Shown: piece after piece, positions 1-64,000 of the stretch
Position numbering within the stretch: position 1 is the first letter of the stretch
How the letters are laid out: each line of letters opens with the position of its first letter
Source: Giardia intestinalis
Taxonomy: Eukaryota
Direction: 5' to 3' (one strand)
NCBI GenBank assembly: GCA_000002435.2
Contig: CM018792.1
DNA: 64,000 nucleotides
Program-made: the position numbers and the translations under genes
The notes under the pieces: generated by a model
The model's database searches: none
Told to the model about the DNA's origin: nothing
Seen by the model: the letters and a program-made list of their open reading frames with translations, nothing else

Positions 1-1954
1 TCTCCCTCACAAGGAGCCTCGCACACTCTATGTAGCCGCTCTGCGCAGCGACTGTGAGAGCGGGCCATCCGTGATTGTTTTGCATGCCACCCTCTTTTTC
101 CACAAGTAATCTGACACAACCTGCATGACCATTCTTTGCAGCCCACATGAGGGCTGTCCATCCATCCCTCGATTGCACACAACTCTCCCTTTCCAAGAGT
201 AGCTTAGCACAGTCTGTATAACCCTGTTCTGCAGCAATCATAAGAGCAGTCCATTTGCTGTTATCCTGTATACCGCCTTCCCGTTCCAGGAGCAACTCGA
301 CGCAATCTCTATGGCCGTTCCCTGCTGCAGCCATAAGGGCGGTTTCCCCATCGTTATCCTGCATGCCAACCTCGTTCTTCAAAAGCAATTTGATACACTC
401 TAAATGGCCAGCACTTGCTGCAGACATGAGAGCCGTCCGCCCCTTGTCGCTCTTCATGCCGCTTTCCTTCTCTAGCAGGAGCTTAAGACAGTCTGCGTGG
501 CCAGTCCTTGCAGTATACATGAGGGCGGTCCATCCGTTGCTATCTTTCAGTCCCTTCTCTTTCTCCGCGAGCAGCTCCACGATCTCTGTGTATCCATATA
601 CCGCCGCCCTTATCAGAGCAGTTCCCTCGTATATCTTCCAGTCACCTACAAGTGCGCATCCCTTCATCTTCGTGCCCCCCTGGAGCGGTATGAGAGCCTT
701 CACGGCCTCCACGTCGTTTCTGTCGACAGCCCTCATGAGGTCGGTGGAGTCGTCCTCCTCTATTAGGTGCTTCTCTGGTTCTTCTGACTCCTCTGACTCC
801 TCCATTTCGTCTGTCTCGTCTGTCTCATCCGTCTCTGTTTTAATCTCCTGCATCTCTTCGAATAGCTTGGCAGCAACAGCATAGTGTCTCCTAATAGAGT
901 CCAATTTTGCGGCGCTATTAGTGGGATCCTTTTCGAGAGCTATCGTCTCGTCGTTGGCTCTATCCAGGGCAGCTGTAAAGGCTTCACGCATCTCCTTCAG
1001 TCTTGTGTCTTGGGCTTTCTGTTCATCAACAGAGATGCCAAGCCTCCGAATCAGATGAGCGAGCCCCTTGGCAGTCGGCCTCTCGGCGGGATCGAGGACG
1101 AGCATCTTCTCAAGGACGCTCCTTGCGAGGTCGTCTGCGATACCGCTCAGGTCCGGCCTCCACTCGGTGACGAAGACCTCTGCTGGCTCCTTGCCCCTCA
1201 GGAAGTCTGGCTTCCTCAGGGTGGCGAGCTCGTATGCGACGGCCCCGAGGCTCCAAACGGCGGACGCGGGGGTCACATCACCGCGGAGGAGTGTCTCGGG
1301 GGCCATGTACGCGGGGTCGCCAGCCTTCGCAGCTCCGCTCGATATGCCCTCGCAGAACCCGAAGTCTGCAAGAACAACACGCCGCCCGTCCCCAGCGAAC
1401 ATGATGTTGTCGGGCTCGAGAATAGCGCGGGGAAGCAGGTCGTCATCCACGTCTCCGCCGAGGCCGTGGAGATAGGCAAGGGCGCCAGCCAGCTGCCCCA
1501 GAAGGGAGAGGACCAGCTCGTTGGGGACAGACTCGTGAATGTCTCTGTGGTCGGTGATGAACTGCCGGAGGTCTCCGCAGCAGCGGTCTGTGACAACAAG
1601 GATCGTGTTGCCGTCTGTAAGTACCTGGTGGTATTTGAGAACGCCCGGGTGAGAGGCGCTTAGAAGAGCAGCCAGCCTACGCTTAATGGCATCCACACGA
1701 TGCTGGTCCAGACCATCAAGCTGGATCTTTCTCATAGTGAACTTTGGACGTTCGTTACTAGCATGGATAGTATAAAAGCCCCCTGTGCCTAACGGCTCGT
1801 CCTTGCATTCAAACAGCTTCTCGGGGTCGATCCCGAGGATGTCGCCTGTGCCCATAGTCCTTCCAAGGCCATCGCTTACGCCTCTACCGACGTCCCATAG
1901 AGTGCGTTCTGTGGGGGTCGAAGCAAAGGGATAAAGTCCGCAGTCAACAGCCAT
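1..1954 (-). CDS. NEK-family Ser/Thr kinase fused to C-terminal ankyrin repeats. The catalytic loop is degenerate, so it is probably a pseudokinase. The C-terminus runs off the window start.
   Basis: The ATG is at 1954-1952, preceded by an AT-rich initiator (aaaaatagca). Reverse-strand frame 1 (mod 3) stays open to position 1. The kinase motifs are GTGGFY, VLADFGFC (DFG), GDPAYMAPE and AVWSLGAVAYELATL. The catalytic loop reads LLPRAILEPDNIMF where HRDLKPEN is expected, so the catalytic Asp is lost. There is an acidic ETDETDETDEMEESEESEE linker. Then come at least 5 ankyrin repeats of the form DGWTALMxAAxxGHxxCVxLLLEKE. The ORF track omits this ORF because it is truncated by the window edge. 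Confidence 0.8.
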   Translation of the reverse strand, partial: MAVDCGLYPFASTPTERTLWDVGRGVSDGLGRTMGTGDILGIDPEKLFECKDEPLGTGGFYTIHASNERPKFTMRKIQLDGLDQHRVDAIKRRLAALLSASHPGVLKYHQVLTDGNTILVVTDRCCGDLRQFITDHRDIHESVPNELVLSLLGQLAGALAYLHGLGGDVDDDLLPRAILEPDNIMFAGDGRRVVLADFGFCEGISSGAAKAGDPAYMAPETLLRGDVTPASAVWSLGAVAYELATLRKPDFLRGKEPAEVFVTEWRPDLSGIADDLARSVLEKMLVLDPAERPTAKGLAHLIRRLGISVDEQKAQDTRLKEMREAFTAALDRANDETIALEKDPTNSAAKLDSIRRHYAVAAKLFEEMQEIKTETDETDETDEMEESEESEEPEKHLIEEDDSTDLMRAVDRNDVEAVKALIPLQGGTKMKGCALVGDWKIYEGTALIRAAVYGYTEIVELLAEKEKGLKDSNGWTALMYTARTGHADCLKLLLEKESGMKSDKGRTALMSAASAGHLECIKLLLKNEVGMQDNDGETALMAAAGNGHRDCVELLLEREGGIQDNSKWTALMIAAEQGYTDCAKLLLERESCVQSRDGWTALMWAAKNGHAGCVRLLVEKEGGMQNNHGWPALTVAAQSGYIECARLLVRE

Positions 1955-1999
1955 TGCTATTTTTAAATCCAGTCCTGATCTGCCTTTTGAAAGTGATTT

Positions 2000-3300
2000 T
2001 ACAGACTACTGTTCGAATGCGGTATCCAGTGTGATCTACTGGTGGTATGGCAGTACGCTCATCATGTTCCTCTTCTGCATGGCCATCGAGCGCCTCCTGA
2101 GACGCCTCAAGGAGAGAGGCATCACCTTCCTTGCTTATGCAGACGACATCATAGCGTTCCACGACGAGGCCTACCCAGCAGGCGTGATAACACAGCTGGC
2201 CATGGGCCTGACGATCAGGAGCGACAATGCAAGTCCACCATGGCGGGCGAGGAGGTGACCTTCCTCAGCCACCCGGTGTCCCCCACTCCTGCAAGCCTTA
2301 CCCCAAAGGCCATCGCAGGTGCTGAGACTGCCCTGAGGAAGATTGAGAACGCCCCCATAACCACCCACCAGAAGCTCATCCTGCTGTCACTCTGCGTGGT
2401 CCCGATGGTGAACTACGCCCCCCTGGTCGAGATAGCCTCGGACAAGGCGGACTACGAGGAGCTGACAGACATCGCACAAGGCTTCAGCACTAACCAACAG
2501 AAGCTGCGATCGCCTGGTCGACTTCCTGGCGTACCCGAAGGAGAAGGGCGGCCCGGGCCTGCTCATGCTGGGACTCTACCACGACGAGCTGCGGAGGGCA
2601 TGGGCCTCCCTGGACGTCAACAAGGGGGCCAGAGACCCGGTGGAGCTGTCGGTGGAAGGCCAGGCACTGCAAGGGAAGGGGGTCTACTTCAACCGCCTCC
2701 TCACGCATACACCAGCTTCCGGACAGAGCGGCGGCGTGCTGACCGAGGAGGAAAGGGCCCTGAAGCAGAGAGATGGCTCGATCATGGGGCAGACAAGAGG
2801 CACCTGCCCGGGCTGCCACACGGCGAGGACCCTCGACCACGAGGCACGACATGATCGTCGCGTGCCTGTGCCTCCGCGTCTCGGGGAAGTTCAACGCAGA
2901 GCTGGAAGTCAAGACCCACAGCCACCTCAGCGACCAGAACCAGAAGCCCGACACCTGGCTCGTTGACAAGTGCAGGGCAGTGGACGTGCGTGTCATCCAG
3001 CCCCGCCAGATGGACGCCTACTACAACGAGAAGGTCAAGAAGTACAGGGACGGGACGCTCCCGATCATCATGGGACGGACGGCTCCCTCCACCCCAGTCC
3101 AAGGGGCACCTCGAGGAGCTCCACGTGGACCTCTGTCCGGGCTGCCTTCGCTATCGCCTACATGGCTGCAGAGGCGAACGAGCACCCGACGAAGCTGGTC
3201 AGACGCGACCGGGCCGAAAGCCTGGCCACCCAGAGCGACCGCCTCCTGTCATCCTACTTCTGACAACCGAATGAGCCCATCCCCGGGACCCGACGACAAC
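2000..3300 (+). mobile_element. Dead, frameshifted relic of a non-LTR retrotransposon, GilM/GilT/GilD-like. It has the RT YADD motif, an RT thumb, a CCHC-like zinc finger and an R2-type REL endonuclease. The 5' end is truncated.
   Basis: Frame a (2031-2258) reads FLAYADDIIAF, the RT YXDD box. Frame b (~2240-2500) reads HQKLILLSLCVVPMVNYAPLVEIASDKADYEELTDIAQGF, RT-like. Frame c (2773-3100) reads CPGCH...H followed by KPDTWLVDKCRAVDVRVIQP...YYNEKVKKYRDG, the PD-(D/E)xK REL endonuclease motif of site-specific non-LTR elements. At least 3 frameshifts are needed to join these, and the flanking ORFs are R/P/G-rich junk. Confidence 0.65.
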
Positions 3301-4420
3301 GATCGAGAAGGGGCAATGACCGGACACACAACCGAGTTGAATCCCAACCAGGAGAGAACGCCCCGCTAGCTGCTGCTGATATACATGGACAGTATTGAGA
3401 ATGACAACAAAGACCAGAGCTTCACTCACCGTGAAGGGAGAGCAAGGAGAGGCACCCTAGTAGACCAGCGAGCCTGCAGGACGGCCTGATCTCCAAAAGG
3501 ACCTATGTGCACACCTAGATCGAGCACACACCCGCAGAACAGTCGAGGAACGCAGATAGCTCCTCCCGTCCACTACTGTGGTCATTATCATATTCCATAG
3601 CCAACCCTCGTCTCTGGACTAGTCAGGGACTGAGCAAGAGCTTACCCGTGAGATCTCTGGACCATACCTGCAGGCGAGGGCCCCAGCAGCACACCACTGG
3701 AAGCAACCGGTGGGTGGAGTAAATCATCATCACCGTGGTTAAGTTGCATGCCAGCCAGCCGCTCATGGTGCCAGCCACTCCCGGTACTGGGCCCTTCGCC
3801 ACAGAGTTCACCGGCTTCACTTCTGAGTCGGAAGGCCCGCTGAACGTACAGGTACATGATGAACCGCGGACGGGGACGGGAAGGATAATCTTTACTAGCC
3901 CGAGTCCTTGCTGTCGATCCTTCGAGGAAGCCGGCATGTCTCTCCGTGCCACAAGCCCGAGGGTCTCGTCCCGGGGCTCGTTGATCTGGGCAAGGGCCTG
4001 GACGTCCTTGAAGACCTCCGACCCACGAAACTCGGCGAGGTAGCACAGAACCACCGCCAACGCTATACCTGGAGGTGCTGCGAGTGGTTATGCAATGGAC
4101 AGGGCCCTGTTTTGTCTATAACTTGTCAGAACCAGCCAATCCCACAGCTGCAGAGGGGCGATGTTTAGCACACGGGGTCCGCAGTTCTGGCCTCTGCACA
4201 GCACTGTCGGTCACTCGCGGAGCCGCGGACACGCAGGGTGCGTTGCTGAGGACCGGGCATCCACCTGCGTATCGGCAGCCATGAGAGCCGGTGCTCGCCC
4301 AGACCGGAGGCTCCAGTAGCAGAGTCCGCTGACCAATACGCATCAACACGCTTGGTGCACTGGCCGAGACCTGCCGTGCCGTGCCTGGCAGACGCAGAGC
4401 GCAGGATGGCACTGGGACGC

Positions 4421-4427
4421 GTTTACT
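4421..4427 (-). promoter_or_regulatory. Giardia polyadenylation signal AGTAAAC (AGTRAAY), 9 nt after the stop of the VSP pseudogene
   Basis: The reverse complement of gtttact is AGTAAAC. It lies in the conserved VSP 3' end (acgcgtttactac...ctaagtctacgcc), which is also found at 10549-10586. Confidence 0.6.
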
Positions 4428-4435
4428 ACTTAAGT

Positions 4436-6547
4436 CTACGCCTTGCTTCGACAGAGGAACCACCGGCAGAGGAACCCGACGAGCCCCTCGACGATGACAA
4501 CAGCAACGACGATGCCTGCGATAGCCCCCGTGGAGAGGCCGCTCTTGTTTGTGTTCCTGCTATCCTTCATGAGATAGCAGAGGACAGGGCCAGTGTTGCC
4601 AGACGGGGGAGCGCAGCTCACGCAGCCATTGATACCAGTGACCCCATTGCTATTACCTTCGCAGAATGTGCACGCGCCTTCTCCCAATACAGTCTTGTAG
4701 TATCCTGTCGCACATACCTTACACGTTGTAGCTGCCCGTTGCATGTTTCACAGCTAGAATCACACTTTGTACATGTTTGGCTGCTTCCGATTTTTGCATA
4801 CCCATCTTTGCATGTCGTGCAAGTGCTTGAAGTAGTGCACTTTGCACAGCCATCAGAGCAAACCACAAGGTTAATACTACCGTCAATATAATAACCTGAA
4901 GCCATCAAAGTGCAAGTATCAGCGCCTGGTGCTGTTGTGCAGACACTCTTCCCAGGGAACTTGGTCGTTTCATAACAGTCCCCGTTTATACGAAGAAACC
5001 CATTGGTGCATGAGCTGCATGCGCCCTTGACAACATTTCCGGTCTTACAAGTGGCTGCGGCACGAGCAGTTGCTGAGGTACAGACCCCATTCTGAGGATA
5101 TTCTGTCCCCGCGGCGCACTCTGAACAATAGCTAGCTCCATCAATGGTTAGCCCACATGTTTTACGGGCACCACTACTTTGGCCTGTTGTGCATCCAGTT
5201 CCACAGGTGCCTTTGACTCCATCACTTTCGTACTTAAGTGCTCTTCCAGTGGGACATTCAGTGCAGTCATTAGCAGTACCTGCACTGCATGTCTTGCAGC
5301 TTTCGTGACACGGAGAGCAGGCATCACCATTTTTGTAAAATCCGTCTTTGCATATTTGACATTGCCCCTGATTATCACAGGCCTTACAGTTGGACACAGC
5401 ACACTTCTTGCAAGTTTGCTTTGCTCCTTCCGTTGCTCCGTAGTAATTCCCAACCTTGTTGCAGCTGTCTATGCACTGGCTCGCCGGGTGAGATAGTTTC
5501 CACTAGCATACTCTGTGCAGACCTCGTTCTCTTTGCCCTCGTTATTGCATGTCTTGCATCCAGGCGTCTTGCAATTACTTGCTGCTTCACACTTAGTTTC
5601 ATCAGCACTAAGTTTGTATCCTACTACATAAGTGGTGCATGTAATGAGGGCAGCCCCTGATTGACTAGTAACTAAGGCACACATGGCGCAATTGGCAATT
5701 CCGTCGGTGCTGTCATCCTTGGGGAAGAAGCCGTCTTTGCATTGGTCTTTTTGTACACATGATGTGTCTTCGCCTGTGGTTTTCAGATAGTTGTTACCAG
5801 TACACTTGATACATTTGATCTTCTTAGATTGCTAGTGATAGGTGCAGGTGTCACATTAGCAACGCCGCCATTAGGGCTATCACTGCAAGAAGCACACTTG
5901 TTGCCATTCTCAGAATCATCAACTGCAACGAACTTATTAGTGCTACCAGAATTACATTGGGCTTTATCTACGCACACGTTATCCTTGAGATACTTACTGA
6001 CTCCACACTTGGTACACGTTGCAACCTTGCCGGCCTCAGCGCCGGCTGTTGCGTCAGGGGCGCCGCACTCTGCGCAGTCAGCAATGCCCTTGTATGTGTT
6101 TCCGCCAGCTGTTATTGCTACTCCGGTCGTATAACTACATGCAACCACGGATTGCTCAGTATTTACCACTTCCGTGGGGATAAAGTATCCAGGAGCAGCC
6201 TCGGTGCATACTCAGCCACTAGCCACAAGGCAAAAGCTCTGCCCCGGCTTTCCGTCGTTGGGTTGGTAGCAGCCGTCCTTGTATTTAAAGGAGGTGCTTC
6301 CACATTGTGTGCATTTTCCGGCGCTATGTTACGGACAAAGCGTACTAGCTGGCGTTTGCCCAGCATTCGCACAGATCCCATCTACGGGAGCATAGTTGGC
6401 CCCATCATTGCATTCACTGCAATATTCACTGCCACCAATGGTGGCTCCGCACGTCTTGCAGCTCCCAGCACCACCTAATCCATTTGCTTCACATGCAGCC
6501 CATGTTAGCTGCAAGACAGCGCTAGCAAGTAAAAGTCTACCGAACAT
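4436..6547 (-). pseudogene. Variant-specific surface protein (VSP) pseudogene. It has at least 3 frameshifts and an in-frame stop, and its C-terminal tail reads CRSKA.
   Basis: A signal peptide sits at 6547 (MFGRLLLASAVLQLTWAAC). CXXC-rich pieces lie in ORFs 6329-6547, 5783-6169, 5469-5684, 4618-5397 and 4436-4744, which fall in reverse frames 1, 1, 2, 0 and 1. The last piece ends ...[32 protein letters not shown], a transmembrane helix followed by a CRGKA-like tail. Confidence 0.6.
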
Positions 6548-7698
6548 TGAGGTTGCTGATCAATGGCGGTCTGTAGGACGCAGCAACACGCACTTGAGGG
6601 GCACCCTTTCGCGGGGTCGACCCATTAAGTAATGCTCTCAATGTAAAGCCCGAGGCTCAGACGTACTACATGACGCCCTGCATGCCCACAAGAAAGTCCG
6701 ACGGCCTCGCGATACCGCCCGGCGTGCCTCACTCCCGTGAGAATGCCCACCCACACCCCTTCCTCACGCTATCCCTACACCACCATACATTCCTTCCTCC
6801 CTTCCTCCCTTCCTGCCTGGCTGTCCGGGTGTCCCTACCGTCCAACGCCTGACGGGAGACGATTCAAAAAATAGAAAAGGACCCCACGATTCCGGCTCCG
6901 TACTTTTCGCAAAAAATGGCAGATTAGCGCCTTGCATGGGCACGGAGGCCAATTTACGTTTTTTGCAAAAAATGGAAACTGAGCACCACGACAATAATAT
7001 ACTACTTACGTGACCAGAGCTGATTGCTTCCGAGGCCAGATTGCCGTCGCGATTGACGCAAGGCCCTAAGATAGTGAGTGCCCACTAGGTGCCAGGCAGC
7101 AGCCGGCCTCCAAGAGCTGGCTAGAAAAGAGAGAAATCCTAGAAGGCCCTGGGAAGAACCACATCGATGTCCGAAGGAAGTGAGGCATGAGGCCCTCTTC
7201 TCCCACCAGGATCCGAGGATATCCGAATTCCAGATTCTGGATTTGGATCTCAGATTCTGGGTCTTGCCAGAAGCAAGCGGGAGGTCCACCTGTCTAAAGC
7301 GGCAGCGGCTCGTACGGAAGATCTGTTCAGATAGCAGCTGGCAAGCTAACCTCGGAAATAATTTTGCGAATTAAAATGCCCCGCCCCTCCCTTCCTCTTC
7401 TGCCTCCAGGTCTGCCTGTGTGGCACATCACCCGTCCAGCACCAGGCTGGAGAGCAGGGGCGCGCTGATCAGCACAGGTCCGTGACGCAGGAGGCTCCCA
7501 TGGAGTGGTTCCATTTACAAGCTGAGCCCAGTGCGACTCCGGCTCAACGAGTCATCTCATCGTACCGCTAGTTGCCCTTCACGTTGTGCTTCAGACACGG
7601 GAATCTCAGTATGCGCACACGGATTCGCTAGCAGTTAATGTACTCGGTTGCAAGAAACCTTTTCGTTCTGTTGCAAAGGTGCGCCGGAAAATTCAGTG

Positions 7699-9777
7699 AT
7701 GTCGGTATTGTTTCTCTTCGGTCTAGCGGTTATCGGCTTAGCGGCCCAGCCGGGCGATGGCTCTACTCCGTACAAGAATGACTACTACGTTGCCTGTACA
7801 GGCTATAAGCCTAACTGCGTGCAAGACAAGTGCGTCATGTTCGGGCCAAGGACAACGTTGTGCACCGAATGCTTATCTGGAAAAGTGCCTATCAATGGTG
7901 CATGTGTAGGAAAAGACGATTCCCCTGCTGATCCCTCTATTGATCCAACTGTTTGTGTTACGGAATCAATTACAGGTAGTGACGCGTCACAACGGTGCAC
8001 ATCGTGTACTGGTGGCACCAAAGCTAGTGAAGCAGGAGGCTCGACCTATTTCTTATTCTACGGAGGTTGTTACAATAAAAATGAGTGGCCAGGTACGCAC
8101 ATCTGTGAGACTGTTTCAGATGGTGTTTGCAATACTTGTGCGGTTGCGCACGGTTTTGTTTTTGCAAACGACAGGAATTCTCAGGAGAAATGTATTCTGT
8201 GCGGGGACACTGCTGGTTTCAATGATAAAGTAGGCATAGCAGGATGTTCGTCTTGCATTTCCCTAGAATCTCCTTCCACCACAAGTGATAATACTAAACA
8301 GACTGCTGTCCGGTGTACATCGTGTGTGGATCCAACCAAAGCACCAATCGATGATGCATGCGCAGATACCACCTCCCATGTTTGCCAGAACGGATACTGC
8401 ACTCACTGTGCATCCACTCACGTTTGCTATAAGGGTGGGTGCTATAGCAAAGAGGGAAGTGGCGCATCTATATGTGCGTCAGACAACCTAATGGATATCA
8501 GTGGTTACTCTGCTTGCAAACAGTGTGTCAATCCCAACGAAGTTCCCCACAATGGCAACTGCAGACTGTCAAGCGAGTTTGGGGCCTGCAATAAGGACAG
8601 TACTGCTGGGAAGTGTACAGCATGTAATAGATCGTCCCCCGATCGTAGAGTCTTTTTCTATGAGGGCGGATGCTATACCACGAACGACCTCCTCGGGAGA
8701 ACTATCTGCACAGAGGCCTCTGGCGGAACATGCACCACTTGCAATGAAGCACAAGGATTCTTTGCGAAGGACTCGACGTGCAGCTGGTGTGATAGTACTA
8801 CAGCTGGTGCTATTGAAGATTGCGCTAGCTGTAGTATCAAGTCTGATGGGTCCAATAAGCTTGTGTGCACTAGCTGCAAGAATGATAAGTATGTCTCTGT
8901 AAGTGGCACTTCTTGTGTCACTTCTTGTTCTGCATCAGAATCTGGTAGCTGTGAAACTGGTACGTGTGTATGCAAATGTAACGTAGGTACCTATTTTGAT
9001 AACAATAGCAATAGCTGTATCCAGTGCGACTCAGCATGTCTGGAGTGTGACGGTTCAGGTCCTGACCACTGCACAAAGTGTTCTTCGGGAAAGTACACCA
9101 AGGTGGACGACTCTGGAACGGTTACATGTGTCGACGCATCTGAATGTGGCGATGGATACTATGCGGATCCAGAAGAGCTCCAGTGTGCCACATGTGGAAT
9201 TGAAAGCTGTCAAGCATGCACCCCTAAGGATAACAACCTCGTGTGCACACGGTGCTCCCCCGGACTTGTCTCCGTCGATGGTTTCTCGTGCCCACTCACA
9301 TGCACGGAGCTGAATCAGAGAGAGGAGGATGGAAAGTGCGTCTGTGCAGAGGGCTTCGAGCCCAGTAGTGATGGCGCATGCATAGCTAAGAACACCTGTC
9401 CATCAGACGCCACAGGGTGCTCGAGCTGCAGCGCAAGTGGCGAGTGCCTCTCATGTGCGGACAGCAATCACAACGTCCAGCCGAGCAAGAGATCCTGCGC
9501 CTCAGGCTGTCCAAGCGGATCAGAATCAGTCGGCTCTCTCTGCATATGCATGGAGGGGTACACCCTCAGGGGTGACACATGCGTCTCTCAGACCAGGAAG
9601 GCCAGCTCCGGCTCCACGACGGTCACCGTGGCAGTCGTTGTCTCCCTTCTCATTATAGCGGCCGTCGCCCTCACATGCTGGCTCGTCCTGCGGAGGCGGC
9701 GGGGATCGAAGCCGATCTCGAAGAAGAGGGCAGCGGCCGAGAACGTGGAGCTCATGGGGACGGTGGACGAGTTCTAG
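7699..9777 (+). CDS. High-cysteine membrane protein (HCMP). It is VSP-like and CXXC-rich, with EGF-like modules and a single transmembrane helix, but it lacks the CRGKA tail.
   Basis: The ORF track gives 7648-9777. The likely true start is the second Met at 7699 (MSVLFLFGLAVIGLAAQPG, a signal peptide). There are dozens of CXXC/CXC motifs, an FLFYGGCY motif, GKCVCAEGFEPSSDGAC (EGF-like), a C-terminal transmembrane helix (VAVVVSLLIIAAVALTCWLVL) and a 30-aa basic cytoplasmic tail. An AGTGAAT poly(A) signal sits at 9809-9815. Confidence 0.75.
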   Translation: MSVLFLFGLAVIGLAAQPGDGSTPYKNDYYVACTGYKPNCVQDKCVMFGPRTTLCTECLSGKVPINGACVGKDDSPADPSIDPTVCVTESITGSDASQRCTSCTGGTKASEAGGSTYFLFYGGCYNKNEWPGTHICETVSDGVCNTCAVAHGFVFANDRNSQEKCILCGDTAGFNDKVGIAGCSSCISLESPSTTSDNTKQTAVRCTSCVDPTKAPIDDACADTTSHVCQNGYCTHCASTHVCYKGGCYSKEGSGASICASDNLMDISGYSACKQCVNPNEVPHNGNCRLSSEFGACNKDSTAGKCTACNRSSPDRRVFFYEGGCYTTNDLLGRTICTEASGGTCTTCNEAQGFFAKDSTCSWCDSTTAGAIEDCASCSIKSDGSNKLVCTSCKNDKYVSVSGTSCVTSCSASESGSCETGTCVCKCNVGTYFDNNSNSCIQCDSACLECDGSGPDHCTKCSSGKYTKVDDSGTVTCVDASECGDGYYADPEELQCATCGIESCQACTPKDNNLVCTRCSPGLVSVDGFSCPLTCTELNQREEDGKCVCAEGFEPSSDGACIAKNTCPSDATGCSSCSASGECLSCADSNHNVQPSKRSCASGCPSGSESVGSLCICMEGYTLRGDTCVSQTRKASSGSTTVTVAVVVSLLIIAAVALTCWLVLRRRRGSKPISKKRAAAENVELMGTVDEF

Positions 9778-9949
9778 CTCTGCGGCTGGCGGGCCGCAGC
9801 TCATAGAGAGTGAATGCTTAGGGCCCGGATCATCCCCTGGACTGACGCCCAGCCCCTTGCAAGCGCCTTCCGGACCACCAGATCGTGGCCTGCCCCCAGC
9901 GGGTGGGTGCCACCGGCCTCTCAGTGCACAGGCCTCAGTTAGGGTGCAA

Positions 9950-10350
9950 GCAGGAAGAATCGCATCGAGTGCTGTGCCATCGGAGCCCGTCTCCGGTGCA
10001 TTCGGAGGCCTCGGGATAAGCTCGTGTTCGACTCTTGGCCAGTCCGAGGGCGGTTGTAGACAGCAAGCAGGGGCTCCTCTCCACCGGTGCAGAGGGACGA
10101 CCAGGGGCCCAGTGCAATCGTCGGTACCTGTGCCTCCGTGTCTCGGGGAGTGCAACGCAAGCTGGAGATCAGGCCAGCCCGGCGGCCAGAGCAGAGCAGA
10201 GCCCGACACAAACGCAAGGCGGTGGGCGTGGGTGTCATCCAGCAACTGCATGGATACCACAGCGAGGAGGTCAAGAAGTGCAGGGACGACCTGAGTTTCA
10301 TTCATCCTGGCGGCAGGCCAAGGAGAGGCACACTCGCGGCTCGTATGGCC
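9950..10350 (+). mobile_element. Second, shorter and more degenerate copy of the 3' end of the same non-LTR retroelement (zinc-finger and REL-endonuclease region)
   Basis: 10113-10320 (…IVGTCASVSRGVQRKLEI…KRKAVGVGVIQQLHGYHSEEVKKCRDD) aligns with 2851-3060 (…IVACLCLRVSGKFNAELEV…KCRAVDVRVIQPRQMDAYYNEKVKKYRDG). The alternate frames also align: GRGCHPATAWIPQRGGQEVQGRP with GRACHPAPPDGRLLQREGQEVQGRD. Nucleotide homology is visible by eye (…gtgcctccgtgtctcggggag… against …gtgcctccgcgtctcggggaag…). Confidence 0.55.
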
Positions 10351-10552
10351 CTAAGCAGGCCGGATCCTGGAGGCCGACCGGGGACCGCGCAGGGCTCTGG
10401 ATGCATCACTGGAGAGGAGCTCCTCGTTACATTATCCACGACCAGCCATCGTTTCCGGACGGCCAGGAAAGAGCGAGGATTACCCGCATGATCTCTGGAT
10501 CGCGCTCAGATAGCTCCAGCAGCACATCTACACGAGCTACATAAAGTAACGC

Positions 10553-10559
10553 GTTTACT
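10553..10559 (-). promoter_or_regulatory. Polyadenylation signal AGTAAAC, about 20 nt downstream of the VSP stop
   Basis: The reverse complement of gtttact. It lies within the conserved VSP 3' end, which here carries an extra 'ctaagtacacag' insertion compared with the copy at 4421. Confidence 0.55.
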
Positions 10560-10579
10560 ACCTAAGTACACAGCTAAGT

Positions 10580-13500
10580 CTACGCCTTCCCGCGGCAGAG
10601 GAACCACCAGCAAAGGAATCCGACAAGACCACCTACAATAACAATCACAGCAACAGAGATACCGGCTATGGCCCCCGTGCTGAGGCCGCTCTTGTTGACG
10701 CTTCCACCAGTGCCTACTTCTGATTCTAAGCATATGACTGAACTGCCAGATGACGACACACATTGCTTGCATCCAGAGATCTTCTCTGAGCACTTCTTGC
10801 ATAACCCAGCAGTGGTATCGTCACCGTTTTCCTTGTAATACCCAGTGGCACAGGTCTTGCACTTGTCAGCCGCATCTGCAGTCGAGCACGTAGCACAAGT
10901 AGAATGACATTCTGCACAGTTGCCATCACTTGCTGCTAAGCCATTGGCACATGTCTGACACTTACCATTGCCTCCCTGTGCATTACTACACACCTGCTTA
11001 CCAGGCTGTCTATCTGTCTGATAGCAGCCGCCGTCCTTGAGGAAGTAACCCTCATTGCATTTTGTACAGGCCCCACTTGTGATTGTTGCACAGAAGGCTA
11101 CTCGTGAACTGGCCGCACAGTTGCCGTTCAAGGGGGCTTGTTGAGTGTTCTTGCACTTTGAGCAATATGCAGTTCCTCCTATCTGAGCCCCACACTCTGC
11201 GCATCCATCGTTTGTAGAACTCACGCTGCACTGGTCCATGCACGTGCCCCCATTGACAGGAGTATTAGTATCTGTATACTGAAGCATTTTCCCAACAGGA
11301 CAGGCCGTGCACTGATTGTTGGCCGGTCCAACGCACTCAGCGCACTCAGGGTTGCATGCCTTACACTTCTTGTCAGTATCTCCGTAGTATCCGCTGATGG
11401 CTGTGCAGTCAGGTACGCATTGGTTTGTAGGGGTGAGGTAGTCGCCATCATTACATTTAGTGCAGATTTCGTTGTCTGTTTTGGGGTTGTCACAGGTCTT
11501 ACAGTTGGGAGTATTGCACGGCGCTTCTGGGTCCTTGGTGCACTGCTTCGTGTCAGTGTTGATGGTGTAGCCCGGACGGCACGTCTTGCACTGCTGGGCG
11601 TTGCCCTCCACGCAGGTCTCACAGCCCTCGACGTTGCACGGCGCTTCTGGGTCCTTGGTGCACTGCTTCGTGTCAGTGTTGATGGTGTAGCCCGGACGGC
11701 ACGTCTTGCACTGCTGGGCGTTGCCCTCCACGCAGGTCTCACAGCCCTCGACGTTGCACGGCGCTTCTGGGTCCTTGGTGCACTGCTTCGTGTCAGTGTT
11801 GATGGTGTAGCCCGGACGGCACGTCTTGCACTGCTGGGCGTTGCCCTCCACGCAGGTCTCACAGCCCTCGACGTTGCACGGCGCTTCTGGGTCCTTGGTG
11901 CACTGCTTCGTGTCAGTGTTGATGGTGTAGCCCGGACGGCACGTCTTGCACTGCTGGGCGTTGCCCTCCACGCAGGTCTCACAGCCCTCGACGTTGCACG
12001 GCGCTTCTGGGTCCTTGGTGCACTGCTTCGTGTCAGTGTTGATGGTGTAGCCCGGACGGCACGTCTTGCACTGCTGGGCGTTGCCCTCCACGCAGGTCTC
12101 ACAGCCCTCGACGTTGCACGGCGCTTCTGGGTCCTTGGTGCACTGCTTCGTGTCAGTGTTGATGGTGTAGCCCGGACGGCACGTCTTGCACTGCTGGGCG
12201 TTGCCCTCCACGCAGGTCTCACAGCCCTCGACGTTGCACGGCGCTTCTGGGTCCTTGGTGCACTGCTTCGTGTCAGTGTTGATGGTGTAGCCCGGACGGC
12301 ACGTCTTGCACTGCTGGGCGTTGCCCTCCACGCAGGTCTCACAGCCCTCGACGTTGCACGGCGCTTCTGGGTCCTTGGTGCACTGCTTCGTGTCAGTGTT
12401 GATGGTGTAGCCCGGACGGCACGTCTTGCACTGCTGGGCGTTGCCCTCCACGCAGGTCTCACAGCCCTCGACGTTGCACGGCGCTTCTGGGTCCTTGGTG
12501 CACTGCTTCGTGTCAGTGTTGATGGTGTAGCCCGGACGGCACGTCTTGCACTGCTGGGCGTTGCCCTCCACGCAGGTCTCACAGCCCTCGACGTTGCACG
12601 GCGCTTCTGGGTCCTTGGTGCACTGCTTCGTGTCAGTGTTGATGGTGTAGCCCGGACGGCACGTCTTGCACTGCTGGGCGTTGCCCTCCACGCAGGTCTC
12701 ACAGCCCTCGACGTTGCACGGCGCTTCTGGGTCCTTGGTGCACTGCTTCGTGTCAGTGTTGATGGTGTAGCCCGGACGGCACGTCTTGCACTGCTGGGCG
12801 TTGCCCTCCACGCAGGTCTCACAGCCCTCGACGTTGCACGGCGCTTCTGGGTCCTTGGTGCACTGCTTCGTGTCAGTGTTGATGGTGTAGCCCGGACGGC
12901 ACGTCTTGCACTGCTGGGCGTTGCCCTCCACGCAGGTCTCACAGCCCTCGACGTTGCACGGCGCTTCTGGGTCCTTGGTGCACTGCTTCGTGTCAGTGTT
13001 GATGGTGTAGCCCGGACGGCACGTCTTGCACTGCTGGGCGTTGCCCTCCACGCAGGTCTCACAGCCCTCGACGTTGCACGGCGCTTCTGGGTCCTTGGTG
13101 CACTGCTTCGTGTCAGTGTTGATGGTGTAGCCCGGACGGCACGTCTTGCACTGCTGGGCGTTGCCCTCCACGCAGGTCTCACAGCCCTCGACGTTGCACG
13201 GCGCTTCTGGGTCCTTGGTGCACTGCTTCGTGTCAGTGTTGATGGTGTAGCCCGGACGGCACGTCTTGCACTGCTGGGCGTTGCCCTCCACGCAGGTCTC
13301 ACAGCCCTCGACGTTGCACGGCGCTTCTGGGTCCTTGGTGCACTGCTTCGTGTCAGTGTTGATGGTGTAGCCCGGACGGCACGTCTTGCACTGCTGGGCG
13401 TTGCCCTCCACGCAGGTCTCACAGCCCTCGACGTTGCACGGCGCTTCTGGGTCCTTGGTGCACTGCTTCGTGTCAGTGTTGATGGTGTAGCCCGGACGGC

Positions 13501-14044
13501 ACGTCTTGCACTGCTGGGCGTTGCCCTCCACGCAGGTCTCACAGCCCTCGACGTTGCACGGCGCTTCTGGGTCCTTGGTGCACTGCTTCGTGTCAGTGTT
13601 GATGGTGTAGCCCGGACGGCACGTCTTGCACTGCTGGGCGTTGCCCTCCACGCAGGTCTCACAGCCCTCGACGTTGCACGGCGCTTCTGGGTCCTTGGTG
13701 CACTGCTTCGTGTCAGTGTTGATGGTGTAGCCCGGACGGCACGTCTTGCACTGCTGGGCGTTGCCCTCCACGCAGGTCTCACAGCCCTCGACGTTGCACG
13801 GCGCTTCTGGGTCCTTGGTGCACTGCTTCGTGTCAGTGTTGATGGTGTAGCCCGGACGGCACGTCTTGCACTGCTGGGCGTTGCCCTCCACGCAGGTCTC
13901 ACAGCCCTCGACGTTGCACGGCGCTTCTGGGTCCTTGGTGCACTGCTTCGTGTCAGTGTTGAGGGTGTAGCCCGGGAAGCATGTGTCCTTCCCGCTGTCC
14001 TTTGCCAGCACGGTTGCACAAACTAGGAGAAATCCTACCAACAT
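10580..14044 (-). CDS. Variant-specific surface protein (VSP) with a CRGKA tail and a 20-copy array of a 40-aa cysteine-rich repeat
   Basis: The C-terminus reads …[35 protein letters not shown]. The body is CXXC-rich. The signal-peptide start MLVGFLLVCATVLA is at 14044. The ORF track extends in-frame to 14350, but that extension is not VSP-like. The repeat unit is GYTINTDTKQCTKDPEAPCNVEGCETCVEGNAQQCKTCRP. Confidence 0.8.
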   Translation of the reverse strand: MLVGFLLVCATVLAKDSGKDTCFPGYTLNTDTKQCTKDPEAPCNVEGCETCVEGNAQQCKTCRPGYTINTDTKQCTKDPEAPCNVEGCETCVEGNAQQCKTCRPGYTINTDTKQCTKDPEAPCNVEGCETCVEGNAQQCKTCRPGYTINTDTKQCTKDPEAPCNVEGCETCVEGNAQQCKTCRPGYTINTDTKQCTKDPEAPCNVEGCETCVEGNAQQCKTCRPGYTINTDTKQCTKDPEAPCNVEGCETCVEGNAQQCKTCRPGYTINTDTKQCTKDPEAPCNVEGCETCVEGNAQQCKTCRPGYTINTDTKQCTKDPEAPCNVEGCETCVEGNAQQCKTCRPGYTINTDTKQCTKDPEAPCNVEGCETCVEGNAQQCKTCRPGYTINTDTKQCTKDPEAPCNVEGCETCVEGNAQQCKTCRPGYTINTDTKQCTKDPEAPCNVEGCETCVEGNAQQCKTCRPGYTINTDTKQCTKDPEAPCNVEGCETCVEGNAQQCKTCRPGYTINTDTKQCTKDPEAPCNVEGCETCVEGNAQQCKTCRPGYTINTDTKQCTKDPEAPCNVEGCETCVEGNAQQCKTCRPGYTINTDTKQCTKDPEAPCNVEGCETCVEGNAQQCKTCRPGYTINTDTKQCTKDPEAPCNVEGCETCVEGNAQQCKTCRPGYTINTDTKQCTKDPEAPCNVEGCETCVEGNAQQCKTCRPGYTINTDTKQCTKDPEAPCNVEGCETCVEGNAQQCKTCRPGYTINTDTKQCTKDPEAPCNVEGCETCVEGNAQQCKTCRPGYTINTDTKQCTKDPEAPCNVEGCETCVEGNAQQCKTCRPGYTINTDTKQCTKDPEAPCNTPNCKTCDNPKTDNEICTKCNDGDYLTPTNQCVPDCTAISGYYGDTDKKCKACNPECAECVGPANNQCTACPVGKMLQYTDTNTPVNGGTCMDQCSVSSTNDGCAECGAQIGGTAYCSKCKNTQQAPLNGNCAASSRVAFCATITSGACTKCNEGYFLKDGGCYQTDRQPGKQVCSNAQGGNGKCQTCANGLAASDGNCAECHSTCATCSTADAADKCKTCATGYYKENGDDTTAGLCKKCSEKISGCKQCVSSSGSSVICLESEVGTGGSVNKSGLSTGAIAGISVAVIVIVGGLVGFLCWWFLCRGKA
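11515..13980. repeat. Tandem array of 20 units of 120 bp, 100% identical at the nucleotide level (11521-13920), plus a diverged partial 21st unit. It lies in the coding sequence of the VSP.
   Basis: Every pair of 60-nt sequence lines from 11521 to 13920 is letter-for-letter identical (gcgcttctgggtccttggtgcactgcttcg…gacgttgcacg). The unit at 13921-13980 differs (gagggtgtagcccgggaagc). Confidence 0.95.
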
Positions 14045-15079
14045 TAGCCGGAGTTCGTGTGCTACTGCTTTTTCATCAGGCTGATGTGTTGCCGCGAGCA
14101 GTGAGAGGCAACCGCTCTTGCTCTCTTGATCAGTTGGACTGGAGGAGGACGAGATAGGAGCACACCCATCGGAGGCTAGTTGATAGTGCAGTTCCCCTTG
14201 ACTTCGATAGGAACAGGATCGGTGAGGGCCAGACTCAGATCGCACCTCTCTTGTGGAATGATTGTTCGGGGTGCACTCCTGTACATTGCTGTCGCTGTGC
14301 TCGTTGGCTTCCTCTGCAGGGGCAGGGCGTCCCGGTAGTAAATGCGTCACATTACATCTGCTCGCTCCATGGCCTCTGCGGCGCTATTCTATAAAGCTGC
14401 TGATTAGAGATCTCTAAGCGAATGCTCTCACTGGTCACAAGGGAGCAGAAGATAGACCCCAATAACTTTCGCTTCTCATCTGACCACCACGAGCCTGTTG
14501 CTTTCCATCCACGCCTCTCTTCCCCCGGACCGGCCTCGTGCTCCTTCGTCCAGCGCACCATATTGGAGTACACAGCCTCCTGTGCTGCCTGGCCGCAGGG
14601 TCCGCTGACGTGTGGGCCTACTCGCCCCAGACCCCATTGCAGAGCCAAAGGCTTCAGCGGAGAGACGTGCTCAGGTGCACCGCCAGACAGTGTCTCGGCG
14701 CCCCGTGACCACCTGGATCCATCCCCGGAGGTAACAGATGCAGCTCCGCCCTATGAGGGGGAGAGCGCCGGCGGCTGACTCCGCGACTGCAGTGCTCCAC
14801 ATAGGGACAGCCGGGCCATCCTCTGGCTCTCTGGACGGCAAGCGTGTGCCGAGCAGGAGGCGTCGGTGGACCGTGGCCCTCCACAGACTGGGTAGGTGGC
14901 CAGTGCCGGGGCTCGTCAACCATGGTGAGCTAGCTGATCGGGTGTCTCCCTACCGCATGGCTGGGACGTACAGAATAGCTCTGGACAGAACGCCAGACGC
15001 GAAGGAGCCGTCTCGCACAGGGCAGCCCCACGCTGCGGCCTATTTTCATTTAACCCCGCCTCGCTTGCCCGCGCCCCGG

Positions 15080-16225
15080 ATGGCTCTTTCGTTCCAGTTC
15101 ACCCTGTCGCAGACCCCCGAGGCCCTCACGGCCTGCGTGCGGGTCCCGGCGGGCGTGCCGCCGCGGTCGCTCGAGGTGACGGTCACCGACCTGTGCATCA
15201 CGATCTCTGCGCCGGAGCGCTACGTCTCCAACATAGACCTCTACGACGCCGTCCAGCTGGAGAACGCGCGCTGCAAGTTCAGCGACGGATGCCTCGTGGT
15301 CCACCTCCTGAAGAAGACCCCGGGCACGTGGGCTGCGCTGGAGTTCGACGGGAGCCCCGAGGAGGCCGCGAGGCGCCGCGAGGAGTCCTATGCGCGGTAT
15401 GATGCATACGTCCGGGAGCAGGCCAGGAGGGAGGCAGAGGCCGCGGCGGCCGAGAAGCGCAGGCAGGTCGACGCGGACATCGAGGCCCGCCAGCGGCAGG
15501 CCGGCGAGGAGCGGAGGATGCGCGAGCAGCAGGTCTCGGCTCTGCGGCGGCAGGTGGAGGAGGCCCCGGACGAGGCGCCGAGGCCCCCCGCCGACCCCGA
15601 GGCCCGGATGCCTGCGGTGCGCACAGAGAGCACGGTGGTCATCGAGGCGTCCTTCACGAGGCGCACGGTCGCCGTCCCCGCGCGCGACGGGCGGGACATC
15701 TACGCAGACGGGCAGCTGGGGCCGGTCGCAGGGGCTGCCCAGCATCCGCCCCCCGGCGAGGCCGACGTGAAGGCCGGCGAGCACCGGCGCCGCCTCACCC
15801 CGTACGAGCTCCTCGACCAGGCGAAGAGGCTCGCCACGCGGGGCGTCGGGGCAGACCTCCCGGCCGCCATGGAGCTCGCGGGCCAGGCGAGGGAGCAGCT
15901 TCCCCTGAGCATGGACGCCGTCGTCCTCTACGCCTCCCTCTCCCTGCGCGAGGGGCGCTACGAGCAGGCCCTCGAGGCGACGGACGCAGGCCTCACGGTT
16001 CTGGGCGGAAGGCACCCGCTGCAGCAGAGCAGGGAGCCCCCGGTCTACAGCAGGGAGCTCCGGAGCGCCGTCCACGCGCTGAGGGGGGCAGCCCTGGCGC
16101 AGGCGAAGCGGGTGCGCGAGGCCCTGGCCCACACCGAGGCTGCGCTCGAGCTCACCCCCGACAACGAGGGGCTCGCCCGCGACGCCCACCTGCTCCGGGA
16201 GATCGTCGCCCAGGTGCTCGCGTAG
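15080..16225 (+). CDS. DNAAF4/DYX1C1-like protein with an N-terminal CS (p23/HSP20-like) domain, a charged coiled-coil region and C-terminal TPR repeats
   Basis: From Met 115 of ORF 14738-16225 the sequence reads MALSFQFTLSQTPEALTACVRVPAGV…LEVTVTDLCITISAPERYVSNIDLYDAVQLENARCKFSDGCLVVHLLKKTPGTWAALEF. This matches the CS-domain pattern of human DYX1C1 (…KGVCVRDTDV…IVFTLYKKEAAMWETL). An R/E/A-rich coiled coil follows, and C-terminal TPR-like helices read …AVVLYASLSLREGRYEQALEATDAGL… The upstream 114 codons are R/P-rich and not protein-like. An AT-rich initiator (tattttcatttaa) lies about 35 nt upstream of the ATG. Confidence 0.6.
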   Translation: MALSFQFTLSQTPEALTACVRVPAGVPPRSLEVTVTDLCITISAPERYVSNIDLYDAVQLENARCKFSDGCLVVHLLKKTPGTWAALEFDGSPEEAARRREESYARYDAYVREQARREAEAAAAEKRRQVDADIEARQRQAGEERRMREQQVSALRRQVEEAPDEAPRPPADPEARMPAVRTESTVVIEASFTRRTVAVPARDGRDIYADGQLGPVAGAAQHPPPGEADVKAGEHRRRLTPYELLDQAKRLATRGVGADLPAAMELAGQAREQLPLSMDAVVLYASLSLREGRYEQALEATDAGLTVLGGRHPLQQSREPPVYSRELRSAVHALRGAALAQAKRVREALAHTEAALELTPDNEGLARDAHLLREIVAQVLA

Positions 16226-16265
16226 CCGCCCGTCTGTAAACTAGCCGGCCTTAAAAATCGCGGCC

Positions 16266-17525
16266 ATGGACGGCGCCCCGCACCTGGTCTTCCACGCGCC
16301 CGTTGGAGAGGCAGACGCGACGACGGCCCTCACCAAGCAGCTGGCAAACGCGTTCCCGGGCCGGCTCTCTGTCGACGTGACCTCCTCCCTCTCGAGGCCG
16401 CTTCCCGAGCGCGCCCTGCTTGTCGTCTCTGCGGGGCTGGAGACCCTCAGCCAGGCAGACGTCCAGGCGATCAAGGGCCACAGGCGCTCCGGCGGCCCCG
16501 TGCTCGTCATGGTCGCCGACGCGGCCCGGACCCGCTTTTCCGAGCACGCCGAGAAGATGCTCAACGAGCTGGGGATCTCGGGCATCAGGGCAGACCCCGT
16601 GATATCCTCCGTCCACACCCCCGGCCTGTACCACCCGACGCACCTGCTCCTCACCGCCTCGTCCTTCGTCTGCTCCTCGCTGCTCACCAAGCTGGAGAAG
16701 GCGCGCCCCGCGGCGGAGGCCCGCGACGTCTCCGTCGTCTACCCCTGCGGGACGTCGTTCGCAGTCAACCCGAGCCTGGCGGCCGTCGTGCTCTCGTCGG
16801 GCGACAGCGCGTTCCCGCCGAACCAGCCCGTCGCGGCCGCCCTGCGCGAGGACGGCGCCGCGAGGCTCGGCCGGTGCGTGGTGCTCGGCACGTCGCGGAT
16901 GTTCGCCGACGGCTTCCTCGCGAGGTTCGACAACCGCGCCCTCTTCGAGCTGGTCCTCCAGTACCTCCTGCGCCACCCGGACGCGCCCGCCCTCGCCTCT
17001 GCCGCAAACGTGAACGAGTCCCTCCTGGGAGGGGCCGAGGAGTCCGTTTACATCCCAGACACGCAGACGGTCGCGCTGAACATGCGCGCCTGCCTGCACG
17101 CCCCCGACGCGCTTCCAGACGACTTCACAGACCTCCTGGACACCGTCCCGTCGGCGAACCCGAGCATCCTGCCGCAGGTCTCGGCCCTGTACGAGAAGAT
17201 GGGATTCAGCAGGTCGGAGCCCACGCTGAAGCTGGTGAACCCCAGCTTTGAGAAGCCCACGCCGCCCCTCATCCCGGCGGTCCACTTCCCCGTCCTCCCC
17301 GACCCGCCCGGGGCGCCCCTGCTGGAGCTGTTCGACCTGGACACAGAGCTGGCCAGCGAGCAGACGCGCCTGAACAAGCTCGCGTCCAAGTGCACAAACA
17401 GCGACGTCGAGTTCTTCCTCCGGCAGGCCGGGGACCTCCTGAACATAGGCGGCTCGCCGAAGGAGATCCTGTACCACGTGCTTGTCTCCACGGTCAACTT
17501 CAAGAAGGGCATGGCCGGCAAGTGA
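16266..17525 (+). CDS. IFT52: Intraflagellar transport protein 52 (IFT-B core)
   Basis: Several blocks match animal IFT52 as recalled. VLVMVADAARTRFSEHAEKMLNELGI matches VFVMLGEGGESRFDTNINFLLEEYGI. VYPCGTSFAVNPSLAAVVLSSGDS…GRCVVLGTSRMFADGFL matches VYPFGATLSVMKPAVAVLSTGS…GKLAVLGSCHMFSDQYL. PLLELFDLDTELASEQTRLNKLASKCTNSDVEFFLRQAGDLLNI matches PPLELFDLDETFSSEKARLAQITNKCTEEDLEFYVRKCGDILGV. Confidence 0.85.
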   Translation: MDGAPHLVFHAPVGEADATTALTKQLANAFPGRLSVDVTSSLSRPLPERALLVVSAGLETLSQADVQAIKGHRRSGGPVLVMVADAARTRFSEHAEKMLNELGISGIRADPVISSVHTPGLYHPTHLLLTASSFVCSSLLTKLEKARPAAEARDVSVVYPCGTSFAVNPSLAAVVLSSGDSAFPPNQPVAAALREDGAARLGRCVVLGTSRMFADGFLARFDNRALFELVLQYLLRHPDAPALASAANVNESLLGGAEESVYIPDTQTVALNMRACLHAPDALPDDFTDLLDTVPSANPSILPQVSALYEKMGFSRSEPTLKLVNPSFEKPTPPLIPAVHFPVLPDPPGAPLLELFDLDTELASEQTRLNKLASKCTNSDVEFFLRQAGDLLNIGGSPKEILYHVLVSTVNFKKGMAGK

Positions 17526-17540
17526 ATGGTGCCCGCGGGC

Positions 17541-17915
17541 TCAGTAGTAGTAGACGGCATACAGGTTGGCGATGCAGATGATGTCGTCGTTCTGGTACAC
17601 GTGGCGGAGCTCCGCGTCGGCGTCGGCGTCGAAGTAGCACTTGTTCTCGCTCCGGATGCCCTGGCCCTTCTGGCCGATGATGGTCACGGAGACGCAGATC
17701 TTGAACCTGCTGTCCGAGATGAGCCGCACCTTGGCCCGGATCTCGTCTGCGAGCTCCTTGGACACCTTGGCGCAGTCCTCGGAGTCGTACTGCCGCCCGC
17801 GCAGCCGCCTCTCCACGATCTGCTTCATCTCCTCGTGGGCCTTCTGCCGGTCGAACCTTTTGGCCGGCGCCGAGGGACGCGCAAGCTCCGTGATCTCTGT
17901 TCGGATGGTATCCAT
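17541..17915 (-). CDS. Tctex-1 family dynein light chain (DYNLT)
   Basis: The C-terminal half reads FKICVSVTIIGQKGQGIRSENKCYFDADADAELRHVYQNDDIICIANLYAVYYY. This matches the Tctex1 signature [51 protein letters not shown]. It is 124 aa long. It is convergent with IFT52, with the two stops 15 nt apart. Confidence 0.75.
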   Translation of the reverse strand: MDTIRTEITELARPSAPAKRFDRQKAHEEMKQIVERRLRGRQYDSEDCAKVSKELADEIRAKVRLISDSRFKICVSVTIIGQKGQGIRSENKCYFDADADAELRHVYQNDDIICIANLYAVYYY

Positions 17916-17948
17916 TTTTTGATTATAAATTATGTCAGGATTGAGTAG

Positions 17949-20417
17949 CTATGAATACCATGAAGGCGGCAGAGTAAAGAGCATGCACTCTGTGGTACCT
18001 ATTCTAGTACGGTAGAAGTTTAGGGCTCGTTCGGCAGCAGCACTGTCGCCATAGAAAAGAGCGATTCCCTTCGGAGATTCCTGATACGTATCTGGTTGTG
18101 CAATGCTTCTCGATTCAACACTACGCTTGAGCTCTTGTATTCGAAGCTTTTTGAGGGAAACCACCGTACACGGATTTGGAAGGTTGTCTGGTATAAAGCA
18201 AGCTATACTCCTCTGCGCATCTGAAATATCAACAGATTCTGTACTAATCTCGCACTTTAGTGTGTAATTCATAAATTTGGTATCATTCACCGTGCTAGCA
18301 ACACGCGTTGCGTCTTCGTGGTTCGCACAGACTAGAAGCCAAAAGTTGTCATTTCCAAATCCCTTTGCACTAGAGCGAATAATGGGCCCCTTGCTGCGAG
18401 ACAGAACACAGTATTTATTCCATGCTAAAAGATCTAGAAGCTTAAGAGACGCGAGAAACGAGTTCAGATCTTTTGCCTGGGCTGTATTAGCACCTTTTAG
18501 TCGGATACATACGACCTCATTAGAGTGAGGCATAATGTATTCTCTCGAGGGTTGTCCATAGGTGTATCGAGACGGTCTACTCGTCGCAGATCCCTCTCCA
18601 GATGTATATGTTACAGTGCTTGGAGAGGTATTCCATGCTTGATGAGGCCTGTGCTTCCGATAAGCAGAGTTAGTGTTATAATAATGTGCGTCACCTTCTG
18701 GTCGCCCAGGGCCGCTGGCCGTTGTGCTGAGGTGATTACTATAGTTAGCGTAAGTGTTATGACTATGCCCGCCATAGCTGCCATATGATGGTCCATGCGC
18801 ATGGGGCTGATGAGATCCATGAGATAAGTATGGACTGTGCATGGAGTGGTCTATATCCTTGGGCACATGGATCACTCCATACCTTAGAAGTGCCAAAGCT
18901 TGGCTTTCTGTGAAGTGTACGCAATTGGAGAGATGCTTCGATTTGATAAGAAACTGATAGACGGCATCGTTTGGCTGTGTTGACGAATTGATGCTAATGT
19001 GGAATGGGTACATTATATTAACCGATGTCTGCAGAGACACGCGGTATGTGTCCTCCTTTTTTTCTTGTGCTGGCATATTGCTCACAAGATTGGTGACACT
19101 GCAGGGTATTGTTTCTATGGAAAATTTATTTAGAACTAATGGGAAAGCATTTGATTGACCTTCTTTATTGGCACGCTTTTGTTGAAATATATTGTGCAAG
19201 CTTTGAGTAAGATCGGGAGCCATTATATTCAGGAATACAGTGGCTCTCGGTGTCATCGGCCACATGGATACTTGCATGGGTGGGACATACTGGGTAAAGC
19301 CTTTAGTAAGAGATGGATTGTCAAAGAAGTTAATCAAGTAACTAGGAGACTGGGACACGACAGGCGCCTGAGTAGCAAGCTGGGTTTTGGGAGGATGCGC
19401 CACAGCAAACTGGTCGGAAAAGTAGGCTAGCCCCCGATCTAGTTCGCTAATTGATTCAAATAGCAAAAACGATAAGCCATGCAAGGAGTGCCTTATCCGC
19501 TGTACCTTCAAGTCAGGGCAGTGTTGAGACAAATATTCTTGAGTTACATATCTGTCTGCTTCCACTCTAAGAATTAGAGGGCTGTCCATTGTCTCAAAGT
19601 TGGGTATAGTTAGAGTATGGGACATATAAAAGTACAGATACCTCTCGAATGAATCCCTGTACTTGGACAAAAGAATTTTGAGGAGCTCTATGGTTCCGTC
19701 GACTGTTTTTAGCGTTATTCCTGTTTGTGATCGTGTCATGCTACTAGATGACTGGACCAGGGAGCTCTGGTGACTAAGTAGTGGGCTCTGCTTGAGCGTA
19801 GGCTCAATTCCAACGTCTCCAGACACGCTGCTGTGGTCCTTCTTCACACGCTTTTCATGTTGCTTCGCTGTCATGACTGAAAAATTAATGGTCGTCTCAA
19901 TTGCGCTCACAGTGTGCAAAGTTGGAGACGTGGTAAGTGCAGTGAGCTGAGTATTTAGGGGATGCGAAAAGCTACTTAGAAGAGCAGACTTTGCTATATT
20001 CATTACGACAGCTGTTGAAAGAAAAAGAACAGGAAACTTGTAGAGTGGCGACTTGGACAGGGAGACCTCGGTGATAAGGGCGTGATAGGTATCGATATTG
20101 GAGGCGAGCAACAAGGGCTTTTGGCGAAGTATCCGCATACTGGCATCTGCATTGGTGTAGGCGTTGGGGATAGCCGTGTAGATAAAGTCTGCATAATCAA
20201 TATACTTAGAAATGAGCTCGTTTGTCAGCGAGAGAGAGCGAAGCTCTTCGTCTGTAATTCTACAGCGAGGGCGCGTCCGCTGGTGTTCTTGGACCGACTG
20301 CTCCGATGAGCCTTCACTATACGTTACCCGGCACACTCTAAGGACTCTATTATTAAGATCCACTGATGATAATCGATCCATGTTCAAAAAGGAAAGCTCT
20401 AGAACAATGAAGCTCAT
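17949..20417 (-). CDS. Hypothetical protein, 822 aa, with a His/Tyr/Gly/Ser-rich low-complexity segment and RRM-like C-terminal blocks
   Basis: A long clean ORF with protein-like composition. No family was recognised. The sequence …HSPYLSHGSHQPHAHGPSYGSYGGHSHNTYANY… is low-complexity, and GIALFYGDSAAAERALNFY is weakly RRM-like. Confidence 0.5.
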   Translation of the reverse strand: MSFIVLELSFLNMDRLSSVDLNNRVLRVCRVTYSEGSSEQSVQEHQRTRPRCRITDEELRSLSLTNELISKYIDYADFIYTAIPNAYTNADASMRILRQKPLLLASNIDTYHALITEVSLSKSPLYKFPVLFLSTAVVMNIAKSALLSSFSHPLNTQLTALTTSPTLHTVSAIETTINFSVMTAKQHEKRVKKDHSSVSGDVGIEPTLKQSPLLSHQSSLVQSSSSMTRSQTGITLKTVDGTIELLKILLSKYRDSFERYLYFYMSHTLTIPNFETMDSPLILRVEADRYVTQEYLSQHCPDLKVQRIRHSLHGLSFLLFESISELDRGLAYFSDQFAVAHPPKTQLATQAPVVSQSPSYLINFFDNPSLTKGFTQYVPPMQVSMWPMTPRATVFLNIMAPDLTQSLHNIFQQKRANKEGQSNAFPLVLNKFSIETIPCSVTNLVSNMPAQEKKEDTYRVSLQTSVNIMYPFHISINSSTQPNDAVYQFLIKSKHLSNCVHFTESQALALLRYGVIHVPKDIDHSMHSPYLSHGSHQPHAHGPSYGSYGGHSHNTYANYSNHLSTTASGPGRPEGDAHYYNTNSAYRKHRPHQAWNTSPSTVTYTSGEGSATSRPSRYTYGQPSREYIMPHSNEVVCIRLKGANTAQAKDLNSFLASLKLLDLLAWNKYCVLSRSKGPIIRSSAKGFGNDNFWLLVCANHEDATRVASTVNDTKFMNYTLKCEISTESVDISDAQRSIACFIPDNLPNPCTVVSLKKLRIQELKRSVESRSIAQPDTYQESPKGIALFYGDSAAAERALNFYRTRIGTTECMLFTLPPSWYS

Positions 20418-20590
20418 TTAATTTTAAACACCCATTCAGACTTTTCTCAAACGAAGTCCTAATATCAAGAGACTCAGCACTGCACATGAGATCTGTTACC
20501 GGGTGCATGCTGGTGAGGGATAGCCCTATTGCTCATAGACAGACTGGCTAGCTCTTGGCTTTCCTATAGACTTTTCAAAAAATAATTGCA

Positions 20591-22006
20591 TTGTTGGCCG
20601 CCATGAACGCTCACACCGATTTCAAGCCTCCAATTTTGGACGGATCCGGAGTAAGTAATCCCTTTACATGTATCATATGTAGACTCAAATTCAATACTTT
20701 TGAAGATCAGCGGCTGCACTTCAAAACACGATTCCATGCAGAGAATTCCCACCGCAAAGCCAAGGGCCTCCCCCCGCTGACAAACGAAGAGTATATGGAG
20801 CTATTAGAACAGCGGAGTGCAGCTACGCCGCAGCCAGTCAAGAAGGTCAAATATATCTGCGAGCCCTGCGGAAAGTTGTTTTCATCGCAAAATGCCTACA
20901 AGCAGCATGAGCAGTCCACAAAGCACCGAGAAATGGTTATGAAGTTGTGTAGAGAAGGACCTCTACGGAAACCTGTCCTAGGAACTGATGCACAGCTTGG
21001 CGACGCAGTTGATGATGGAAACGTGCGAATAAATTTAGAGATGGCCATACAAGAAATCGTCGATTCCATTCCAACGCTTCCAGCCTTTATCGGAGATGAC
21101 GAGGCCGATAAGTGGGAAAAAATTCAGAAGGCACTTCTCGCTGCTAAATCGGAGGATCAACGCGACGACATCATCTGGGAGAGCATTATTTCCAAACGCC
21201 CCGTTCGACCCGACAATGAATGTTTGTTCTGTGACCATACAGTGGACCAAGCTAAAGATGACTGGTTTACGGAGTTACTGAAGCACATGGAAATACACGG
21301 ATTTATCATCCTGCGAGCCAATTATTGTACAGATCCACAAGGCCTGGTCAACTATATGAGAAAGGAAATATCCCTTACTTGGAGCTGCCTGTTATGCGAG
21401 AGGGGATTCAGATCTGTCGACGCTGTTAAGGGGCACATGCGTGCTGCAGACCATTGTATGTATGAACTTAATGATCAAGCATACGAGTTCTTAGGCTATT
21501 ATGATCATTCTCCAAGCTATCCGGATGGATTCATAGAAGAGGTTCATACTATTGCAGAGACGCCAGAGGAGCTAGAAAGCATGCTGTCTGAGATACGGAG
21601 GACTATGTGGTCTTCATCGCTACCCATTATTGGTCGCACGACTGCTGCTGGGCGCGTTGTATCAGTCAAAGACTACGAGAAAAACTATGCGCCCCAAGTT
21701 CCTGACTGGGCGGTGGAGAAGTATCAGCGTGCACAGATGCTCAAGACCCTACCCTACTATGAACGCGAGATACTAATGCGCAATTTAACAGAGGCACAGA
21801 GGGAAACTGCGTTAGAAAAGGCTCGTGCAGAGGCTGGCCAGCGCATCCAGTCCTGGCTCAAGTCTAAATGGATGGTCGTTAAGGGGCAAATCCTAGGTCC
21901 CTTAGCACGCTATGACCCGCGTGTGCAGGCTCGAGATGCAATGAGTGCAGGTATCAACCATTATAAGAAGTTCTTCAAACGTTCAACCTTGCATATATAC
22001 AACTAG
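20591..22006 (+). CDS. REI1: Pre-60S ribosomal subunit export/biogenesis factor REI1/ZNF622-like C2H2 zinc-finger protein
   Basis: FTCIICRLKFNTFEDQRLHFKTRFHAENSHRKAKGLPPLTNEEY matches the REI1/ZNF622 N-terminal finger (FTC..C...F......R.HY.SDWHRYN.KRK.AG.PP). YICEPCGKLFSSQNAYKQHEQSTKHRE is a second finger. CLFCDHTVDQ…HMEIHGFII…CLLCERGFRSVDAVKGHMRAADHC is the C-terminal finger pair. Confidence 0.75.
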   Translation: MLAAMNAHTDFKPPILDGSGVSNPFTCIICRLKFNTFEDQRLHFKTRFHAENSHRKAKGLPPLTNEEYMELLEQRSAATPQPVKKVKYICEPCGKLFSSQNAYKQHEQSTKHREMVMKLCREGPLRKPVLGTDAQLGDAVDDGNVRINLEMAIQEIVDSIPTLPAFIGDDEADKWEKIQKALLAAKSEDQRDDIIWESIISKRPVRPDNECLFCDHTVDQAKDDWFTELLKHMEIHGFIILRANYCTDPQGLVNYMRKEISLTWSCLLCERGFRSVDAVKGHMRAADHCMYELNDQAYEFLGYYDHSPSYPDGFIEEVHTIAETPEELESMLSEIRRTMWSSSLPIIGRTTAAGRVVSVKDYEKNYAPQVPDWAVEKYQRAQMLKTLPYYEREILMRNLTEAQRETALEKARAEAGQRIQSWLKSKWMVVKGQILGPLARYDPRVQARDAMSAGINHYKKFFKRSTLHIYN

Positions 22007-22012
22007 CTAGCG

Positions 22013-23062
22013 TTACTCCGCTTGTTTCCTATCTCTAAAATAGAAGTAAATGGTCTCTTCTGTCAGAAATACGAGGAAGGTGGCCGTTTCTGCCATGCCT
22101 ATGATCATCCCGTCAGTTCGAAACTCACTGACACGCTCCTTACTACCTTGCTGCTGTGTGGTTACCTCGTTAGAGACTGCCGCGATGGTAATTCGTTCAG
22201 TGCCTGTCGTCCCTCTGGAGTCCAATACATAGAGCGGTTCGTATTTGCTCACCTTACACCATGTGGAAACAGACGCTCCTGTCTTATCTACTGCGCAAAC
22301 TTGGCGCGTATTCAGACCTAAAAGGAATATTCCCGAGTGAGAAAATCGCGAGCAAAGGACCCGCGCGCCGTTCAACGGCAGCCGTGCGAAGGACTTAAAC
22401 ATCACGCTAACAGAGGTATCCTGTTGATAGACGACATCATAAGCAATGAGAGACTGCCTACAAACTAGGTATAGATTGCTACCAGAAAATACACCTGAAA
22501 CAGGAACATCGACATCAATACAGGTCTCAAATAGCAGCGTGGCCTTTTCTACGTCAAAGATAAATAGGTGCGATGCACTCGTGCATAGAACGCCAAGGAG
22601 TTTTCGACCCTTGACAATCCCCGACAGAAAGGCTTTTGCCCCATAACATTCTGTTTGATGGAGCATCGCCAAATAAAGCATTGAGTCTGCCAGTTCTGCA
22701 AGATACACAGCTCCACCAAGCGTGGCTAAGGCAACGTGCTTCTTTGGTGCGTCTGGAAGAGCATGTAGGACGATGATGAGGTCGGAATCTGTAATGGCTT
22801 CCCTTTGGTCTAGAAAAATGAGTTGGAGAGGTTCTATGGCGGTACCAGGGGTTTCTTCCTGCTTTTGAGAGTCTAACTCCTTAATCATGTACACGCTGCA
22901 GCCGTCTGAATACAAAAGAGTGTCCTGGAGGGCAGTACAAAGAGTACATCCACGAATGAAAGTGATGGGCCGAGAAAACCCAGTAGGGCATACAACACCA
23001 TTAAAGTCCATGACTAATTTACCCAAAATTTTAAAGGCTAAAAGCCTTGACATGGGACGCAC
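22013..23062 (-). CDS. Hypothetical protein, 349 aa, possibly a beta-propeller-like fold
   Basis: A clean ORF of plausible composition with no recognisable motifs. Confidence 0.45.
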   Translation of the reverse strand: MRPMSRLLAFKILGKLVMDFNGVVCPTGFSRPITFIRGCTLCTALQDTLLYSDGCSVYMIKELDSQKQEETPGTAIEPLQLIFLDQREAITDSDLIIVLHALPDAPKKHVALATLGGAVYLAELADSMLYLAMLHQTECYGAKAFLSGIVKGRKLLGVLCTSASHLFIFDVEKATLLFETCIDVDVPVSGVFSGSNLYLVCRQSLIAYDVVYQQDTSVSVMFKSFARLPLNGARVLCSRFSHSGIFLLGLNTRQVCAVDKTGASVSTWCKVSKYEPLYVLDSRGTTGTERITIAAVSNEVTTQQQGSKERVSEFRTDGMIIGMAETATFLVFLTEETIYFYFRDRKQAE

Positions 23063-24126
23063 TCCCTTCCGGTGACACAGTTGAGGGGTGCAGTGCCGGC
23101 TGGCGTTGCGCCGAGATTAATGTGTGTGAATGTTCCGATAGTGACACTCTTATTTAAAAGATCTGCCTCCCTTTCAATCAAATTAGGCTTGGTTGCAGTG
23201 ATAGGCGCAGTTTTATCATGAGGCCGTAGATTTGATTTATAATCCGAGTATGCAGTGGGATGGTTACTGGGATGTTGAGGATATACTGTCCTAGATTTAA
23301 TTTGGGTCGAGGTAGGATTGAGGTAGTCTATCTGATCTGCAGTTGCAGCCCGTGTGCGAGCAAGGTTGCTATGTGGGCGAGCATAATAGTCACTATACAT
23401 ATGGTTAATGTTGCGGGAAACAGGGCGCCGCTCATTGTTCATCGGTACGTCCTCCTTCATCCTGGGTCGGTGGTCAGAGTAAGCCAGAGATGGCCTCCAA
23501 CGACAGTTGGACTCTGGCAGGTGCTCCAGTCTTGTCTGCTCGCGGCGCATCTCACATAGCTCTTGCTTGTTCGGAACATACCTAACGTGTGTTGTGGCCC
23601 CCCACCCGGTCATGTCTGGGTGACACATGCGATAGTTAGAAGCACGGAACCTTTGCCCGGCCTGCGACGTTCGAGGAAACGTTGCTGTGAGATCTGGATA
23701 TGGATTCGGCCGAGAAGTCACAGTTTGTGCCCGCTCTATAGCACGCTGACTCCCAATAACCGTCGGCACCGGGTCTCCTCTCTCTGCTGCATCTAAAAGA
23801 GGGTTAATATGGGTGTAAGAATTCGACATGGGAAGCTGCTCTGGTGGCGGATGAAATGATGTAGGTCGGATCATGTAGGAGCGGGGAATAGTCCTTCTGC
23901 TAACATCTTCCATGCTTATGCCCACATTATCAGTTACCGGCTCACACTGCAGTGGCGGGCACGGACTCATTGTCTGTTGATTCCACTGCGGCACATTATC
24001 CGCTGCGTCAAACGAGCCGCATCCACACACCCCGTGAAAGGGATATGGGCACCCGGGTGCATGCCTAGGCTCAACACAATCCATACAGCCACGCGCATTA
24101 GCACAGCACAAAGACCCCGCTTGCAT
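23038..24126 (-). CDS. Hypothetical Cys/His-motif protein, member C of a local paralog array
   Basis: The N-terminal motif reads PRHAPGCPYPFHGVCGCG and aligns with the motifs in members A and B. It overlaps the upstream gene by 25 nt. Confidence 0.5.
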   Translation of the reverse strand: MQAGSLCCANARGCMDCVEPRHAPGCPYPFHGVCGCGSFDAADNVPQWNQQTMSPCPPLQCEPVTDNVGISMEDVSRRTIPRSYMIRPTSFHPPPEQLPMSNSYTHINPLLDAAERGDPVPTVIGSQRAIERAQTVTSRPNPYPDLTATFPRTSQAGQRFRASNYRMCHPDMTGWGATTHVRYVPNKQELCEMRREQTRLEHLPESNCRWRPSLAYSDHRPRMKEDVPMNNERRPVSRNINHMYSDYYARPHSNLARTRAATADQIDYLNPTSTQIKSRTVYPQHPSNHPTAYSDYKSNLRPHDKTAPITATKPNLIEREADLLNKSVTIGTFTHINLGATPAGTAPLNCVTGRECVPCQGF

Positions 24127-24239
24127 TTTTTTCTACAGCATTCCGCGCATGCACTCCCAAGAAAGGTTATAAGCGCACACATAGACAGCCCCAGTTTACA
24201 GTCAAGTGGCAATGCCTCCACAATCGATACCCGAAGAGC

Positions 24240-24959
24240 TTATTCTTTTGCAATACGCTTTATCAACTCTTCCTTTAGATATCGAGCATCTGCGGGATCA
24301 CCGCACTCATAACAAGTAACACCATCTTCCCACTTTGTCGATACAGCGTACTTCTGGATGACGGGTTGAGGCTTGTTGTATGGGCAAAGAGAGAACCCGT
24401 CATCGAATGGCTCAAAGAGCTGATCCTTCTTAGGGGTCACGTCCAGAGTTGTTCGGCCACGTGTCCCAGGAACTTCCTCATTCAGTCTGAAGTTTGATAT
24501 TCGTCCAGGCCAGTGACAAAGGCGAGCTGCTGGAGCAACCGTGGTATGGAGATCCTCGCGTCTATACACGGTTGAGGCAGGTCTTTGATACGCTTCGTGG
24601 CTCTGAATACAACAGATCTTTGTTGGGATAGTGTAGGGGTCTCCACGCAACAACCCCACGCACCCCATGGAGTCTGGTCCAAACGCATGTGTCTCGCAGT
24701 TCTCGCCAGGAATGGGATATTTAAAGTACCTATCTGGACCGATACTATCGCAATGTGGAGGTACTGATGTATGTGCTAGCAGGGGCCTGACCGGTCTGGA
24801 GAAGCTCTTGCAGTCGACAGGTCCAGGCTTCCTCCACCCAGGTGGGCACTCAACATCAGCAGCGCATGTACATACACCTGCGGTATATACTGGGCAGTCT
24901 GATGCATGCTGTGGTCGTTCAGAATAGGTGCTTCTGATGTATTCTGTCGCTTGTCTCAT
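24240..24959 (-). CDS. Hypothetical Cys/His-motif protein, member B of the paralog array
   Basis: The N-terminus reads PQHASDCPVYTAGVCTCA. Internal blocks GDPYTIPTKICC and WPGRISNFRLNEEVP align with member A's RDPYADLPCV and GWGFRNSFELREP. Confidence 0.55.
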   Translation of the reverse strand: MRQATEYIRSTYSERPQHASDCPVYTAGVCTCAADVECPPGWRKPGPVDCKSFSRPVRPLLAHTSVPPHCDSIGPDRYFKYPIPGENCETHAFGPDSMGCVGLLRGDPYTIPTKICCIQSHEAYQRPASTVYRREDLHTTVAPAARLCHWPGRISNFRLNEEVPGTRGRTTLDVTPKKDQLFEPFDDGFSLCPYNKPQPVIQKYAVSTKWEDGVTCYECGDPADARYLKEELIKRIAKE

Positions 24960-25004
24960 TTTTAATTGGCGCGCTTACAGACTCAACAACGTTTACTGAC
25001 TCAC

Positions 25005-25580
25005 TCACAAATGATAGCGAACGCGAACTGGCGCATAACTGCTTGTAGGACGCAGCTTGTCAGATAGGATCGCTGCCGGAACTAATCCTCTGGTTAATGT
25101 TGCAATCTTTCTATTAGCCATATCGTTTAAGGCGTACTTATACGTTTCATACAAATAAGGGCACATAACATTATCTCTATCAAGCGCAAGCTTAAACACC
25201 TGAGTGGGGACCCTGCTGCGTGAAGACGAAGAATGCAACACACGGGTGTAGCCAGCCTGGTAAGAGGGATCAGACTCAGTCAGCAAAGATTCCGGGAGAT
25301 ACTGGTTGTAGTTGTCAATACAAGAATTGCTCCCTTCTTGTAGGTCAATGCCATGTCTGTGCGATGCAAGGTTGGGTTTGCCTGTAATAGGCCCTGTCCA
25401 GTCGACACCAATCACATTAGAAGGTCGCTGAGTTCCATATGCTGTCAATTCTTGAGTGCTTGAAGTACGCACAGGGTCGTTAGTGCCAAGCGGATGAACA
25501 CACGAACAACTTTTCATTTTACTCCTATCACTCACCCCTGTTTCAAGCTTCCTTTGGGCCTCCAAATGGCCAAAACCCAT
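25005..25580 (-). CDS. Hypothetical protein inside the paralog array, 191 aa. Its true start is possibly at Met 22 (25517).
   Basis: An ORF of protein-like composition with CSC and H residues near the N-terminus (KMKSCSCVHPLG). The start in the ORF track overlaps the neighbouring gene by 38 nt. Confidence 0.4.
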   Translation of the reverse strand: MGFGHLEAQRKLETGVSDRSKMKSCSCVHPLGTNDPVRTSSTQELTAYGTQRPSNVIGVDWTGPITGKPNLASHRHGIDLQEGSNSCIDNYNQYLPESLLTESDPSYQAGYTRVLHSSSSRSRVPTQVFKLALDRDNVMCPYLYETYKYALNDMANRKIATLTRGLVPAAILSDKLRPTSSYAPVRVRYHL

Positions 25581-26196
25581 TTTGGACTCCGTTGCGGCCG
25601 CTAACTCCTGCTGGCTTAAAGAATGTGCCGCAGAAGGAGTTCTCCTTTTGCAAAATCTCGAGGTATTCCTTTGTATAATCTCTTGGCTCCCTCAGCTCGA
25701 AGGAATTTCGAAAGCCCCAGCCATATGGCGGTTCCCTCTGCGGGATCTTGTGTGGGACGATTACCCTTTCTCCTTGATAGGTCCTCATAACGCAAGGTAG
25801 GTCAGCATATGGATCTCTTCCGTAGAGCTCTTTTGGGCGATGACGAGTCATCCGAGCTTTGCATTGAGCTCTCTCTTGCTCTGATATGCGGAGCATGTTA
25901 CACCAACATTGCGGATCATCAGTCCACGCTCGATCACACAAGTGAGGGGAATGGCCCGTATCTCTTTGATGTGTAGATAAGCTAGAAGAGTAACGAGGCT
26001 CTAATCCCATGGGATCACGCCACATCTGCTCTCTGTCGAACATGTATGCCAAGTTCCGCGTCTGTGGAGGCAGATTGGTAGTAGGCATCTTATTTCCAAT
26101 ACCACAGGTGCAATCTTCGTTTTTATAGTACAGGCAGTCCCGTGCGTGCATAGATAGGTGACGGATCTTCGATCTGTTATACGCGGCAGTGCTCAT
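25543..26196 (-). CDS. Hypothetical Cys/His-motif protein, member A of the paralog array
   Basis: The N-terminus reads SMHARDCLYYKNEDCTCG. See the finding at 23038-26929 for the alignment. Confidence 0.55.
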   Translation of the reverse strand: MSTAAYNRSKIRHLSMHARDCLYYKNEDCTCGIGNKMPTTNLPPQTRNLAYMFDREQMWRDPMGLEPRYSSSLSTHQRDTGHSPHLCDRAWTDDPQCWCNMLRISEQERAQCKARMTRHRPKELYGRDPYADLPCVMRTYQGERVIVPHKIPQREPPYGWGFRNSFELREPRDYTKEYLEILQKENSFCGTFFKPAGVSGRNGVQNGFWPFGGPKEA

Positions 26197-26260
26197 TCAG
26201 GTCTCCGGTAATCTGTATCTTTTTGCTGCATTTACTAATAAAATTAGGCTTCTATATAAA

Positions 26261-26929
26261 TTACATCTCACGGACTACATCCCCAATGGGGCAATGTGCC
26301 CTACGGAATCCGCCATCACGCTCTGGATGCGGCGACATGCTATATCCATAGACTATCTGATTTTTAGTATCAGCATAGAATGCCTGATAGCCTTTTCGCT
26401 CAACACTTGATGGAGTCTGACTTACTGGTGAAGAGCTCAAGCCCACTGTGGCCCTACTAGGCTCTGGGTTAGATTGAGATCTCCTTGCCACCAGCGCTCG
26501 TATGGGCGGCAATTGAACATCAGGTTTGACTCTAGAGTAGCCCGCATCCAACTGTTCAAAGATGCTATGTTTCTGCAACGACCTTACTGGTTTTCCAGGA
26601 TTGGTGCATACGTTGATTAGCTTGGCGTTGGGAGTTTTATTATGTTCTAGGGATTTTAAGGACATTGAGGCAGAGTTAGAACGACATAGTCGTGGAAGCT
26701 CAAAAGTGTCGTTGAGGGGCGAGCAACTTGGCGCATTTCGCTGATTGGAATAACTTCGAGATGGGATTGTTGTGGTATCTTGACCGGCGCTGTTCTTGAC
26801 AGGCTGTGGAGCAATCTTAGCTTGTACACTCTGGTTTGTAGTATGGCGCAGAGCCCGAAGAACAGGATCAGCTGGCGTCTGTGTGATAAGCTTCATAGCA
26901 CCATTATTGCACCCGCTTACAACACGCAT
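26261..26929 (-). CDS. Hypothetical protein, 222 aa. Its C-terminus (…RRAHCPIGDV) resembles the HA-x-C-P motif of the array.
   Basis: A clean S/P-rich ORF on the same strand, immediately upstream of member A. Confidence 0.4.
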   Translation of the reverse strand: MRVVSGCNNGAMKLITQTPADPVLRALRHTTNQSVQAKIAPQPVKNSAGQDTTTIPSRSYSNQRNAPSCSPLNDTFELPRLCRSNSASMSLKSLEHNKTPNAKLINVCTNPGKPVRSLQKHSIFEQLDAGYSRVKPDVQLPPIRALVARRSQSNPEPSRATVGLSSSPVSQTPSSVERKGYQAFYADTKNQIVYGYSMSPHPERDGGFRRAHCPIGDVVREM

Positions 26930-27214
26930 TTTTATTAATCTTTAGGCGTTGCTTTTGAAAGAAGTCGTAATGGCGCCTCCTTATGTAAAGTATATCTAAG
27001 TGTATTATGCATTAAACAGAGTCAGTCGATGAAGTTAGTTATTAGGGCAGTAAGCGTTTCCTCTTTATTACTGTCAATTAAAAGCTCCATTTCTCGTTCT
27101 AGTGCAAGGCTTTGTTGTCGCTATGCTGTTATTTAAGGCACTTTGCAATCTATTAAACATTGTGATTAACCAACAACCCATAGGATCTTCCTACAACTTG
27201 TGGAAGAATTAAGT

Positions 27215-30200
27215 TTACAAGATAGATACTGTAGGTGACATGGGCAGGTCCTTGTACTGATGGACAATATCAGGCACTAGGCTATCTGATAGGTCGCTGA
27301 GGGTCTCGCATTCGTTAGGAGTCCGTGGAGCTTCCGCAAAATTGCCCGAACCCGGAGGCGGTATAGCAGACGAGGAACTGGGCATTTCGTGCGCTGCACT
27401 ATGCGTGACGCTGCTGCCAGTTGCAGAGGCAACAAGAAGACTTGTTGATTCCAGAAGACTTATTCCACTTGTTCCCGCACGTGCATCAGTAAGATGGCTC
27501 AATCTTATCGGACTCTGCGGGACCTCTATCGTGTATCTGGTTACAATCTTCTGGGATAAGTTTTGCTTGTCGGTATTTGTATACCTGCTTGTTGTCCTAC
27601 TCATGTTTGTCTCTAACAGCTCATCATCCCCAGACATGGAACACGGACCGACTAAGTCTTCCTCACGAAGAGTACTATGTCCGGGCCAATTGATACTCTT
27701 TTGCATGTAACTTGAAAGAACCACGCTATGTGGCAGGGCGCCTGTGACACTGGTGACCAGCTGCTTGGGGGAATCAGAAGGGGGGTATACACCACTTTGG
27801 TGTGAATTACTTGCAAGAGAGCTTGCCGTTAGGAGCGCTGAGGGAGGTGGAGGAATACTTGCTCGGAGCGAGGTGTTCAATGCTACAATCCTACCTGTGG
27901 GCGTAGAGTAGTACTGGATGGGGTGCATGTGGTAGAAATATCGCGCTGTGCGCGTGCTGAGAACAAAGACAGACAGGAACCGCTTCATTAGAAGAATGGA
28001 CACTTCGCCAACTATACCTGGTATCGGCACAAGGACGCATCGATTGTTTGGATTGGCAAAATTGATGAAGTTTGGAAGCATCGATGTGTTATTGGAATGG
28101 CATGATGAGTTATGCAATACCTCTGGCTCTGCCGAGTCGTATGCAGCAGACCTAGATCCTGAAAGGTTATTAGCACGAGCCGTCGACGAATCTATACCGA
28201 GCCCTATCTCTTGAGTGCTAGTCTGCATGCTGTATGCTTGGGTAAACAACCCCGAAAATGAGAAGTCGTATCCGCAGCATGTGCTGATCCAATACTTCAC
28301 TAATCCTAAGCACAGGGATATCAAGCTTGTTCGGCTTCGCAAGGGATACAGCCCATTGACAGATAGGTAGTCTACAAATTCTTGAAATGAGCGGCATTGC
28401 AAAGCCTTTTGTCCAGTGTACAGCAAATTCATATCATAAACAAGCCTGATTTTATGTAGAATAGCAGTCATCATGGAAGATTTGAGCGCAAACGTTTTAA
28501 GGGTGTTCATAGCTGCAGTAAGCAAGCTGTATGCTAGACCATGTAGGACCGACCCCTGCTCTGTCTTTATACTAAGATGAATAATAGAATCATAGCAACT
28601 TGACTCAGTCATTATGGTAAAGAACTCTGTGTATTTATGCTCCTTGGCTTCATTGGAAAGCAAGAGCAAGAGATTTAGCATTTTCAACTTAATAAATATA
28701 GAGACGGCTGGATCAGAAAGAAGTAGGGCTGTTCGATGAATAAATATTTTAATCGTTTGCAGATATTGCTGAGCCTGATCTATGAGAGACGGATTAATGG
28801 TTGCGCGGTTAGGAATGGTGATCACTTGAAAAGATGGGTTGTCGGACTCTGAGTTGTGAGCTAGTGTCTGAAAGGTGTTGTGAGTAACGTGTGCGCATTG
28901 AAAGTCTGATCCAGAACCCCTTTGCCCTAAAGTTGGCATAAATGGAACCTCATCGTCTACCGTAGATGGCATAAAGTGGGCATTAAATAGGTCCTGGAAC
29001 GTTTGCTCGTCGTTTTCTTGAACTCTGTTCGAGTGCTCAGGTATTGGTGTTAGCTCTGTTTCAGTTAGAGACGGGGGCTGCGCACTTTCTCCGGTTGGGG
29101 TGCGTAGTAACGGGGTAGAAGAGCTACTACTATCTATAGATAACCGCATGGTCTCGTAGACCCTCATATCTGTAGAAACAACGCTCTCTGCGGGGCGTTT
29201 TGTTTCAGTATGCCGAGGAGGCATCATGGGCTTTTGGACCTTGAGCTCCTCTTTGTCAAGGAATACATCTGGACTAAGGGCCTTGCTATAGCTGATTGTG
29301 GTAGGAAAGGGGCTTATTGACCGATTACTAGGACCAACGTCACTTGGCTTCCTACATGGCCCGCTTTTGTTCGTTAAAAAGACAAAGGACCCTTGAGATA
29401 GTGTACTGTCCACGCTGCCTGAGAAACGCCTTTCCTCAAAGTCTTGGGTCAGATCTATTTGCTCATCTTGCTGCAATGATTCTCTGCTCATGGTAATAAT
29501 ATCCATTGCTAGGGAAAACCCCAGAGGGAGGGTCTCCATCAAGCATGTGATTGCTGTAAAGAACGCGTCCATCGCTCTGTCATCTAATTCTGTAGCTGTT
29601 TCTGGGACAGAGTGTGTATCGAGACACTGATCAATGCACAGTTGCCTTCGCTGATAATCTCCAGGGTATTCTCTGCTCGCAATTAGAATAGGTGTACATG
29701 ACCGTGACGTTCTGTTAATAACTCCCCAGCTAGTTTGCAGGGTTTGAGGCAGGGGACAGGGTGCATAGGTCAGGTTTTGGGCCAAGCTTGGGGTTCGGCT
29801 CCGTTGCTCCATATGTGCACTCTCCTCATCTAGGATGGTCAGCCGCTCACAAATAGACTGCTTCTCGTTTCGTGGGAAGGCAAGAGTTGCTTCTAAGGAC
29901 CTGAGTTTATCAGCCAGCTCGAGGGCAGACAATTTACCATAGCCGACTATTTCTGAGTAGTTTTCAGAAAGATATATATTCAGATACTTTAGAAAGAAGT
30001 CAGCAATCTGTATATTGTGCGGTGAAAGCAGCTGCTTAAGTACGGCTCCAAAATTTTGGACCTTGGAAAAGGAATCTTCAGAAAACATGCTAGTAATGAT
30101 ATGGGCGAGGATAGTATAGCCTAAGTTGAGATTCTGTGTAAAGGACAAGTCCCGAAAAAAATCAGAGTATGTTACTAAAATTTCTGGATTATCTATGTGT

Positions 30201-30568
30201 CTGAGTGGCTTCAGAAAGGCGTTTAAGTTGCCAGTTGATGAGCTACTGAATTCTTGCAGCTTATGGAAATTTTGGGAGAAGATAGTCAAAAAGGACAGCA
30301 AATGCAGGGACAACTCATGGGCGCCATCCCCCACGAAGCTAAAAATTAAGTGAAGACATTTGTATGAAAACAGTTCATCAATGCTTTTGCTAGATGCCGT
30401 TATTATGTTATCCGTGAGCTCTCGTAGCTTTACGTTAGCAGCAACCTCGTCTCCAGCGGTGTAAAGCATTATGATTTCGTTGATAGTGTCTTTAATTGGG
30501 AAGAACTCGTCGCTCTCGAAACTGTGCTCGCTGAGAGCTGTCGAGGAACTAATCATTGAGTGGTACAA
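27215..30568 (-). CDS. Hypothetical large protein, 1117 aa, possibly helical-repeat-rich at the N-terminus and Ser-rich at the C-terminus
   Basis: A 3.35-kb uninterrupted ORF of protein-like composition. No family was recognised. Confidence 0.55.
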   Translation of the reverse strand: MYHSMISSSTALSEHSFESDEFFPIKDTINEIIMLYTAGDEVAANVKLRELTDNIITASSKSIDELFSYKCLHLIFSFVGDGAHELSLHLLSFLTIFSQNFHKLQEFSSSSTGNLNAFLKPLRHIDNPEILVTYSDFFRDLSFTQNLNLGYTILAHIITSMFSEDSFSKVQNFGAVLKQLLSPHNIQIADFFLKYLNIYLSENYSEIVGYGKLSALELADKLRSLEATLAFPRNEKQSICERLTILDEESAHMEQRSRTPSLAQNLTYAPCPLPQTLQTSWGVINRTSRSCTPILIASREYPGDYQRRQLCIDQCLDTHSVPETATELDDRAMDAFFTAITCLMETLPLGFSLAMDIITMSRESLQQDEQIDLTQDFEERRFSGSVDSTLSQGSFVFLTNKSGPCRKPSDVGPSNRSISPFPTTISYSKALSPDVFLDKEELKVQKPMMPPRHTETKRPAESVVSTDMRVYETMRLSIDSSSSSTPLLRTPTGESAQPPSLTETELTPIPEHSNRVQENDEQTFQDLFNAHFMPSTVDDEVPFMPTLGQRGSGSDFQCAHVTHNTFQTLAHNSESDNPSFQVITIPNRATINPSLIDQAQQYLQTIKIFIHRTALLLSDPAVSIFIKLKMLNLLLLLSNEAKEHKYTEFFTIMTESSCYDSIIHLSIKTEQGSVLHGLAYSLLTAAMNTLKTFALKSSMMTAILHKIRLVYDMNLLYTGQKALQCRSFQEFVDYLSVNGLYPLRSRTSLISLCLGLVKYWISTCCGYDFSFSGLFTQAYSMQTSTQEIGLGIDSSTARANNLSGSRSAAYDSAEPEVLHNSSCHSNNTSMLPNFINFANPNNRCVLVPIPGIVGEVSILLMKRFLSVFVLSTRTARYFYHMHPIQYYSTPTGRIVALNTSLRASIPPPPSALLTASSLASNSHQSGVYPPSDSPKQLVTSVTGALPHSVVLSSYMQKSINWPGHSTLREEDLVGPCSMSGDDELLETNMSRTTSRYTNTDKQNLSQKIVTRYTIEVPQSPIRLSHLTDARAGTSGISLLESTSLLVASATGSSVTHSAAHEMPSSSSAIPPPGSGNFAEAPRTPNECETLSDLSDSLVPDIVHQYKDLPMSPTVSIL

Positions 30569-30738
30569 AATTTATTGTCAGAATTAACATACACGCTGTT
30601 CCTGTTAATGGCACTTCACAAGCCAGCTCCTACAAAGTACAGAACGTTTGAGGCCTCTAATACACTAACTAATGATTCGCTGTCATTCACAGTTTACTGG
30701 AATACGGCCCCTGCTTCCTACGTTGTCGAGCTGCGTAG

Positions 30739-31254
30739 TCAAAACTTCTGTTTACCCTTACCCAGAATCACTGCAGATGTGAAGTCATAAAAGAGGTCTG
30801 CTTCTACCTGGGGTTCATCTGGAGTAGCCCCAACAAACCCAATGTCTTGCAAGGTAAGAAGGTCATCCGATGGCAAGGGTGGAAATGTGAGAGGAGAGCC
30901 CTTATATAGCCTGATATCTTTATTCAAGCATTTGCTAATAGATTGCCGATCGTAGTCAGTCAGCCCAGACACGGGGGTACCAAGGTCTGAGATGCGCGGG
31001 CCTCCTGACGAGGGCAGGAGGCATGTGGTAGAGATAGCACCTCTGTGCTGGTGCCGTATCATATCCTTTATTGCCGCTAGAGATGTCGAGAGAGGCACCC
31101 GGACAACAAAATTTAAATAAGACCACGAAACAAGCTTAACGGTCAGTGTTATAACCCTGTCATATTCCTCGGGTCTAATTGCTGTGTATTCAAAGGGTGG
31201 CCGTTGAGAGACAAACGCCGGAGCCTTTTTCGAGGCATCTTTCTTGGGAGGCAT
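30739..31254 (-). CDS. Hypothetical small protein, about 171 aa. Its likely start is MPPKKDASKK.
   Basis: The ORF track gives 30739-31290, which would overlap the upstream gene's stop at 31275. Starting at Met 13 (31254) removes the overlap. The N-terminus is lysine-rich. VITLTVKLVSWSYLNFVVRVPLSTSLAAIKDMI looks beta-grasp-like. Confidence 0.4.
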   Translation of the reverse strand: MPPKKDASKKAPAFVSQRPPFEYTAIRPEEYDRVITLTVKLVSWSYLNFVVRVPLSTSLAAIKDMIRHQHRGAISTTCLLPSSGGPRISDLGTPVSGLTDYDRQSISKCLNKDIRLYKGSPLTFPPLPSDDLLTLQDIGFVGATPDEPQVEADLFYDFTSAVILGKGKQKF

Positions 31255-31274
31255 TTTAAATTTTGTGTCAGAGT

Positions 31275-33038
31275 TCAAGCTCGAGCGCATGATCCACGTG
31301 CTCGGGGCCTGGATTGTGGCTGAGCCGTGCTTCCTGGCCGCAACTTAAACACATTGAGAACAGATTCTATTTGTATGGTGTCATTTCCCCCCAGCTTGAA
31401 TGTTTGAAGGATGATCAGAGGAGAAACAGCTATTCCCAGTCTACTTCTGAAGAACCACAGTAGCTCTTTTGAGCTTACAATTTTCCTGTTATGGAAAGCC
31501 TCAGAAAGAAGAACCCTCATGGACTCCCCGCGGGCGCGTAACTTCTTTATCACATCCTGGACAAATACACTACACTCTGTGTGTTGGGCTTGTATCTCCA
31601 TTTGTGCCTCAGTCGTAATGAACCCATTGTCCTTGTTACACTGTTTTTCGCTAAAACTTGAGAGTGGCAGTGAGTTGAGAGCAGTAGTTGTGTACCTCTG
31701 GTCGTCACCTGTCTGAAGACACGATAGGGAACAGCTGGATTTGGCTACAGAGCTAGTGGAAGCGGGCCTCACGCACTGTTTTGGTAGCGGCTTGTCCGCA
31801 GAGAAAGCTTGATGCGATGAATTGTGTGGTACGTTCATATAATTTGGACTGTATGCTCCAGTGAATGATGCCTTCATATCCACTTCTCCTGTAGGCACAC
31901 TTATGGTTGCTCTCCTGCCATGCTGCGGAGGCTTTAAAGCACACTCAACAACAGGTATCAAGGGCCGCTTACAATACATTGCCGCGGTGCTGCAGGGACG
32001 ATTAGGAAGTTGAAGAGGAACTAGATATTCCTGACAAGACAAGAGCTTCAGGAACCCTTGATAAGACATTAGCTGATGAGTTGAACCGTCGTTGGCACGT
32101 TCAGACACCACCCTGAAAATATCTCTTGTCAGCTCTTCGCTTACCTCTATATCGGTAAGGTCCCTCACCGCTGAAACAAAATCTGCTATAGTCAGATAGT
32201 TGTATCTTCGTCTATCTATTCTTCCAAAAAGAGCACGCGGCGAAGAAATGGCTGTAAATCTCTCAGCAAGATACAGCATGACTAACGACACATTTCCATC
32301 GAGCTCTGTATTGTATGCCAATCTGTGCTCGGTCCCATCGTGTACACCTTCTTCTCTAAATTTGATCTTCATGTCCGAAGCAGACTCATCAAATGTGATA
32401 GTCTCTTCTGCTGCCACTGGGGTATTAGAAGATTCTAAGGGTAACTCGGGCTGATGCTGAAGCAAGATGTTAAACTCGTGAATGGACATATGCTGGATCC
32501 GAGGATCACTCTTGAGTTGTTTCCAGAGGTTACTCCAGGCAGAGTTTGAAAGCATGATACCGCACCGTGTACTTAGAATATTACGTAGATGATGCTCATA
32601 AAGGAATTCTGCTCCATGGGTACACACCTTGTAGAACTTATAGACCGAGCACCCCAAGCTATGCATATACCGGACCAGTGCGCGCCTAACTGTGTCGACT
32701 GTAACTGCTGTTTTATCCTCCTGAGAGACAACAACTGATTCTATGCCATCCTCTAAGAAGTGCTTGAAAAGGTTATAATCCATCATGTTTCTTCGCCTGC
32801 TATTAACAATACAACCCGACTCGTTGCAATCTACATATCTACTGAACCAGCTACTCACCTGCTCCTCGGTGACAACCCCGCGAGGCAGAGAAAACCGGTC
32901 ACAGTACTGAATGAAATCGTGCACGGAAACATACCCGTCTCCATCCATATCAACTGCTTGAAACAGTCGAAAAGTGGAGCTTGTCTGTTCAGTCAGTTTT
33001 TGCCTCAGAAATACGAGCAGCGTATCAGATGACTGCAT
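31275..33038 (-). CDS. EF-hand domain protein, 587 aa
   Basis: A canonical EF-hand loop DMDGDGYVSVHDF sits near the N-terminus, and there is a second EF-like segment …LTIADFVSAVRDL… The ORF is clean. Confidence 0.55.
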   Translation of the reverse strand: MQSSDTLLVFLRQKLTEQTSSTFRLFQAVDMDGDGYVSVHDFIQYCDRFSLPRGVVTEEQVSSWFSRYVDCNESGCIVNSRRRNMMDYNLFKHFLEDGIESVVVSQEDKTAVTVDTVRRALVRYMHSLGCSVYKFYKVCTHGAEFLYEHHLRNILSTRCGIMLSNSAWSNLWKQLKSDPRIQHMSIHEFNILLQHQPELPLESSNTPVAAEETITFDESASDMKIKFREEGVHDGTEHRLAYNTELDGNVSLVMLYLAERFTAISSPRALFGRIDRRRYNYLTIADFVSAVRDLTDIEVSEELTRDIFRVVSERANDGSTHQLMSYQGFLKLLSCQEYLVPLQLPNRPCSTAAMYCKRPLIPVVECALKPPQHGRRATISVPTGEVDMKASFTGAYSPNYMNVPHNSSHQAFSADKPLPKQCVRPASTSSVAKSSCSLSCLQTGDDQRYTTTALNSLPLSSFSEKQCNKDNGFITTEAQMEIQAQHTECSVFVQDVIKKLRARGESMRVLLSEAFHNRKIVSSKELLWFFRSRLGIAVSPLIILQTFKLGGNDTIQIESVLNVFKLRPGSTAQPQSRPRARGSCARA

Positions 33039-33221
33039 TAAATCCTAGATCTTAAGATCTTAGATTAAAATTGAAATTTCGCATCAAATTTTAACGAGCC
33101 CGAGGCCTTAGCACAAGTGCGGCTATGCGTATATAACTGTGCTTATACATTGCTTAGAGTATTCTTTCTGCATGATTCCTGAAACAGAGTAAATTACTTA
33201 AAACCTAAAAAACAGTCCCCC

Positions 33222-33917
33222 ATGACAACACCACAGCAGCCCCCAAACGACAGCTGGCTTCAAGATAGTTATAATTCGTCGGAGGACTCGATGGACTATC
33301 CAATAGTCAATACAGACCTCCTAGTTAACGTGCCGCTAGACTTTATCAGAGATACCTTTAATCACGCAGACCTTCCAGAGCTCTTCACCAACTTCGAAGC
33401 CGTGTTACAGGGGCTAGAGTTTTCCTACGAGGCTGACACAGAGAAACTTGAGGACGCGAGCCTTCAGGTGGAGATCGGACTGCTCTACGGTCTGCTCCAT
33501 GCGCGCTTTGTTACCACTGATCAAGGTTTAGCAAAGCTTAGCCGGATGTTTCTGGCTGGAAAGTTTGGTATGTGTCCAAGAGAAGGCTGCAAAGACTGTC
33601 CCTTACTTCCCGTTGGTGCCAGTAACGTGCCAGGGGTGTCTCCGTTGGGAGGATACTGTGTCTATTGCAAGGATGTCTACCTTCCGTTATCGCATGACGT
33701 TCTGAAGGGAGAGCTTGTAGACGGATCCTTCTATGGCAGTAGCTTCCCTCAGGTCTTTCTTTCTAGATACCCCAAGCTAGAGTCTAAGCTCATCGCCAGT
33801 CTAGACGCCTCAACAAACTCAGATAGTCCGACATACTACAAAGATATTGACGCAAAGCTCTCCAAAGAGAACATGCACCTCTTCGGCTTCAAGATCAATT
33901 GGGGGCTTGTAGAATAG
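33222..33917 (+). CDS. Casein kinase II regulatory (beta) subunit
   Basis: SWLQDSY…VNVPLDFIRDTFNHADL matches the CK2beta N-terminus ([32 protein letters not shown]). GLLYGLLHARFVTTDQGLAKLSRMFLAGKFGMCPREGCKDCPLLPVGASNVPGVSPLGGYCVYCKDVYLPLS…DGSFYGSSFPQVFL matches [70 protein letters not shown]…DGAYFGTGFPHMLF, including the 4-Cys zinc ribbon. Confidence 0.9.
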   Translation: MTTPQQPPNDSWLQDSYNSSEDSMDYPIVNTDLLVNVPLDFIRDTFNHADLPELFTNFEAVLQGLEFSYEADTEKLEDASLQVEIGLLYGLLHARFVTTDQGLAKLSRMFLAGKFGMCPREGCKDCPLLPVGASNVPGVSPLGGYCVYCKDVYLPLSHDVLKGELVDGSFYGSSFPQVFLSRYPKLESKLIASLDASTNSDSPTYYKDIDAKLSKENMHLFGFKINWGLVE

Positions 33918-34013
33918 CTGTAGCAGCAGCGGATCTCCAGAGCCTTGTAAATTCAATGCTGTGTTTCGCACTTGTTTAGTAACAGGTACTAGATTGACAG
34001 CAGTCACTACGAC

Positions 34014-34400
34014 TTAAGCTGTAGGGAATGCAAAGCAGATCCGGCGTCGTGGATGAAGAGCTTCTAGTTTCTTACGATGGAACGCTAGAATCTGTGCATA
34101 GAGCTCGTTGCTTGAAGACCCGGTGCCTTCTAGAAATTCAAGCAGCCGAGCAATTCCAAGAGAGCTGCATGCCCTGTATGCGTTAGGGACATATAGTAGG
34201 GGCTTATCTGGGTGTATCTTGAGACAATGTGCATGCAACGCACTTACTGACTTGAATCGCTGACCACGACGTGGACAGCCGGGAGTACTACACCGAAAAT
34301 GCCGAGCTCGCTGATGAAGCTCCAGCCCCTCTTTTGTCTTGAAAAGCCTTCCACAGTATAAGCAAAGAGCAGTGACTATGAGCACCTTGGTGCGGCCCAT
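34014..34400 (-). CDS. Small C2H2 zinc-finger protein, about 128 aa from Met 125 of the ORF
   Basis: CLYCGRLFKTKEGLELHQRARH and FRCSTPGCPRRGQRFKSVSALHAHCLKIH are C2H2-type fingers. The ORF track extends it to 34772, which would overlap the CorA-like gene on the opposite strand. The internal Met at 34400 (MGRTKVL…) removes that overlap. Confidence 0.45.
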   Translation of the reverse strand: MGRTKVLIVTALCLYCGRLFKTKEGLELHQRARHFRCSTPGCPRRGQRFKSVSALHAHCLKIHPDKPLLYVPNAYRACSSLGIARLLEFLEGTGSSSNELYAQILAFHRKKLEALHPRRRICFAFPTA

Positions 34401-34478
34401 CAAAAATGTTAGAAAAATTAAAAACCGATAACCTTCTTTTTCCACACTGTCCCGGGCCTCCGTATCTACTAACGAGTT

Positions 34479-35480
34479 TTGCTCATGCACTACACGTTTC
34501 TTGAAACCGTGAATAGACAGATGGTCTTTTATATCTACATTATGCTCGATGGGAAGCTTGTTCGGTCTACCGAGACCAAAGCTGTGCTTCTTCCCAAGCA
34601 GCTTTCCTCCCTCTCCTTGGAGATGGCATATCTCAAAGCTGATGAGGATACCATAATATTCAAATTTACACAGTTTCGAGGCATCATAACAGAAACTGTT
34701 CTCTACCTGGTCCAGGCCGGGCTCACTGATGACTCTCTTAAGGAACTGGAGGCATGCTTCCAAGTTTCTCACAGAGACCTAGTCAATGAGCCGTTCGAAG
34801 TCCAAGTGCTTGATACTATTATAAGTACTGCCACGGCTGCCTTGCGGACTAGGCTCAACGATATTAATTCAGATTTCGTTCAGATTGATTTGGCAAACAG
34901 AACAAAGGACGGAGTTAAGGATCTTCTCTTTCAGTTTCCTGATCGCCTATTGGACCTCAGCACCCAGTGTCAATGCATTTCACTCGCAATTTCAGATCTT
35001 CTAGACGACGAGGATGAGATTATTAGTCTTTGTTTCAAGAACAGGCATTTCCAACGAGACAGACTTTACTTTTGCAAGGTTCAGAAGGAGACCTTCAACA
35101 ATGGAAATGATTATCTGCCCTACCCTATTGACACTCTGGTTAACATGCTAGAGATATACCTCTTTCTTACTAAGGCAATGATCTCCACGGTAGATGTGAT
35201 GCGGTCAAACATCCTCAACACCTTCTCCCTCAGCGAATTGGATTTGGATAAGCGTCGGAATAAGATCCTTCGTTTTGAACTACACATAACATTTGTTTCG
35301 CTAGCTATCGAGATTGCATGCATGTTTTCCTCTCTTCTGGGCATGAATGTGTACATACCAAACAGCGAGAGTGTCCCTGTTTTCTTTTACACAAGTGGTG
35401 GTATTGTGGCTTTCAGTGTCTGTATTATTTTGGTTTGCCTACTTGTGGAACGCATCATCAATCGTAGGCAAGTTAACTGA
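34479..35480 (+). CDS. Mrs2/CorA-family Mg2+ transporter
   Basis: The C-terminal architecture is TM1 ITFVSLAIEIACMFSSLLGMN with the GMN signature at its end, a short loop VYIPNSESVP, TM2 VFFYTSGGIVAFSVCIILVCLLV, and a basic tail ERIINRRQVN. The N-terminal soluble domain is helical. Confidence 0.65.
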   Translation: MLMHYTFLETVNRQMVFYIYIMLDGKLVRSTETKAVLLPKQLSSLSLEMAYLKADEDTIIFKFTQFRGIITETVLYLVQAGLTDDSLKELEACFQVSHRDLVNEPFEVQVLDTIISTATAALRTRLNDINSDFVQIDLANRTKDGVKDLLFQFPDRLLDLSTQCQCISLAISDLLDDEDEIISLCFKNRHFQRDRLYFCKVQKETFNNGNDYLPYPIDTLVNMLEIYLFLTKAMISTVDVMRSNILNTFSLSELDLDKRRNKILRFELHITFVSLAIEIACMFSSLLGMNVYIPNSESVPVFFYTSGGIVAFSVCIILVCLLVERIINRRQVN

Positions 35481-35532
35481 CATTAGAGTAAACGCTTGTT
35501 CCGTTGACTCGAAAAGAAAAGTATAGCAACCT

Positions 35533-38085
35533 GTGTGTATGTCAACTTGTGTGCCATCTATCACTGAATCAGATGATGGCAGTAGAAGGGGTACGGTGGA
35601 TTCGCATTTGGAAGAGTGCAGTCCCACGTTCCTATCTACTACAGAATCTTTCTCCCCCAGAACACCACATTCTCATGCAGTAGTACAACATAGTACTAGC
35701 CCCAGAGATACGAGGGGACCAGAATGTCGCTCTGAACCGTGGTGTACCGTGGATTTCTTCCCATGCCTTCAAGAAACGGAACGCAAAAGTGCACTAGCCC
35801 CATCTCTGCAGGCGTCATTGGCATGTCTTCCCAAAGTAACTTGCTTGTCAGATTCCCAGAAGGATGTGCTAATACGTCACGACGAGCAGATAAGTGCTGC
35901 CACTACAGACTTTCAATACATGGCCCCGACCATGAAATCAACCCATACAAACAAGAGATTGATGAAGAATTTAACCGCAGTGCAGCAAAGAAAACGTAAC
36001 GACAGTACAAAAAGTGTTCTAAACACGTCAGGTGGATTAGGAGAAATGGAGCTTCCTAAAGCAGAGTTTACTAGCACCACACTACGTGCAATCATACCGA
36101 ATACATCAAAATTGGAGCGAGAATACCTTTTCCCCAGAGCCACGAGTTGCATCAGTTATAGTGACGAGCGAATACGCATGCGACTTGCCAATAAAGCCAA
36201 CGATGAACGAAGTACAAAGCCTATCATGTATGCAGACTATGATGACGTGGGCATGCGCTCCTCATCTGCTCTTGCTGTGCTAAATCCCTTCAAACTAGCT
36301 CCAGAAAGTCTCCTGCATCCATATGATGAACTAGCGCTTCAGCCCCTGAAGAGGGCTGTGCGAAAGAGTAGTAGTATTAAAAAGCACTTGTTTCGATCCT
36401 ATCTCACAGCAGCTGCAGCTAATTTGCGAAATGCTGTATCAGAGCAGGGGTTTTATGCCAAAGGAAAGCAAGTTTTCTGTCATGCAAACTCGCCTGATCA
36501 ATCAGTAGGGGGACAACAGACTTATAGTTACTCCAATAATATACAAAGCGACCACTATATAGCCCAGGATGATGACGAGAGCCTACGGAAAAAGAATGAG
36601 GAAATGCTCTACAGATTAAAATACAGTCATTTTATTTTGAAAATTATCAATACAGAAGAAGATTGCGCCGATGAAATCATGGAAGATTTGAATGACCTGC
36701 TTCACTGCACGTCGGCTACCAAATCAGTCAAATCTCAAGATTCATGTCTAGAAGGTCATAACTCTGGTGTCACCATTAAGCGTATAACAAATGATGGAAT
36801 TAAGTATACAGTAAGATACGATGCTGATCTCACAGTGCCAATTGTTATTAAGATAATCGCAAGCCACAGTATTCTTGAACTTCTCTATGCAAGCTACAAG
36901 GACAAAAGGGATTTAGTACGCATAATTCGAGATTACGAAGAAGACCAGGTTGCGTTTCGGATGGGCTTATTACAGACGACTGCAACTTCAAATACTACTG
37001 CTGTGACACCGTCTTCTGTTCCTTGTAAGCATTTGTCCCCACAGTCACAAAAGCTCCTTACCACTGAACCTAGTACAAGCTCTATGCCGAGTGACTATAG
37101 CAGAGCATTCTTCTCACTAATTAATCCGTCCAAGTCTGACAATCCAAAGGGTGAAGCTGTTTCAGAGCCAGAGGCGCCCAAGCGACAATCCTACAACATA
37201 AATATGTGTATTCAGCGGTTGAACAATGAACTGAAGAAGCTAGAAGAGAAACGGCAGCAAAGGAAAAGTAAAGAGGAGGCTGCAGAGCCACAGAGTTATT
37301 CTATGAGTGACTCTGGACTATCTTCCTTTTCGCTGACCCTGGACTTCTCTCCCGATAGAGCTGGCCCAGGCGATGATTGGCGCTCTCCATCCATGACTAC
37401 TCTGATTTCGAAAAGACCTATCCGCACATCTATCGTAGAGGATAAGCCTATAGACAGCACACATGCCATGACATTATCATTATTGGATACGTTCACGACA
37501 AGAAAAGATATGTGCAAAATGATACTTTTAAAGCAGAGCCAGAGAGCCCCAGATGACCTGTTAGCCAGAGCATCTCAACTTCGCGACAAGCTCACACAGA
37601 AACGGGACATTGAGGCTTTTAATGCGGAGCAGAAGAAGAAGACATCTGTGGACGTGCGTAGAAGCAACGAAGAGGTCATATCATACATGCTCTCAAGTCA
37701 TCACAACAGTCGCAGGATCCTTGCAAAGGAGGATCTAAAACCTGCGATAGACAAGGTAGGGCGTCAGGCTGTTGCACGGGATTACTTTCATGGTGACGCA
37801 CCCAGTGGTGCACAAACAGTTACTTTGGATACAGATGCGATAAGAAAGACGCTGGATGCATATGTGCACAAGAATAAAGGCCCGACCAAATGGTGCACGT
37901 TCAATCCAGTAAAGGGTGTAACAAGGGAGCATATATCACGCCACGATGCCACTAGAGCATCACTAGCTCAGCCAAAAGCTGCACCTTTTCCTCGAAGCTT
38001 GAATTTCAAGACGGATGCAGTAACACAACCCGCTGGACCGTGGAAAGCCATGAAAGTGACCAAGCCAGATTACTATTCTAAGTAG
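35533..38085 (+). CDS. Hypothetical protein, 850 aa, Ser/Thr-rich and partly low-complexity
   Basis: A clean 2.5-kb ORF with no recognisable domain. Confidence 0.5.
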   Translation: MCMSTCVPSITESDDGSRRGTVDSHLEECSPTFLSTTESFSPRTPHSHAVVQHSTSPRDTRGPECRSEPWCTVDFFPCLQETERKSALAPSLQASLACLPKVTCLSDSQKDVLIRHDEQISAATTDFQYMAPTMKSTHTNKRLMKNLTAVQQRKRNDSTKSVLNTSGGLGEMELPKAEFTSTTLRAIIPNTSKLEREYLFPRATSCISYSDERIRMRLANKANDERSTKPIMYADYDDVGMRSSSALAVLNPFKLAPESLLHPYDELALQPLKRAVRKSSSIKKHLFRSYLTAAAANLRNAVSEQGFYAKGKQVFCHANSPDQSVGGQQTYSYSNNIQSDHYIAQDDDESLRKKNEEMLYRLKYSHFILKIINTEEDCADEIMEDLNDLLHCTSATKSVKSQDSCLEGHNSGVTIKRITNDGIKYTVRYDADLTVPIVIKIIASHSILELLYASYKDKRDLVRIIRDYEEDQVAFRMGLLQTTATSNTTAVTPSSVPCKHLSPQSQKLLTTEPSTSSMPSDYSRAFFSLINPSKSDNPKGEAVSEPEAPKRQSYNINMCIQRLNNELKKLEEKRQQRKSKEEAAEPQSYSMSDSGLSSFSLTLDFSPDRAGPGDDWRSPSMTTLISKRPIRTSIVEDKPIDSTHAMTLSLLDTFTTRKDMCKMILLKQSQRAPDDLLARASQLRDKLTQKRDIEAFNAEQKKKTSVDVRRSNEEVISYMLSSHHNSRRILAKEDLKPAIDKVGRQAVARDYFHGDAPSGAQTVTLDTDAIRKTLDAYVHKNKGPTKWCTFNPVKGVTREHISRHDATRASLAQPKAAPFPRSLNFKTDAVTQPAGPWKAMKVTKPDYYSK

Positions 38086-38692
38086 GCGCTCGAGGAAGAG
38101 TGGAAGGCGTTGTCATGGCCTGTAGAGCCTCTGTCCTTCCACCCTTTATAGCTAGATCCCGGGCAGTATAGCCCATTCTGTTCCGCAGCGGCATTTCGCT
38201 AAGTAGCAAGGGAATGCATTCGAGACTGTTGTGAAACACCGCAAGCATGAGCGCTGTCCATCCAGAGCTTGTTTGCTTTCCTAGCTCACATTTTAGTAAA
38301 CAGGCAACCTCAGTATAGTTGTAGCAGGCCGCATACATGAGAGCAGTGTAACCATCTTTATCCTGCATGTTTTTCTCCTGTGGGAGTAAAAGAGATACCA
38401 GAGGCAGTTGGTGTCTCTTAGCAGCCATCATCAGCGCTGTTTCACCGTTGGTCATGAAGCATCCTGCTTCGTGGAAGTAATTGTTGGCCCTGCTCAGATC
38501 ATTTGCTAGTACTGCCTTCATTAGTTCCGTGGGGCTGGACACTGGACCAAGTGACGTAAGGGAGTCAACAGACCTAGGAACTGAAGAGTGCTTCAAAGAC
38601 GGCTCCGCAGATAGTATATTTAAGGGTTCGGACGAGGCATTCACCTCCGACATAAGATTCTTTATGTACTTACAAAGATCATCAAACGTCAT
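38078..38692 (-). CDS. Ankyrin-repeat protein (Giardia 'Protein 21.1' type)
   Basis: Ankyrin repeats NGETALMMAAKRHQLPLVSLLL, DGYTALMYAACYNYTEVACLL and SGWTALMLAVFHNSLECIPLLL. The poly(A) signal of the upstream RFC gene lies 5 nt before its ATG. Confidence 0.7.
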   Translation of the reverse strand: MTFDDLCKYIKNLMSEVNASSEPLNILSAEPSLKHSSVPRSVDSLTSLGPVSSPTELMKAVLANDLSRANNYFHEAGCFMTNGETALMMAAKRHQLPLVSLLLPQEKNMQDKDGYTALMYAACYNYTEVACLLKCELGKQTSSGWTALMLAVFHNSLECIPLLLSEMPLRNRMGYTARDLAIKGGRTEALQAMTTPSTLPRAPT

Positions 38693-38696
38693 GTAG

Positions 38697-38703
38697 GTTT
38701 ACT
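38697..38703 (-). promoter_or_regulatory. Polyadenylation signal AGTAAAC for the RFC gene, positioned 5 nt upstream of the next gene's start codon
   Basis: The reverse complement of gtttact at 38697-38703. The RFC stop is at 38730-38732 and the ankyrin gene ATG at 38692-38690. Confidence 0.5.
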
Positions 38704-38729
38704 GAATGGGTACTAGGGCTCCTGCACTT

Positions 38730-39698
38730 CTAGTGCGGAGAAAGTTGAAGAAAGAGCTCAGCCAGCAGACGACATAGCTGCAAGGGACTTGAAACGGTTG
38801 TCTTGCTCTTTGCATGTAAACTGGCGAGAATTCGAAGCATACTAGCCCGCACCACGTCATTAATTTCTGTTTCGCTGTTAAGGGCATAGCGAAACATCGC
38901 GTTGTAGATATCGTCGTAATTGTAACCTTCGTTGAGCTGGTTATCTATAAGCATCCATCCGTCGTCAAACTTGCCGGATGTCAGGAGCTTCATAACCTGA
39001 TCAATAACCTTAACATCTATAGTGCTGAGAGCCTTCTGAACACCGGCCACTGTAATTACCTTGTTGTTAGCGTCTGCAACCAGCTGCAGGCTGTTGAGGC
39101 ATGAGCGAACATCGTTCCCAGAGATAGAAATAAGCTCCTTGAGTGCCTCGGTGTCGCTCTTAACCCCTTCCTTTTCGCAGATCTCCTGTAGATATTTGAT
39201 AAGTTCTGCTTGCGTAGCAGGCATGATGCGGAGAACACAACACCGCGATTGGACAGGCTCGATAACCTTCGAGATGTTGTTGCATGCGAGACAGAAGCGC
39301 GTGGAGCCAGTCTCGTCATCCATAATGCGGCGAAGGACTTGCTGGGCGGCCTCTGTCATTGCATCGCATTCGTCGAGGAAAACGAGCTTCTGGATACCCG
39401 CGGGAAGAGTTACTTGCTTTTGGGCGAAGGTCTTGACCTTGGCCCGGATATCGCTGACATTACGCTCGTCCGACGCGTTAAGCTCGAGGAAGGCCACACT
39501 GCGATGTGCACCAAGCATCTGGTTGGCCAGACAAAGAGCGATCGTCGTCTTCCCGAGCCCAGGCCCGCCGGCGAAAAGGATGTTCGGGAGGTTCCCCTGT
39601 GCGGCGAAGTAGCGAAGGCGCGCGAGGATCTCCGGGTTCCCGATGAGCCCGTCGAGGGTGCGCGGGCGGTACCGCTCGATGAATGGGAGTGCCTTCAT
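38730..39698 (-). CDS. Replication factor C small subunit (RFC2/RFC4-like AAA+ clamp-loader subunit)
   Basis: The motifs are FIERYRPRTLDGLIGN (RFC box II), GGPGLGKTT (Walker A), LELNASDERNVSDIRAKVKTFAQ, VFLDECDAMT (Walker B DEcD), QQVLRRIMDDETGSTRFCLACN, and EPVQSRCCVLR (the SRC arginine finger). Confidence 0.9.
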   Translation of the reverse strand: MKALPFIERYRPRTLDGLIGNPEILARLRYFAAQGNLPNILFAGGPGLGKTTIALCLANQMLGAHRSVAFLELNASDERNVSDIRAKVKTFAQKQVTLPAGIQKLVFLDECDAMTEAAQQVLRRIMDDETGSTRFCLACNNISKVIEPVQSRCCVLRIMPATQAELIKYLQEICEKEGVKSDTEALKELISISGNDVRSCLNSLQLVADANNKVITVAGVQKALSTIDVKVIDQVMKLLTSGKFDDGWMLIDNQLNEGYNYDDIYNAMFRYALNSETEINDVVRASMLRILASLHAKSKTTVSSPLQLCRLLAELFLQLSPH

Positions 39699-39761
39699 CG
39701 GCCACTCTTTTCAAACAATAAACTGCCTACTCCGGCCTCTGGTGAGGTCCCGCGCGGGCGC

Positions 39762-39844
39762 GCCAGTTTGGCCGAGTGGTTAAGGCGGGGGACTTAAGAT
39801 CCTCTGATCGCAAGATCGCGTGGGTTCGAACCCCACAGCTGGCA
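39762..39844 (+). tRNA. tRNA-Leu (anticodon UAA)
   Basis: 83 nt. The acceptor stem is GCCAGTT/AGCTGGC. The D-arm is GCCGAGTGGTtAAGGC. The anticodon stem is GGGGA/TCCTC with loop CTTAAGA. A long variable arm has a GATC/GATC stem. The T-arm is GTGGG-TTCGAAC-CCCAC. The discriminator is A. A tttt run (a Pol III terminator) follows at 39845-39848. Confidence 0.85.
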
Positions 39845-39848
39845 TTTT

Positions 39849-40508
39849 ATGCTCCACCGTGCGGCGCTCTGCCGCCCTGATCACACCCTCTTCTGGACCG
39901 TCTGCGCGCCCGTCGGTGCAGGACTCGTTTTCCTCTCTCTAGCTGCGCGCAGCATAATCTTGCAGATTCCGTACGCCAGGGTCAGAGCACTCTCTCTGGA
40001 CTCGAGGTCTACGGCTCTGCTGCGCATACATCTGCGCCACGGCGCTACTGTGCTGCTGTGGTGTGATTCAGCAGAGCTTTTGGCGAAAGAGGTTACCGAA
40101 GCTAGCAAAGTAGGAGGCGATGCAAGTCAAACGGAAGACGGCGTCATGTTCTCGTGCCATGTTTCTACGGGGTCTTACGTGCTTCATTCAGCAGTTGTGA
40201 CAGTAGGGCATCTCCACGTGATAGTGCATACATCAGATATTTTGCTGAAATGCCCTGTGGCAGAAATCATCGAAGTCCGCGAAGCAGGGCATCCATGCGT
40301 TATTGACCTGTGCTGCATCTCTAAAAGACTTATCCTTGAGTTTGATAAGAGCGAGGATGCGAACAAATGTCGTACCCTTTTACTTGGCTACATCTTGCTG
40401 AGGACCCTTAAAATAGATGTGAAAGATCAGATAAAACAATTTTACGTGGCTTCCATAGCTCAACCATCAATGCTGTGGGCGGGAAGCCTTTTTCACAATC
40501 TTCAATAA
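39849..40508 (+). CDS. Hypothetical protein, possibly PH/GRAM-like. The start is uncertain.
   Basis: A 219-aa ORF beginning 5 nt after the tRNA. The N-terminal 30 aa look non-coding, and an internal Met is the likelier start. Confidence 0.35.
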   Translation: MLHRAALCRPDHTLFWTVCAPVGAGLVFLSLAARSIILQIPYARVRALSLDSRSTALLRIHLRHGATVLLWCDSAELLAKEVTEASKVGGDASQTEDGVMFSCHVSTGSYVLHSAVVTVGHLHVIVHTSDILLKCPVAEIIEVREAGHPCVIDLCCISKRLILEFDKSEDANKCRTLLLGYILLRTLKIDVKDQIKQFYVASIAQPSMLWAGSLFHNLQ

Positions 40509-40625
40509 ATTTTAATATACTTGTTCTCAGTAGGCACATTTCTTAGATTGATAACTCCATATTAGCTGCGAAACAAAGAGGAGTAGCAGGCCATTTTCTA
40601 ATTAATCGGTCAAAAAATTAATAAA

Positions 40626-43600
40626 ATGGCGGACCCTCAGTACTCTCAGCAGCTTCTCAATATAGACGCCAAGCTGCAGAGCATTTACGACGAGTGCGTT
40701 TGTGAAGTGATTGGACGGCATTCAGTAGACGCTAATAATGCTTTTTCTCCTGCAATCCGGGATGACTTATATCTCTTGCATCAGAGGGTTCTCACCAAGC
40801 AAGCGACTGAAGATGACAATGCTCGGTACCGTCCGCTATATCTAGAAATTTCCACAGCCTACACTCATAAGCTAAGGCAGCTTAGCACTGTGGATCCCGC
40901 ACTGGCTCAGTATTTACAGTATCAACAGCTACAAGCGACTCAGCAAATGGCTCAGCGCTCGCAGCAGGTCCAGCAGGTTCATCAGCCTCCAGTTCAGCAG
41001 CAGACCCAACAACAAGTCCAGCAGCAAAGGAACGCGTCTGACAGGCTGTCCCAAACGTCATATATGCTGGAATTTGCATATCAGACCCAAGGGCAACATA
41101 CAAAGGACATTCTGCGCACTCTCAGAGCATATTATGACTCTTACGCGCAGCAATCGCATATGCCCCAGGTTGTTGAGAGTGTATTTGCGCAAATGAAGCT
41201 TATATTTTGCTATCTTTTTTGCATGATTAAGCTTTCTGGGGACTCTACAAAGGCTGCAGAGATAGAGCAAGCATATTCGCTGCTCTGCCAAGAAAAGAGT
41301 AGAGCGGGAGCTCCCCTTTTCGCATCGCCAGAACTGTATAAGGAGTTAGAAGAAGAGACACAGATGTTTTTGAATAGCAAACAAGCTCAGGCTCAGCAGT
41401 ATTCGTATTCTCAGGGCTCGTTTGCCTCAGATGCCGCACAGCCACTTTCTATCTTTCAGCCTGTCAAGGAGGAAGCGCTATCATATGCACACTTTGGATA
41501 TGTGCTTCTTCATCCTGCCACGCAGAAGCAGCTGTACGAAGTGCTCAAAATTCTCTGCGCACAACCGTCCGCATCTCAGCAACAATACCAATCTGTAAAA
41601 GCTGCCCTTGTTAAGTATCTCTACATATTTCCTCGGAAGACAAAGAATTGCTGGTTAAATCTCAATGTAGACTTGTATGCAAAGATCTGTCCTTCTTCTC
41701 AAACCTTCCCGTCTGCAGGGCTGTACCAGGTACTTGATTACTTGAAGGTACAGTGCTATAGTCTTTTTCAATGTATATATGAAATATCCAGATACATAGT
41801 AACGGCGATCCAGGTGAAGAGCTCAGGCCAAGACTTGTCACAAGCAGCAGCGATCATAAATAATTTTAGAATCAATATGTTCTACGATTTTAAGTATAAT
41901 CTTTACCGACCACCATATTATAACGAGCTCCCACAACCTGATCCTCATCTGAACGAGTATTATGCGGAGTTTGTCCAACCTACGGTAGAGTCTCTCCCTA
42001 ATATAGAATCGCAAATCAGCCTTATGACTCAGGGTCCTACAGGCGATCCCGGGTTGCCCTTGCATCAACCGCAAGCGCGAGCAGAAACCAAAGCGGAACC
42101 TCAAGGACTAGGTAAAGCAGAGCAACAGACCAGGCTACAAAGCGAATTGCAGAACGACAGCCACAGATCCTTCTTGAATAAATATAGGGAACTGTGCATA
42201 CAGGTGTTTCAGGTGTCCAACATCACAAAGCCCGCTCGCGATTCTTACTCGAAGGTAATAAAGGACTATAACGTAGCATACAACCACCTCCTCTCCTTTG
42301 GAAATACCAACTCAGCTGAAAAGCAGAATGCCGAATTTGCGGCTAGAGCTCTTTATAACAAGGCGCTAGCAATTCAGGAAGACATGCGGCAAAAGGAGCA
42401 GGCATATTACACGAGTCTGCAACAATTATCTGCATACGAACAGTCAATAAACGGGTCTGACGACCTTCGAGCTGAAATGGAGCAGATTAAACAGAGCGTC
42501 ATGGACATGTACATTAATAAGGCCGCGTATCAGAAGGCTCCTCCGCCGACTATGCAACAACGGCAGCGTGCATCTACAAGACAGCTGACCCGTTCGACCA
42601 CACCAAGCATAACCCCCTTACACTCACTCTCCTCGGAAGCAGTCAGCACAATGGAAGAGAGCAGCGAGTCTTCGGAGGCATCACCGGTCTTTGATGACAC
42701 TGAAGATACACAAAACCAGGCCGTCTCCGATGAACTCAGCGATGTTCCTGACCACGACACAGACGTTGAGGAAGAAAATTATATTGGATGCGTACTCGAT
42801 TGCAAACGGATACCCATGACCTCTGCGTGGCTTTACACACCTTCCCTCCTAATTAAGCCAGATCCAGATCCGTCAACGATCGGCAAATATGACTTTTTGC
42901 GCCCTAAGGGGATTCAGCGATTGGGACGCAGTGATGGAGGTATAGCAACTGTACGGATAGACTTTCTGTATGAAGATTTAGACAACGTCAACAATGTGAT
43001 TGAGATATCTCCAGAAGAGGAAAATATAAAGCGCTCTGTAGATTCATCTTCTCGTATGAGCAAAGGGGTTAGAGACCTAGAAAGATCTGTAATCAAAGAA
43101 TCGCCTCAGGGTGAAAAGCAAAGGACGGGCATTACCAAGGTTCCTTCCAAGGACTCGTTAGATGATAATATTGTAAGCGTACAAAATGCGTCACCCCTTA
43201 CCGCTGAAAAAGCTGATGTAGTAGACAACCATAGTATCATTGCTGATGCAGAATTACTTACTGTAAAGGACAGTGACCAGAACGGAAGCCTCCCTCAAGG
43301 CGAGTATCAAGACCCAGAGAGTAAGGAGAAGGATGATAATCCCGAAAAACTGGACGAGGCGAATGAACCTGACGGCCAAGAGGGCCATGAAGACCTTACT
43401 GAGTCTAGTGATACTGTTGTTACTCCTCGAACTGAAGAGCGGCGAGCAGCAGCAGAAAATGAGCATGTATACATTTTCCTTATCAAGTGGCAGAGGAAGG
43501 CACATTGCCATGCAACGTGGGAGCTAGAGGACTATCTTATGCACTTATCATCGTACGTGAAGGTCAAGAACTACAAGAAGAAATATGAAAAGATCCAGGG

Positions 43601-46600
43601 ATTCATCTATAACAAAGACACAGATGACATCTCTAAAGAGGATGTCAAAGACAAAATACGGTCACAGAAGCTACAGATTCGAAGCTATATGATTCCCGAG
43701 AAGATAGTCGGCATGCGCATCGATACAGAGTTGGCTACTCACTATAATGAGAAGCTTACAAAGATATTTAATTATATGCGCACAGATTCAGAGCTTAACT
43801 TGCGTTACTCGGAAGCTTTTGCAGGCGCATTTACTCGAAATGTAGGTGATGGCAAGCTGCACTATTATCCTGAATTCAATAATAGTGACTCCGAGCCTGT
43901 GGCTATTACCGAGTTTAATTTCAATGACCCTGATGTATTCTGCAATAGACAACTTGATGAGGATGGATACCTGCCTTCTTATCCCATAGCTCATTCCTCG
44001 GACGGGCAAGGGCTGCTGTCTGAAGCATCACAGAGCTCAGCCATCGACAAAATAAGCGGATATATCTATCTTGTGAAGTGGCGGGACCTCCCATATTCCC
44101 AAGTAACAGATGAGTATTATGAAGATCTTTTAGCAAATCCGTACATAAGACACGAGTACCTTCACAAATTAATCAACGACTTTAAAGCGCGGTCAGATGC
44201 AATCAGTCAGACCCTTAGCAAGGAATCCTCTATTGGTTACGATGCACGACCCATTCTCTCTGGAGATCCACAGTCAGAGGTTGATGCTGTCATCTGCTCT
44301 CCCCATCCGTCCTTCTTGATAGATGTCTCTGATAACCTGGTCTTGCGAGACCATCAGATTGATGGCGTTAAGTTCCTCCTCATAAGCTGGCTACAGAAGC
44401 GGAACGTTATTTTAGCCGATGATCTAGGAGTAGGGAAAACGATACAAACAATCGCCTTTATCTCAGCACTGCACAACCACTTTCATGTTCCTGGTCCATT
44501 TCTTATTGTCGTTCCTATTTCTACTCTTTCTGCATGGCAAATGGCTCTTTCCGATTGGTGTCCGAATATGACCGTGGTGACTCTAATAGGGACCAAGGAG
44601 GATAGAGAGGTCATCGTCACACATGAATTTTATTTTAAGCCAGAGGGCGACCAAGCAGAGCTTCTTTCAGGCGACGCAGCAGAGCGGTCCATACCGGAGA
44701 AGATTCCTCGTTTTCATATCTTGCTGACGACTCCCCAGATGGCTGTTAAGCACGAAGACGACTTAATGTCCTTTCAGTGGCGTCTCCTGGCAATTGATGA
44801 AGCCCACAGCTTGAAGAACTCTGCATCTATTAGAACTACAACCTTTTCACGGTATAAAACAGATGCTAAGCTCCTTATCACCGGGACACCAATGCAAAAC
44901 TCCATCGAAGAGCTTTTCAACCTGCTTAATTTTATCGAGCCAGAGGTTTTCCCAAACATAGATGTCTTTGCTTGCAGAGATGACAAGAGTGTTGAGCTAT
45001 TCAAGAACGCTCTTCAGTCCTGGGAAAATACTATCTCTACGTCAGCTCCATCTCTTAACTCTTGCTCAGAAATACTAAGTAGCCAACAGCGTGTTGATAC
45101 CATAAGAAGCACTATTCAGCCTTACATTCTGCGTCGTGTAAAGTCGGTGGTCGAAAAGTGTATTCCTCCTCGGAAAGAGTTGATACTTCGTATTCACATG
45201 ACCCCCTTGCAAATTTCTTGTTCTGAATGGCTATTGGAGCAGAACTACGAAATGCTGACTGCAAAATCGTATAATTCAGTGAAGCTGCAGAATCTACTGA
45301 TGCAGCTGAGAAAGGTTTGCAATCATCCTTACATTATCCATGATTTGAAACTCCACACAGCTAATCTGAAAGATATAGTGGATGGCAGCGGCAAGTTTCA
45401 AGTGTTGGACAAGCTTCTAGACAAGTTGAACAGCGAGGGCCACCGTGTATTGATTTTTTCTCAATTAATTAAGACGTTAGACATCCTCGAGCGATACTGC
45501 TTCTATAAAAAGTATAAGTTCCAGCGTCTTCAGGGATCGATGACATCAGAGCAGAGGCGGCGTGCAATTAACAACTTCAATGAAAAGAACTCCAAGGATT
45601 TCATATTTCTTCTAAGCACGCGTTCGGGTGGCCAGGGCATCAATCTAGCAACAGCAGACACTGTTATTATCTTTGATGCTGACTATAATCCACACAATGA
45701 CCTCCAAGCGGCTGGTAGGGTCCATAGGATCGGCCAATCAAAGCCAGTCACCATTTACCGCCTAGTGACGCGTGACAGTGTTGAGGAGAGAATCCTTGAC
45801 ATAGGTCATCGTAAACTGATGCTGGACTACGCTATCATCCAGAAGAAGAATGAGTCCATTAATCTTACCATTAGCGATCAACCGGCCTTTGGTAACAAAA
45901 CCCCTATAACAGGCGACAGCTCACAACGTAGTTCTGCTGACGATCCTACCCGTGTAGACACCTCTGGAAGTCAAGCTCAGGCAGAGCTGTCTCTTCTAAA
46001 TAAAGGGACCTTGGCTGTGAACCAGCCGGTGGAGACCTTCTCGGTTATTAACGAACAGGGTGAGGTTGTCGGCACAGACACGCTCTCCTCTGTTACAGTT
46101 ACTAACCTAAAGTCAATCACCCCTGCAGCCAACGAACAGGAGGAACAGATTATGCGGCACGTCGTTCGTTTTGGTGCTGAGCAACTGACAAAGATGGATC
46201 ACAATGCAGGTAGCCAACAGTCTTCAACCTCGCCAGAGACTAATTTCTTAGACATCGAGCAAATCCTTTCCGGAGCAGAAGAAGTCAACTACGAAGATCT
46301 GTCGCAGAACAAATTCGGAAAACTTCCGGGAAATATCTTTCAGCTGTCGGACTTGTCTCCAGATAAGTCTGTCAAAGAGAATAAACACGAGAACGATCAG
46401 GACTTCTGGCGTCGTATTAAGGATACTATAGCAGCGAATACTTCCAATGATGGGGCGCGTCAGATCACTACGGGACCACTAGAGCAACTCCTATCCCCTG
46501 GAAAGCCTGCAGTCAACCTTGTGCAGTTTTCGTTCCTCCAGACGCGAGAGATAATGAAGATTGTAAAGCTTCTTCGGCGTTTTGGAACGACCACGAATGC

Positions 46601-48563
46601 GCACATACAACAGATTTACTCTATGGACAAGACAATAGCTACAACCTTGGTTTCAGATATCAACCTCAAGCACTTCTGTGATAGCATCTTGGAGTTGTGT
46701 AAAAAGAGCTGCATTAGAAGAAATCATGATCCTCTTCATATAGCGAAGTCTGCCACATCACCCATTCCATTCATGGCAACAACTATTAACCCAACGGATC
46801 TATGCAAGTCACACTACACGATGCTCATTTTGGAATCTATTGTATTGGATGACAAATTTCTTTTCCCTGCAAGTCTTGCACCGCCAAAACCGTCCTGGGC
46901 CACCATCTATCCTTCCATAATTGATACAAAGCTATTGCTGTTGACGATAAGTGACGGCTTTTTTATTACAGAAAATGACATACCATTAATGAATCTCGAG
47001 GAAGTAATGAACACCCCCGGCCTTGAGGTACCTGAGGATCCTCCTCGGGGCAGTATTCTAAAGCGAATCCAGCAGCTTATGCGTCTCGTACTGCGCATCC
47101 CTTCTCACTCTGCGTATAGTGCAATAGACACAGACAACGTCCGGATCAGCCTCACTCCAGACCTCTCTGTCTATGATGATCAGCACTTTCTTGAATACTA
47201 CCAGAAGGCCCAGGGACTCTCCAGCGATAAAGAGCAACTAAGGGCTGAGATCTCTCGGCTTGTAGAAAGTATCTCGCAGGTCCGTGGAATGAATATGGTT
47301 CAAGCTGAAGAGCTCGACGACTTTAACGATTATACAACTGTCAATACAACTCTCCGGCGCAGTAAAAACTATATTCCCCAGGATATTATTTCAGAGCTAG
47401 GTGTCGAAACAGCCATGTCTATGTCAAAGACAGCACTGCACAACTACTTAGAGAGGCAAGCTCAAAATAAAAGCCTCCTAAACACATGCTTCAAGGTTCC
47501 AAATCAACAGCGCTCTTTCAGAACATGCCTGAACATCATTAAGAAGCACGTTACTTCAGAAAGGAGAAAGCGCATGACAATCCTCTTGCGAGACGTACTC
47601 ATAGCACTTGGAAATGATCGGAAGTATCTCTTAGGCGTTAAGGTCCCGATAGCAAGTTCTATTCTACTAAATGATAAATACGTTCACAAATTAGACTCGC
47701 TGTTAGCGGAGAAGGAAGGCGCATACAACAGCACTAACGCTGCCAGTACACTAACTAAATGTGTCACCATTCCAAGAATAAATCTTGAGAAGTTCAGGCC
47801 CATTGCAACTCTCACACAAGTCGAGCTTGCCGAGGCACATACCGCAGAGGCAAAGATATCCACATATGCTCAGAACGTCAATCCATCAACCCTCCACTTT
47901 TACATTGACAACATTCTTGCAGAGATAATAGCCACGCAAAAGTACAAGGTTACCTACCTGAATACTCTCAAAGCGGATTTTCTGGCAGTCAGTACTTCTA
48001 TCTTGAATACCATTGCCTCTCGGAGCTGGGACATAATGCTACACTGTTACGAGTACCTCCACGATAACAAGACATATTACACCAATATCTACCCTAGTGA
48101 AGAGGACGCCCTCTATATCTTGATGCGAGAGTTTGAAGCAGATCTAGCCAACTTTCTTCTCAAGTATGTCATCTCTATCATCTTTCCGAGTCAACAAGAA
48201 CCCGCATGTATTCTCTGGTACATCTGTCAATACTTTCTAATGGATGCACAGCACGTAAGCCATGACGACTCTGGATTTAAGATCTCCACTACTACTTGGA
48301 AAATAACAGAGTCTTCTGATACTACGATGTATAGCTCAATGTCGTCTTTATCCTTTACGGCTGAAGTGCAGATCTCTTTTTCTGAGGAAAAGGAGTTGGA
48401 GTATAAGCAATATCTGATAGATAGCAAGGCAGAGCTTGCCCGTAGTGTGTCTAAGCAAGAACTGGACAATGCCAGCTATTTAGCTGCAGAGTCCTCTAAT
48501 GATAGTTCTCCGGATGAAGACCTGTCTGTCGCTTCTACCTCTAACAATGATAGGCACTCTTAG
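40626..48563 (+). CDS. CHD-family chromatin remodeler: a Q-rich N-terminus, tandem chromodomains and an SNF2 ATPase, 2645 aa
   Basis: Chromodomains YIFLIKWQRKAHCHATWELEDYL and YIYLVKWRDLPYSQVTDEYYEDL. SNF2 motifs: LRDHQIDGVKFL…ILADDLGVGKTIQTIAF (I), LIVVPISTLSAWQ, LAIDEAHSLKNS (II DEAH), LITGTPMQNSIEELFNLLNF (III), HRVLIFSQ…KFQRLQGSM, LLSTRSGGQGINLATADTVIIFDADYNPHNDLQAAGRVHRIGQ (V-VI). Gln-rich N-terminus (nt ~40900-41050). Confidence 0.85.
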   Translation: MADPQYSQQLLNIDAKLQSIYDECVCEVIGRHSVDANNAFSPAIRDDLYLLHQRVLTKQATEDDNARYRPLYLEISTAYTHKLRQLSTVDPALAQYLQYQQLQATQQMAQRSQQVQQVHQPPVQQQTQQQVQQQRNASDRLSQTSYMLEFAYQTQGQHTKDILRTLRAYYDSYAQQSHMPQVVESVFAQMKLIFCYLFCMIKLSGDSTKAAEIEQAYSLLCQEKSRAGAPLFASPELYKELEEETQMFLNSKQAQAQQYSYSQGSFASDAAQPLSIFQPVKEEALSYAHFGYVLLHPATQKQLYEVLKILCAQPSASQQQYQSVKAALVKYLYIFPRKTKNCWLNLNVDLYAKICPSSQTFPSAGLYQVLDYLKVQCYSLFQCIYEISRYIVTAIQVKSSGQDLSQAAAIINNFRINMFYDFKYNLYRPPYYNELPQPDPHLNEYYAEFVQPTVESLPNIESQISLMTQGPTGDPGLPLHQPQARAETKAEPQGLGKAEQQTRLQSELQNDSHRSFLNKYRELCIQVFQVSNITKPARDSYSKVIKDYNVAYNHLLSFGNTNSAEKQNAEFAARALYNKALAIQEDMRQKEQAYYTSLQQLSAYEQSINGSDDLRAEMEQIKQSVMDMYINKAAYQKAPPPTMQQRQRASTRQLTRSTTPSITPLHSLSSEAVSTMEESSESSEASPVFDDTEDTQNQAVSDELSDVPDHDTDVEEENYIGCVLDCKRIPMTSAWLYTPSLLIKPDPDPSTIGKYDFLRPKGIQRLGRSDGGIATVRIDFLYEDLDNVNNVIEISPEEENIKRSVDSSSRMSKGVRDLERSVIKESPQGEKQRTGITKVPSKDSLDDNIVSVQNASPLTAEKADVVDNHSIIADAELLTVKDSDQNGSLPQGEYQDPESKEKDDNPEKLDEANEPDGQEGHEDLTESSDTVVTPRTEERRAAAENEHVYIFLIKWQRKAHCHATWELEDYLMHLSSYVKVKNYKKKYEKIQGFIYNKDTDDISKEDVKDKIRSQKLQIRSYMIPEKIVGMRIDTELATHYNEKLTKIFNYMRTDSELNLRYSEAFAGAFTRNVGDGKLHYYPEFNNSDSEPVAITEFNFNDPDVFCNRQLDEDGYLPSYPIAHSSDGQGLLSEASQSSAIDKISGYIYLVKWRDLPYSQVTDEYYEDLLANPYIRHEYLHKLINDFKARSDAISQTLSKESSIGYDARPILSGDPQSEVDAVICSPHPSFLIDVSDNLVLRDHQIDGVKFLLISWLQKRNVILADDLGVGKTIQTIAFISALHNHFHVPGPFLIVVPISTLSAWQMALSDWCPNMTVVTLIGTKEDREVIVTHEFYFKPEGDQAELLSGDAAERSIPEKIPRFHILLTTPQMAVKHEDDLMSFQWRLLAIDEAHSLKNSASIRTTTFSRYKTDAKLLITGTPMQNSIEELFNLLNFIEPEVFPNIDVFACRDDKSVELFKNALQSWENTISTSAPSLNSCSEILSSQQRVDTIRSTIQPYILRRVKSVVEKCIPPRKELILRIHMTPLQISCSEWLLEQNYEMLTAKSYNSVKLQNLLMQLRKVCNHPYIIHDLKLHTANLKDIVDGSGKFQVLDKLLDKLNSEGHRVLIFSQLIKTLDILERYCFYKKYKFQRLQGSMTSEQRRRAINNFNEKNSKDFIFLLSTRSGGQGINLATADTVIIFDADYNPHNDLQAAGRVHRIGQSKPVTIYRLVTRDSVEERILDIGHRKLMLDYAIIQKKNESINLTISDQPAFGNKTPITGDSSQRSSADDPTRVDTSGSQAQAELSLLNKGTLAVNQPVETFSVINEQGEVVGTDTLSSVTVTNLKSITPAANEQEEQIMRHVVRFGAEQLTKMDHNAGSQQSSTSPETNFLDIEQILSGAEEVNYEDLSQNKFGKLPGNIFQLSDLSPDKSVKENKHENDQDFWRRIKDTIAANTSNDGARQITTGPLEQLLSPGKPAVNLVQFSFLQTREIMKIVKLLRRFGTTTNAHIQQIYSMDKTIATTLVSDINLKHFCDSILELCKKSCIRRNHDPLHIAKSATSPIPFMATTINPTDLCKSHYTMLILESIVLDDKFLFPASLAPPKPSWATIYPSIIDTKLLLLTISDGFFITENDIPLMNLEEVMNTPGLEVPEDPPRGSILKRIQQLMRLVLRIPSHSAYSAIDTDNVRISLTPDLSVYDDQHFLEYYQKAQGLSSDKEQLRAEISRLVESISQVRGMNMVQAEELDDFNDYTTVNTTLRRSKNYIPQDIISELGVETAMSMSKTALHNYLERQAQNKSLLNTCFKVPNQQRSFRTCLNIIKKHVTSERRKRMTILLRDVLIALGNDRKYLLGVKVPIASSILLNDKYVHKLDSLLAEKEGAYNSTNAASTLTKCVTIPRINLEKFRPIATLTQVELAEAHTAEAKISTYAQNVNPSTLHFYIDNILAEIIATQKYKVTYLNTLKADFLAVSTSILNTIASRSWDIMLHCYEYLHDNKTYYTNIYPSEEDALYILMREFEADLANFLLKYVISIIFPSQQEPACILWYICQYFLMDAQHVSHDDSGFKISTTTWKITESSDTTMYSSMSSLSFTAEVQISFSEEKELEYKQYLIDSKAELARSVSKQELDNASYLAAESSNDSSPDEDLSVASTSNNDRHS

Positions 48564-48593
48564 GGGACAGGCTTTATTTATATAAAGTAACGA

Positions 48594-51500
48594 CTATTTC
48601 GTTGTGCTTGTGCTGTACTCTATCTCTACGTTATCCAGATTGTTTACGTCCAAGCCGAGAAATCGGGTGACATTCGCGGCTATAGAGACGTTGTTGACGT
48701 CATCCTCATGAGGAACAGCTGAATCGAATATATCTAGCACACAGGACGGAATATTATTGTCAGAGGCTGAAGCTATGGATGAACATTCCCCTAGATACGG
48801 TTGGTTGTGAGCTGTAGCAATGCACGCAGAGGAGCGTGATAAGTGGGCATTGGCTTTTTCATAAAAATGGAGCGAATTTGCGCTACTATTTCTGGATGTA
48901 AATGAGCTATTAGCAGTCCTGGGAGTATTTAAAATTGTCTTTTGAAACTTGACCGCATTTTTCAGATCTGGTAGATTATTTCTATTACTGGGGTTGCCAT
49001 CCAATAATAGTTCAGAATTGGCCGGCTCCAAGTGTAGCGCATTGGACTCTGGCAAGTCGTGATCACGACAGCTTTCTGACGTCTTCTCTTTCCCTGGCAA
49101 AGCAGTGGAGAGAAGCGTCTCGCAATCCGTGCTATCAGAATAGGAAGAGCTTTCCATGCTAACAAAACGAGACATTCTTTCAATCGCCTTGCACTGCATG
49201 CTCATATCAGAAAAGATCCCTGCTAAGGCAGTAGTAGAGCCGTGCTTCCGTAGAGGGAGCTTGTGTCCTTGCACACTGGATACTATCTTTGCCGAATCAC
49301 TCTTTTCCTGTGAGTCCATCCGCAAAATCTGAGAGCTAGTCTTCTGAGAAGGATAGTTAATACTGCCCTTGGCACTTAATTGACCAGATGAAGAGCCTGT
49401 TCCATGCCCTACTTTGTTTGCTTGTCCAGCCCAGATATTGCGTAATTGACTGTGGAGCGCGGCTATTCCTTTTGATTCGCTGGTAGCTGTGTGGAGAAGC
49501 ATTATCTGGTCATTAGTTAGCACCTCACTAGAGTTTTGTCGTAATTGAGCAGGTAATACACTAGTAATTTTCGGATACTCTGGAATTTTGGCTCCACTCA
49601 TCATTGCAGATGAATAACGAACCATCCTGGGACAAGGAGACTCCCGTTGGTCTGCTGGTGTTAGAGCATCATTAACGCATTCTGAGACACTATACCCACT
49701 AGTAATGCTTTCACCTAAGCGCTCTTGAAGGCGTTCTTTAAAGTCAGCCCGAAGATCAGCAGTGAAAGAAGGCGGCGCCTTAGAGAGAGTATTAACTGAA
49801 ACAGATCGAGGAGGAAACTCCAATTGACACTCTGATGCAGTCTTACTTCTAGATAAGCAACAAAGGTCATCGAAAGGAAAAATTCCCGTGCTGGTATGAA
49901 GATCAGCTTTAGAAATAGTCAGATCAACGGGAGTTATAGGAAGCCTAGCAGATAGCGACTGTGAATAACTTGATGAACCTATCAATGACAAGTTATTGGT
50001 GAGCAATGCATCCTTGTTACTTAGTTGGCGCTCTTCTTCAGCAATTGTTGCTAAGCCATTTAATGCAGATGAAATTGACTCTAGGGTAATGCAAGAGTCG
50101 GTGTTAACAGAATAGTAGCATCGCATTGTCTCAGAATCATTTTCAATGAAAGAGGGAACGCTGCTAGGGCTGCTAAGCAACGCGCAAGAGAACTCCATCG
50201 ATTCATCGTGTGGAGGTGAAAGGTTGTTGCTCTTCCTAATAGGTGATGTAGGCTCTGTAGAGTAGGGTTGTATCTCAGTAGTATAAGTAGATGAAGATGC
50301 AGCGGACTCTTCGTGGATATACTGACTGGCAAACACTTTATTCATTCCAGAAGTGGTAAGCTTAATCGAAGCACTCTTATATAAAGATTCGCGTCCTAAT
50401 ACATTAGACAGGCTTATCTGGGTTATCTGGGGGTCGTTAGCTGGTAACGGAGTAGTATTAACAGGATACTGAAGTGTGGTGTGTGAAATGTTCACAGTAG
50501 GACGCTGAAAAGAAAGACAACTAGAGTTGCGCTGTGTTTTTATCGTAGAGTACAGATGCTTAATCCAGGTGAGTCGGCTTATTGTGAGCTTCTCAAAATA
50601 CGGAACGGTAGAAACGAGGCATTCAAGCAAAACGCCCACCTGAATACTCTTGAGCGCTTTGATAAGTCCCCAGATGTTCCCAGCGCTCTTAAGGAGACTG
50701 TTACTGAAGATGTATTCCAGACTTCGTGTGCTCACTGTGGTGGCTTCAGAGTCCTGCAAAGTTGTCATATCATTGAGCAGCCCCAACGAAAAAAGATTAA
50801 ATAACTTAGAAAACGCAACGTGTGTTCCTATCGAAAGCTCCTTGATATTTACCTCAATATCAACGAAGGGATTTATCTCTGTGAAATTGGTACCAGTAGC
50901 ATTGAAAACAGAATGAAATGAAGACTTTCGTTTTGTAGATTTAACCATGCTGTGATCATAATTAGAGATATAAGGCATCACTCTAACAAAAGATGACTTC
51001 CAAGGAATTGTGTTTAGCATAAGGTAGATATCGTCATGTAGTTGGTCAAGAACATTGTCGCCAGCTGCAACATTCATTAAGTCAAATTGGCCACCAGATA
51101 GTTTGCCAGTACTCCAATCAGTATGCCTACTATCATCATTTAAGAAGGTCCTTGGCCTTGCTTTATAGATAGGTAGGTTCGACGTGCTTGAGCAAGCAGT
51201 CTCATAGAGCTTCAGCATTGGCACCTTCTTTATTCTGGAGCCAACTGAGCCACTGCTATCTTGAGCTGAGCTGGTGCTCTCCTCCGATGAAGCCCTGAAT
51301 CGCCCAGCATGTAAAATACCGCTTTGAGATTTGTGCGGCGTGATAGCCTCGTCTGGTTTGGTAGGCTTGGAAAAGGCATTAGAGTTTTCAGTTTTGGATG
51401 ACTGCAAAGCGGCAAGAAGCAACTGCTTGCTATTATGGGGCGTTTGAATAAGCAAACTATAAATTTCATCATTACTAATAGACGATCGTCTAAAGATGTG

Positions 51501-54500
51501 TCTGTTTTCCCGTACAAGTTTGTCTCTACGTCGAACAGTTACCCAGAAGTGATACTTACGCAGTCGAAGACTCATTTTTAGTAGCTCCTCTCCATGTGTG
51601 CTATTTTTGATAAGAAAACGGAGAGCAAGATCAATGCTCTTTCGGATTTCTTTAGAGTCTATGTGTGCCTGAATTCTGTCTAATAGGGTGTTAGAGACAC
51701 TAGCCTTGGAAGAACACATGTGCGATGCAAAGGACAGCGAGTCTGGATAAAGCACACCTGCAAACAGAGTGGATCTAAGACCAGGATCACTGGCTCCAGC
51801 GGGACTATGATGAAGTGATTCTGTGCATTGGTGCATGTCAGGCTTGCCGTCTATATGTTCAGAAGAATTGGCAGATGAGGTGTATTTCGAGGAAAAGTTA
51901 ATAGTGAACAATTGATCAGGAGATGCAGAAAGCGGGAAGTTATTGGCATCAAAGAATGGATGATTGACAACTTCAACCATGGTATATCTCTGCATTGGTG
52001 AAGGAGCCAAGAGCCCGCAAAGAAGGTCCGCAAGAAGGAGGGAGAGGTGTGTAGATATTTGCATGGCTTCTTCAGAAGAGCGTTGAAGAGGCAGCTCCCG
52101 GTGCTTCCCGATAAGGACAGAGTAGAGGGCGACGCCAAACTGCCAGACATCAGATGGCATTCCCATATAAAGATTGGGGGTTGCAGCAGATGGTGTGTTC
52201 CAGACACGAAGGCTTTCAGGTGGCATGCACTGTCGCGTTCCAGCTATGCTACTTAGATATGCTGGAAAGACATGTCTGCTTAGCGGATGATGACATATGA
52301 ACTCGGAGGAACTAAAAAGGACTGTGAGTCGCTCAGCCAATTTATCTTCGAAAATGCTGGATGTGAAGTACGTATTGAGTAACTCAAGCAAAAAATAAAA
52401 ATCTTGAAAGACTTGTGGTTGCATGTCTGAGATCAAAAGCTTGTTGAGGTACCTGATAACATGATGGAGATAGAGCCGCCTTGTAGATGAGGATTTCCGT
52501 GAAAGCACCACCTGACTGAAAGAAAAGTTGCTTGCCTTGTGTACACGTGGTAATCGGCGTGCGAAGGATTTGGAGCTAGCGTCGTGTCGTTGAAGGTTGT
52601 TAAAAGTTAAGGCTTTAGATGTAAGATTTAGTGCACAATGAAGGATGTGTGAGGGTGAGGAGTAAGTTGAAGTATTAGTCTGAATGTCGCTGAGTAGCAC
52701 GGGTCCATTCTTTTCGAGAGTAGAGCAACTAGTTTCTTGATTCCTTGTATCAAGAAGATTAGCTCCATCGGCACCATGAGAGTGGCACTGTCCCATATTA
52801 TCAAGGAGCTGAGAGTCAGAGCTACTTTCGTTATCACTACAAACCAGAGGCTGATTTTCATCTGTGAGTGTAGTTATAAACTGTGTAGTCGAGCTTACGG
52901 GACTAGAGCATATTTCTATGTCATTGGGAGTCATTGATGCCGGTAAAATGAGATCTGAGGTAGTCTGATCCGGTACAAAAAATCTCTCAGTGGTATCTGT
53001 ACAGAAAGTAGACTTTGCAAACGACAATTCAGACGAAGAGCTTGTAGACAGTGTGAACGTTTCCTGCAAGTGACCACATTTTGAACTATTGGTTAGAAAC
53101 GATTTCAGCTCATTGGTACCACCAAAGATCTTTGTTTTGGGACGCAACTTGTCTAAATTTTCACACGAAACGTAATAGTCAGTGTGTAAAATGTTTGGTT
53201 GATGTGAATCCGGTTCATAGCGTATAGTGCTAAAGAAGAAGTCTTCTAGAAATGCATCCAGAAAATCAAAGTTAGTAAGGAGGGATGACCAATTATCGGT
53301 GAATACATCGATAAGGACTTTTATTAGCTCATGCACTATTTTTCCTAGCAAGTCTTGCAATGATGGGAGCACCTTACCGTGAACAGATAGATCTTTTGCT
53401 GTGTCAAAATCGCTTAACTTGGCGACAAGAAAGTACGTGTTTATATTTGAGCGCTTAATAGCGTGCTCAAAGGCTACTCTATTCGTGGAATCAAACTGGC
53501 TGCTGAAAATAAGTGAATAATAAATGTAAAAAGGGGCTATCTTAGCAAACTCTAGCGAGGTCACTGAAGTATCCAGAATAGTCTCCACAGAATCATATGC
53601 TCCCAAGGAAATTGGGGGTATCAAGTGTTTGTTGCAGGAACTAGCGCTGAAATCAGCGTTGGTAGACCTGCAAACCTTTGGTTTGCTCTTAGCTGCCAAA
53701 CTGCGCTTAGTAGATGAAAAAGGATCGTGCTCATATTGAGTGGTGGTTTTAGCTGCGTTGGGTTGTTGAGTACAGGGGCACGGAGACTCGAATTCAGGAG
53801 TTGCTGGTTTGAAAGGCTGTATCCAAGTGCGAAGGCATTTGATGCTATCGGGATCCGAATTGTTTGTATCTAGTGAAGAACACAGATTGTAAAGGTTGGA
53901 GAGGTCTATGCCGTACATTAACGAAGACTTATATGGCTTCTCTGATGTAACTGAGTGAGATGGCGAGTTATCATTGTAATCAATCAACACATTTTCTAAC
54001 TTTATATCATGGTGGACAATTAATAAGCTATGTAGATATTCTAAGCCGTATGCAATCTGATAGAATATTAGTACAATATCCCTCAGACTTAGAGTTTTAA
54101 GATTGGAGCTAAGGTCTTTCATGTGACACCGCTCAATCACATATATAAACTTGTTATTATAGGAATCGATATCATCTGGAGGCCTGATGGCTGAGGTTCC
54201 GTTCACGTCAAATATCTGGCCTAGATGTGTTGGGCTAAGTATCCCCTTTACCATATTGTAGGTGATAGTTTTGTTTGGTCTGGAAAAGGATGTGGAAACA
54301 TGGAGGTGGAGAGAATCGACAGTCAGGTTTTGAGAAGACGAAAAAAGCCCGCCAAAATTGCTGTAAATAACGCCAGCATTGAGCATTCGAGTAGGAGCCG
54401 AGGTATTAACGTCTTCTTGTTTTAAATATGGAGTAGGTACTACAAGAAGATTGAAAAAGACCTCATAAAGCCGAACCACGTTGGGGTGTTGTAACCTGTC

Positions 54501-54875
54501 CATGAGAGATGCCGCAGACCATAAAAATTTATCCGCTGCTTCCTGTGTGCCCAAAGTTTTCGCTAATCGTATTCTGTCAACCATTCTTAGGACAAATGTC
54601 TTACGTAGTACTGTGTTTTCAGCAGTATAAACATCGGCGTAGGACCCCTTCCCGATCTGGTTATGTAATTTGTATTCATGAATAGAAACAGATCCGTCTG
54701 GATAAACACGCGTCCAAATACGATCTCTAGCCTGACCGTGCTTGAGCGGTGGGTAGAAGATAAGTTTGACCATAAATTCTAGGACAGTACGATAATGAGT
54801 AGGAGAACTCTCGGACTCGGTGGAGTTTTCGCTTCGAATAGAGTTGGTAGTAAACAAACCAAAGGAATCATCCAT
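48594..54875 (-). CDS. Giant divergent protein kinase, 2093 aa. The kinase motifs are dispersed over about 900 N-terminal residues with very large inserts.
   Basis: GKGSYADVYTA is the Gly-loop (aa ~75). RLQHPNVVRLYEVF is the alphaC/beta4 region. LIVHHDIKLENVLID is the catalytic loop (aa ~288). KLSDFDTAKDL is a DFG-like motif (aa ~489). PPESL…PSDVWQFGVALYSVLIG is the APE and subdomain IX (aa ~900). A long Ser-rich tail follows. Confidence 0.6.
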   Translation of the reverse strand: MDDSFGLFTTNSIRSENSTESESSPTHYRTVLEFMVKLIFYPPLKHGQARDRIWTRVYPDGSVSIHEYKLHNQIGKGSYADVYTAENTVLRKTFVLRMVDRIRLAKTLGTQEAADKFLWSAASLMDRLQHPNVVRLYEVFFNLLVVPTPYLKQEDVNTSAPTRMLNAGVIYSNFGGLFSSSQNLTVDSLHLHVSTSFSRPNKTITYNMVKGILSPTHLGQIFDVNGTSAIRPPDDIDSYNNKFIYVIERCHMKDLSSNLKTLSLRDIVLIFYQIAYGLEYLHSLLIVHHDIKLENVLIDYNDNSPSHSVTSEKPYKSSLMYGIDLSNLYNLCSSLDTNNSDPDSIKCLRTWIQPFKPATPEFESPCPCTQQPNAAKTTTQYEHDPFSSTKRSLAAKSKPKVCRSTNADFSASSCNKHLIPPISLGAYDSVETILDTSVTSLEFAKIAPFYIYYSLIFSSQFDSTNRVAFEHAIKRSNINTYFLVAKLSDFDTAKDLSVHGKVLPSLQDLLGKIVHELIKVLIDVFTDNWSSLLTNFDFLDAFLEDFFFSTIRYEPDSHQPNILHTDYYVSCENLDKLRPKTKIFGGTNELKSFLTNSSKCGHLQETFTLSTSSSSELSFAKSTFCTDTTERFFVPDQTTSDLILPASMTPNDIEICSSPVSSTTQFITTLTDENQPLVCSDNESSSDSQLLDNMGQCHSHGADGANLLDTRNQETSCSTLEKNGPVLLSDIQTNTSTYSSPSHILHCALNLTSKALTFNNLQRHDASSKSFARRLPRVHKASNFSFSQVVLSRKSSSTRRLYLHHVIRYLNKLLISDMQPQVFQDFYFLLELLNTYFTSSIFEDKLAERLTVLFSSSEFICHHPLSRHVFPAYLSSIAGTRQCMPPESLRVWNTPSAATPNLYMGMPSDVWQFGVALYSVLIGKHRELPLQRSSEEAMQISTHLSLLLADLLCGLLAPSPMQRYTMVEVVNHPFFDANNFPLSASPDQLFTINFSSKYTSSANSSEHIDGKPDMHQCTESLHHSPAGASDPGLRSTLFAGVLYPDSLSFASHMCSSKASVSNTLLDRIQAHIDSKEIRKSIDLALRFLIKNSTHGEELLKMSLRLRKYHFWVTVRRRDKLVRENRHIFRRSSISNDEIYSLLIQTPHNSKQLLLAALQSSKTENSNAFSKPTKPDEAITPHKSQSGILHAGRFRASSEESTSSAQDSSGSVGSRIKKVPMLKLYETACSSTSNLPIYKARPRTFLNDDSRHTDWSTGKLSGGQFDLMNVAAGDNVLDQLHDDIYLMLNTIPWKSSFVRVMPYISNYDHSMVKSTKRKSSFHSVFNATGTNFTEINPFVDIEVNIKELSIGTHVAFSKLFNLFSLGLLNDMTTLQDSEATTVSTRSLEYIFSNSLLKSAGNIWGLIKALKSIQVGVLLECLVSTVPYFEKLTISRLTWIKHLYSTIKTQRNSSCLSFQRPTVNISHTTLQYPVNTTPLPANDPQITQISLSNVLGRESLYKSASIKLTTSGMNKVFASQYIHEESAASSSTYTTEIQPYSTEPTSPIRKSNNLSPPHDESMEFSCALLSSPSSVPSFIENDSETMRCYYSVNTDSCITLESISSALNGLATIAEEERQLSNKDALLTNNLSLIGSSSYSQSLSARLPITPVDLTISKADLHTSTGIFPFDDLCCLSRSKTASECQLEFPPRSVSVNTLSKAPPSFTADLRADFKERLQERLGESITSGYSVSECVNDALTPADQRESPCPRMVRYSSAMMSGAKIPEYPKITSVLPAQLRQNSSEVLTNDQIMLLHTATSESKGIAALHSQLRNIWAGQANKVGHGTGSSSGQLSAKGSINYPSQKTSSQILRMDSQEKSDSAKIVSSVQGHKLPLRKHGSTTALAGIFSDMSMQCKAIERMSRFVSMESSSYSDSTDCETLLSTALPGKEKTSESCRDHDLPESNALHLEPANSELLLDGNPSNRNNLPDLKNAVKFQKTILNTPRTANSSFTSRNSSANSLHFYEKANAHLSRSSACIATAHNQPYLGECSSIASASDNNIPSCVLDIFDSAVPHEDDVNNVSIAANVTRFLGLDVNNLDNVEIEYSTSTTK

Positions 54876-55078
54876 TTAGTACTAACGCGCTGCACACAAG
54901 AAGGACTATACAAAGGTGTCTTCTATGAGATCAAAGGAGAAGTAACAAAGCGCTCGGATTGCCTGAGAATTCTAATATTTACTTGCTAAAGTGAATCAAA
55001 TGAAAGAAGAGATTTTTATGGAATAATTTGGCCTCTCCCTTGAAACATTTAATTGCGATTTTGCCTTCCTGACCATCC

Positions 55079-57559
55079 ATGCGCCAAGAGAACAAGGCTC
55101 ACCGCGCATCTAGTACAGCAAAGAGTAAGGGAAAGGTTCCTGCCAAAGTTCGAGGGGCTTCAGTGAAAAAGACCGACGGAAAAAGCATTCGCCGGAAACT
55201 GTCGAAAGAGGAGGCTAGGCTTCGCCAGCAATCTCAGAATAAGGCTAAAAACCTAACGAAAAGCATGCCGAAGTATATTGCGCTCCTAGCTCTCAGTGCT
55301 GGCATTGATGCTCGCATTGTCTGGGAACAGCTTTCCACAGCCACTAAGTGTGTCAAGGTCCGACTTCCAGATATAGCCACACAGTCTGCTGTCCATGTGT
55401 TTCAAGGTCAGGGCTATATCCCAATTTTTCCTGACATGCCTCACACCGAACTAGGCCTCATGGATTGCATGGACTCTTTAATGCATGCAGACTTTTTCGT
55501 TTTCATTGTTCATGCAGAAGGGGTGAGCGATATGGGCCGTTTAGTCATACAAGCGGCCCATGCACTCCATTTCAATCAACCTCAGGTTGTTCTAGGTCTC
55601 AGCACAAGTACAGCTGTATCTCACGCCCTTGACAAAGCATTTACAGCAACATTTGAAATATTGGGGTGTAATACCGAAACCTTCACAGATCTAGGGATGC
55701 GGCCTGTGAGTGGTAACGCTCCACCTTTATCTGGAATATCAAATCGACAGAAAAAATTCATCAGGGAGCTTTTCCATCCAGATGCACATGTGATTGCGCC
55801 GTATGACGTTTCACGACACGGTGATTCACTGATGCGATACCTTAGCAACACCGTCGTCTCTGTCGAGCAAACCCGACCTGGATGGATAAGCAAGCGCCCG
55901 GTTGTTCCAATAATTGGATATGAGTTCAAGGAGATAGACTCAGAGACACAGGCTGTCCGGTTCGATGTAGTAGGATGGCTCTCTGGTCAACTCCCACTTA
56001 CTGCAAACCAAAATGCTTATTTACAATCGGTCGGGGCATGCAAGATTCTCAATATCGATACAATAAACGTTCTAAATCCTGCATTCCTTTGTGACGATAA
56101 GTATGCTATCTACGTTCGATCATTTCAGCACTTACAAACAAGAAGCAAGGATGCTGAGGGTTGTGAGCAAAGGAGTGGAGTAGCAGCGAAGGAAACGGTT
56201 ATACAGACCATAATGGAGGCCATGCGTGCAGAAGAGGCGTCTGATAGCTGTGATACATTTGACGCGACTGTTCAAGCGCTTGCCAATCAAGAGGAAACCG
56301 ACACAGTCGATGAAGAGAAGATTCAGATGGGCAGTGACTATGATAGGAAGCTTCAATATCAAAGTGACGAGCCTTGGGAGTATCCTGACGAGTTGGACAT
56401 CCACCCTGCATTCGAACTCCGGACGCTTCTTAAGGGCTGGCGAGGTCTCAAGAGCATGAGGACTTCGCCCTGGAGGATTGCAAGTGAGGAGGTTCCTGAT
56501 GGCTTTGAGGGTCTACACCACATTCATCAACCGGTACAGTTTTACGACTATGTAAGAAAACAACAAATTATGGGTGGACTTACAGCACCTGGGAATTTTC
56601 TTCGCATAACATTGGAGTTTATTTCATCCAGTCATAGCCACCTTATTTCTGCAGGAATTTCAGATGAATTTGCACCAAATCTTGAGGATATATACAGTCA
56701 GTATAGAGAGTTTCTGAATACATTGATGGAAAATGTTACTAGAAACAAGACCGTTGGTCTATGCGGCCTTTACTCCTGCGAAAACAAGGACTCAATAGCT
56801 CATGCTACAATGAGTCTCTACGGTCTTCCTAGTACGTTTGGTGTTCCAGATGCTCCACCAATCAAACCGGGAGAAGAACAACCCCTCACACATGAGCATC
56901 CGTTTATCTTATATGTTGGATTTCGCAGGCTCTACACTGTTCCCCTCCCGAGCCAACCTCTTACACCGACGCGGAGCAAGTTGCAGCGCTATTACCATGG
57001 TCAGGAGTCGAGCATCACCCTTTCTTTCGTGTGCCCCATGTTCGTAGAATATCAAAACCTACCCCCAGTTCTTGCTTTTATCAATAAGAGTATCTCACCC
57101 GGATACTGTAGCATCAAGGAAGACTTTAAGTTTTGTGGCTCTGGCAAGCTCACAAGCCTTGACACCTCCTTCATTACGTTGCAGCGGATAGTCCTCGCTG
57201 GAACGCCCTTTCATATATCGAAGCATCGTGTTGTTGTAAGACACATGTTCTTTTATCCTGAGGATGTTAAGTACTTTGCTCCAGTAGATCTTTATACCGA
57301 AAGCAATGTTCGGGGCCGTATTACGCAATCCATTGGGATGAAGGGATACTTCAAAGCATTCTTTGATGGGAAGGTTGATCACAGCATGGCTATCAAACTG
57401 GCTGTCTACCGGCAGGCGTTCCCGACGCTTGTCAGCCTGCGCTTCGACGCGGGCGACATGCTCCTCTTCGAGCCTGTGGCGGAGTTCTTCGTGAGGAGGA
57501 TCGCGGCGACGCAGGAGGAGCTCGCTCGCCTCGCCGCGGCCCCAGGTGGGGACGAGTGA
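55079..57559 (+). CDS. TSR1: Pre-rRNA processing / 40S biogenesis protein TSR1 (Bms1/Tsr1 family, lacking a GTPase P-loop)
   Basis: The C-terminal block HRVVVRHMFFYPEDVKYFAPVDLYTESNVRGRITQSIGMKGYFKAFFDGKVDHSMAIKLAVYRQAFP matches the Tsr1/Bms1 C-terminal domain (…[44 protein letters not shown]…SLYKRVFP). The N-terminus is K/R-rich. There is no GxxGxGKS motif. The length, 826 aa, fits Tsr1. Confidence 0.7.
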   Translation: MRQENKAHRASSTAKSKGKVPAKVRGASVKKTDGKSIRRKLSKEEARLRQQSQNKAKNLTKSMPKYIALLALSAGIDARIVWEQLSTATKCVKVRLPDIATQSAVHVFQGQGYIPIFPDMPHTELGLMDCMDSLMHADFFVFIVHAEGVSDMGRLVIQAAHALHFNQPQVVLGLSTSTAVSHALDKAFTATFEILGCNTETFTDLGMRPVSGNAPPLSGISNRQKKFIRELFHPDAHVIAPYDVSRHGDSLMRYLSNTVVSVEQTRPGWISKRPVVPIIGYEFKEIDSETQAVRFDVVGWLSGQLPLTANQNAYLQSVGACKILNIDTINVLNPAFLCDDKYAIYVRSFQHLQTRSKDAEGCEQRSGVAAKETVIQTIMEAMRAEEASDSCDTFDATVQALANQEETDTVDEEKIQMGSDYDRKLQYQSDEPWEYPDELDIHPAFELRTLLKGWRGLKSMRTSPWRIASEEVPDGFEGLHHIHQPVQFYDYVRKQQIMGGLTAPGNFLRITLEFISSSHSHLISAGISDEFAPNLEDIYSQYREFLNTLMENVTRNKTVGLCGLYSCENKDSIAHATMSLYGLPSTFGVPDAPPIKPGEEQPLTHEHPFILYVGFRRLYTVPLPSQPLTPTRSKLQRYYHGQESSITLSFVCPMFVEYQNLPPVLAFINKSISPGYCSIKEDFKFCGSGKLTSLDTSFITLQRIVLAGTPFHISKHRVVVRHMFFYPEDVKYFAPVDLYTESNVRGRITQSIGMKGYFKAFFDGKVDHSMAIKLAVYRQAFPTLVSLRFDAGDMLLFEPVAEFFVRRIAATQEELARLAAAPGGDE

Positions 57560-57569
57560 ACGAAAGATG

Positions 57570-57640
57570 TGCGCATGCCGGGGCTCGAACCCGGAACGAA
57601 AGCTTGGGAAACTCTCATGATACCCTTTCACCACATGCGC
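57570..57640 (-). tRNA. tRNA-Gly (anticodon CCC)
   Basis: 71 nt on the minus strand: GCGCATG-TG-GTGA-AAGGGTA-TCAT-G-AGAGT-TTCCCAA-GCTTT-CGTT-CCGGG-TTCGAGC-CCCGG-CATGCGC-A. The 7-bp acceptor stem is perfect. The T-loop is TTCGAGC. The anticodon loop has U33, CCC at 34-36 and A37. The 3' end lies 11 nt from the TSR1 stop. Confidence 0.75.
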
Positions 57641-57718
57641 CTGTTCCGCAGCACTACTGAGGAACTCCAATAAGAATATTAGATTAGGTTGCCTGTGTTT
57701 ACTATGTGGATGGCACGT

Positions 57719-58336
57719 TCACACAGCAAGCCCGAGCTGCTCGAGCGCATTCGCGAACGCGCAGATAGGGAGCCCGAGAACGGTGGGGGCATCCCCCCGC
57801 ATGCAGGAAATCCACCGCGCGGCGTGACCCAGACAGGCGAAGCCGCCGGACTTGTCGTACGGCTCCGAGGTAGCAGCATAGGCAACACTGTCCTCTTTTG
57901 GAATGCGTCGGAAATCGACCTCAGTAGAAGCTGTCAAATCATGGCAAACACCAGGGCCTCTCAGTGCGACTGCAGTTACAACTGTACACGTTGATTCGGA
58001 AAAGTCTTCCAAAAATTGAACGCACTCGGCGGGGCTCTTGGGCTTCTCATAGATTCGCCCTTTACAGACAACTATTGTGTCGCAACCTACGACTAGTGCA
58101 CCAGGGCGGAGAGGAACAGCGCCTTCTGCCTTTATCGCAGCCTTCTTGCAAACGAAGGACTCAATACTGTTCGTAGCTGTAAAAACCACATCATTCTCAT
58201 CTGCCGGAGACGGTACAACCTCGAACGTGTATCCAGCGTCCTGGAGAAGCTGCGCTCGTCTGGGGCTTGTGGATGCAAGAACCAAATGGAGCTTCTTCAT
58301 CTCAGAAATTAAGTGGGCACTGGGTCCATCTGCCAA
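57719..58336 (-). CDS. Maf-like nucleoside-triphosphate pyrophosphatase (Maf/Ham1 family)
   Basis: LVLASTSPRRAQLLQDAGYTFEVVPSPADE…ALVVGCDTIVVCKGRIYEKPKSPAECVQFLEDFSESTCTVVTAVAL…SGGFACLGHAARWISCMRGDAPTVLGLP. This is the canonical Maf pattern (LASxSPRR…G.DTvv…KP…). Confidence 0.85.
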   Translation of the reverse strand: MADGPSAHLISEMKKLHLVLASTSPRRAQLLQDAGYTFEVVPSPADENDVVFTATNSIESFVCKKAAIKAEGAVPLRPGALVVGCDTIVVCKGRIYEKPKSPAECVQFLEDFSESTCTVVTAVALRGPGVCHDLTASTEVDFRRIPKEDSVAYAATSEPYDKSGGFACLGHAARWISCMRGDAPTVLGLPICAFANALEQLGLAV

Positions 58337-59210
58337 CGACGTTACTGAGTTGTGCTGAATTTTTTAGGAATCTGCACGCTATTATAACAAATTGTGATCT
58401 TACATAAGCTTCTGAAATATGCTAATGCCAACAAGGCATCCATGAATAACTGCAACTGATTGTTTGCTCTATCACACCAACATGAAAATAGTAAACATAG
58501 ACTAGAGATGACGCACGGATTCCAAAACATGTATTGTAGCGAGATAAAACTGGCTATATAGTGATGTATGCGCGTGTACGCACTTTAATGAAAAACGTTC
58601 TCAAGCCTAATTAGAACACAATTTGCAGGCACAGTGTATTAAGTTCGCTCGCTCTAATTATTATCTACTTAGATGTGGCGTGCCTGCTGCTAGTATTACC
58701 TTTGTATCCTAGCCACTCACTAGTGGTATATACGTCTCTCTTATTTCATTTGCAATCAGCACTAACGCATTGACTATTTCGCACAGCAATCTAGCTCCTA
58801 AAGATCAGCCTACAAATAAGTAAGGACGCTTGATAGTGATTAAAGGAAGATTAGGCAGAAAATTCTTACGCGTCTGTAAGCAAGCATAGTTTGATGCTTG
58901 CACAGCTGCCCATAAAGCATGGTCTAGCATACTAGCAGTTTTAATGCAACGTGTGTTCTTTTTAACATCCAAAGAAGTCGGCTCATGTAAGCTACACTTG
59001 AAAGACAAATTGTAGTGTCCTTAGCATAGTTCTTAAGGCAGAGGCAAAATCTAATGATATCTATGTAGGAGTGTCAGATAATTCTACAAAGGCAGTTATA
59101 GCTAACTTCTGTTGGTTCTTCCTAGAACCTCGATCCATTGGTTTGTTTTCAAAAACTATCCAAGTCATCAAAATGTCTGTTGCTAGAACGCTAAAAATTG
59201 GCACCTTGCC

Positions 59211-62126
59211 ATGTATGTATTTTGCTGGGAACTGTCATCATCCTCAGCAGTTAGAATATCTAGGCTTACAGGTCTCCCGGAAGATATAATCCATTCGGTT
59301 CTTCCACGAGGATCTACATCTTTACAGAGAGTCTTACAGCAGCATCGCACTCTTGCTCGTCTTCCAGGAGAGGTTTGCGTATATAGAATAGAGGTTCATA
59401 GTGACCGGAAGACACTGTGTGTGGTTCGTCAGCGCTGTTCAGTCCGTCTAAGCCTTGCTGCAATGTGCACTGACTCCTCTAAGCTGAGTTTATCTCATTC
59501 TGAATGCCTCTGTATTCTAACTGCCTTTCTGGCTCTACTACAAGAAGTGGGCACTCAGTATCCCAATATTGTACAGTTTCTTGAAGAAGAACAGTTCTTT
59601 ATGACGCTCACAGGCTCAATCGCAGTTGAGATTCCAGTTGAAATTCTACTATTTAGCAGGCAGAAAAGACAGATGGGATCTGAGGAATTGATGGCTGTAC
59701 TTGCCCGTACCTATCTTACGGACTCACTCTCCAACCTAATAACTCAGTTTGTTACATGTTATATTCGTCTGTTTTATTATCGAAAGGCTACCTTATCAAA
59801 AGCAGAGCTAACTCTTCCGGACGAGCTTCAAGATCTGACTAGATTTAATGATACCCTTCGGGGCCTTAATTCTTTCTCTAGAAATTCGTCTATCAATATG
59901 CTAACTCTTTATAATTATATGCAGACACCCAATGCTCAACTGGCCCTGACACAAATGGAGGTGTCTCGTGGCATTGAGCGAGATCCAGTCTTTAAGACCA
60001 CACAACTTCATCGTGCCATAAAATCATCTGATGCCCCCAGCATTCATCTTTATTCGCGCCTCTATGGAGGACTCAGAGACATATCTGGACAAACAGGCCT
60101 TCACTATCTGACCGGGCTAGGCTCGAGCATTACATATGATGCTATTTTAAATCTTCTTCCTCTAGAGGTCCAATGCGAAGACAGGATTGGCTATTGTGCT
60201 GGATCATACTTTTTGCAATTAGAACGATATGAAGAGGCAGCACTTCTTAGCTTCTTTGAGCCCCTAGTCGATGATAGACATAACAGTATTTTAGTTCGGC
60301 TGATCGATGATATCACTATTTCAGAGGCAGGCCGGCAGGAGGCTTCTTCTAAGAAAAGCTTTCTTGAGAAGACAAGGTTCTTCTCGTCACTTATTGAATC
60401 ACAATCACATTTCTTACTTATTAACCTACTCTCAAATCAACTTGGCGTTCGGGGTGCCAAAGGACGAACAGCTTTGATTGCAGCAACACAAGGGAACCAC
60501 AAAGAGCTTGTAGCTGCACTGACTCCTTACGAGTCAAATATTTCTGATCTAGAAGGAGACGGTTATGCACTGGCCTATGCTATGTACAACGGAAGTCCCT
60601 CTATTGTTGAGCTGCTTGCTTCTTTAGAGGCATCCATACTACTAACGACTGGTTTCACGAACACGATGATCTGTGCAGCCTCTCCTTTCCCTCCTGGCTC
60701 TAGTGTATCCGGTCTGTTGAAATCAAAAGAACTGCGCAAGCGCACGTCTAAGGGCTGGACTGCGCTTATGTTTGCCGCGGTTGCTGGCAACCTTTGGGCT
60801 GTCAAGCAACTTGCCCATTCTGAGGCGGGTCTGACCAACTATGAAGGCCGGACAGCGGGCACTCTGGCGTATCTTAAGGGATATGCGTCGATTGCCGAGT
60901 GGCTGTCAAAGTTCGAAACTGTCCGTACCAACACTGGAGATACCCTGCTTCACAAGGCATGCCGAGAGTATATAAAAGACCCTACAGACGAGAATCTTAT
61001 GAATGTTCGTTCTCGACTCTCCATGGTTAATGAGTATACAGAATCCGGAGATCTAGCGATTTCCTTGGCTATTAAAGAAAGATGCAATCCTTTGATTAAG
61101 CTTTTAGATCTAGAATACAGGACAAGATTACCTGAAGTAGGCTACTCTAGTAAGATATCTCAGAGGAGTTTTCACAATGCAACGCCGCTAATGCTTGCAG
61201 CCCTGTTATGCATCCACGATCTCCCCGAAGCCATGATTGCTGCATCCGCAAGAATGCAGGATAATGAAGGCTTTACTGCACTGATGTGTGCAGCACGATC
61301 CGGATGTATCGAGCTGGTCCAGAGATTGATACCATATGAAAAGAAAATGCAGACGGAAAGCGGATTTACAGCGTTGATGTGTGCAGCACAAGAGGGCCAC
61401 GTCGCTGCCGTGCAAATGCTTTTAGAAGTAGGCAACGAATCGACCATTCAGGACAACAATGGAAATACGGCGCTTTTTCGTGCGCTACACAACGGCCACG
61501 ACGAGTGTAGCAAGATCCTTTTGCCACTAGAATACGATCTCAACAATAACTCTGGGGTTTCTATGCTTATGATAGCTGCAGAGAGCAGCACAAGCCTGTC
61601 ATTGCTTAACTCACTTGTCGCCCCACAATACAGCCAGCTCCGGCGGCGGCAACTTGATGGGAAAACAGCACTGATGTGCGCTGCAGCAGTCAATAATACC
61701 TTCGCTGTGACGGTGCTATTACAACAGGAAGACTCTAGAGAAGTAGGGATGCAAGATGAACAGGGCTTTACCGCTCTCATGTATGCGGCTTCTGCGGGGC
61801 ATGTAGAGACATGCCGCTTACTTGCACCATACGAAAGTGGCATGCGAGCAGTCAGGGAACAAACTGCTGCTATGCTAGCTGCAGAGACAGGACACCTGGA
61901 GTGCTTTTCTATTCTTCTGCCTATTGAAGGAGCAATGAAGAAAAGCTCTGGGTGGTCTCTCGTCCACAGTGCGGCAGTGGGAGGATCAATAGAAATATTG
62001 AGTAGGTTGGCCCCCACTCCGCAAGAACTTATTGACGGAGCCGACTCACCTTTGTCCTTGGCGAAGAGACACCTCAGATACGAGATGCTCAACTATATAG
62101 AGACCTGTTTACAAAAGAAGCAGTAG
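59211..62126 (+). CDS. Large ankyrin-repeat protein (Giardia 'Protein 21.1' family), 971 aa
   Basis: More than 12 ankyrin repeats from aa ~430 onwards, for example GRTALIAATQGNHKELVAALTPYE, GWTALMFAAVAGNLWAVKQL, GFTALMCAARSGCIELVQRLIPYE, GFTALMCAAQEGHVAAVQMLLEVG, GNTALFRALHNGHDECSKILLP and GFTALMYAASAGHVETCRLLAPYE. The N-terminal 400 aa are helical and not ankyrin. Confidence 0.7.
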   Translation: MYVFCWELSSSSAVRISRLTGLPEDIIHSVLPRGSTSLQRVLQQHRTLARLPGEVCVYRIEVHSDRKTLCVVRQRCSVRLSLAAMCTDSSKLSLSHSECLCILTAFLALLQEVGTQYPNIVQFLEEEQFFMTLTGSIAVEIPVEILLFSRQKRQMGSEELMAVLARTYLTDSLSNLITQFVTCYIRLFYYRKATLSKAELTLPDELQDLTRFNDTLRGLNSFSRNSSINMLTLYNYMQTPNAQLALTQMEVSRGIERDPVFKTTQLHRAIKSSDAPSIHLYSRLYGGLRDISGQTGLHYLTGLGSSITYDAILNLLPLEVQCEDRIGYCAGSYFLQLERYEEAALLSFFEPLVDDRHNSILVRLIDDITISEAGRQEASSKKSFLEKTRFFSSLIESQSHFLLINLLSNQLGVRGAKGRTALIAATQGNHKELVAALTPYESNISDLEGDGYALAYAMYNGSPSIVELLASLEASILLTTGFTNTMICAASPFPPGSSVSGLLKSKELRKRTSKGWTALMFAAVAGNLWAVKQLAHSEAGLTNYEGRTAGTLAYLKGYASIAEWLSKFETVRTNTGDTLLHKACREYIKDPTDENLMNVRSRLSMVNEYTESGDLAISLAIKERCNPLIKLLDLEYRTRLPEVGYSSKISQRSFHNATPLMLAALLCIHDLPEAMIAASARMQDNEGFTALMCAARSGCIELVQRLIPYEKKMQTESGFTALMCAAQEGHVAAVQMLLEVGNESTIQDNNGNTALFRALHNGHDECSKILLPLEYDLNNNSGVSMLMIAAESSTSLSLLNSLVAPQYSQLRRRQLDGKTALMCAAAVNNTFAVTVLLQQEDSREVGMQDEQGFTALMYAASAGHVETCRLLAPYESGMRAVREQTAAMLAAETGHLECFSILLPIEGAMKKSSGWSLVHSAAVGGSIEILSRLAPTPQELIDGADSPLSLAKRHLRYEMLNYIETCLQKKQ

Positions 62127-63529
62127 ATCTAGATCAGTTTTTGGCCATGGTTTCGTTCATTATGGCCACCGGCTCCTAAATTGTATTTGTTCTGCATAAC
62201 GTTAAGCAGGACGATTAGCGCCATCTAGGACAGTATCCTAAATTAATTGCCCTCTGATCCGTTACAACGCCACGCTACGTTTGGACAACCTCCCGCCGCC
62301 TTTCTGTTACTTTCTCTTCAGGTAATATTACTCTGCGCCTAATATCCATGTAGCGTCATTTAACTGGCATTCATAGATCCCTGTGAGCCGAGCACCTTCC
62401 TGTACTGCCGAATCATTTAATAAAGTCGCGTTCCTAAAAGTGCATACTTCACAATTACCCCTGTTATCACACCAAGCAAAAGCTACCTCAGTCCAATTAA
62501 GAAGTGTGCATCTTTGCAAGTTTCCTGCTCATAATGTATCTGTTCGACTGTCTACTCCTTCACAAGCGTAGCCTGTATAACTGCTACCTATCTCACCAAT
62601 GTAGGTTTGGCGTTGTATATGTGAACATATTCACTGGTGCTACGACCCGCTGTGGCAGTTAATGTATTTGGTAACAACCTCTGAAGTGCTGGGGCCTGAA
62701 GCTACAAGCATCGCATAATTAACTGCTTCTAACTATTTGTAAGTGTAGGCCAAGTACAAACAATACAAAGCAGCTCACTTATTACAAACACCGTTGAGCC
62801 ACTGTTATATCTGGCACACATCTAGGTATATCTCTGTGCTGCTAATTCTGGTATTGGCTCAACAATGACCAGTTTTATAAAGAGCGTAACATACATCAGA
62901 CTTCTGAGCACCTGTGATACTACTTTGTAAGCGTTATGGAAGTATTAACTCTAAATGCACTGCTAAGCTGCTCAGCTCTGCAATATTCCCCTCCATTTTC
63001 AGCATTGATATCACTGTGCCAAGATAACTGGATAGCGACGAATTTGTCGCAAACTGAGGCCTACTTCGCACTCCTTAGTATACCTCATCAGCATAGTGAA
63101 CGCTGCGTTACACTGCAAGATGGATGCCTCGTAACTGACAGAAAACCCTGGTAAAGTAAACTCGATTGCATCGTTCCTCGAAATAACTGTTGTCCTACTA
63201 CTGAGTTGTTGCTCTATTACTCTCAGACAGCGACTAGCGCTAGTATCATGTCCTACAAGCATCTGCACAAGCGAGCAAGAAAGGAGTAGTATCCACCTTT
63301 GTCACTGGGCCTCGACCTATACACCAAGAGGTCCACTTGAAGGCAGGAAGACCGTCAAGCTGCTCGGAAAGATAGCCATTCCTTGCATCCAAACCATCTT
63401 TACAGGAAAACTGGACACTATAGCCTGTATTAGAGTAACAAATAAAGTAATATGCATGTCTCAGTGTTGATTGCTCTTTGCACAAACATGATCTTGGCAG
63501 ACGCTGTTCCATATAGTAATGAGTTTTGA

Positions 63530-64000
63530 ATGAAATGTAATAGTACCCCTAATTGCAGGGAAAACAGATGCATTATTGTTTCCTTCCGTGAAATATGTAC
63601 ACAGTGCAACGAAGGCTATGTCCCTCTAGATGGAATATGTGCTGATGACAAGTCAGTTATTAATGCCTTTGGCTGCACGGTGTCTGATGGGAGGTGCACG
63701 AGCTGCAAAGGTGACAACCATTTTCTCTTCTATGGGGGCTGTCATAATACTGAAGAGACCGCATTCAATGTCTTTTGTGCTGAGGTGAAGGACGGTAAGT
63801 GCACCAAATGCAAGGGGATCACGTTCACCAATCCAGAACCGAACGCTGTTGAGTTATGCATCCTCTGCATGGATACGGTAGGCTTCGGCAACTACAAGGG
63901 CAGGGAAGGATGTACTCACTGCTTCATGACTGACATCGCTGGCACAGACCCGTTTGTCTGCGCCGGCTGTTCAGACCCGCAATTGGCCCCAATCGATGGC
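63530..64000 (+). CDS. High-cysteine membrane protein, a paralog of the HCMP at 7699-9777. The N-terminal part is present and the rest runs off the window end.
   Basis: MKCNSTPNCRENRC…VPLDGICADDKS…CTSCKGDNHFLFYGGCHNTEE…KCTKCKG…ELCILCMDTVGFGNYKGREGCTHC aligns with 7648-ORF residues VPINGACVGKDDS…CTSCTGG…YFLFYGGCYNKNE…KCILCGDTAGFNDKVGIAGCSSC. There is an in-frame stop immediately upstream (…NEF*). Confidence 0.6.
   Translation, partial: MKCNSTPNCRENRCIIVSFREICTQCNEGYVPLDGICADDKSVINAFGCTVSDGRCTSCKGDNHFLFYGGCHNTEETAFNVFCAEVKDGKCTKCKGITFTNPEPNAVELCILCMDTVGFGNYKGREGCTHCFMTDIAGTDPFVCAGCSDPQLAPIDG

What the first reader, a model, noticed from the sequence alone, without database searches (positions are those of the whole stretch)
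2000..10350. Two relic copies of the same non-LTR retroelement, each lying 3' of a minus-strand VSP gene
A frameshifted RT(YADD)-CCHC-REL-endonuclease element lies at 2000-3300. A 5'-truncated and more decayed copy of its 3' part lies at 9950-10350. The 3' end of each copy points at the conserved 3' end of a VSP gene (4436 and 10580 respectively). Progressive 5' truncation is the signature of non-LTR retrotransposition. The repeated pairing of element 3' end with VSP 3' end suggests one of two things. Either a segmental duplication copied a retroelement-VSP module, or the retroelement homology acts as a substrate for recombination that shuffles the VSP repertoire.
Basis: partly seen in the sequence, partly recalled or inferred. 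Interest (0 to 1): 0.65.

Follow-up and report, generated by a model that had tools for sequence, protein, structure and literature searches.

The report
Dead retrotransposon relics beside VSP genes
Two decayed, unrelated-in-age fragments of Giardia's extinct R2-like retrotransposon family (GilD type) sit next to surface-antigen (VSP) genes in the reference strain WB, which is a real but already documented association rather than a duplicated retroelement-VSP module.

Summary
The window is Giardia intestinalis WB. Copy 1 is 2056-3733 (+): an RT(YADD)/broken CCHC/REL-endonuclease ORF remnant ending at 3263, then a 3' UTR and a 200-bp terminal inverted-repeat arm. Copy 2 is 10117-~10552 (+): an endonuclease fragment joined to a 3' UTR/terminal-repeat remnant, about 70-79% identical to every other copy. 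Both belong to the dead Giardia RT/endonuclease family; all relatives found are Giardia fragments and the nearest solved structure is R2.

Copy 1's 5' "truncation" is a secondary 1,855-bp deletion at an 11-bp microhomology, because the orthologous locus in isolate DH keeps the 5' half. The two copies are not a duplicated element-VSP module. Nothing aligns between element and VSP apart from the universally conserved VSP tail. The spacing differs (702 bp against direct abutment), and copy 2 is equidistant from all copies.

Copy 2's 3' end is fused back-to-back with the VSP poly(A) signal. The same junction recurs at two VSPs in DH, and in deleted form in assemblage B. This suggests either old VSP-tail-specific integration or co-duplication with VSP tails. 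GilD relics beside VSPs are already published. Low novelty.

The parts
2..1954 (-). NEK kinase/ankyrin gene (context). Its 5' end faces copy 1.
   Evidence: 100% identical to the WB 'Kinase, NEK' protein P0119; 94.2% nucleotide identity to the DH gene in L004.
2056..2066 (+). Deletion junction. 11-bp (10/11) microhomology CGCTCA(T/G)CATG between the NEK upstream spacer and the RT region of the element.
   Evidence: window 1-2066 matches L004 6651-8716 and window 2056-3692 matches L004 10572-12292. L004 carries 1,855 bp between these two blocks.
2056..3733 (+). Relic copy 1 of the dead RT/endonuclease (GilD-type) family. Corresponds to consensus positions about 1402 to the end.
   Evidence: 84-88% identity to other copies by blastn, 91.7% to the consensus.
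2056..3263 (+). Frameshifted ORF remnant. RT motifs (YADD 2136-2147), CCHC remnant (CPGCH 2805-2819, last Cys lost), REL-endonuclease motifs RHD 2842-2850, KPD 2944-2952, D-V 2980-2994, KKY 3037-3051, stop 3261-3263.
   Evidence: Pfam RVT_1 gives E = 7e-5 on the window ORF alone and E = 6e-26 on the family consensus. R2 protein 9nl2 is the best solved-structure match.
3523..3723 (+). Right arm of the family's roughly 200-bp terminal inverted repeat. The element's own AGTAAA signal is at 3719-3724. The left arm was lost in the 5' deletion.
   Evidence: inverted-repeat profile E = 1.7e-62.
3734..4435 (.). 3' flank of the VSP pseudogene. Unrelated to the element.
   Evidence: 99.1% identical to DH L004 2839-2137; no hit from either element profile.
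4436..6547 (-). VSP pseudogene. Multiple frameshifts, tail ...FLCRSKA, poly(A) signal at 4421-4427.
7699..9777 (+). Cysteine-rich membrane protein gene (HCMP-like, not a VSP tail). Its stop codon lies 340 bp upstream of copy 2.
   Evidence: ORF translation.
10117..10288 (+). Relic copy 2, endonuclease-domain fragment (consensus 2283-2481). Decayed motifs VGVGVIQ at 10222-10242 and VKKCRD at 10270-10287.
   Evidence: 69-73% identity to all copies, profile E = 1.8e-25.
10288..10552 (+). Relic copy 2, 3' UTR plus terminal-repeat remnant (consensus about 2854-3136), joined to the endonuclease fragment by a deletion of about 360-370 bp. Ends ...ATAAAGTAAC.
   Evidence: family D4.
10544..10559 (.). 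Back-to-back 3' ends, AAGTAAC-GCG-TTTACT. The relic's terminal signal-like motif and the reverse complement of the VSP AGTAAAC poly(A) signal (10553-10559) are separated by about 3 nt.
   Evidence: The same junction occurs at two VSPs in DH L005.
10580..14044 (-). VSP gene (tail CRGKA) containing a 20.5 x 120-bp tandem repeat at 11514-13975.

Best explanation
Both segments are inert, decayed fragments of the extinct Giardia non-LTR retrotransposon family that WB annotation calls 'reverse transcriptase/endonuclease'. The family is GilD-type: R2-like, with zinc finger, RT, CCHC and REL-endonuclease. The two fragments arrived independently and at different times.

Copy 1 (2056-3733) belongs to the younger set of roughly 3.1-kb units. 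Each such unit carries a roughly 200-bp inverted copy of its own 3' end at its 5' end. Copy 1 was present at this NEK-adjacent locus before the WB and DH lineages separated. In the WB lineage it then lost 1.86 kb, including its left repeat and 5' half, through a microhomology-mediated deletion. It also carries smaller deletions of the same kind.

Copy 2 (10117-10552) is a much older relic. It is reduced to an endonuclease fragment plus 3' UTR/terminal repeat, and its 3' terminus is fused tail-to-tail to the poly(A) signal of the VSP gene.

The pairing with VSP 3' ends is one instance of the known clustering of this dead family in gene-poor VSP islands. It is not a duplicated module inside this window. 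Neither relic can encode a functional protein. The sequence relationships are shown by the tools. That the relics have no present function is inferred.
For: - Source: the window is WB C6.
- Family: only Giardia RT/endonuclease fragments match the reconstructed ORF, at most 76% identity, all frameshifted. The consensus ORF hits RVT_1 at E = 6e-26. The best solved-structure match is R2, E = 7e-12, with collinear CCHC/RHD/KPD/D-V/K..Y motifs.
- Extents: defined by blastn and nhmmer against eight other copies.
- Inverted repeat.
- 5' deletion of copy 1: microhomology junction, the longer DH orthologue, a shared private 11-bp deletion, and 98-99% identical non-coding flanks.
- Internal deletions: a 38-bp deletion bounded by an 8-bp repeat GACCACGA, and a 22-bp deletion.
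- Independence of the copies: copy 2 is 69-73% identical to every copy in the endonuclease segment and 75-79% in the 3' UTR/repeat, with no preference for copy 1. No flank homology exists between the two intervals.
- Junction: the copy 2/VSP junction is shared with DH L005.
[quoted passage not shown] Remnant RT genes lie between WB VSP pairs (PMC7000408). Retrotransposon relics flank VSP pairs (bioRxiv 10.1101/2022.03.07.483299).
Against: - No GilD or Genie 2 reference sequence could be obtained, so the family name rests on elimination and on published descriptions.
- The DH contig ends inside the right repeat, and the VSP pseudogene lies elsewhere and inverted on that contig. Orthology of the whole locus is therefore incomplete.
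- Element identity between WB and DH is 92.6%, lower than that of the flanks (98-99%). This needs gene conversion or fast decay to explain.
- How copy 2 acquired its 5' edge is unknown.
- Absence of function (small RNAs, antisense transcription, recombination) was not tested.
Confidence: 0.85

Rival explanations
1. One reading: a segmental duplication copied one retroelement-VSP module, giving the two pairs seen in the window.
For: The two pairs have the same relative orientation, with the element 3' end facing the VSP 3' end. The two regions align over the endonuclease segment and the VSP tail.
Against: - The interval between element and VSP does not align. It is 702 bp of unrelated DNA in pair 1 against direct abutment in pair 2.
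- The VSP bodies align only over the tail, which is conserved in all VSPs.
- Copy 2 is no closer to copy 1 (70.9%) than to copies in another isolate (69-73%).
- Copy 1 is 92% identical to the young consensus, so the two copies differ in age.
Confidence: 0.04
2. An older lineage of this R2-like element integrated site-specifically, tail-to-tail, immediately after the conserved VSP 3' end (…GTAGTAAACGCGT). The multicopy VSP tail would have served as its target, as rDNA does for R2. Copy 2 would be one such insertion.
For: - The junction is identical at three VSP tails: window 10553, and L005 at about 1905 and about 8150.
- An assemblage B copy has its terminal repeat fused to a tail-less minus-strand VSP pseudogene.
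- VSP tails without a relic diverge from each other exactly after AGTAAACGCGT.
- Copy 2's 3' part does not cluster with the L005 relics to the exclusion of other copies, as independent insertions would predict.
- REL-endonuclease elements are typically site-specific (established knowledge).
Against: - Only 3 of 7 VSP tails in the sample carry the junction, and two of those lie in one locus.
- The younger units and two older relics (L003 11642-12029, L004 8715-8983) are not at VSP tails.
- As I recall, Burke et al. 2002 judged Genie 2 not site-specific. This could not be checked.
- The sample is far too small.
Confidence: 0.3
3. A single ancient relic next to one VSP tail was spread through the VSP family. 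The VSP tail and its 3' flank would have been co-duplicated or gene-converted together. Copy 2 would then be inherited with its VSP rather than inserted there.
For: - Alignments between the window VSP and both L005 VSPs run uninterrupted across the junction: 10375-10718 against L005 2086-1762 and 8009-8308, 73-75%.
- The junction sequence is the same in all three.
- Adam et al. report that 3' flanks of tail-to-tail identical VSP pairs are shared for 318-559 nt beyond the stop codon (PMC2996952). This is about the length of the relic 3' UTR plus repeat.
Against: - The internal deletions of the three relics have different breakpoints.
- Copy 2 is not closer to the L005 relics (76-78%) than to young copies (75-79%).
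Confidence: 0.35
4. The relics are functional. They would act as homology tracts that drive recombination and shuffle VSPs, or as sources of read-through antisense VSP RNA.
For: - A WB/DH structural difference has its breakpoint exactly at copy 1's 3' terminus, 3733/3734.
- RT remnants are found at synteny breaks (PMC3091692).
- Copy 2 is oriented so that read-through transcription would be antisense to the VSP.
Against: - No promoter or transcript evidence is available.
- Copy 2 retains about 440 bp at about 70-79% identity, a poor substrate for homologous recombination.
- No inverted or direct partner for either relic exists within the window.
- The DH contig ends in the repeat, so the apparent breakpoint may be an assembly artefact.
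Confidence: 0.1

Closest known systems
GilD (Arkhipova & Morrison 2001), probably the same as Genie 2 (Burke, Malik, Rich & Eickbush 2002), of Giardia lamblia WB
   Same: - The family consists of dead copies with frameshifts.
- It carries microhomology-mediated internal deletions.
- It lies in interstitial, gene-poor sites next to VSP genes (PMC2861651).
- Its terminal inverted repeats are about 160-200 bp here. From memory, Genie 2 copies carry inverted repeats of up to 172 bp.
   Different: No difference was demonstrated, and these two copies are most likely part of the family as originally described. Direct alignment to the deposited GilD/Genie 2 sequences could not be run. The back-to-back fusion of old relic 3' ends with the VSP poly(A) signal is not mentioned in the papers I could read.
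R2-type (REL-endonuclease) non-LTR retrotransposons
   Same: - A single ORF with N-terminal C2H2 zinc finger(s), RT, a CCHC motif and a PD-(D/E)XK-like REL-endonuclease.
- R2 proteins are the best solved-structure matches (9nl2, E = 7e-12).
- No poly(A) tail at the 3' junction.
   Different: - Only about 25-30% identity, confined to the RT.
- No rDNA target.
- The assemblage A units carry an inverted copy of their own 3' end in place of about 2.1 kb of 5' ORF.
GilM/GilT (Genie 1) telomere-associated Giardia retrotransposons
   Same: Same host and the same overall RT-CCHC-REL-endonuclease architecture.
   Different: - GilM is 5,474 bp, encodes an RT and lies in subtelomeric arrays (PMC7000408). 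The window relics are interstitial, broken and solitary.
- Two unnamed proteins, P0190 and P0191, are 29% identical to the family consensus, are encoded on contigs of about 5 kb, and may be GilM/GilT. This identification is unverified.
VSP inverted pairs with remnant RT genes or retrotransposon relics between or around them (Adam 2010; Xu 2020; Rodriguez-Walker et al. 2022 preprint)
   Same: Relics of this family lie between or beside VSPs. DH L005 is a tail-to-tail pair with relics between the genes. DH L006 is a head-to-head pair with a relic between them.
   Different: The two VSPs in this window are not a pair. They are on the same strand and unrelated outside the tail, and a cysteine-rich membrane protein gene lies between them.

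Membership tests
Non-LTR retrotransposon with REL-endonuclease (R2-like architecture) | Reverse transcriptase domain with Y/FxDD | tested here: met
   YADD at 2136-2147. RVT_1 gives E = 7e-5 (23 bits, below the cut-off) on the truncated window ORF and E = 6e-26 (91.9 bits) on the family consensus.
Non-LTR retrotransposon with REL-endonuclease (R2-like architecture) | CCHC motif between RT and endonuclease | tested here: met
   The family consensus and P0001 read CPGC-x7-H-x3-C. The window copy keeps CPGCH...H but lost the last Cys in a 38-bp deletion.
Non-LTR retrotransposon with REL-endonuclease (R2-like architecture) | PD-(D/E)XK-type REL-endonuclease motifs downstream of CCHC | tested here: inconclusive
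   RHD, KPD, (I/V)DV and K..KY lie in the expected order and align with the R2 protein 9nl2 C-terminus. That sub-alignment alone is not significant (4.3 bits, i-Evalue 87).
Non-LTR retrotransposon with REL-endonuclease (R2-like architecture) | No LTRs; insertion hallmarks (target-site duplication, defined 5' and 3' junctions) | tested here: inconclusive
   No direct terminal repeats were found. The family has inverted terminal repeats instead. Copy 1's 5' junction was destroyed by the deletion, so a target-site duplication cannot be assessed. One DH unit is flanked by a 429-bp direct duplication.
GilD / Genie 2 (dead Giardia family) | All copies defective (frameshifts, stops, deletions) | tested here: met
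   All assemblage A hits are fragments of at most 595 aa with frame changes. The window copy spans three reading frames.
GilD / Genie 2 (dead Giardia family) | Microhomology-mediated internal deletions | tested here: met
   An 11-bp (10/11) microhomology at the 1,855-bp deletion, and an 8-bp repeat at the 38-bp deletion. The published description is in PMC2861651.
GilD / Genie 2 (dead Giardia family) | Located in gene-poor regions next to VSP genes, not at telomeres | tested here: met
   Window: the VSP pseudogene lies 702 bp from copy 1 and a VSP abuts copy 2. A VSP lies within about 3 kb in L003, L004, L005, L006 and L020. L002, L007 and L008 have no adjacent VSP.
GilD / Genie 2 (dead Giardia family) | Terminal inverted repeats (Genie 2: up to 172 bp, recalled from memory, not verified) | tested here: met
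   Arms of 160-200 bp occur in L002, L003, L005 and L008, with one arm each in L001, L004, L006 and L007. The window copy keeps only the right arm, 3523-3723.
GilD / Genie 2 (dead Giardia family) | Sequence identity to the deposited GilD/Genie 2 reference | not testable with these tools
   PMC64710 and the Burke 2002 paper are not held. No Giardia nucleotide collection can be searched.
GilM/GilT telomeric retrotransposons | Intact ORF, units of about 5.5 kb, head-to-tail subtelomeric arrays | tested here: not met
   The relics are solitary and broken, lying between a NEK gene and a VSP pseudogene and between a cysteine-rich protein gene and a VSP. The window otherwise carries housekeeping genes.
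   Only the endonuclease/3' UTR pieces and the generic VSP tail align. Spacing is 702 bp against 0 bp. Copy 2 is equidistant from all copies.
Site-specific REL-endonuclease element targeting the VSP 3' end (hypothesis) | Same junction at independent target copies, and most insertions at the target | tested here: inconclusive
   The same junction occurs at 3 of 7 VSP tails sampled, plus a deleted version in assemblage B. Young units and two old relics lie elsewhere.

The most novel reading that the evidence does not exclude
An early lineage of the GilD/Genie 2 family may have been a site-specific element. Its target would have been the conserved end of VSP genes, with insertion tail-to-tail about 3 nt after the VSP poly(A) signal. 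The conserved 3' flanks of many VSPs, including those shared by tail-to-tail VSP pairs, would then be the 3' UTR and terminal repeat of such insertions. These inverted relic ends could have seeded the inverted VSP duplications. Relatives with ORFs of up to 1,548 aa in assemblage B would mean the family is much less decayed there than in WB.
Probability: 0.22. Interest if true: 0.55.

Novelty: already known. Interest (0 to 1): 0.25.

Why it matters
As it stands the finding matters little. It re-finds two copies of a retrotransposon family that was described in this same reference strain in 2001-2002 and whose proximity to VSP genes is already in print.

The follow-up does give useful corrections:
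- Apparent 5' truncation in this family can be a secondary microhomology deletion rather than incomplete reverse transcription.
- The two relics differ in age and origin.

One lead is worth a genome-wide test. Old relic 3' ends are fused back-to-back to VSP poly(A) signals at the same nucleotide in different loci and isolates. If this is general, it would explain why the family sits beside VSPs, either by target specificity or by co-duplication. It could also explain the unexplained conserved 3' flanks and roughly 2.5-3 kb spacers of tail-to-tail VSP pairs, which bears on how the antigen repertoire expands.

Tried and rejected
- Literature: Arkhipova & Morrison 2001 (DOI and PMC64710) and Burke 2002 are not held. 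Searches for 'Genie 2' found nothing relevant.
- WB sequence left of the window: look-ups with the window's HCMP-like protein, the WB NEK protein P0119 and the ORF 2773-3369 all returned 'not on record'. Whether an inverted copy of the VSP pseudogene lies upstream of the NEK gene is therefore unknown.
- Metagenome scan: a 17-mer from the VSP tail gave 11 contigs with no element homology, so there was no usable Giardia data and no genome-wide test.
- Idea that the terminal repeat derives from the VSP coding tail: rejected. Local alignment scores are no better than shuffles.
- Idea that 3734-3900 is a decayed VSP tail: no blast or profile support, so dropped.
- Exact 16-bp palindrome AGTAAACGCGTTTACT: absent from the window and from all loci. 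The junction is only near-palindromic, AAGTAAC-GCG-TTTACT.
- Rfam scan of 1-15000 at E <= 0.1: no RNA family.
- Protein-level search for copy 2: not significant. Only nucleotide-level searches detect it.
- Orientation bias across the sampled loci: relic 3' ends face a VSP tail in 5 cases and a VSP head in 2. This is too few to call.
Full report
**Source and setting**

Seven of eight window proteins are exact matches to Giardia intestinalis WB C6 proteins (KAE83043xx) on a 2.76-Mb contig. The region of the finding contains, in order:
- a minus-strand NEK kinase gene (2-1954);
- relic copy 1;
- a frameshifted minus-strand VSP pseudogene (4436-6547, tail FLCRSKA);
- a plus-strand cysteine-rich membrane protein gene (7699-9777);
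- relic copy 2;
- a minus-strand VSP (10580-14044, tail CRGKA) carrying a 20.5 x 120-bp tandem repeat.

**Check of the observation**

A self-comparison gives two matches and nothing else:
- 2854-3052 against 10117-10288, 70.9% over 203 columns, E = 6e-19, same strand;
- 4431-4500 against 10575-10644, 80%, which is the VSP tail.

Three-frame translation of 1954-3500 shows the following, spread over three frames:
- MFLFCMAIERLL...FLAYADDIIAF (RT);
- CPGCH...H (CCHC remnant);
- RHD, KPD, VDVRV and KKYRD (REL-endonuclease-like);
- a stop at 3263.

A reconstructed 417-aa product matches only Giardia proteins. These are annotated 'Reverse transcriptase/endonuclease, putative' or hypothetical. All are fragments of at most 595 aa, and the best is 76% identical. 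No other copy exists in the 64-kb window.

**Family anatomy from related loci**

I fetched one metagenomic copy (L001), seven copies from isolate DH, assemblage AII (L002-L008), and one from an assemblage B isolate (L020). The assemblage A copies share a unit of about 3.1 kb, 88-93% identical to one another.

The first 160-200 bp of this unit are an inverted copy of its last 160-200 bp. The outer end reads ...GGTGGAGTAAA. From memory, this matches the 'inverted repeats up to 172 bp' reported for Genie 2, but I could not verify that.

The consensus ORF has a C2H2 finger, an RT (RVT_1, E = 6e-26), CCHC and REL-endonuclease motifs. Its best solved-structure match is R2 (9nl2, E = 7e-12).

Assemblage B relatives are 76% identical and have far longer ORFs: P0189 is 1,108 aa and P0201 is 1,548 aa. 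Every assemblage A copy begins at about residue 704-724 of P0201. The assemblage A unit is therefore itself a 5'-deleted derivative.

**Copy 1**

- Extent: it aligns with all other copies from 2056 to 3692-3723, covering consensus positions 1402 to the end at 91.7% identity.
- 3' end: its right repeat arm is 3523-3723, and its terminal sequence GGAGTAAATCATCATCAC ends at 3733.
- 5' edge: this is not a reverse-transcription stop. Window 1-2066 matches DH L004 6651-8716, and window 2056-3692 matches L004 10572-12292. The 11 shared bases are a 10/11 microhomology, CGCTCA(T/G)CATG.
- What WB lost: L004 holds 1,855 bp between the two blocks. This comprises spacer, an older inverted relic (8715-8983), the left repeat arm and the 5' half of the unit.
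- Orthology: copy 1 and the L004 copy alone share an 11-bp deletion. The non-coding flanks are 98.2% and 99.1% identical.
- Conclusion: WB lost this segment by a microhomology-mediated deletion.
- Smaller deletions: a 38-bp deletion bounded by the 8-bp repeat GACCACGA removed the last Cys of CCHC, and there is also a 22-bp deletion.

**Copy 2**

The family profile hits 10117-10288 (consensus 2283-2481, E = 1.8e-25) and 10287-10525 (consensus 2854-3136, E = 2e-9). The repeat finder independently pairs 10288-10334 with 3412-3458.

Copy 2 is therefore an endonuclease fragment joined by a deletion of about 360-370 bp to the 3' UTR and terminal repeat. It ends at about 10552. 9950-10116 shows no homology.

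Copy 2 is 69-73% identical to every copy in the endonuclease segment and 75-79% in the 3' UTR/repeat, with no preference for copy 1. It is an older, independent relic.

**Relation to the VSPs**

- Pair 1: 702 bp (3734-4435) separate the element terminus from the stop codon of the VSP pseudogene. This DNA has no element homology and is 99% identical to the flank of the DH VSP pseudogene.
- Pair 2: the relic terminus meets the VSP poly(A) signal directly...ATAAAGTAAC-GCG-TTTACTACCTAAG... at 10541-10566.
- Between the pairs: the two intervals share nothing except the generic VSP tail.
- Verdict: the idea of a duplicated module within the window is rejected.

The junction of pair 2 recurs at both VSPs of DH L005. 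There, older relics with RT, endonuclease and 3' UTR pieces in collinear order end at the VSP tails. In assemblage B L020 the terminal repeat is fused to a tail-less VSP pseudogene. VSP tails without a relic diverge from each other right after AGTAAACGCGT.

Two readings remain open:
- site-specific tail-to-tail integration by an older lineage;
- co-duplication of VSP tail plus relic.

Pairwise identities do not separate them.

Younger units are not tied to VSP tails. Their 3' neighbours are:
- VSP tails in 2 cases;
- VSP heads in 2 cases;
- other genes in 3 cases.

**Comparison with what is known**

- RT remnants between WB VSP pairs are tabulated by Xu et al. (PMC7000408).
- Relics around VSP pairs, and a role for transposition in VSP expansion, are proposed in bioRxiv 10.1101/2022.03.07.483299.
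- RT genes at synteny breaks, together with VSPs, NEKs and HCMPs, are reported in PMC3091692.
- Adam et al. describe tail-to-tail pairs with 2.4-3.2 kb spacers and shared 3' flanks of 318-559 nt, without explanation (PMC2996952).

The finding is therefore a correct re-identification of known GilD-type relics in the reference genome.

**Verdict**

- Novelty is low.
- The one lead not found in the papers I could read is the nucleotide-precise back-to-back fusion of old relic 3' ends with VSP poly(A) signals. It needs a genome-wide test that these tools could not provide.

Noticed in passing
L020 1-3462 (assemblage B, AHHH01000232.1); proteins P0189, P0201, P0203: The family that is 'dead' in assemblage A has much longer ORFs in assemblage B material. 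P0201 is 1,548 aa on a 5,019-bp metagenomic contig, with only a local double frameshift in the endonuclease domain. All assemblage A copies lack the first roughly 700 residues.
   Followed up: partly
L005 3017-3445 and 6516-6942 (DH AHGT01000066.1): A 3.07-kb unit (3449-6515) is flanked by a 429-bp direct duplication, 97.2% identical, of an older, oppositely oriented relic. This is far longer than usual target-site duplications.
   Followed up: no
window 3733/3734 versus L004 2839/2840: In the DH contig the VSP pseudogene and its flank lie on the other side of the NEK gene and are inverted. The breakpoint coincides exactly with the 3' terminus of copy 1. The DH contig ends inside the right repeat arm, so inversion and inverted duplication cannot be distinguished.
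   Followed up: partly
window 1-1953 and 4436-6534 versus 1954-2066 and 3733-4435: Between WB and DH the coding parts are more diverged than the adjacent non-coding DNA. NEK is 94.2% and the VSP pseudogene 94.8% identical, against 98.2% and 99.1% for the flanks. This suggests gene conversion with paralogues in the coding parts.
   Followed up: no
window 11514-13975 (-): The VSP at 10580-14044 contains 20.5 nearly perfect (99%) copies of a 120-bp (40-aa) repeat, CNVEGCETCVEGNAQQCKTCRPGYTINTDTKQCTKDPEAP.
   Followed up: no
window 6904-6931 and 6960-6987: A 28-bp motif, TTTTYGCAAAAAATGG..., occurs twice 56 bp apart in the spacer between the head of the VSP pseudogene and the cysteine-rich protein gene. 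It may be a duplicated A-rich initiator-like element (family D8).
   Followed up: no
L006 8719-13458 (DH AHGT01000075.1): A head-to-head VSP pair whose arms are 89.5% identical has a 5'-truncated unit of this family (9878-11267) between the two gene starts. This matches the pairs with a remnant RT gene between them tabulated for WB by Xu et al..
   Followed up: partly
proteins P0190 and P0191 (ENA/Logan contigs of about 5 kb): Two intact ORFs of 1,055-1,134 aa with RT, CCHC and REL-endonuclease motifs. They are 56% identical to each other and 29% to the family consensus, and may be GilM and GilT. Their organism of origin was not established.
   Followed up: no

Follow-up and report, generated by a model that had tools for sequence, protein, structure and literature searches.

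In Giardia intestinalis WB, three intact genes were found side by side in the window, i.e., the whole 64-kb stretch of DNA that was analyzed (Table 1). All three are flagellum genes, which encode a likely orthologue of DNAAF4, IFT52, and a dynein light chain of the Tctex2 type, and their adjacency in WB is genuine. The first gene begins at the first conserved ATG within a longer ORF (14738–16225). The ORF positions, checked on the sequence, and the two intergenic spacers, of 40 bp and 15 bp (17526–17540), were exactly as given in the first-pass annotation, which had described the genes as a trio in a row; the adjacency was confirmed, but the third gene is encoded by the minus strand and converges on IFT52. 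The three identities proposed there were upheld at the family level, by homology to DNAAF4 for the first gene and by the Pfam IFT52 and Tctex-1 domains for the other two. A Pfam scan of 19 larger ORFs of the window revealed no further evidently ciliary genes.

Table 1. Features of the locus (positions refer to the window; domain limits are in amino acid residues).
Feature	Position	Strand	Remarks
GC-rich segmental duplication	14235–17888		About 3.65 kb; 845 bp upstream of the first gene, the DNAAF4-like gene, IFT52, and the 3′ 348 nt of Tctex
AT-rich element TATTTTCATTTAA, candidate initiator/promoter	15041–15053	+	27–39 bp before the ATG of the DNAAF4-like gene; putative function, suggested by sequence
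Likely DNAAF4/DYX1C1 orthologue, GL50803_0060815	15080–16225	+	381 aa; exact match to KAE8304379.1
Domains of GL50803_0060815			CS, ~1–88; coiled coil, 93–161; DYX motif, ~178–208 (RTESTVVIEASFTRRTVAVPARDGRD); TPR, 241–380
40-bp spacer	16226–16265	+	TGTAAAC (poly(A)-signal-like), 16235–16241; CTTAAAAATC, 16250–16259
IFT52, GL50803_0040995 (“IFT complex B”)	16266–17525	+	419 aa
Tctex-family dynein light chain, Tctex2/LC2-like	17541–17915	−	124 aa; convergent with IFT52
AT-rich spacer, putative Tctex promoter region	17916–17948	−	33 bp, 24% GC; from the stop codon of the 822-aa gene upstream to the Tctex start codon (ATG)

The second gene encodes the IFT-B core subunit IFT52. The GIFT (PF23355, IFT52_GIFT; 80.8 bits, E-value 1.1e-22), central (PF23352, IFT52_central; 52.8 bits, 5e-14), and C-terminal IFT46-binding (PF21178, Itf52_C; 40.1 bits, 2.9e-10) domains were all detected above the curated cut-offs. 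The top PDB match was 8bd7_B, an “Osm-6-like protein” (5.2e-42, residues 45–413), followed by chains named IFT52, and tagged Giardia IFT52 has been reported at flagella (PMC11895090). In the three domains, the PDB match, and the flagellar localization, the protein agrees with IFT52 of the IFT-B1 core (Chlamydomonas BLD1, C. elegans OSM-6); it differs from BLD1 and OSM-6 in that its gene is present in WB as two nearly identical copies with 93% GC3.

The third gene was proposed to encode a Tctex1 light chain. Membership of the Tctex family was confirmed (Pfam Tctex-1, PF03645; E-value 5.9e-22; 78.2 bits, with a curated cut-off of 22.8 bits; residues 27–119), whereas assignment to Tctex1/DYNLT1 proper was rejected. 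DYNLT1/Tctex1 chains in the PDB matched at 6e-4 to 7.6e-4 only, compared with 1.5e-19 for the Chlamydomonas outer-arm LC2, 3.3e-15 for an inner-arm Tctex2b-type chain, and 2.9e-14 for DYNLT2B. By sequence, the gene encodes a Tctex2/LC2-type dynein light chain, which shares the Tctex-1 Pfam fold and its best sequence matches with Chlamydomonas ODA LC2 and DYNLT2B/TCTEX1D2; this assignment is one of sequence type, and the dynein served in Giardia may be that of the outer arm, of inner arm I1, or of IFT.

The first gene is currently annotated as encoding a CS-domain or hypothetical protein only. Its profile aligned collinearly and over the whole length with DYX1C1-type proteins (hhalign probability 99.9%, E-value 9.1e-34, 358 columns). 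A search with a DNAAF4-like profile yielded 298 matches; among the 20 non-Giardia matches looked up, four had named sources, all of them DYX1C1/DNAAF4: “Dynein axonemal assembly factor 4” of Volvox, “dyslexia susceptibility 1 candidate 1” of Paratrimastix, and two JGI entries named “dyslexia susceptibility 1 candidate gene 1 protein”. The DYX domain, defined in PMC3641089 and essential in Chlamydomonas pf23 (PMC5608425), was recognized at the motif level (FTxRxxxxPARE): the Giardia motif P-x-x-R...(S/F)FT-x-R-x-x-x-x-PAR(D/E) aligned with FTPRxFxTPARES of the named DYX1C1 homologues.

The structure was analyzed using an AlphaFold2 model based on an 18-sequence alignment (pLDDT 81); one built from six Giardia sequences only was of low quality (pLDDT 58). 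The CS region formed a beta-sandwich with Foldseek target-normalized TM-scores of 0.7–0.8 to Sgt1, Shq1, and NudC. The coiled coil was a single long helix (pLDDT >90) that aligned with the charged, helical part of DYX1C1-type proteins, and the modelled TPR domain superposed on those of SGT, CHIP, HOP (TPR2A), and RPAP3 (target-normalized TM-scores of 0.78–0.85). Pfam CS was matched by 10 of the 18 aligned members of the DNAAF4-like family and was below detection in a direct scan of the Giardia protein itself; Pfam TPR_1/TPR_2 matched the latter at 2e-4, under the curated cut-off. In the alignment, the residues at which TPR domains usually build the EEVD clamp looked substituted, a comparison that was not rigorous.

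Several searches were less informative. With the single protein, Pfam and PDB sequence searches gave sub-threshold TPR matches only, and when homologues were sought in a word index using the 18-sequence alignment, generic TPR proteins dominated the matches and members of the family were few. The PDB fold search confirmed the CS and TPR domains, and DNAAF4 was indistinguishable there from other CS proteins. We found no paper linking Giardia to DNAAF4 and none for the locus tag GL50803_60815.

It is highly improbable that the first gene encodes another CS/TPR co-chaperone (Sgt1-, NudC-, or p23-like), in which case only two cilium genes would be adjacent and the trio would dissolve. The undetected Pfam CS domain, the sub-threshold TPR, and the apparently diverged clamp positions would fit such a protein, as would the fold of the CS domain, by which alone Sgt1, Shq1, NudC, and p23 are about equally similar; a 2013 paper even named the protein “P23-like”. 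However, no PDB chain of Sgt1, NudC, or p23 was detected at E ≤ 10 with a profile of the six Giardia sequences, which added a weak Hsp20 match. Sgt1 has the order TPR-CS-SGS, the reverse of that in the Giardia protein, and NudC and p23 are not known to have a TPR domain. An Sgt1, NudC, or p23 identity was thus rejected on domain order, the DYX motif, the full-length hhalign match, and the names of the non-diplomonad matches. DYX1C1 has its domains in the order CS, coiled coil, DYX, TPR (PMC5608425), and human DNAAF4 and Chlamydomonas PF23 share with the Giardia protein the N-terminal CS, coiled coil, DYX motif, and Hsp70/90-type TPR in identical order. The Giardia protein differs from them in being shorter, with a short linker and a CS domain too diverged for Pfam. 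The initial DNAAF4 call, tentative and based on architecture, is borne out by homology as well, and the gene is likely a previously unannotated orthologue of DNAAF4/DYX1C1, a co-chaperone for the cytoplasmic preassembly of dynein arms, its function being predicted from sequence.

Each of the genes was accompanied by short candidate signals of its own. In the 40-bp spacer, the TGTAAAC motif is followed by CTTAAAAATC, an AT-rich initiator-like element ahead of IFT52; both were kept in assemblage A, assemblage B, and lineage X, with spacer lengths of 40, 64, and 71 bp, respectively. In assemblage A, they were kept despite its GC flooding. The IFT52 stop codon is overlapped by AGTGAAT (17521–17527), which fits the Giardia poly(A) consensus AGTRAAY, and the ATAATTTATAATCAAAAAATG context in the 33-bp spacer upstream of Tctex was kept in A, B, and X. 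The region around TATTTTCATTTAA, ahead of the first gene, is otherwise GC-rich and has no homology to the upstream region of assemblage B. In a re-annotation based on TSS-seq and RNA-seq, IFT52 was one of the ORFs for which a transcription region close to the proposed start was stated (PMC3792122).

These data speak against the suggestion that the genes are co-regulated through a shared promoter or read-through. The convergent orientation of IFT52 and Tctex leaves no shared promoter for the latter, and the conserved poly(A)-like signal and separate AT-rich initiator in the 40-bp spacer argue for independent transcription units. An operon was therefore rejected on the opposite strand of the third gene, the termination- and initiation-like motifs in the spacer, and the transcription region near the IFT52 start. 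From the motifs and the one published statement, we infer that the three genes are individually transcribed; each would retain a short AT-rich initiator and a poly(A) signal of its own. The trio resembles C. elegans operons, kinetoplastid polycistrons, and yeast GAL/DAL clusters in having functionally related neighbours with very short spacers between them; in contrast to those clusters, it has one convergent member, conserved separate initiator and poly(A) motifs, no trans-splicing system, and a conservation that stops at the species complex.

The trio was kept in the three G. intestinalis lineages sampled, i.e., WB (assemblage A), assemblage B, and lineage X. As to its synteny beyond them, the DNAAF4-like gene of G. 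muris was on another chromosome, and it was likewise away from IFT52 in the two related lineages L017 and L018 and in Spironucleus. In Spironucleus, no pair of the three genes was linked. The IFT52–Tctex pair is older than the trio: it is present in G. muris, in the order CK2beta, tRNA-Thr, IFT52, Tctex, a 679-aa gene, and a zinc-finger gene, and in the deeper relative L014, which keeps this pair only, with 51% identity of IFT52, different flanks, and Tctex inverted relative to Giardia. The CK2beta and EF-hand neighbours were located at 31–34 kb of the window, which marks a breakpoint directly ahead of IFT52. The 845 bp upstream of the first gene were searched for traces of the ancestral upstream kinase, CK2beta, and the upstream sequence of assemblage B, and none was found. 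IFT52 and Tctex would thus have been neighbours since before the split of G. intestinalis and G. muris, and DNAAF4 was probably brought beside IFT52 later, by a rearrangement with its breakpoint immediately upstream of the latter.

Chance was evaluated by simulation with about 4,963 genes, 150–300 of them cilium-related (a number that we estimated ourselves). One or more runs of three cilium genes arose with a probability of 0.12–0.65, depending on the number of cilium genes; the expectation was 0.14–1.1 triples and 4–18 adjacent cilium pairs. Such a run is not rare by chance, and the adjacency is not clearly more than coincidence.

It is rather unlikely that the trio is a functional cluster maintained by selection, co-regulated in flagellar assembly by way of overlapping 3′ ends, read-through, or the chromatin that its genes share. 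All three genes are genuinely flagellar, and the 15-bp convergent spacer forces the 3′ ends of IFT52 and Tctex to overlap. Retention of the trio in all three lineages and the joint duplication of DNAAF4 and IFT52, intact and with their spacer, leave dosage or chromatin-level co-regulation conceivable; the persistence of IFT52–Tctex at 51% IFT52 identity, despite altered flanks and orientation, hints at some pressure to stay together. Nevertheless, in G. muris this pair merely lies within a five-gene collinear block that includes the REI1-like zinc-finger gene, and DNAAF4 is unlinked in G. muris, L017, L018, and Spironucleus; the separate conserved signals, the convergence, and the number of triples expected by chance weigh against selection as well. 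We consider it probable, at roughly 70%, that these are three separate flagellar genes whose adjacency reflects genome history rather than a regulatory unit, and which lie in a duplicated, GC-driven block; the neutrality of the adjacency is inferred.

Unexpectedly, the block is duplicated in WB, where the second copy includes GL50803_00d60815, a second IFT52, and a 95-aa Tctex fragment. Logan contigs were 99.1–99.8% identical to the block, with ends at 14235 and 17863/17888; no second copy was found within the 64-kb window. Its GC content was 62–73% and its GC3 was 93%, compared with a GC3 of 44–54% in assemblage B. Substitutions between A and B were highly asymmetric: changes from A/T to G/C against the reverse numbered 293:18, 268:5, and 58:2, or 619:25 for the trio in total. 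The limits of the GC enrichment coincided with those of the duplication in both copies. In assemblage E, the 95-aa Tctex fragment was identical in protein sequence to the full-length copy; the proteins of A and E nonetheless differ. The duplication, the GC shift, and its direction are observed. The sequence pattern is most plausibly explained by GC-biased gene conversion with concerted evolution: in the lineage of assemblage A (and E), a 3.65-kb block with DNAAF4, IFT52, and most of Tctex would have been duplicated, and its two copies, while being homogenized, would have been driven to about 70% GC (93% GC3). Another mutational bias associated with recombination would be an alternative cause of the shift.

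Introgression or transfer of the block from a GC-rich lineage of Giardia so far unsampled, or selection of codons for high expression, would be consistent with the lower A–B protein identity of the DNAAF4-like gene (75%) than of the flanking genes (88–89%) and with the somewhat raised GC3 of G. muris IFT52 (0.66) and Tctex (0.80), but it has very little probability, since the differences from B are nearly all from A/T to G/C rather than general divergence, the boundaries of GC and duplication coincide, and the copies resemble each other within A and within E, whose proteins differ. Selection on codon usage was rejected, as the non-coding 845 bp upstream of the first gene are also GC-rich (60–68% GC).

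Concerted evolution with GC-biased gene conversion has been proposed for Giardia rDNA (PMC10123126). As in multi-copy DNA such as rDNA, the copies of the block are about 99% identical, the AT-to-GC shift is lineage-specific and confined to the repeat, and both non-coding DNA and amino acid composition are shifted. Unlike rDNA, the Giardia block consists of two copies of ordinary protein-coding genes and is not a tandem array, with conversion as its putative mechanism. We tentatively propose, at odds slightly short of even, that the block is a natural reporter of ongoing, strongly GC-biased ectopic gene conversion, in which two dispersed copies may have been kept about 99% identical since before the A/E split, with GC3 raised from roughly 45–55% to 93% and the proteins remodelled towards Gly, Ala, Arg, and Pro. 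The duplication of the block and its high GC content explain the mis-annotation of these genes in the first WB genome.

For Giardia, the “cilium gene cluster” thus comes mostly from the history of rearrangements in a compact genome and is not evidence for operon-like regulation. GL50803_0060815, annotated as a hypothetical or CS-domain protein, gains a likely predicted function as the dynein-arm preassembly co-chaperone DNAAF4. The yield from the adjacency itself is modest, and the duplicated GC-rich block may matter more. Giardia is tetraploid and binucleate, and its sexual or recombinational life and near absence of allelic heterozygosity are long-standing puzzles. The dispersed two-copy block is a clean candidate for concerted evolution and GC-biased gene conversion, and recombination in Giardia is debated; if the same were true across the duplicated 6.9% of the WB genome, it would provide a sequence-level read-out of recombination.

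The window is from Giardia intestinalis WB (assemblage A). The proteins predicted from the three consecutive genes exactly matched KAE8304379-81, located on a 2.76-Mb chromosome contig, and the ORF calls agreed exactly with the positions in the first-pass annotation, so the described row of three cilium/dynein genes is real. Spacers of 40 bp and 15 bp separate gene 1 from IFT52 and IFT52 from the Tctex gene, respectively; the latter gene is encoded on the minus strand and is thus convergent with IFT52, a point absent from the first-pass annotation. According to a Pfam scan of the window ORFs, none of the neighbors is evidently ciliary: a VSP gene with a tandem repeat lies upstream, an 822-aa protein matching no Pfam family and a REI1-like C2H2 zinc-finger gene lie downstream, and an RFC subunit, a CHD-type SNF2 ATPase, kinases, Tsr1/Bms1, and an ankyrin protein are encoded farther downstream. 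The VSP ORF is listed as starting at GTG 14350, which probably extends it too far; about 100 codons downstream of that GTG lies a signal-peptide-like MLVGFLLVCATVLA. Two small GC-rich patches were also present in the window, each adjoining a tRNA gene.

Features of the window, with GC3 values in assemblage A (window), assemblage B, and lineage X, and counts of sites having G/C in A and A/T in B versus the reverse
Feature	Position	Strand	Details	GC3, A	GC3, B	GC3, X	A=G/C, B=A/T : reverse
VSP gene	10580-14350	-	Pfam VSP 1.6e-97; CRGKA tail				
VSP repeat array	11514-13975		120-bp (40-aa) tandem unit, 20.5 copies, 99% identity				
Duplicated block	14235-17888		~3.65 kb				
Extended gene 1 ORF	14738-16225		spurious, 495 aa				
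Antisense ORF	15050-16189	-	spurious, 379 aa				
Gene 1 (DNAAF4-like)	15080-16225	+	ORF, 381 aa	0.94	0.44	0.36	293:18
Gene 1 TPR domain	15800-16219		aa 241-380				
TGTAAAC	16235-16241		40-bp spacer, 9 bp past DNAAF4 stop				
CTTAAAAATC	16250-16259		40-bp spacer, 6 bp ahead of IFT52 ATG				
Antisense ORF	16251-17477	-	spurious, 408 aa				
Gene 2 (IFT52)	16266-17525	+	ORF, 419 aa	0.93	0.47	0.39	268:5
Gene 3 (Tctex)	17541-17915	-	ORF, 124 aa	0.93	0.54	0.38	58:2
EF-hand and CK2beta genes	31275-33917						
RFC-subunit gene	38730-39698	-					
GC-rich patch	39250-39850		overlaps 5' end of RFC-subunit gene				
tRNA-Leu(TAA)	39762-39844		adjoins patch 39250-39850				
GC-rich patch	57500-57640						
tRNA-Gly(CCC)	57569-57640		adjoins patch 57500-57640				
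Flanking genes				0.46-0.50	0.46-0.49	0.34-0.37	218:233 and 134:122

Gene 2 (GL50803_0040995) is unambiguously predicted to encode IFT52: all three Pfam IFT52 domains were above their curated cut-offs, and the top PDB match was 8bd7_B ('Osm-6-like protein', 5.2e-42), followed by chains named IFT52. The tagged product is reported to localize to Giardia flagella (PMC11895090). The product of gene 3 belongs to the Tctex family (Pfam 5.9e-22), as had been proposed, but the label 'Tctex1' did not hold. Its nearest solved structures were Chlamydomonas outer-arm LC2 (1.5e-19), an inner-arm Tctex2-type chain, and DYNLT2B (2.9e-14), whereas DYNLT1/Tctex1 chains in PDB were matched only at 6e-4 to 7.6e-4; the name should therefore read 'Tctex2/LC2-type'.

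The DNAAF4-like assignment of gene 1 (GL50803_0060815) had been based on architecture. Direct Pfam and PDB searches with the protein alone gave only sub-threshold TPR matches. A profile built from six Giardia sequences and searched against 1.84 billion representatives retrieved 298 proteins at E ≤ 1e-3, the nearest being fornicate orthologues (Dysnectes, Spironucleus) and the next nearest matching from the N-terminus across the CS domain and the coiled coil, with several full-length matches. Informative source names were available for 4 of the 20 non-Giardia hits checked, and all four indicated DYX1C1/DNAAF4 (Volvox 'Dynein axonemal assembly factor 4', Paratrimastix 'dyslexia susceptibility 1 candidate 1', and two JGI annotations). 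An alignment of 18 family sequences was collinear from end to end, with the common motif ...P..R....(S/F)FT.R....PAR(D/E), present as SFTRRTVAVPARDGRD in Giardia and as 'FTPRxFxTPARES' in other members; by alignment, this motif corresponds to the DYX domain. DYX1C1 is defined by an N-terminal CS domain, a coiled coil, the DYX domain, and C-terminal TPRs, and the DYX domain is partly deleted in the Chlamydomonas pf23 mutant (PMC5608425). Comparison of the Giardia profile with ten non-diplomonad DYX1C1-type proteins by hhalign gave a probability of 99.9% and an E-value of 9.1e-34 over 358 columns.

In the AF2 model of gene 1, calculated from the 18-sequence alignment (pLDDT 81), a CS beta-sandwich is followed by a helix spanning residues 93-161; the linker after it, which bears the DYX motif, is disordered and leads to a TPR domain of three repeats. 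In Foldseek, the CS part matched CS domains of Sgt1, Shq1, and NudC, and the TPR part matched those of SGT, CHIP, HOP, and RPAP3; CS proteins are not told apart by fold alone but by the order of their domains, by the DYX motif, and by sequence relationships. The Giardia profile matched no Sgt1, NudC, or p23 chain in PDB at E ≤ 10, so gene 1 was not placed in a non-ciliary CS/TPR family such as Sgt1, an outcome that, together with a lack of conserved synteny, the first-pass annotation had named as pointing to coincidence. On these sequence relationships, gene 1 is identified as the DNAAF4/DYX1C1 orthologue, and the earlier call was right. Our literature search found no paper connecting Giardia with DNAAF4. 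In the family alignment, 'WLKxKGDxxF' and 'NRA' of other DYX1C1-type proteins are replaced by 'ELLDQAKRLA' and 'LYAS' in the Giardia TPR domain; we take these positions to contribute normally to the EEVD carboxylate clamp, and binding of Hsp70/Hsp90 tails may be altered or lost.

Assemblage B and lineage X, a third, lower-GC, G. intestinalis-like lineage, also have the trio, with gene orientations and downstream genes as in strain WB. Only the IFT52-Tctex pair was present in G. muris, in the order EF-hand gene, CK2beta, tRNA-Thr, IFT52, Tctex, 679-aa gene, and zinc-finger gene, with Tctex convergent with IFT52 at a spacer of 0 bp; the pair is thus one part of a collinear block of five genes, some of them non-ciliary. 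In G. muris, the DNAAF4-like gene is located on a different chromosome from IFT52 and adjoins kinases; the same kinase neighborhood recurs in a G. muris relative (L018) and in lineage L017, which is more distant. The WB window has the EF-hand and CK2beta genes displaced from IFT52 to 31-34 kb, which places a rearrangement breakpoint immediately upstream of IFT52, where DNAAF4 now stands; no homology was detected upstream of the WB DNAAF4-like ATG, even with assemblage B. The tRNA-Thr(TGT) gene of G. muris (7896-7968 of its IFT52 locus, L012) separates CK2beta from IFT52 at the very position that the DNAAF4-like gene occupies in G. intestinalis; judged by gene order, the breakpoint coincides with the tRNA gene position.

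In a giardiid-like relative (Logan SRR31929897 contig, 8001-9920), IFT52 and the orthologous Tctex gene (51% and 65% identical to WB, respectively) are still adjacent, but both lie on one strand with 264 bp between them, and the genes around them are unrelated. IFT52 of Spironucleus salmonicida has no Tctex neighbor, and the DNAAF4-like gene is about 560 kb away from it. The latter gene is present there in two identical copies (SS50377_22619 and SS50377_22628; CM035318.1, ~587-620 kb) within an inverted duplication that also repeats several neighboring genes. Gene order thus indicates an old IFT52-Tctex pair, a young trio, and no linkage in Spironucleus.

Co-regulation through a shared promoter or read-through had been suggested for the trio. 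The TGTAAAC and CTTAAAAATC motifs are both kept in assemblages A and B and lineage X despite spacers of 40, 64, and 71 bp, respectively, and the G/C flooding in A; presumably, TGTAAAC represents the Giardia poly(A) signal (AGTRAAY-like) and CTTAAAAATC an AT-rich initiator. AGTGAAT overlaps the IFT52 stop codon, and the convergent Tctex gene has its own AT-rich upstream spacer of 33 bp; the convergent 15-bp spacer implies overlapping 3' ends of IFT52 and Tctex. According to a TSS-seq study (PMC3792122), a transcription region lies close to the proposed start of the ORFs that it re-annotated, which include IFT52. The separate spacer motifs and this transcription region make a shared promoter or obligatory read-through unlikely. 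In simulations with ~4,963 Giardia genes, at least one run of three cilium genes occurred by chance with P = 0.12, 0.26, and 0.65 for 150, 200, and 300 cilium-related genes (our estimate of the plausible range), and between 4 and 18 adjacent pairs were expected. The trio is statistically unremarkable, the more so as the category was picked after the fact, and a functional, co-regulated cluster is a doubtful reading of it. The trio would rather represent an old neighbor pair, IFT52-Tctex, joined by a recent arrival, DNAAF4, at a rearrangement breakpoint, each gene having its own signals.

The trio has a GC content of 62-73%, compared with ~45% in its flanks, and the AT-to-GC asymmetry between assemblages A and B amounts to 619:25. 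The share of Gly, Ala, Arg, and Pro in the DNAAF4-like protein increases from 26% to 40%. The GC-rich segment is the duplicated segment, and it is GC-rich in both copies. In the second WB copy, gene 1 is represented by GL50803_00d60815, IFT52 is present again, and Tctex is a fragment of 95 aa. Duplicated genes carry the 'd' tag in the 2020 WB assembly, and duplications make up 6.9% of that genome (PMC7000408). Short-read contigs representing this second copy were 99.1-99.8% identical to the window and ended at 14235 and 17863/17888. The true junction is at 17888, leaving only 9 Tctex codons outside the duplication; past it, the second copy runs on into a NEK/ankyrin kinase locus that is richer in AT. 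GC3 of Tctex was 0.71 in the 17 codons upstream of 17863 versus 0.96 in the remaining codons.

In assemblage E (P15), Tctex likewise occurs both at full length and as a 95-aa copy, with E-specific residues common to both, and IFT52 has the same GC-driven amino-acid composition. Paralogues within a lineage are thus more alike than orthologues between lineages, a signature of concerted evolution as judged from these sequences. The non-coding 845 bp upstream of gene 1 are GC-rich too, which speaks against codon selection; we infer that the shift was most likely caused by gene conversion with a GC bias between the two copies. In Giardia, such conversion was suggested for rDNA only (PMC10123126), and we found no literature report of it at the DNAAF4-IFT52-Tctex locus. 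We regard the block as a candidate for GC-biased gene conversion with concerted evolution.

GC-richness also yields long spurious ORFs in other frames, both antisense and as the extended form of gene 1, the conserved start of which is at 15080. In the 2013 TSS-seq study (PMC3792122), this over-extended form was presented as a new gene, 'P23-like', and the annotation of IFT52 was revised. Such spurious ORFs probably account for the omission or faulty annotation of gene 1 and IFT52 when WB was first annotated. The adjacency of the trio is ordinary to mildly interesting, and it is the duplicated, GC-saturated block in assemblage A/E that merits follow-up.

Follow-up and report, generated by a model that had tools for sequence, protein, structure and literature searches.

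Three small minus-strand genes in a stretch of Giardia intestinalis WB DNA (64 kb, here called the window) begin with similarly spaced His and Cys residues, raising the question of whether they form a family and, if so, what their products do. The original prediction described three consecutive head-to-tail genes accompanied by two related reading frames, and the three ORFs are indeed present, with the quoted strings exactly as reported. Member A (GL50803_4689; 25543-26196, minus strand, 217 aa) is an ORF with exact identity to the annotated GL50803_004689, and the ORFs of members B (GL50803_4692; 24240-24959, minus strand, 239 aa) and C (GL50803_17375; 23038-24126, minus strand, 362 aa) are likewise annotated genes. 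The three lie head to tail on one strand as described, but are not strictly consecutive, since gene X (GL50803_4690; minus strand; ORF 25005-25580, 191 aa; current annotated gene model 25005-25517, 170 aa) is located between A and B. An annotated gene, Y (GL50803_4687; 26261-26929, minus strand, 222 aa), adjoins the array. All five ORFs of the region 23038-26929 match annotated genes (GL50803_4687, 4689, 4690, 4692 and 17375), and comparison with assemblage B revealed purifying selection on each of them, with dN/dS of 0.06-0.17 where computable: 0.078 for both B and C, 0.17 for X, and 0.13 for Y (62% identity). For A, dS was saturated, with dN of 0.128 and 78% amino-acid identity. All five ORFs are real genes under constraint.

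The spacing H-x3-C-x7-C-x-C appears in each of the three members, 16-22 residues from the N-terminus (A, HARDCLYYKNEDCTC, 26104-26148; B, HASDCPVYTAGVCTC, 24864-24908; C, HAPGCPYPFHGVCGC, 24019-24063; all on the minus strand, by six-frame scan). A six-frame translation of the entire 64-kb window contained the pattern H-A-x-x-C-x7-C-x-C at three places, exclusively in A, B and C, and 30 shuffles of the sequence contained it nowhere, which bears out the predicted common spacing. When 14-15 N-termini representing G. muris and three lineages of G. duodenalis were compared, the only invariant columns were H, C, C and C; the Ala after the His, written as fixed in the predicted motif, is replaced by Thr in B of G. 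muris and in one assemblage-B orthologue of A. The alignment of orthologues, proposed as a check, found the motif conserved in A (H, C, C and C unchanged in all orthologues, G. muris included) and in B (where G. muris has HTHSCPIKTAGVCTC). In C the motif is kept in the three G. duodenalis lineages but not in G. muris, whose orthologue carries MQCTNGMCACSCPEPRPASVC in its place, with no His, no CxC and another Cys pattern; at least one lineage can therefore do without the tetrad in one of the paralogues. The N-terminal module of A (residues 13-35) is the best-conserved segment of the protein, with 78% identity between WB and G. muris as compared to 28% in the remainder. The corresponding values for B are 64% and 34%, and residues 21-80 of B are overall conserved to a degree similar to that of its module. 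Following the motif, B contains another Cys/Cys/His/Cys set that is likewise invariant (C38, C50, H63 and C70), and C contains three conserved Y-[STG]-D repeats.

Homology of the three N-termini was upheld by hhalign comparison of the orthologue groups, which for the module gave E=2.6e-4 (A-B), 9.3e-4 (B-C) and 0.032 (A-C); pairwise BLASTP among the members was weak (E=9e-4, 1e-3 and 0.72). The internal blocks said to be common to A and B did not survive scrutiny: BLASTP aligned these proteins at the N-terminus only, the blocks of A are not conserved in its G. muris orthologue, and once the N-terminal module was removed no pair of tails aligned significantly by hhalign (E=0.26-0.29 for all three pairs). 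The best local tail matches are nevertheless collinear, so that the tails may share an eroded homology. As judged by these comparisons, significant homology is confined to the N-terminal module. The proposed locally duplicated family accordingly holds for some 20-35 residues and not for the tails and, since the tails are without demonstrable homology, "family" strictly denotes the shared head. Membership was also not demonstrable for the two additional ORFs that had been credited with related Cys/His fragments: X compared with the family by hhalign gave E=0.098 (against C) and 0.35 (against B), and Y, which is also without the motif, had no BLASTP match better than E=0.69 and was linked by neither tblastn nor BLASTP to A, B, C or the G. 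muris neighbours.

Gene order is identical in assemblage B, and the A-X-B-C block is retained in G. muris with unrelated flanks. The G. muris orthologues are GMRT_12259 for A, GMRT_12258 for B and GMRT_12257 for C (the last conserved chiefly in residues 137-309), and the X orthologue occupies the same position in the block. The same gene order in both species indicates that the duplication is older than the split between G. duodenalis and G. muris. By its position X belongs to this conserved block, while not being a demonstrable family member; no G. muris counterpart of Y was detected in the cluster by tblastn or BLASTP. When 1.84 billion representatives were searched exhaustively with an HMMER profile, Giardia proteins alone were retrieved (G. 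duodenalis assemblages and G. muris), and word-indexed searches, Pfam, PDB and two metagenome scans returned no relatives outside Giardia. These searches support the predicted lineage specificity, with the family apparently restricted to the genus Giardia.

The family products are hydrophilic and rich in Pro (8-14%), have a pI of mostly 8.6-10, and contain no predicted transmembrane segment or signal peptide. AlphaFold yielded no confident fold, with a pLDDT of 30 across the whole of B; for the N-terminus, whose structure prediction had been suggested, it gave only a low-confidence hairpin between the first Cys and the CxC (pLDDT ~50), and Foldseek found no match to the predicted module. Like zinc knuckles and C2HC fingers, the module holds a His and three Cys ligand-type residues within 15 residues, as its sole invariant positions, and possibly a beta-hairpin; unlike them, its H-x3-C-x7-C-x-C order and spacing fits no Pfam zinc-finger model. 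This comparison rests on general zinc-finger ligand patterns. The invariance of these four columns is consistent with the novel metal-binding module that had been predicted, although the G. muris orthologue of C departs from it; this is the one orthologue whose loss of the motif counts against the prediction, for which non-conservation had been named as a refutation.

Cytoskeletal or flagellar fractions had been suggested as a place to look for these proteins, and published data point there. By tagging and proteomics, both proteins A and B have been assigned to all eight basal bodies (PMC4931700; PMC13322205), and both are listed as "All basal bodies" with PRO and EPI evidence (PMC4931700 Table 1). 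A was also seen on cytoplasmic axonemes, both anterior and posteriolateral (PMC13322205 supplementary file 3), and B was detected in a proteome (PMC5070761). The basal-body position of A and B is thus already known from earlier work. X is recorded as having "no localization in trophozoites" (PMC13322205), and we found no report on the localisation of C in the literature searched.

We propose, with about even confidence, that A, B and C are Giardia-restricted paralogues that arose by local duplication and encode disordered basal-body/axoneme proteins with a probable metal-binding head. The presence of A and B at flagellar basal bodies suggests that this is probably a Giardia-only cytoskeletal protein family, whose identification is useful rather than startling. 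The His-Cys3 tetrad would chelate a metal ion, most probably Zn2+, which would pin the short beta-hairpin into a compact head. This head may dock each paralogue at the same type of site within the basal-body/proximal-axoneme scaffold, with the divergent disordered tails extending along tubulin or partner proteins, like non-globular lineage-specific axonemal proteins elsewhere. We infer both metal binding and microtubule binding by the family, and C (GL50803_17375) is predicted to reside at the same structures as A and B.

Other explanations have to be weighed against this proposal. That the motif reflects chance resemblance of unrelated Cys-containing N-termini, with no family at all, would fit the weak BLASTP pairs and the tails that do not align significantly, but is effectively refuted by three occurrences in 64 kb at the same N-terminal distance in adjacent co-oriented genes (none in shuffles), by the profile-profile E-values of A-B and B-C, by the recurrence of motif and gene order in G. 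muris, and by ligand-like residues being the sole invariant columns. It is conceivable, though unlikely, that the proteins are non-structural and are docked only briefly at basal bodies, for instance as regulators or cargo waiting to be transported, the head being a protein-protein interaction tag. The basal-body signal of a tagged protein may mean docking and not structural incorporation, as such proteins may "merely dock" (PMC4931700), and no periodic repeat or tubulin-binding motif is demonstrable in A or B; however, both were recovered from basal-body-enriched preparations (evidence code PRO, PMC4931700), A decorates cytoplasmic axonemes along their length (PMC13322205), and the composition resembles that of non-globular axonemal structural proteins. 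We consider it quite unlikely that the Cys cluster is a lipidation (palmitoylation)/targeting signal or a redox-sensitive cluster that guides the proteins to basal bodies and forms no folded knuckle. The N-terminal cysteines of MAP6 are palmitoylated (PMC3280300), the module is without a confident AlphaFold fold and the C lineage shows a changeable Cys pattern, but an invariant His held at a constant distance from three Cys typically points to metal ligation and would not be required for acylation, the sites of A and B (basal bodies, cytoplasmic axonemes) are non-membranous, and B carries its second invariant C/C/H/C set.

A relationship to SAXO/MAP6 (STOP; PF05217; TbSAXO, human SAXO1, DMIP1) is improbable; it would make A, B and C extremely divergent microtubule stabilisers, with the Cys cluster equated with SAXO "motif 1" and the tails, rich in Tyr and Pro, seen as degenerate Mn-like microtubule-binding repeats. 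The two groups are alike in an N-terminal Cys cluster with C-T-C-G, in their Pro-rich, mostly basic and non-globular character, and in their site at axonemes and basal bodies (PMC3280300), and the SAXO N-terminal consensus is described as not strict (PMC3280300). The best hhalign of the A family with human SAXO1 pairs N-terminus with N-terminus (RDCLYYKNEDCTCGIG vs RKCLC---QICTCGRH), the G. muris orthologue of C starts C-x-C-x-C-P, and the three Y-[STG]-D repeats of C could be read in the same way. Yet membership was supported by neither Pfam nor hhalign nor motif patterns: PF05217 matched no member or G. muris orthologue even at E<=10 (control SAXO1, 1155 bits), hhalign with SAXO1 gave E=0.084, 0.31 and 0.32 with probability <1%, and neither the motif-1 skeleton nor the Mn-like repeats of ~15 residues were found in the family, the control being positive. 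Moreover, the His/Cys order differs (C-x-C-x2-C-x-C-G-x-H-x-C in SAXO vs H-x3-C-x7-C-x-C), the Tyr spacing of the C repeats is unlike the Mn-like motif, the Giardia proteins are much shorter and confined to the genus, and PDB profile searches missed SAXO1 (8ou0) and the trypanosomatid STOP-family DMIP1 (9e78), both present in the PDB. Highly improbable, finally, is a family of basal-body Fe-S proteins in which the tetrad binds an iron-sulfur cluster, like the N-terminal domain of the 4-hydroxyphenylacetate decarboxylase (HPAD) gamma subunit. That subunit ligates a [4Fe-4S] cluster through three Cys and one His (PMC13450708), a D-C-x7-D-C-like stretch is present in A, and residues 17-33 of A match Pfam PF18671 (4HPAD_g_N) with E=0.035, although at 14.3 bits, far under the curated cut-off of 25. 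Such sub-threshold matches were found in 3/14 N-termini scanned and are limited to member A: among six scanned individually, both G. duodenalis A sequences match, whereas neither C sequence does, nor does A or B of G. muris. The profile of all 14 N-termini has no PDB match, though the PDB contains this bacterial enzyme subunit, and the surrounding HiPIP-like fold is not predicted in the Giardia family.

For the preferred reading, namely disordered basal-body/axoneme paralogues with a probable metal-binding head, the doublet-microtubule inner proteins (DMIPs) of trypanosomatids are the nearest functional analogy to a tandem lineage-specific axonemal family. They differ in having no sequence similarity to the Giardia proteins (PDB profile searches including DMIP chains were negative) and in being inner proteins, whereas a luminal position or tubulin contact of the Giardia proteins is putative. 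The inner proteins of trypanosomatid doublet microtubules include lineage-specific ones that are for the most part non-globular; zinc sites are present in four, and DMIP4/5 form an adjacent paralogue pair that co-assembles (PMC7617938). The likeness therefore extends to occurrence in a single lineage, the general scarcity of globular domains, zinc sites in some members and adjacent paralogues.

All five co-oriented ORFs that fill positions 23038-26929 of the window on the minus strand are real genes, and each is annotated as "hypothetical protein". By exact sequence match the window comes from Giardia intestinalis WB clone C6, and exact-sequence look-up gave the genes as GL50803_4687 (here Y; 26261-26929, -, 222 aa), GL50803_4689 (A; 25543-26196, -, 217 aa), GL50803_4692 (B; 24240-24959, -, 239 aa) and GL50803_17375 (C; 23038-24126, -, 362 aa), with GL50803_4690 (X; 25005-25580, -, a 191 aa ORF) between A and B. 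Assemblage B is collinear with this region (~75% nucleotide identity), and all five genes have been called in six of its contigs. Amino-acid identity to assemblage B ranges from 49 to 85% across the five ORFs, with dN/dS values of 0.06-0.17 wherever these were computable; the protein product of B was seen by mass spectrometry (PMC5070761). At window 25517-25580 (-), the long X ORF has a 38-nt overlap with the 3' end of A; the current gene model of X begins at an internal methionine (170 aa, MKSCSC...), and its start is poorly conserved both between assemblages and in G. muris.

A, B and C form a Giardia-restricted trio of tandem paralogues that share a His-Cys3 module, or head, at their N-termini. 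The original prediction had described tandem genes with a common His/Cys N-terminus, the products of local duplication, and this core reading held: all strings that it quoted were found in the ORFs, and a six-frame translation of the 64 kb contains the pattern H-A-x-x-C-x7-C-x-C three times and no more, once in each of A, B and C, 16-22 residues from the N-terminus. Pairwise BLASTP similarity is weak, with E=9e-4 for A-B (N-terminus only), E=1e-3 for B-C (183 residues) and E=0.72 for A-C. Comparison by hhalign of profiles built from one alignment per orthologue group (A3, A4 and A5) gave E=2.6e-4 over 33 columns for A-B, E=9.3e-4 over 20 columns for B-C and E=0.032 for A-C, the matches always being confined to the N-terminal module.

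Once the module was removed, homology between the remaining parts of the proteins (the tails) was not significant (hhalign E=0.26-0.29). The best local tail matches are nevertheless collinear (LYGRDPYAD/LLRGDPYTI, RDPYADLPC/PNPYPDLTA and GRISNFRLN/FRASNYRM), so that eroded homology of the tails is possible from the sequences. Two parts of the original prediction were not confirmed here. The internal blocks proposed to be shared by A and B drew no support from the tail comparison, and the blocks of A are not conserved in its G. muris orthologue; X and Y, put forward as additional members, have no demonstrable relation to A, B or C, and we rejected them as family members.

Word-indexed homology searches with A, B and C retrieved G. 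duodenalis only. An exhaustive HMMER search of 1.84 billion representatives with the family profile returned nine proteins, all from Giardia, as expected of the lineage-specific family originally proposed; the only additions to the known set were G. muris GMRT_12259 (A-like), GMRT_12258 (B-like) and GMRT_12257 (C-like). No relatives turned up in two metagenome scans that used the B and A alignments. The G. muris cluster runs A-like, X-like, B-like, C-like, matching G. duodenalis in order and orientation, and the genes flanking the cluster are unrelated to the G. duodenalis flanks. We considered this four-gene block with non-syntenic flanks as evidence of functional clustering and gave it no weight, since short stretches of synteny may often be shared by these two species.

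When 14-15 N-termini are aligned, no column is invariant except H, C, C and C, and these four ligand-type residues keep a fixed spacing, as those of a structural zinc module would; the G. muris C orthologue is the exception. Comparison of WB with G. muris gives a module identity of 78% for A (28% in the rest of the protein), 64% for B (rest, 34%) and 25% for C (rest, 33%). The N-terminus of the G. muris C orthologue, MQCTNGMCACSCPEPRPASVC, has no His and no CxC, and its Cys pattern is different; conservation of the motif in orthologues was thus borne out for two of the three orthologue groups and failed in this one. All three motifs are also retained in another G. duodenalis lineage, the third, which is represented only by read-archive assemblies (Logan P0002, P0006 and P0009) and is 76-84% identical to WB. 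Two further genes of the G. muris cluster (on sequence L008), both just upstream of the A-like gene, carry a related His/Cys N-terminus: one at 6391-7194 (+; ...YATHAGKCPRCAGGVYTGCRCML; 267 aa, with many charged residues elsewhere) and one at 7243-8382 (+; ...AKAHGCGYQGGPCVCAQC; 379 aa). No counterparts of either were detectable in the 64-kb window. With these two extra N-termini in the cluster, the motif may be the mark of a broader set that evolves fast.

The proteins are hydrophilic (GRAVY -0.5 to -1.0), without a hydrophobic segment, mostly basic and 8-14% proline. AlphaFold2 with the family alignment gave a pLDDT of 30 across all of B, and the AlphaFold model of the isolated 50-residue module, with 14 sequences, had a pLDDT of 50. 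The prediction for the module contains a beta-hairpin (residues 24-26 and 29-31) in the stretch that separates the first Cys from the CxC, and it does not confirm the zinc knuckle for which the N-terminus was to be tested. A Foldseek search of the module model against the PDB gave no matches. The conservation pattern itself suggests a small metal knuckle, and metal binding by the His-Cys3 head is plausible, as a putative and not universal property of the family.

Conserved residues also lie outside the head. Residues 38-70 of B (gene at window 24240-24959, -) contain a second set, C38, C50, H63 and C70, invariant from G. duodenalis to G. muris and embedded in ECPPGW...DCK...AHTS.PP.C, which could be a second metal site. 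The best-conserved part of C is its central region, at about residues 137-309, rather than its N-terminus. This region reads PYPDL...FRAxxYRMxHPxMTGW...HLPESNCRWRP.LAYSD and in it the conserved repeat Y-[STG]-D occurs three times (residues 216, 244 and 293).

At least two members of the family are basal-body or axoneme proteins. GL50803_4689 and GL50803_4692 were both placed at "All basal bodies", with evidence PRO and EPI (Table 1 of PMC4931700, McInally & Dawson 2016), where PRO stands for the basal-body-enriched proteome and EPI for epitope tagging, the source named being Lauwaet et al. 2011; both are annotated there as "Hypothetical protein, None". GL50803_4689 was in addition found at the basal bodies and the cytoplasmic anterior and posteriolateral axonemes, and GL50803_004690 was recorded with "no localization in trophozoites" (PMC13322205). 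For 17375 and 4687 the literature searched gave no record, and the genes discussed here go unmentioned in the supplements to an encystation transcriptome and to the ventral-disc proteome. The genes and the two localisations are already public; the two sources consulted, PMC4931700 and PMC13322205, neither assign these proteins to a family nor mention a shared motif.

The trio is best read as a set of lineage-specific, Cys-headed, non-globular basal-body/axoneme proteins. We infer that the His-Cys3 tetrad would bind a metal, most likely Zn2+, and in its metal-bound form make a small docking head, with the disordered Pro/Tyr-rich tails binding in extended form along the microtubule scaffold or partner proteins; 17375 would share the location of 4689 and 4692. 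The best analogy is with the largely non-globular, lineage-specific inner proteins of trypanosomatid doublet microtubules, some of which have zinc sites and among which two adjacent paralogues co-assemble (PMC7617938). A bolder version, which we regard as rather unlikely, is that the head is an undescribed Giardia-specific Zn or Fe-S docking module that defines a set of lineage-specific proteins lying within or associated with the basal-body triplets and Giardia's unusually long cytoplasmic axonemes, that the tandem paralogues and 4690 co-assemble into one structure, and that the module is found on further proteins such as the G. muris neighbours (THAGKCPRC...CRC, AHGCG...CVC).

Five rival explanations can be set against our main reading, of which a divergent SAXO was the obvious lead, since SAXO/MAP6 proteins (PMC3280300) share with this family an N-terminal Cys cluster with CTCG, a proline-rich and basic composition and an axonemal location. 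A functional resemblance is plausible, and membership was rejected by Pfam, hhalign and published motif patterns, with human SAXO1 as a verified positive control (PDB 8ou0_D, E=1.8e-274; PF05217, 1155 bits). Neither A, B and C nor the G. muris orthologues matched PF05217 (SAXO1-2 / STOP) by hmmscan at E<=10. Against human SAXO1, hhalign joined the N-termini for the A family at a non-significant E=0.084, and gave E=0.31 and 0.32 for the B and C families. The skeleton C-x-C-x2-C-x-C-G-x-[HC]-x-C of SAXO motif 1, published as [GR][KT]CVC[ESR][LI]CTCGK[HC][KR]C (PMC3280300), is present in the control and absent from all members, which have only the tetrapeptide CTCG in common with it. Core and loose patterns of the Mn-like modules, tandem repeats of about 15 residues that in SAXO/MAP6 bind and stabilise microtubules, were likewise found in the control and in no member; the spacing of the three Y-[STG]-D repeats of C is unlike theirs. 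For TbSAXO, cold- and nocodazole-resistant microtubule stabilisation was assayed by heterologous expression and microtubule depolymerisation (PMC3280300).

The head might otherwise be an Fe-S site. Residues 17-33 of A (window 26104-26148, -) match Pfam PF18671 (4HPAD_g_N), the His-Cys3 [4Fe-4S] N-terminal domain of HPAD gamma, below threshold (E=0.035, 14 bits, cut-off 25). We judged this match to be chance, because just 3 of the 14 scanned N-termini gave it and the family profile did not recover it. The remaining rivals would make the head an acylation or targeting signal, an interaction tag on proteins that dock transiently at basal bodies, or a chance resemblance; the motif count in thirty shuffles was zero. 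More broadly, Pfam searches at E up to 10 with the five proteins, the G. muris orthologues and the isolated N-termini yielded only noise, with no zinc-finger match at E<=10, and neither a known zinc-finger family nor a confident knuckle-like fold was found. PDB sequence and profile searches (B alone; profiles A2, A3, A4, A5 and A8) returned chance matches only, in a set that includes human SAXO1, the 266-residue STOP-family DMIP1 and the trypanosomatid doublet-microtubule structures (PMC7617938), and the sequences of A, B and C match no PDB chain from a Giardia basal body or axoneme. A variant-specific surface protein (VSP), or another high-cysteine membrane or secreted cysteine-rich protein, was judged by signal peptide, CxxC-rich ectodomain, transmembrane anchor and Pfam VSP match, and was rejected for lack of a Pfam VSP match and for low hydropathy (19-residue maximum <=0.75 in each of A, B and C); the genuine VSP/cEGF protein encoded elsewhere in the window was readily picked up.

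Little is known of what makes up Giardia's eight distinct basal bodies and long cytoplasmic axonemes (PMC4931700), and some 40% of the proteome is labelled "hypothetical" (PMC13322205). The His-Cys3 head joins two localised hypothetical proteins with an unlocalised third and so makes a testable prediction for GL50803_17375. Its four residues are a defined target for mutagenesis, and the head is a candidate basal-body targeting or assembly module. If the bolder version were true, a Giardia-specific head would mark a small "toolkit" for building the eight differentiated basal bodies. A parasite-specific structural component might serve as a marker or drug-target lead. The grouping overturns nothing and settles no long-standing question.

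The VSP/cEGF high-cysteine membrane protein gene of the window (10580-14350, -, 1256 aa) sits in a stretch of 57-67% G+C (about 10-18 kb). Long ORFs occur on both strands at 11221-14026; several in other frames and on the opposite strand exceed 800 aa, and these extra ORFs are presumably artefacts of G+C content. Within about 6 kb of the array lie IFT52 (16266-17525, +), in an unusually G+C-rich stretch (66-67%), and a Tctex-1 dynein light chain gene (17541-17915, -), identified through synteny with assemblage B; the closeness of these flagellar genes to the array may be coincidental. Two tRNA genes, at 39762-39844 (+) and 57570-57640 (-), were identified by Rfam at the gathering threshold.

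What the first reader, a model, noticed from the sequence alone, without database searches (positions are those of the whole stretch)
52000..54875. Kinase catalytic motifs spread over about 900 residues inside a 2093-aa protein
The Gly-loop sits at aa ~75, the HxD catalytic loop at ~288, a DFD motif (not DFG) at ~489, and the APE and subdomain IX motif at ~900. Large insertions separate the motifs, for example about 110 aa between the alphaC/beta4 region and the hinge. Either this is an extremely insert-expanded active kinase, or it is a pseudokinase scaffold.
Basis: seen in the sequence. Interest (0 to 1): 0.55.

Follow-up and report, generated by a model that had tools for sequence, protein, structure and literature searches.

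The report
Insert-split Giardia kinase GL50803_17378

Summary
ORF 48594-54875 (-) encodes a 2093-aa protein identical to Giardia intestinalis WB XP_001705358 / A8BRB5, which is GL50803_17378. The 2011 Giardia kinome paper classed it as Other/Other-GL1 and noted "two large inserts", "probable K72->R" and "DFG motif not clear".

Four core pieces (aa 64-146, 239-299, 480-497, 873-980) form one complete kinase domain:
- Spliced together, they match Pfam Pkinase over positions 1-263 of 263 (E 5.5e-38).

What I add:
- The DFG equivalent is DFD 489-491, so there are three inserts (92, 180 and 375 aa), not two.
- Insert positions and lengths are kept in G. muris, and all three inserts are under purifying selection.
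- About 180 insert residues around the activation segment are predicted helical.
- The signature of beta3 Arg, no alphaC Glu, H[HQ]D, DFD and a basic motif after the kinase domain is shared with paralogue GL50803_17392 and with two giant genes from an unidentified organism.

Sequence cannot decide between an atypical active kinase and a KSR-like nucleotide-binding pseudokinase. Novelty is low and interest is modest.

The parts
48594..54875 (-). Whole gene, 2093 aa: GL50803_17378 (XP_001705358 / UniProt A8BRB5), kinome class Other / Other-GL1.
   Evidence: ORF list. 100% identity over 2093 aa to the WB protein. Manning et al. Table S1 entry.
51936..54686 (-). Complete insert-expanded kinase domain, aa 64-980 (917 aa in place of the usual ~260).
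54438..54686 (-). Core piece 1, aa 64-146: beta1-beta4 of the N-lobe. It holds Gly-loop G75xG77xxA80, beta3 V-L-R97-M (Arg in place of Lys72) and alphaC with Ala121 in place of Glu91.
   Evidence: Alignments. pLDDT 86-95. R97 is invariant in 6 orthologues and in 4 paralogues or relatives.
54585..54587 (-). Codon of Arg97, the residue at the position of the catalytic beta3 lysine.
   Evidence: Translation. This alignment column is Lys in at least 90% of the 65 sequences of A2.
54162..54437 (-). Insert 1, aa 147-238 (92 aa), between beta4 and beta5/hinge.
   Evidence: 95 aa in G. muris. 20% identity to G. muris against 51-67% in the core pieces. dN/dS 0.07 for WB versus P15. Mostly pLDDT below 55. 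No Pfam hit.
53979..54161 (-). Core piece 2, aa 239-299: beta5, hinge, alphaD, alphaE and the catalytic loop H288-H-D290-I-K292-L-E-N295. It is non-RD (HHD; HQD in G. muris and in the paralogues).
   Evidence: pLDDT 87-96.
53439..53978 (-). Insert 2, aa 300-479 (180 aa), between the catalytic loop/beta7 and beta8. The N-terminal part (300-424) is variable and predicted disordered. The C-terminal part (425-479) is predicted as three helices.
   Evidence: 151 aa in G. muris. dN/dS is 0.43 for aa 300-424 and 0.13 for aa 425-479. pLDDT is 26-56 (mean ~35) in the first part and 65-76 in the second.
53385..53438 (-). Core piece 3, aa 480-497 (TYFLVAKLSDFDTAKDLS): beta8 plus the DFG-equivalent D489-F-D491.
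   Evidence: Translation. D489 aligns with the DFG Asp in all 65 sequences of A2. It is the top hit of a beta8-DFG PSSM in all six orthologues (z 3.7-4.3), while GIDLS scores z 0.5 and KDLS z 0.2. It is the best of five splice variants, 166.0 bits against 148-163. pLDDT 94. DFDT[AS] is conserved in the paralogues.
52260..53384 (-). Insert 3, aa 498-872 (375 aa), inside the activation segment between DFD and the P+1/APE region. Helices lie at both ends (aa ~502-552 and ~783-861) and the middle is disordered (aa ~553-784).
   Evidence: 377 aa in G. muris. dN/dS is 0.07 for 498-552, 0.17 for 553-784 and 0.16 for 785-872. pLDDT is 60-77 at the ends and 22-45 in the middle. No significant Pfam hit.
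51936..52259 (-). Core piece 4, aa 873-980: P+1 loop (G879-T880), P885-P-E887 (APE), alphaF with D909-V-W911, alphaG-alphaI and R963.
   Evidence: Mostly pLDDT 70-94.
51465..51566 (-). Conserved basic motif after the kinase domain, aa 1104-1137: RLRKYHFWVTVRRRDKLVRENRHIFRRSSISNDE.
   Evidence: Translation. Invariant residues are shared with G. muris, and the motif is present in all family members including the paralogues. dN/dS 0.08 for aa 1081-1160. Function not tested.
48594..51935 (-). C-terminal 1113 aa (aa 981-2093) plus stop codon. It has no recognisable domain. Conserved islands lie at aa 1081-1160 and 1261-1445.
   Evidence: No Pfam family. dN/dS 0.05-0.08 in the islands and 0.17 overall. 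The AlphaFold2 model of aa 1075-1450 had pLDDT 32.5 and is uninformative.

Best explanation
The region encodes the N-terminal half of GL50803_17378, a member of the small Other-GL1 family of Giardia protein kinases.

What is shown:
- It holds one eukaryotic-type Ser/Thr kinase domain with a CAMK-like fold.
- Three insertions cut its ~270-residue core into four pieces. They lie in the beta4-beta5 loop (92 aa), between the catalytic loop and beta8 (180 aa), and inside the activation segment (375 aa).
- The pieces fold back into a normal bilobal kinase in the model.
- The inserts are translated and are old. They are partly disordered linkers. About 180 residues immediately flanking beta8-DFD and preceding the P+1 loop are predicted helical at moderate confidence.

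What is inferred:
- These helices may form a helical accessory module on the C-lobe, next to the activation segment. This packing was not checked, because model coordinates could not be read.
- The active site is non-canonical but maintained: Arg97 for the beta3 Lys, no alphaC Glu, a non-RD HHD loop and DFD for DFG. Asp290, Lys292, Asn295, Asp489, Glu887, Asp909 and Arg963 are all invariant.
- My best reading is that the site still binds ATP-Mg.
- I also think the protein is a low-activity or specially regulated atypical kinase rather than an inert scaffold. The helical insert module and the conserved basic motif after the kinase domain are the likely regulatory or docking elements.
For: Identity and prior annotation:
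-.

One complete domain:
- Pfam Pkinase 1-263/263 on the spliced core, E 5.5e-38.
- End-to-end BLASTP alignments to CIPK and to an unnamed kinase, with other CIPK/CaMKK/ciliate hits covering 93-99% of the splice in the search table.
- D290, N295, D489 and D909 are invariant columns in a 65-kinase alignment.

Co-folding:
- AlphaFold2 core pLDDT of 90 or more.

DFD is the DFG equivalent:
-.

The inserts are real, translated and constrained:
- Lengths are 92/180/375 aa here and 95/151/377 aa in G. muris.
- dN/dS is 0.07-0.43, below 1 in every insert, against 0.06 for the core.
- The gene order Tsr1 / kinase / SNF2 is conserved in assemblages E and B.

The active site is under selection:
- Beta3 Arg, H[HQ]D[IV]KxxN, DFDT[AS], GT..xPE, DxW and RYT are identical in six orthologues, in the 17392 paralogue of two Giardia species, and in two genes of an unidentified organism.

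Precedent:
- KSR2 has Arg at the beta3 Lys position and still binds ATP-Mg and weakly phosphorylates MEK1 (PMC4718504).
- DFD occurs in the active kinases MNK1/2 (my own knowledge, not tested here).
Against: - Lys72 -> Arg is the classic kinase-dead substitution, and the alphaC Glu that normally positions the lysine is absent. By the K72/D166/D184 rule used in both Giardia kinome papers, this is a pseudokinase.
- No experimental data on activity, localisation or partners were found for this gene.
- The AlphaFold2 model used an alignment containing ordinary kinases. Assembly of the core is therefore expected from homology and is not independent proof. Overall confidence is low (mean pLDDT 57, pTM 0.55).
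- The helical insert module has only pLDDT 60-77, and I could not inspect its packing.
- On profile score alone, the DFD piece beats an unrelated piece (EDFFF, aa 534-553) by only 3 bits.
Confidence: 0.5

Rival explanations
1. It is a KSR-like pseudokinase scaffold. The domain keeps the kinase fold and probably nucleotide binding, but does not transfer phosphate at a useful rate. The long inserts and the 1100-aa tail would serve as docking surfaces that assemble other proteins.
For: - Arg97 replaces the beta3 Lys, and Ala121 replaces the alphaC Glu. Both changes are fixed across Giardia species and paralogues.
- It meets the bioinformatic pseudokinase definition used by Manning et al. and by the 2025 re-annotation.
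- Giardia has an unusually high share of pseudokinases.
- KSR2 shows that a beta3-Arg domain can be mainly a scaffold while keeping D166, N171 and D184.
- About 65% of the 'domain' and all of the tail are non-catalytic sequence under purifying selection.
Against: - All residues needed for chemistry other than K72 and E91 are invariant over divergences where the core is only about 50% identical and the inserts 16-20%. These residues are D166, K168, N171, D184, APE Glu, D220 and R280.
- Other pseudokinases I recall (HER3, STRADalpha; my own knowledge, not tested here) have lost at least one of these.
- Manning et al. themselves scored the protein 'Active?'.
Confidence: 0.42
2. The motifs are unrelated chance matches in a long, serine-rich, low-complexity protein, and no single kinase domain exists.
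For: - The inserts and the tail are 37-41% S/T/N/Q/P.
- The DFD piece alone is too short to be significant, with PSSM z of about 4.
Against: - Pfam E is 3e-25 on the native protein and 5.5e-38 on the splice, with full profile coverage.
- The pieces are collinear in the correct order.
- Entropy is about 4.0 bits in the inserts and main core pieces.
- The motifs are conserved to G. muris and to the paralogues.
Confidence: 0.01
3. The 'inserts' are not part of the protein. They would be unrecognised introns or an annotation or assembly artefact joining separate genes.
For: None beyond the unusual length. No proteomic data were available to me.
Against: - A single uninterrupted ORF of about 2090 aa exists in assemblages A, E and B, two further lineages and G. 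muris, with near-identical insert lengths.
- dN/dS is below 1 in every insert, so they evolve as coding sequence.
- The insert ends carry residues invariant between species.
- Giardia has very few introns (general knowledge).
Confidence: 0.02

Closest known systems
GL50803_17378 itself, as catalogued in the Giardia kinome (Manning et al. 2011, Genome Biol 12:R66, Table S1: GK050, Other / Other-GL1)
   Same: The sequence is identical. The paper already records GxGxxA (GKGSYA), VAIK -> FVLR ('probable K72->R'), HHDIKLEN, DxW after a large insert, 'two large inserts' and the call 'Active?'.
   Different: - The paper could not find the DFG ('possible DFG (DLS)', 'not clear') and counted two inserts.
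- Here the DFG equivalent is DFD 489-491, which splits the second 'insert' in two, giving three in all.
- The family was called Giardia-specific. I find two members in an unidentified non-Giardia assembly.
GL50803_17392 (Other-GL1 paralogue; assemblage B EET01052 = P0154, G. muris TNJ29011 = P0153)
   Same: - It shares the N-terminal [KR]DRIW motif, GxGxxA, beta3 Arg (AAMR), no alphaC Glu, HQDIKLEN, ISDFDTA, GTxxxLxPE, DAWQ and RYT.
- It has the same basic motif after the kinase domain, and three inserts at the same three positions.
   Different: - The insert lengths differ: 203/173/358 in assemblage B and 180/91/193 in G. muris, measured motif to motif.
- Insert sequences are not alignable apart from the helix after DFD and the segment before the P+1 loop.
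- The tails differ.
KSR1/KSR2 (mammalian kinase suppressor of Ras)
   Same: The beta3 Lys is replaced by Arg while D166, N171 and D184 are retained. KSR2 binds ATP-Mg, and its status as active or pseudokinase is debated (PMC4718504).
   Different: - KSR is a TKL/RAF-related protein with no large inserts.
- There is no specific sequence relationship. The best hits here are CAMK-like, including CIPK, CaMKK, PLK4, MARK and PHKG2.
- The resemblance is functional analogy only.
MNK1/MNK2 (MAP kinase-interacting kinases)
   Same: DFD in place of DFG in a CAMK-group kinase, with inserts in the catalytic domain (my own knowledge, not tested here).
   Different: - MNKs keep the beta3 Lys and the alphaC Glu.
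- Their inserts are tens of residues, not hundreds.
Other insert-bearing protist kinases (Giardia ncPKDD A8B532 with domain boundaries 3-655; Plasmodium kinases)
   Same: [quoted passage not shown] These are described as common in Giardia and Plasmodium (PMC12538575).
   Different: - This case is at the extreme end: 917 aa here and up to about 1400 aa in relative P0156.
- The insert positions, and for two inserts the lengths, are conserved between Giardia species.
- Parts of the inserts are predicted helical at moderate confidence.

Membership tests
Eukaryotic protein kinase superfamily (Pfam PF00069 Pkinase) | Significant full-length match to the family profile. | tested here: met
   The native protein scores 89.5 bits against a cut-off of 31.7, in 3 stretches. 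The spliced core scores 131.3 bits over profile positions 1-263 of 263.
Eukaryotic protein kinase superfamily (Pfam PF00069 Pkinase) | Bilobal kinase fold. | tested here: met
   [not shown]
Catalytically canonical protein kinase (Hanks-Hunter invariant residues) | Beta3 Lys (K72) and its alphaC Glu partner (E91). | tested here: not met
   Arg97 and Ala121 occupy these columns. Both changes are fixed in all orthologues and R-type paralogues.
Catalytically canonical protein kinase (Hanks-Hunter invariant residues) | Catalytic loop Asp (D166), Lys168, Asn171 and the DFG Asp (D184). | tested here: met
   D290, K292, N295 and D489 are invariant. The loop is HHD (non-RD), and DFG reads DFD.
Catalytically canonical protein kinase (Hanks-Hunter invariant residues) | APE Glu, subdomain IX Asp and subdomain XI Arg. 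| tested here: met
   E887, D909 and R963 are invariant.
Pseudokinase (bioinformatic definition: lacks at least one of K72, D166, D184) | Absence of at least one of the three residues. | tested here: met
   K72 is replaced by Arg. The definition comes from Manning 2011 and the 2025 re-annotation. Meeting it says nothing about measured activity.
Pseudokinase (functional sense: no phosphotransfer) | Lack of catalytic activity. | not testable with these tools
   This needs a biochemical assay. No published data were found.
Other-GL1 (Giardia kinome family of Manning et al.) | Being one of the listed genes (17378, 17392, 6624) or an orthologue of one. | tested here: met
   100% identical to the GL50803_17378 protein sequence given in Table S1.
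CAMK group / CAMKL, CaMKK or PLK4-like kinases | Specific clustering with one of these families rather than generic kinase similarity. | tested here: inconclusive
   [not shown]
KSR family | RAF-like TKL kinase domain with CA1-CA4 regions. | tested here: not met
   No KSR- or RAF-specific hits appear among the best matches, and no other Pfam domains were found. Only the beta3 Arg is shared.

The most novel reading that the evidence does not exclude
The Other-GL1 R-type proteins (17378, 17392 and the two giant genes from the unidentified organism) could be a distinct, catalytically competent kinase class with three unusual features.
- A beta3 Arg pairs with the second Asp of DFD and so replaces the universal Lys72-Glu91 pair. 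Arg and DFD co-occur, whereas the Arg-less relatives keep DFG.
- The activation segment has been replaced by a conserved helical domain built from discontinuous insert segments.
- A CAMK-style basic autoregulatory or calmodulin-binding segment follows the domain.

This would be a new solution for organising a kinase active site and its regulation, and it would not be confined to Giardia.
Probability: 0.15. Interest if true: 0.6.

Novelty: already known. Interest (0 to 1): 0.3.

Why it matters
- Giardia has one of the smallest and most divergent kinomes, and its kinases are being pursued as drug targets.
- Whether beta3-Arg proteins such as 17378 and 17392 are enzymes or scaffolds decides two things. 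It decides whether they count in the roughly 80-kinase core kinome, and whether ATP-site inhibitors could act on them.
- Fixing the DFG equivalent (DFD) and the true insert boundaries gives a defined 'mini-kinase' construct and clear point mutants (R97K, D290N, D489N) for testing this.
- The conserved position and length of the inserts, their purifying selection and the predicted helical parts suggest that at least some protist kinase 'inserts' are functional modules, not junk.
- Beyond that, the finding is a re-discovery of an annotated gene.

Tried and rejected
- **hmmalign of a kinase profile to aa 1-1010.** It aligned only the N-terminal half and could not place beta8/DFG. I replaced it with a PSSM scan and a splice-variant test.
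- **Alternative DFG sites.** GIDLS (D324) and KDLS (D495), which are my reading of the 2011 'DLS' suggestion, scored PSSM z of 0.5 and 0.2. GIDLS is not conserved in G. muris. EDFFF (aa 545-549) scores only 3 bits below DFD in the splice test, but it is not conserved in G. muris or the paralogues.
- **WNK-style relocated lysine.** The corresponding Gly-loop position is Ala80, so there is none (sequence).
- **A substitute acidic residue on alphaC.** E112 and D115 are invariant, but they lie 9 and 6 residues from position 121, off the face that points to beta3. This is geometric inference only.
- **AlphaFold2 model of the conserved C-terminal region, aa 1075-1450.** Mean pLDDT was 32.5, so it is uninformative and I did no fold search on it.
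- **Identifying the organism behind Logan contig SRR31929897_37476.** I searched with a neighbouring WD40 protein and got only generic WD40 hits.
- **Supplementary tables of the 2025 kinome re-annotation.** They are not held, so I could not see how A8BRB5 was classed there.
- **Literature searches for the gene ID.** They returned only the 2011 paper.
- **Chance or low-complexity matches, and intron or mis-assembly explanations.** Both were rejected; see the rival explanations.

Full report
**1. What is there**

The finding lies in the 5' half of a single minus-strand ORF, 48594-54875, that encodes 2093 aa. The protein is 100% identical over its whole length to Giardia intestinalis WB XP_001705358.1 / UniProt A8BRB5, annotated "Kinase". 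The window is therefore a piece of a Giardia chromosome. Neighbouring genes include a VSP, an SNF2/chromodomain helicase, Tsr1 and an ankyrin-repeat protein. The order Tsr1 / kinase / SNF2 is conserved in assemblages E and B.

**2. Check of the observation**

- G75-K-G77-S-Y-A80.
- H288-H-D290-I-K292-L-E-N295.
- D489-F-D491.
- P885-P-E887.
- D909-V-W911.
- R963.

They are not chance matches:
- Pfam Pkinase scores 89.5 bits (E 3e-25) in three collinear stretches.
- PDB kinases (PLK4, CaMKK2, MARK, Aurora) match in three collinear pieces, aa 64-141, 242-303 and 894-980.
- I spliced aa 60-142, 238-301, 478-497 and 875-985 into a 274-aa sequence. It matches Pfam Pkinase from position 1 to 263 of 263 in one stretch (131 bits, E 5.5e-38).
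- The same splice aligns over 93-99% of its length to CIPK, CaMKK and ciliate kinases at 26-32% identity, with E down to 3e-18 in a database of 5.8 billion proteins.
- Shannon entropy is 3.8-4.1 bits in the inserts and in three of the four core pieces, so the low-complexity explanation fails; the 18-residue beta8-DFD piece gives 3.1 bits.

**3.

*VAIK lysine and catalytic Asp.* The beta3 position is Arg97 (V-L-R-M), and the alphaC Glu position is Ala121 (Thr in G. muris). D290, K292, N295 and D489 are present.

*Structure prediction.* I modelled aa 45-990 with AlphaFold2, using an alignment of five orthologues and 59 ordinary kinases.
- Overall confidence was low: mean pLDDT 57, pTM 0.55.
- The four core pieces had pLDDT of about 90 or more.
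- The pieces therefore co-fold into one bilobal kinase domain.
- The caveat is that the alignment contained kinases, so this confirms consistency rather than giving independent proof.
- Foldseek gave only half-domain alignments, because it cannot bridge the inserts.

*Giardia kinome classification.* Manning et al. 2011 list the gene as GL50803_17378 (GK050), Other / Other-GL1, a "Giardia-specific family". Their notes read:
[quoted passage not shown] The essence of the finding is therefore already published. The 2025 re-annotation states that large disordered inserts are common in Giardia kinase domains. No other paper mentions the gene.

**4. What I can add: the DFG equivalent and the insert map**

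D489-F-D491, in the context VAKLSDFDTAK, is the DFG equivalent. The evidence is:
- MAFFT aligns D489 with the DFG Asp in all 65 sequences.
- A beta8-DFG PSSM built from non-Giardia kinases has its top hit at this site in each of the six orthologues (z 3.7-4.3). GIDLS scores z 0.5 and KDLS z 0.2.
- In a splice-variant test the DFD piece scores highest: 166.0 bits, against 148.4 without any piece and 156-163 with other pieces. The margin over one unrelated piece is only 3 bits.
- Conservation is what decides. DFDT[AS] is invariant in G. muris and in the paralogues, and the alternatives are not.
- pLDDT for this piece is 94.

The domain therefore has three inserts: aa 147-238 (92 aa), 300-479 (180 aa) and 498-872 (375 aa).

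**5. Nature of the inserts**

- Position and length are conserved in G. muris: 95, 151 and 377 aa, against 92, 180 and 375 here.
- Sequence is only 16-20% identical to G. muris, against 51-67% in the core pieces.
- dN/dS between assemblages A and E:

| Region | dN/dS |
|---|---|
| Core (all four pieces) | 0.06 |
| Insert 1 | 0.07 |
| Insert 2, aa 300-424 | 0.43 |
| Insert 2, aa 425-479 | 0.13 |
| Insert 3, aa 498-552 | 0.07 |
| Insert 3, aa 553-784 | 0.17 |
| Insert 3, aa 785-872 | 0.16 |

All parts therefore evolve as translated, constrained sequence. This excludes introns or junk.

AlphaFold2 predicts helices at pLDDT 60-77 in three places: three helices just before beta8 (aa ~430-479), two just after DFD (aa ~502-552) and four before the P+1 loop (aa ~783-861). 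The rest is below 50. These helical parts contain the residues that are invariant with G. muris. In the paralogues, an amphipathic stretch aligning to the helix after DFD and the segment before GT..PE are recognisable. I infer a helical accessory module around the activation segment. I could not inspect coordinates to confirm its packing.

**6. Family**

A full HMMER search of 1.84 billion representatives, using a profile of the kinase region, found members well above the background of ordinary kinases, which scored about 70-90 bits.

| Protein | Source | Score |
|---|---|---|
| P0154 | G. intestinalis assemblage B, EET01052 | 198 bits |
| P0153 | G. muris, TNJ29011 | 205 bits |
| P0155 (3664 aa) | Logan contig SRR31929897_37476, organism unidentified | 192 bits |
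| P0156 (3788 aa) | Same 126-kb contig, neighbouring gene | 165 bits |
| P0158 | Unknown organism | 126 bits |

- By the motifs AAMR and DAWQT quoted in Table S1, P0154 and P0153 belong to the GL50803_17392 lineage (P0154 orthologue; P0153 carries AAMR but DAWQF).
- Apart from P0158, these proteins share GxGxxA, beta3 Arg, no alphaC Glu (C or S), HQDIKxxN, DFDT[AS], GT....[APS]PE, DxWQ and RYT. They also share a basic motif after the kinase domain, LRxYHxW..RRR....NR...RR[SA]S.
- Inserts occur at the same three positions with very different lengths, measured motif to motif. Beta4 to HxD is 158-223 residues (about 60 in the CIPK aligned). HxD to DFD is 64-201 (about 20). DFD to APE is 193-963 (about 25-35).
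- The Gly-loop-to-RYT span ranges from 595 to 1408 residues.
- P0158, and GL50803_6624 according to Manning, lack the Arg and keep DFG.

**7. Mechanism**

Shown: there is a single kinase fold with three conserved inserts and a non-canonical but strictly conserved active site.

Inferred: nucleotide and Mg binding are retained, because N295, D489 and K292 are intact. There is a precedent in KSR2, whose beta3 Arg692 coexists with bound ATP-Mg and weak MEK phosphorylation (PMC4718504). DFD is compatible with activity in MNK1/2 (my own knowledge). HHD/HQD makes this a non-RD kinase, so activation-loop phosphorylation may not be needed. At the position of PKA Thr197, G. intestinalis has Ser876, three relatives (P0153, P0155, P0156) have Glu, and G. 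muris has Gly preceded by two Asp (reading of the sequences).

Conservation of the whole catalytic apparatus across paralogues argues that the site does something. Loss of both K72 and E91 argues against efficient catalysis. I put about 0.5 on an atypical, weak or specially regulated kinase and about 0.4 on a nucleotide-binding scaffold. Sequence alone cannot separate them.

**8. Dead ends**

- The AlphaFold2 model of the conserved C-terminal region (aa 1075-1450) had pLDDT 32.5.
- No Pfam domain was found in the inserts or the tail.
- The organism of the Logan contig could not be identified.
- The supplements of the 2025 paper are not held.

**9. Verdict**

The increments are:
- the DFD assignment, and so three inserts rather than two;
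- the evolutionary constraint on the inserts and the predicted helices in them;
- the family-wide signature, including the basic motif after the kinase domain;
- relatives outside the sequenced Giardia species.

Interest is modest (0.3). The novelty class is "already known".

Noticed in passing
[not shown]
   Followed up: partly
window 54585-54587 (-) and 53403-53411 (-); relatives P0153-P0156, P0158: Beta3 Arg always co-occurs with DFD. The relatives without the Arg (P0158 with Tyr; GL50803_6624 with VSVY according to Manning) keep DFG. An Arg97-Asp491 ion pair might replace the Lys72-Glu91 pair. This probably reflects a single evolutionary event, and I could not test it without model coordinates.
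   Followed up: partly
L003 / L004 (Logan SRR31929897_37476, 126 kb): Two giant Other-GL1-like genes (3664 and 3788 aa) lie side by side, separated only by a 284-aa RING-finger gene, in a compact and apparently intron-poor contig of an unidentified organism. In P0156 the kinase domain spans about 1400 residues, with 963 between DFD and APE. The family is therefore not strictly limited to sequenced Giardia species.
   Followed up: partly
window 12000-18000; ORF 10580-14350 (-): G+C rises to 0.63-0.67, against about 0.45 in the rest of the window. The ORF at 10580-14350 is a variant-specific surface protein (Pfam VSP, E 1.6e-97). The many long overlapping ORFs on both strands in this stretch are probably artefacts of the high G+C.
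   Followed up: partly
window 40626-48563 (+), 55079-57559 (+), 59211-62126 (+), 31275-33038 (-): The neighbours are a 2645-aa SNF2/helicase/chromodomain protein that ends 30 bases from the kinase stop codon (convergent), a Tsr1/BMS1 ribosome-biogenesis protein, an ankyrin-repeat protein and an EF-hand protein. The Tsr1 / kinase / SNF2 order is conserved in assemblages E and B.
   Followed up: partly
window 39762-39844 (+) and 57570-57640 (-): There are two tRNA genes (Rfam RF00005, 58 and 55 bits). The second lies just downstream of the Tsr1 gene, inside a spurious 191-aa minus-strand ORF.
   Followed up: no
window 50541-51095 (-), aa 1261-1445: This C-terminal island is as constrained as the kinase core (dN/dS 0.05, 23% identity to G. 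muris), yet it has no Pfam match and gave no confident AlphaFold2 model. It is probably a lineage-specific folded or binding region.
   Followed up: partly
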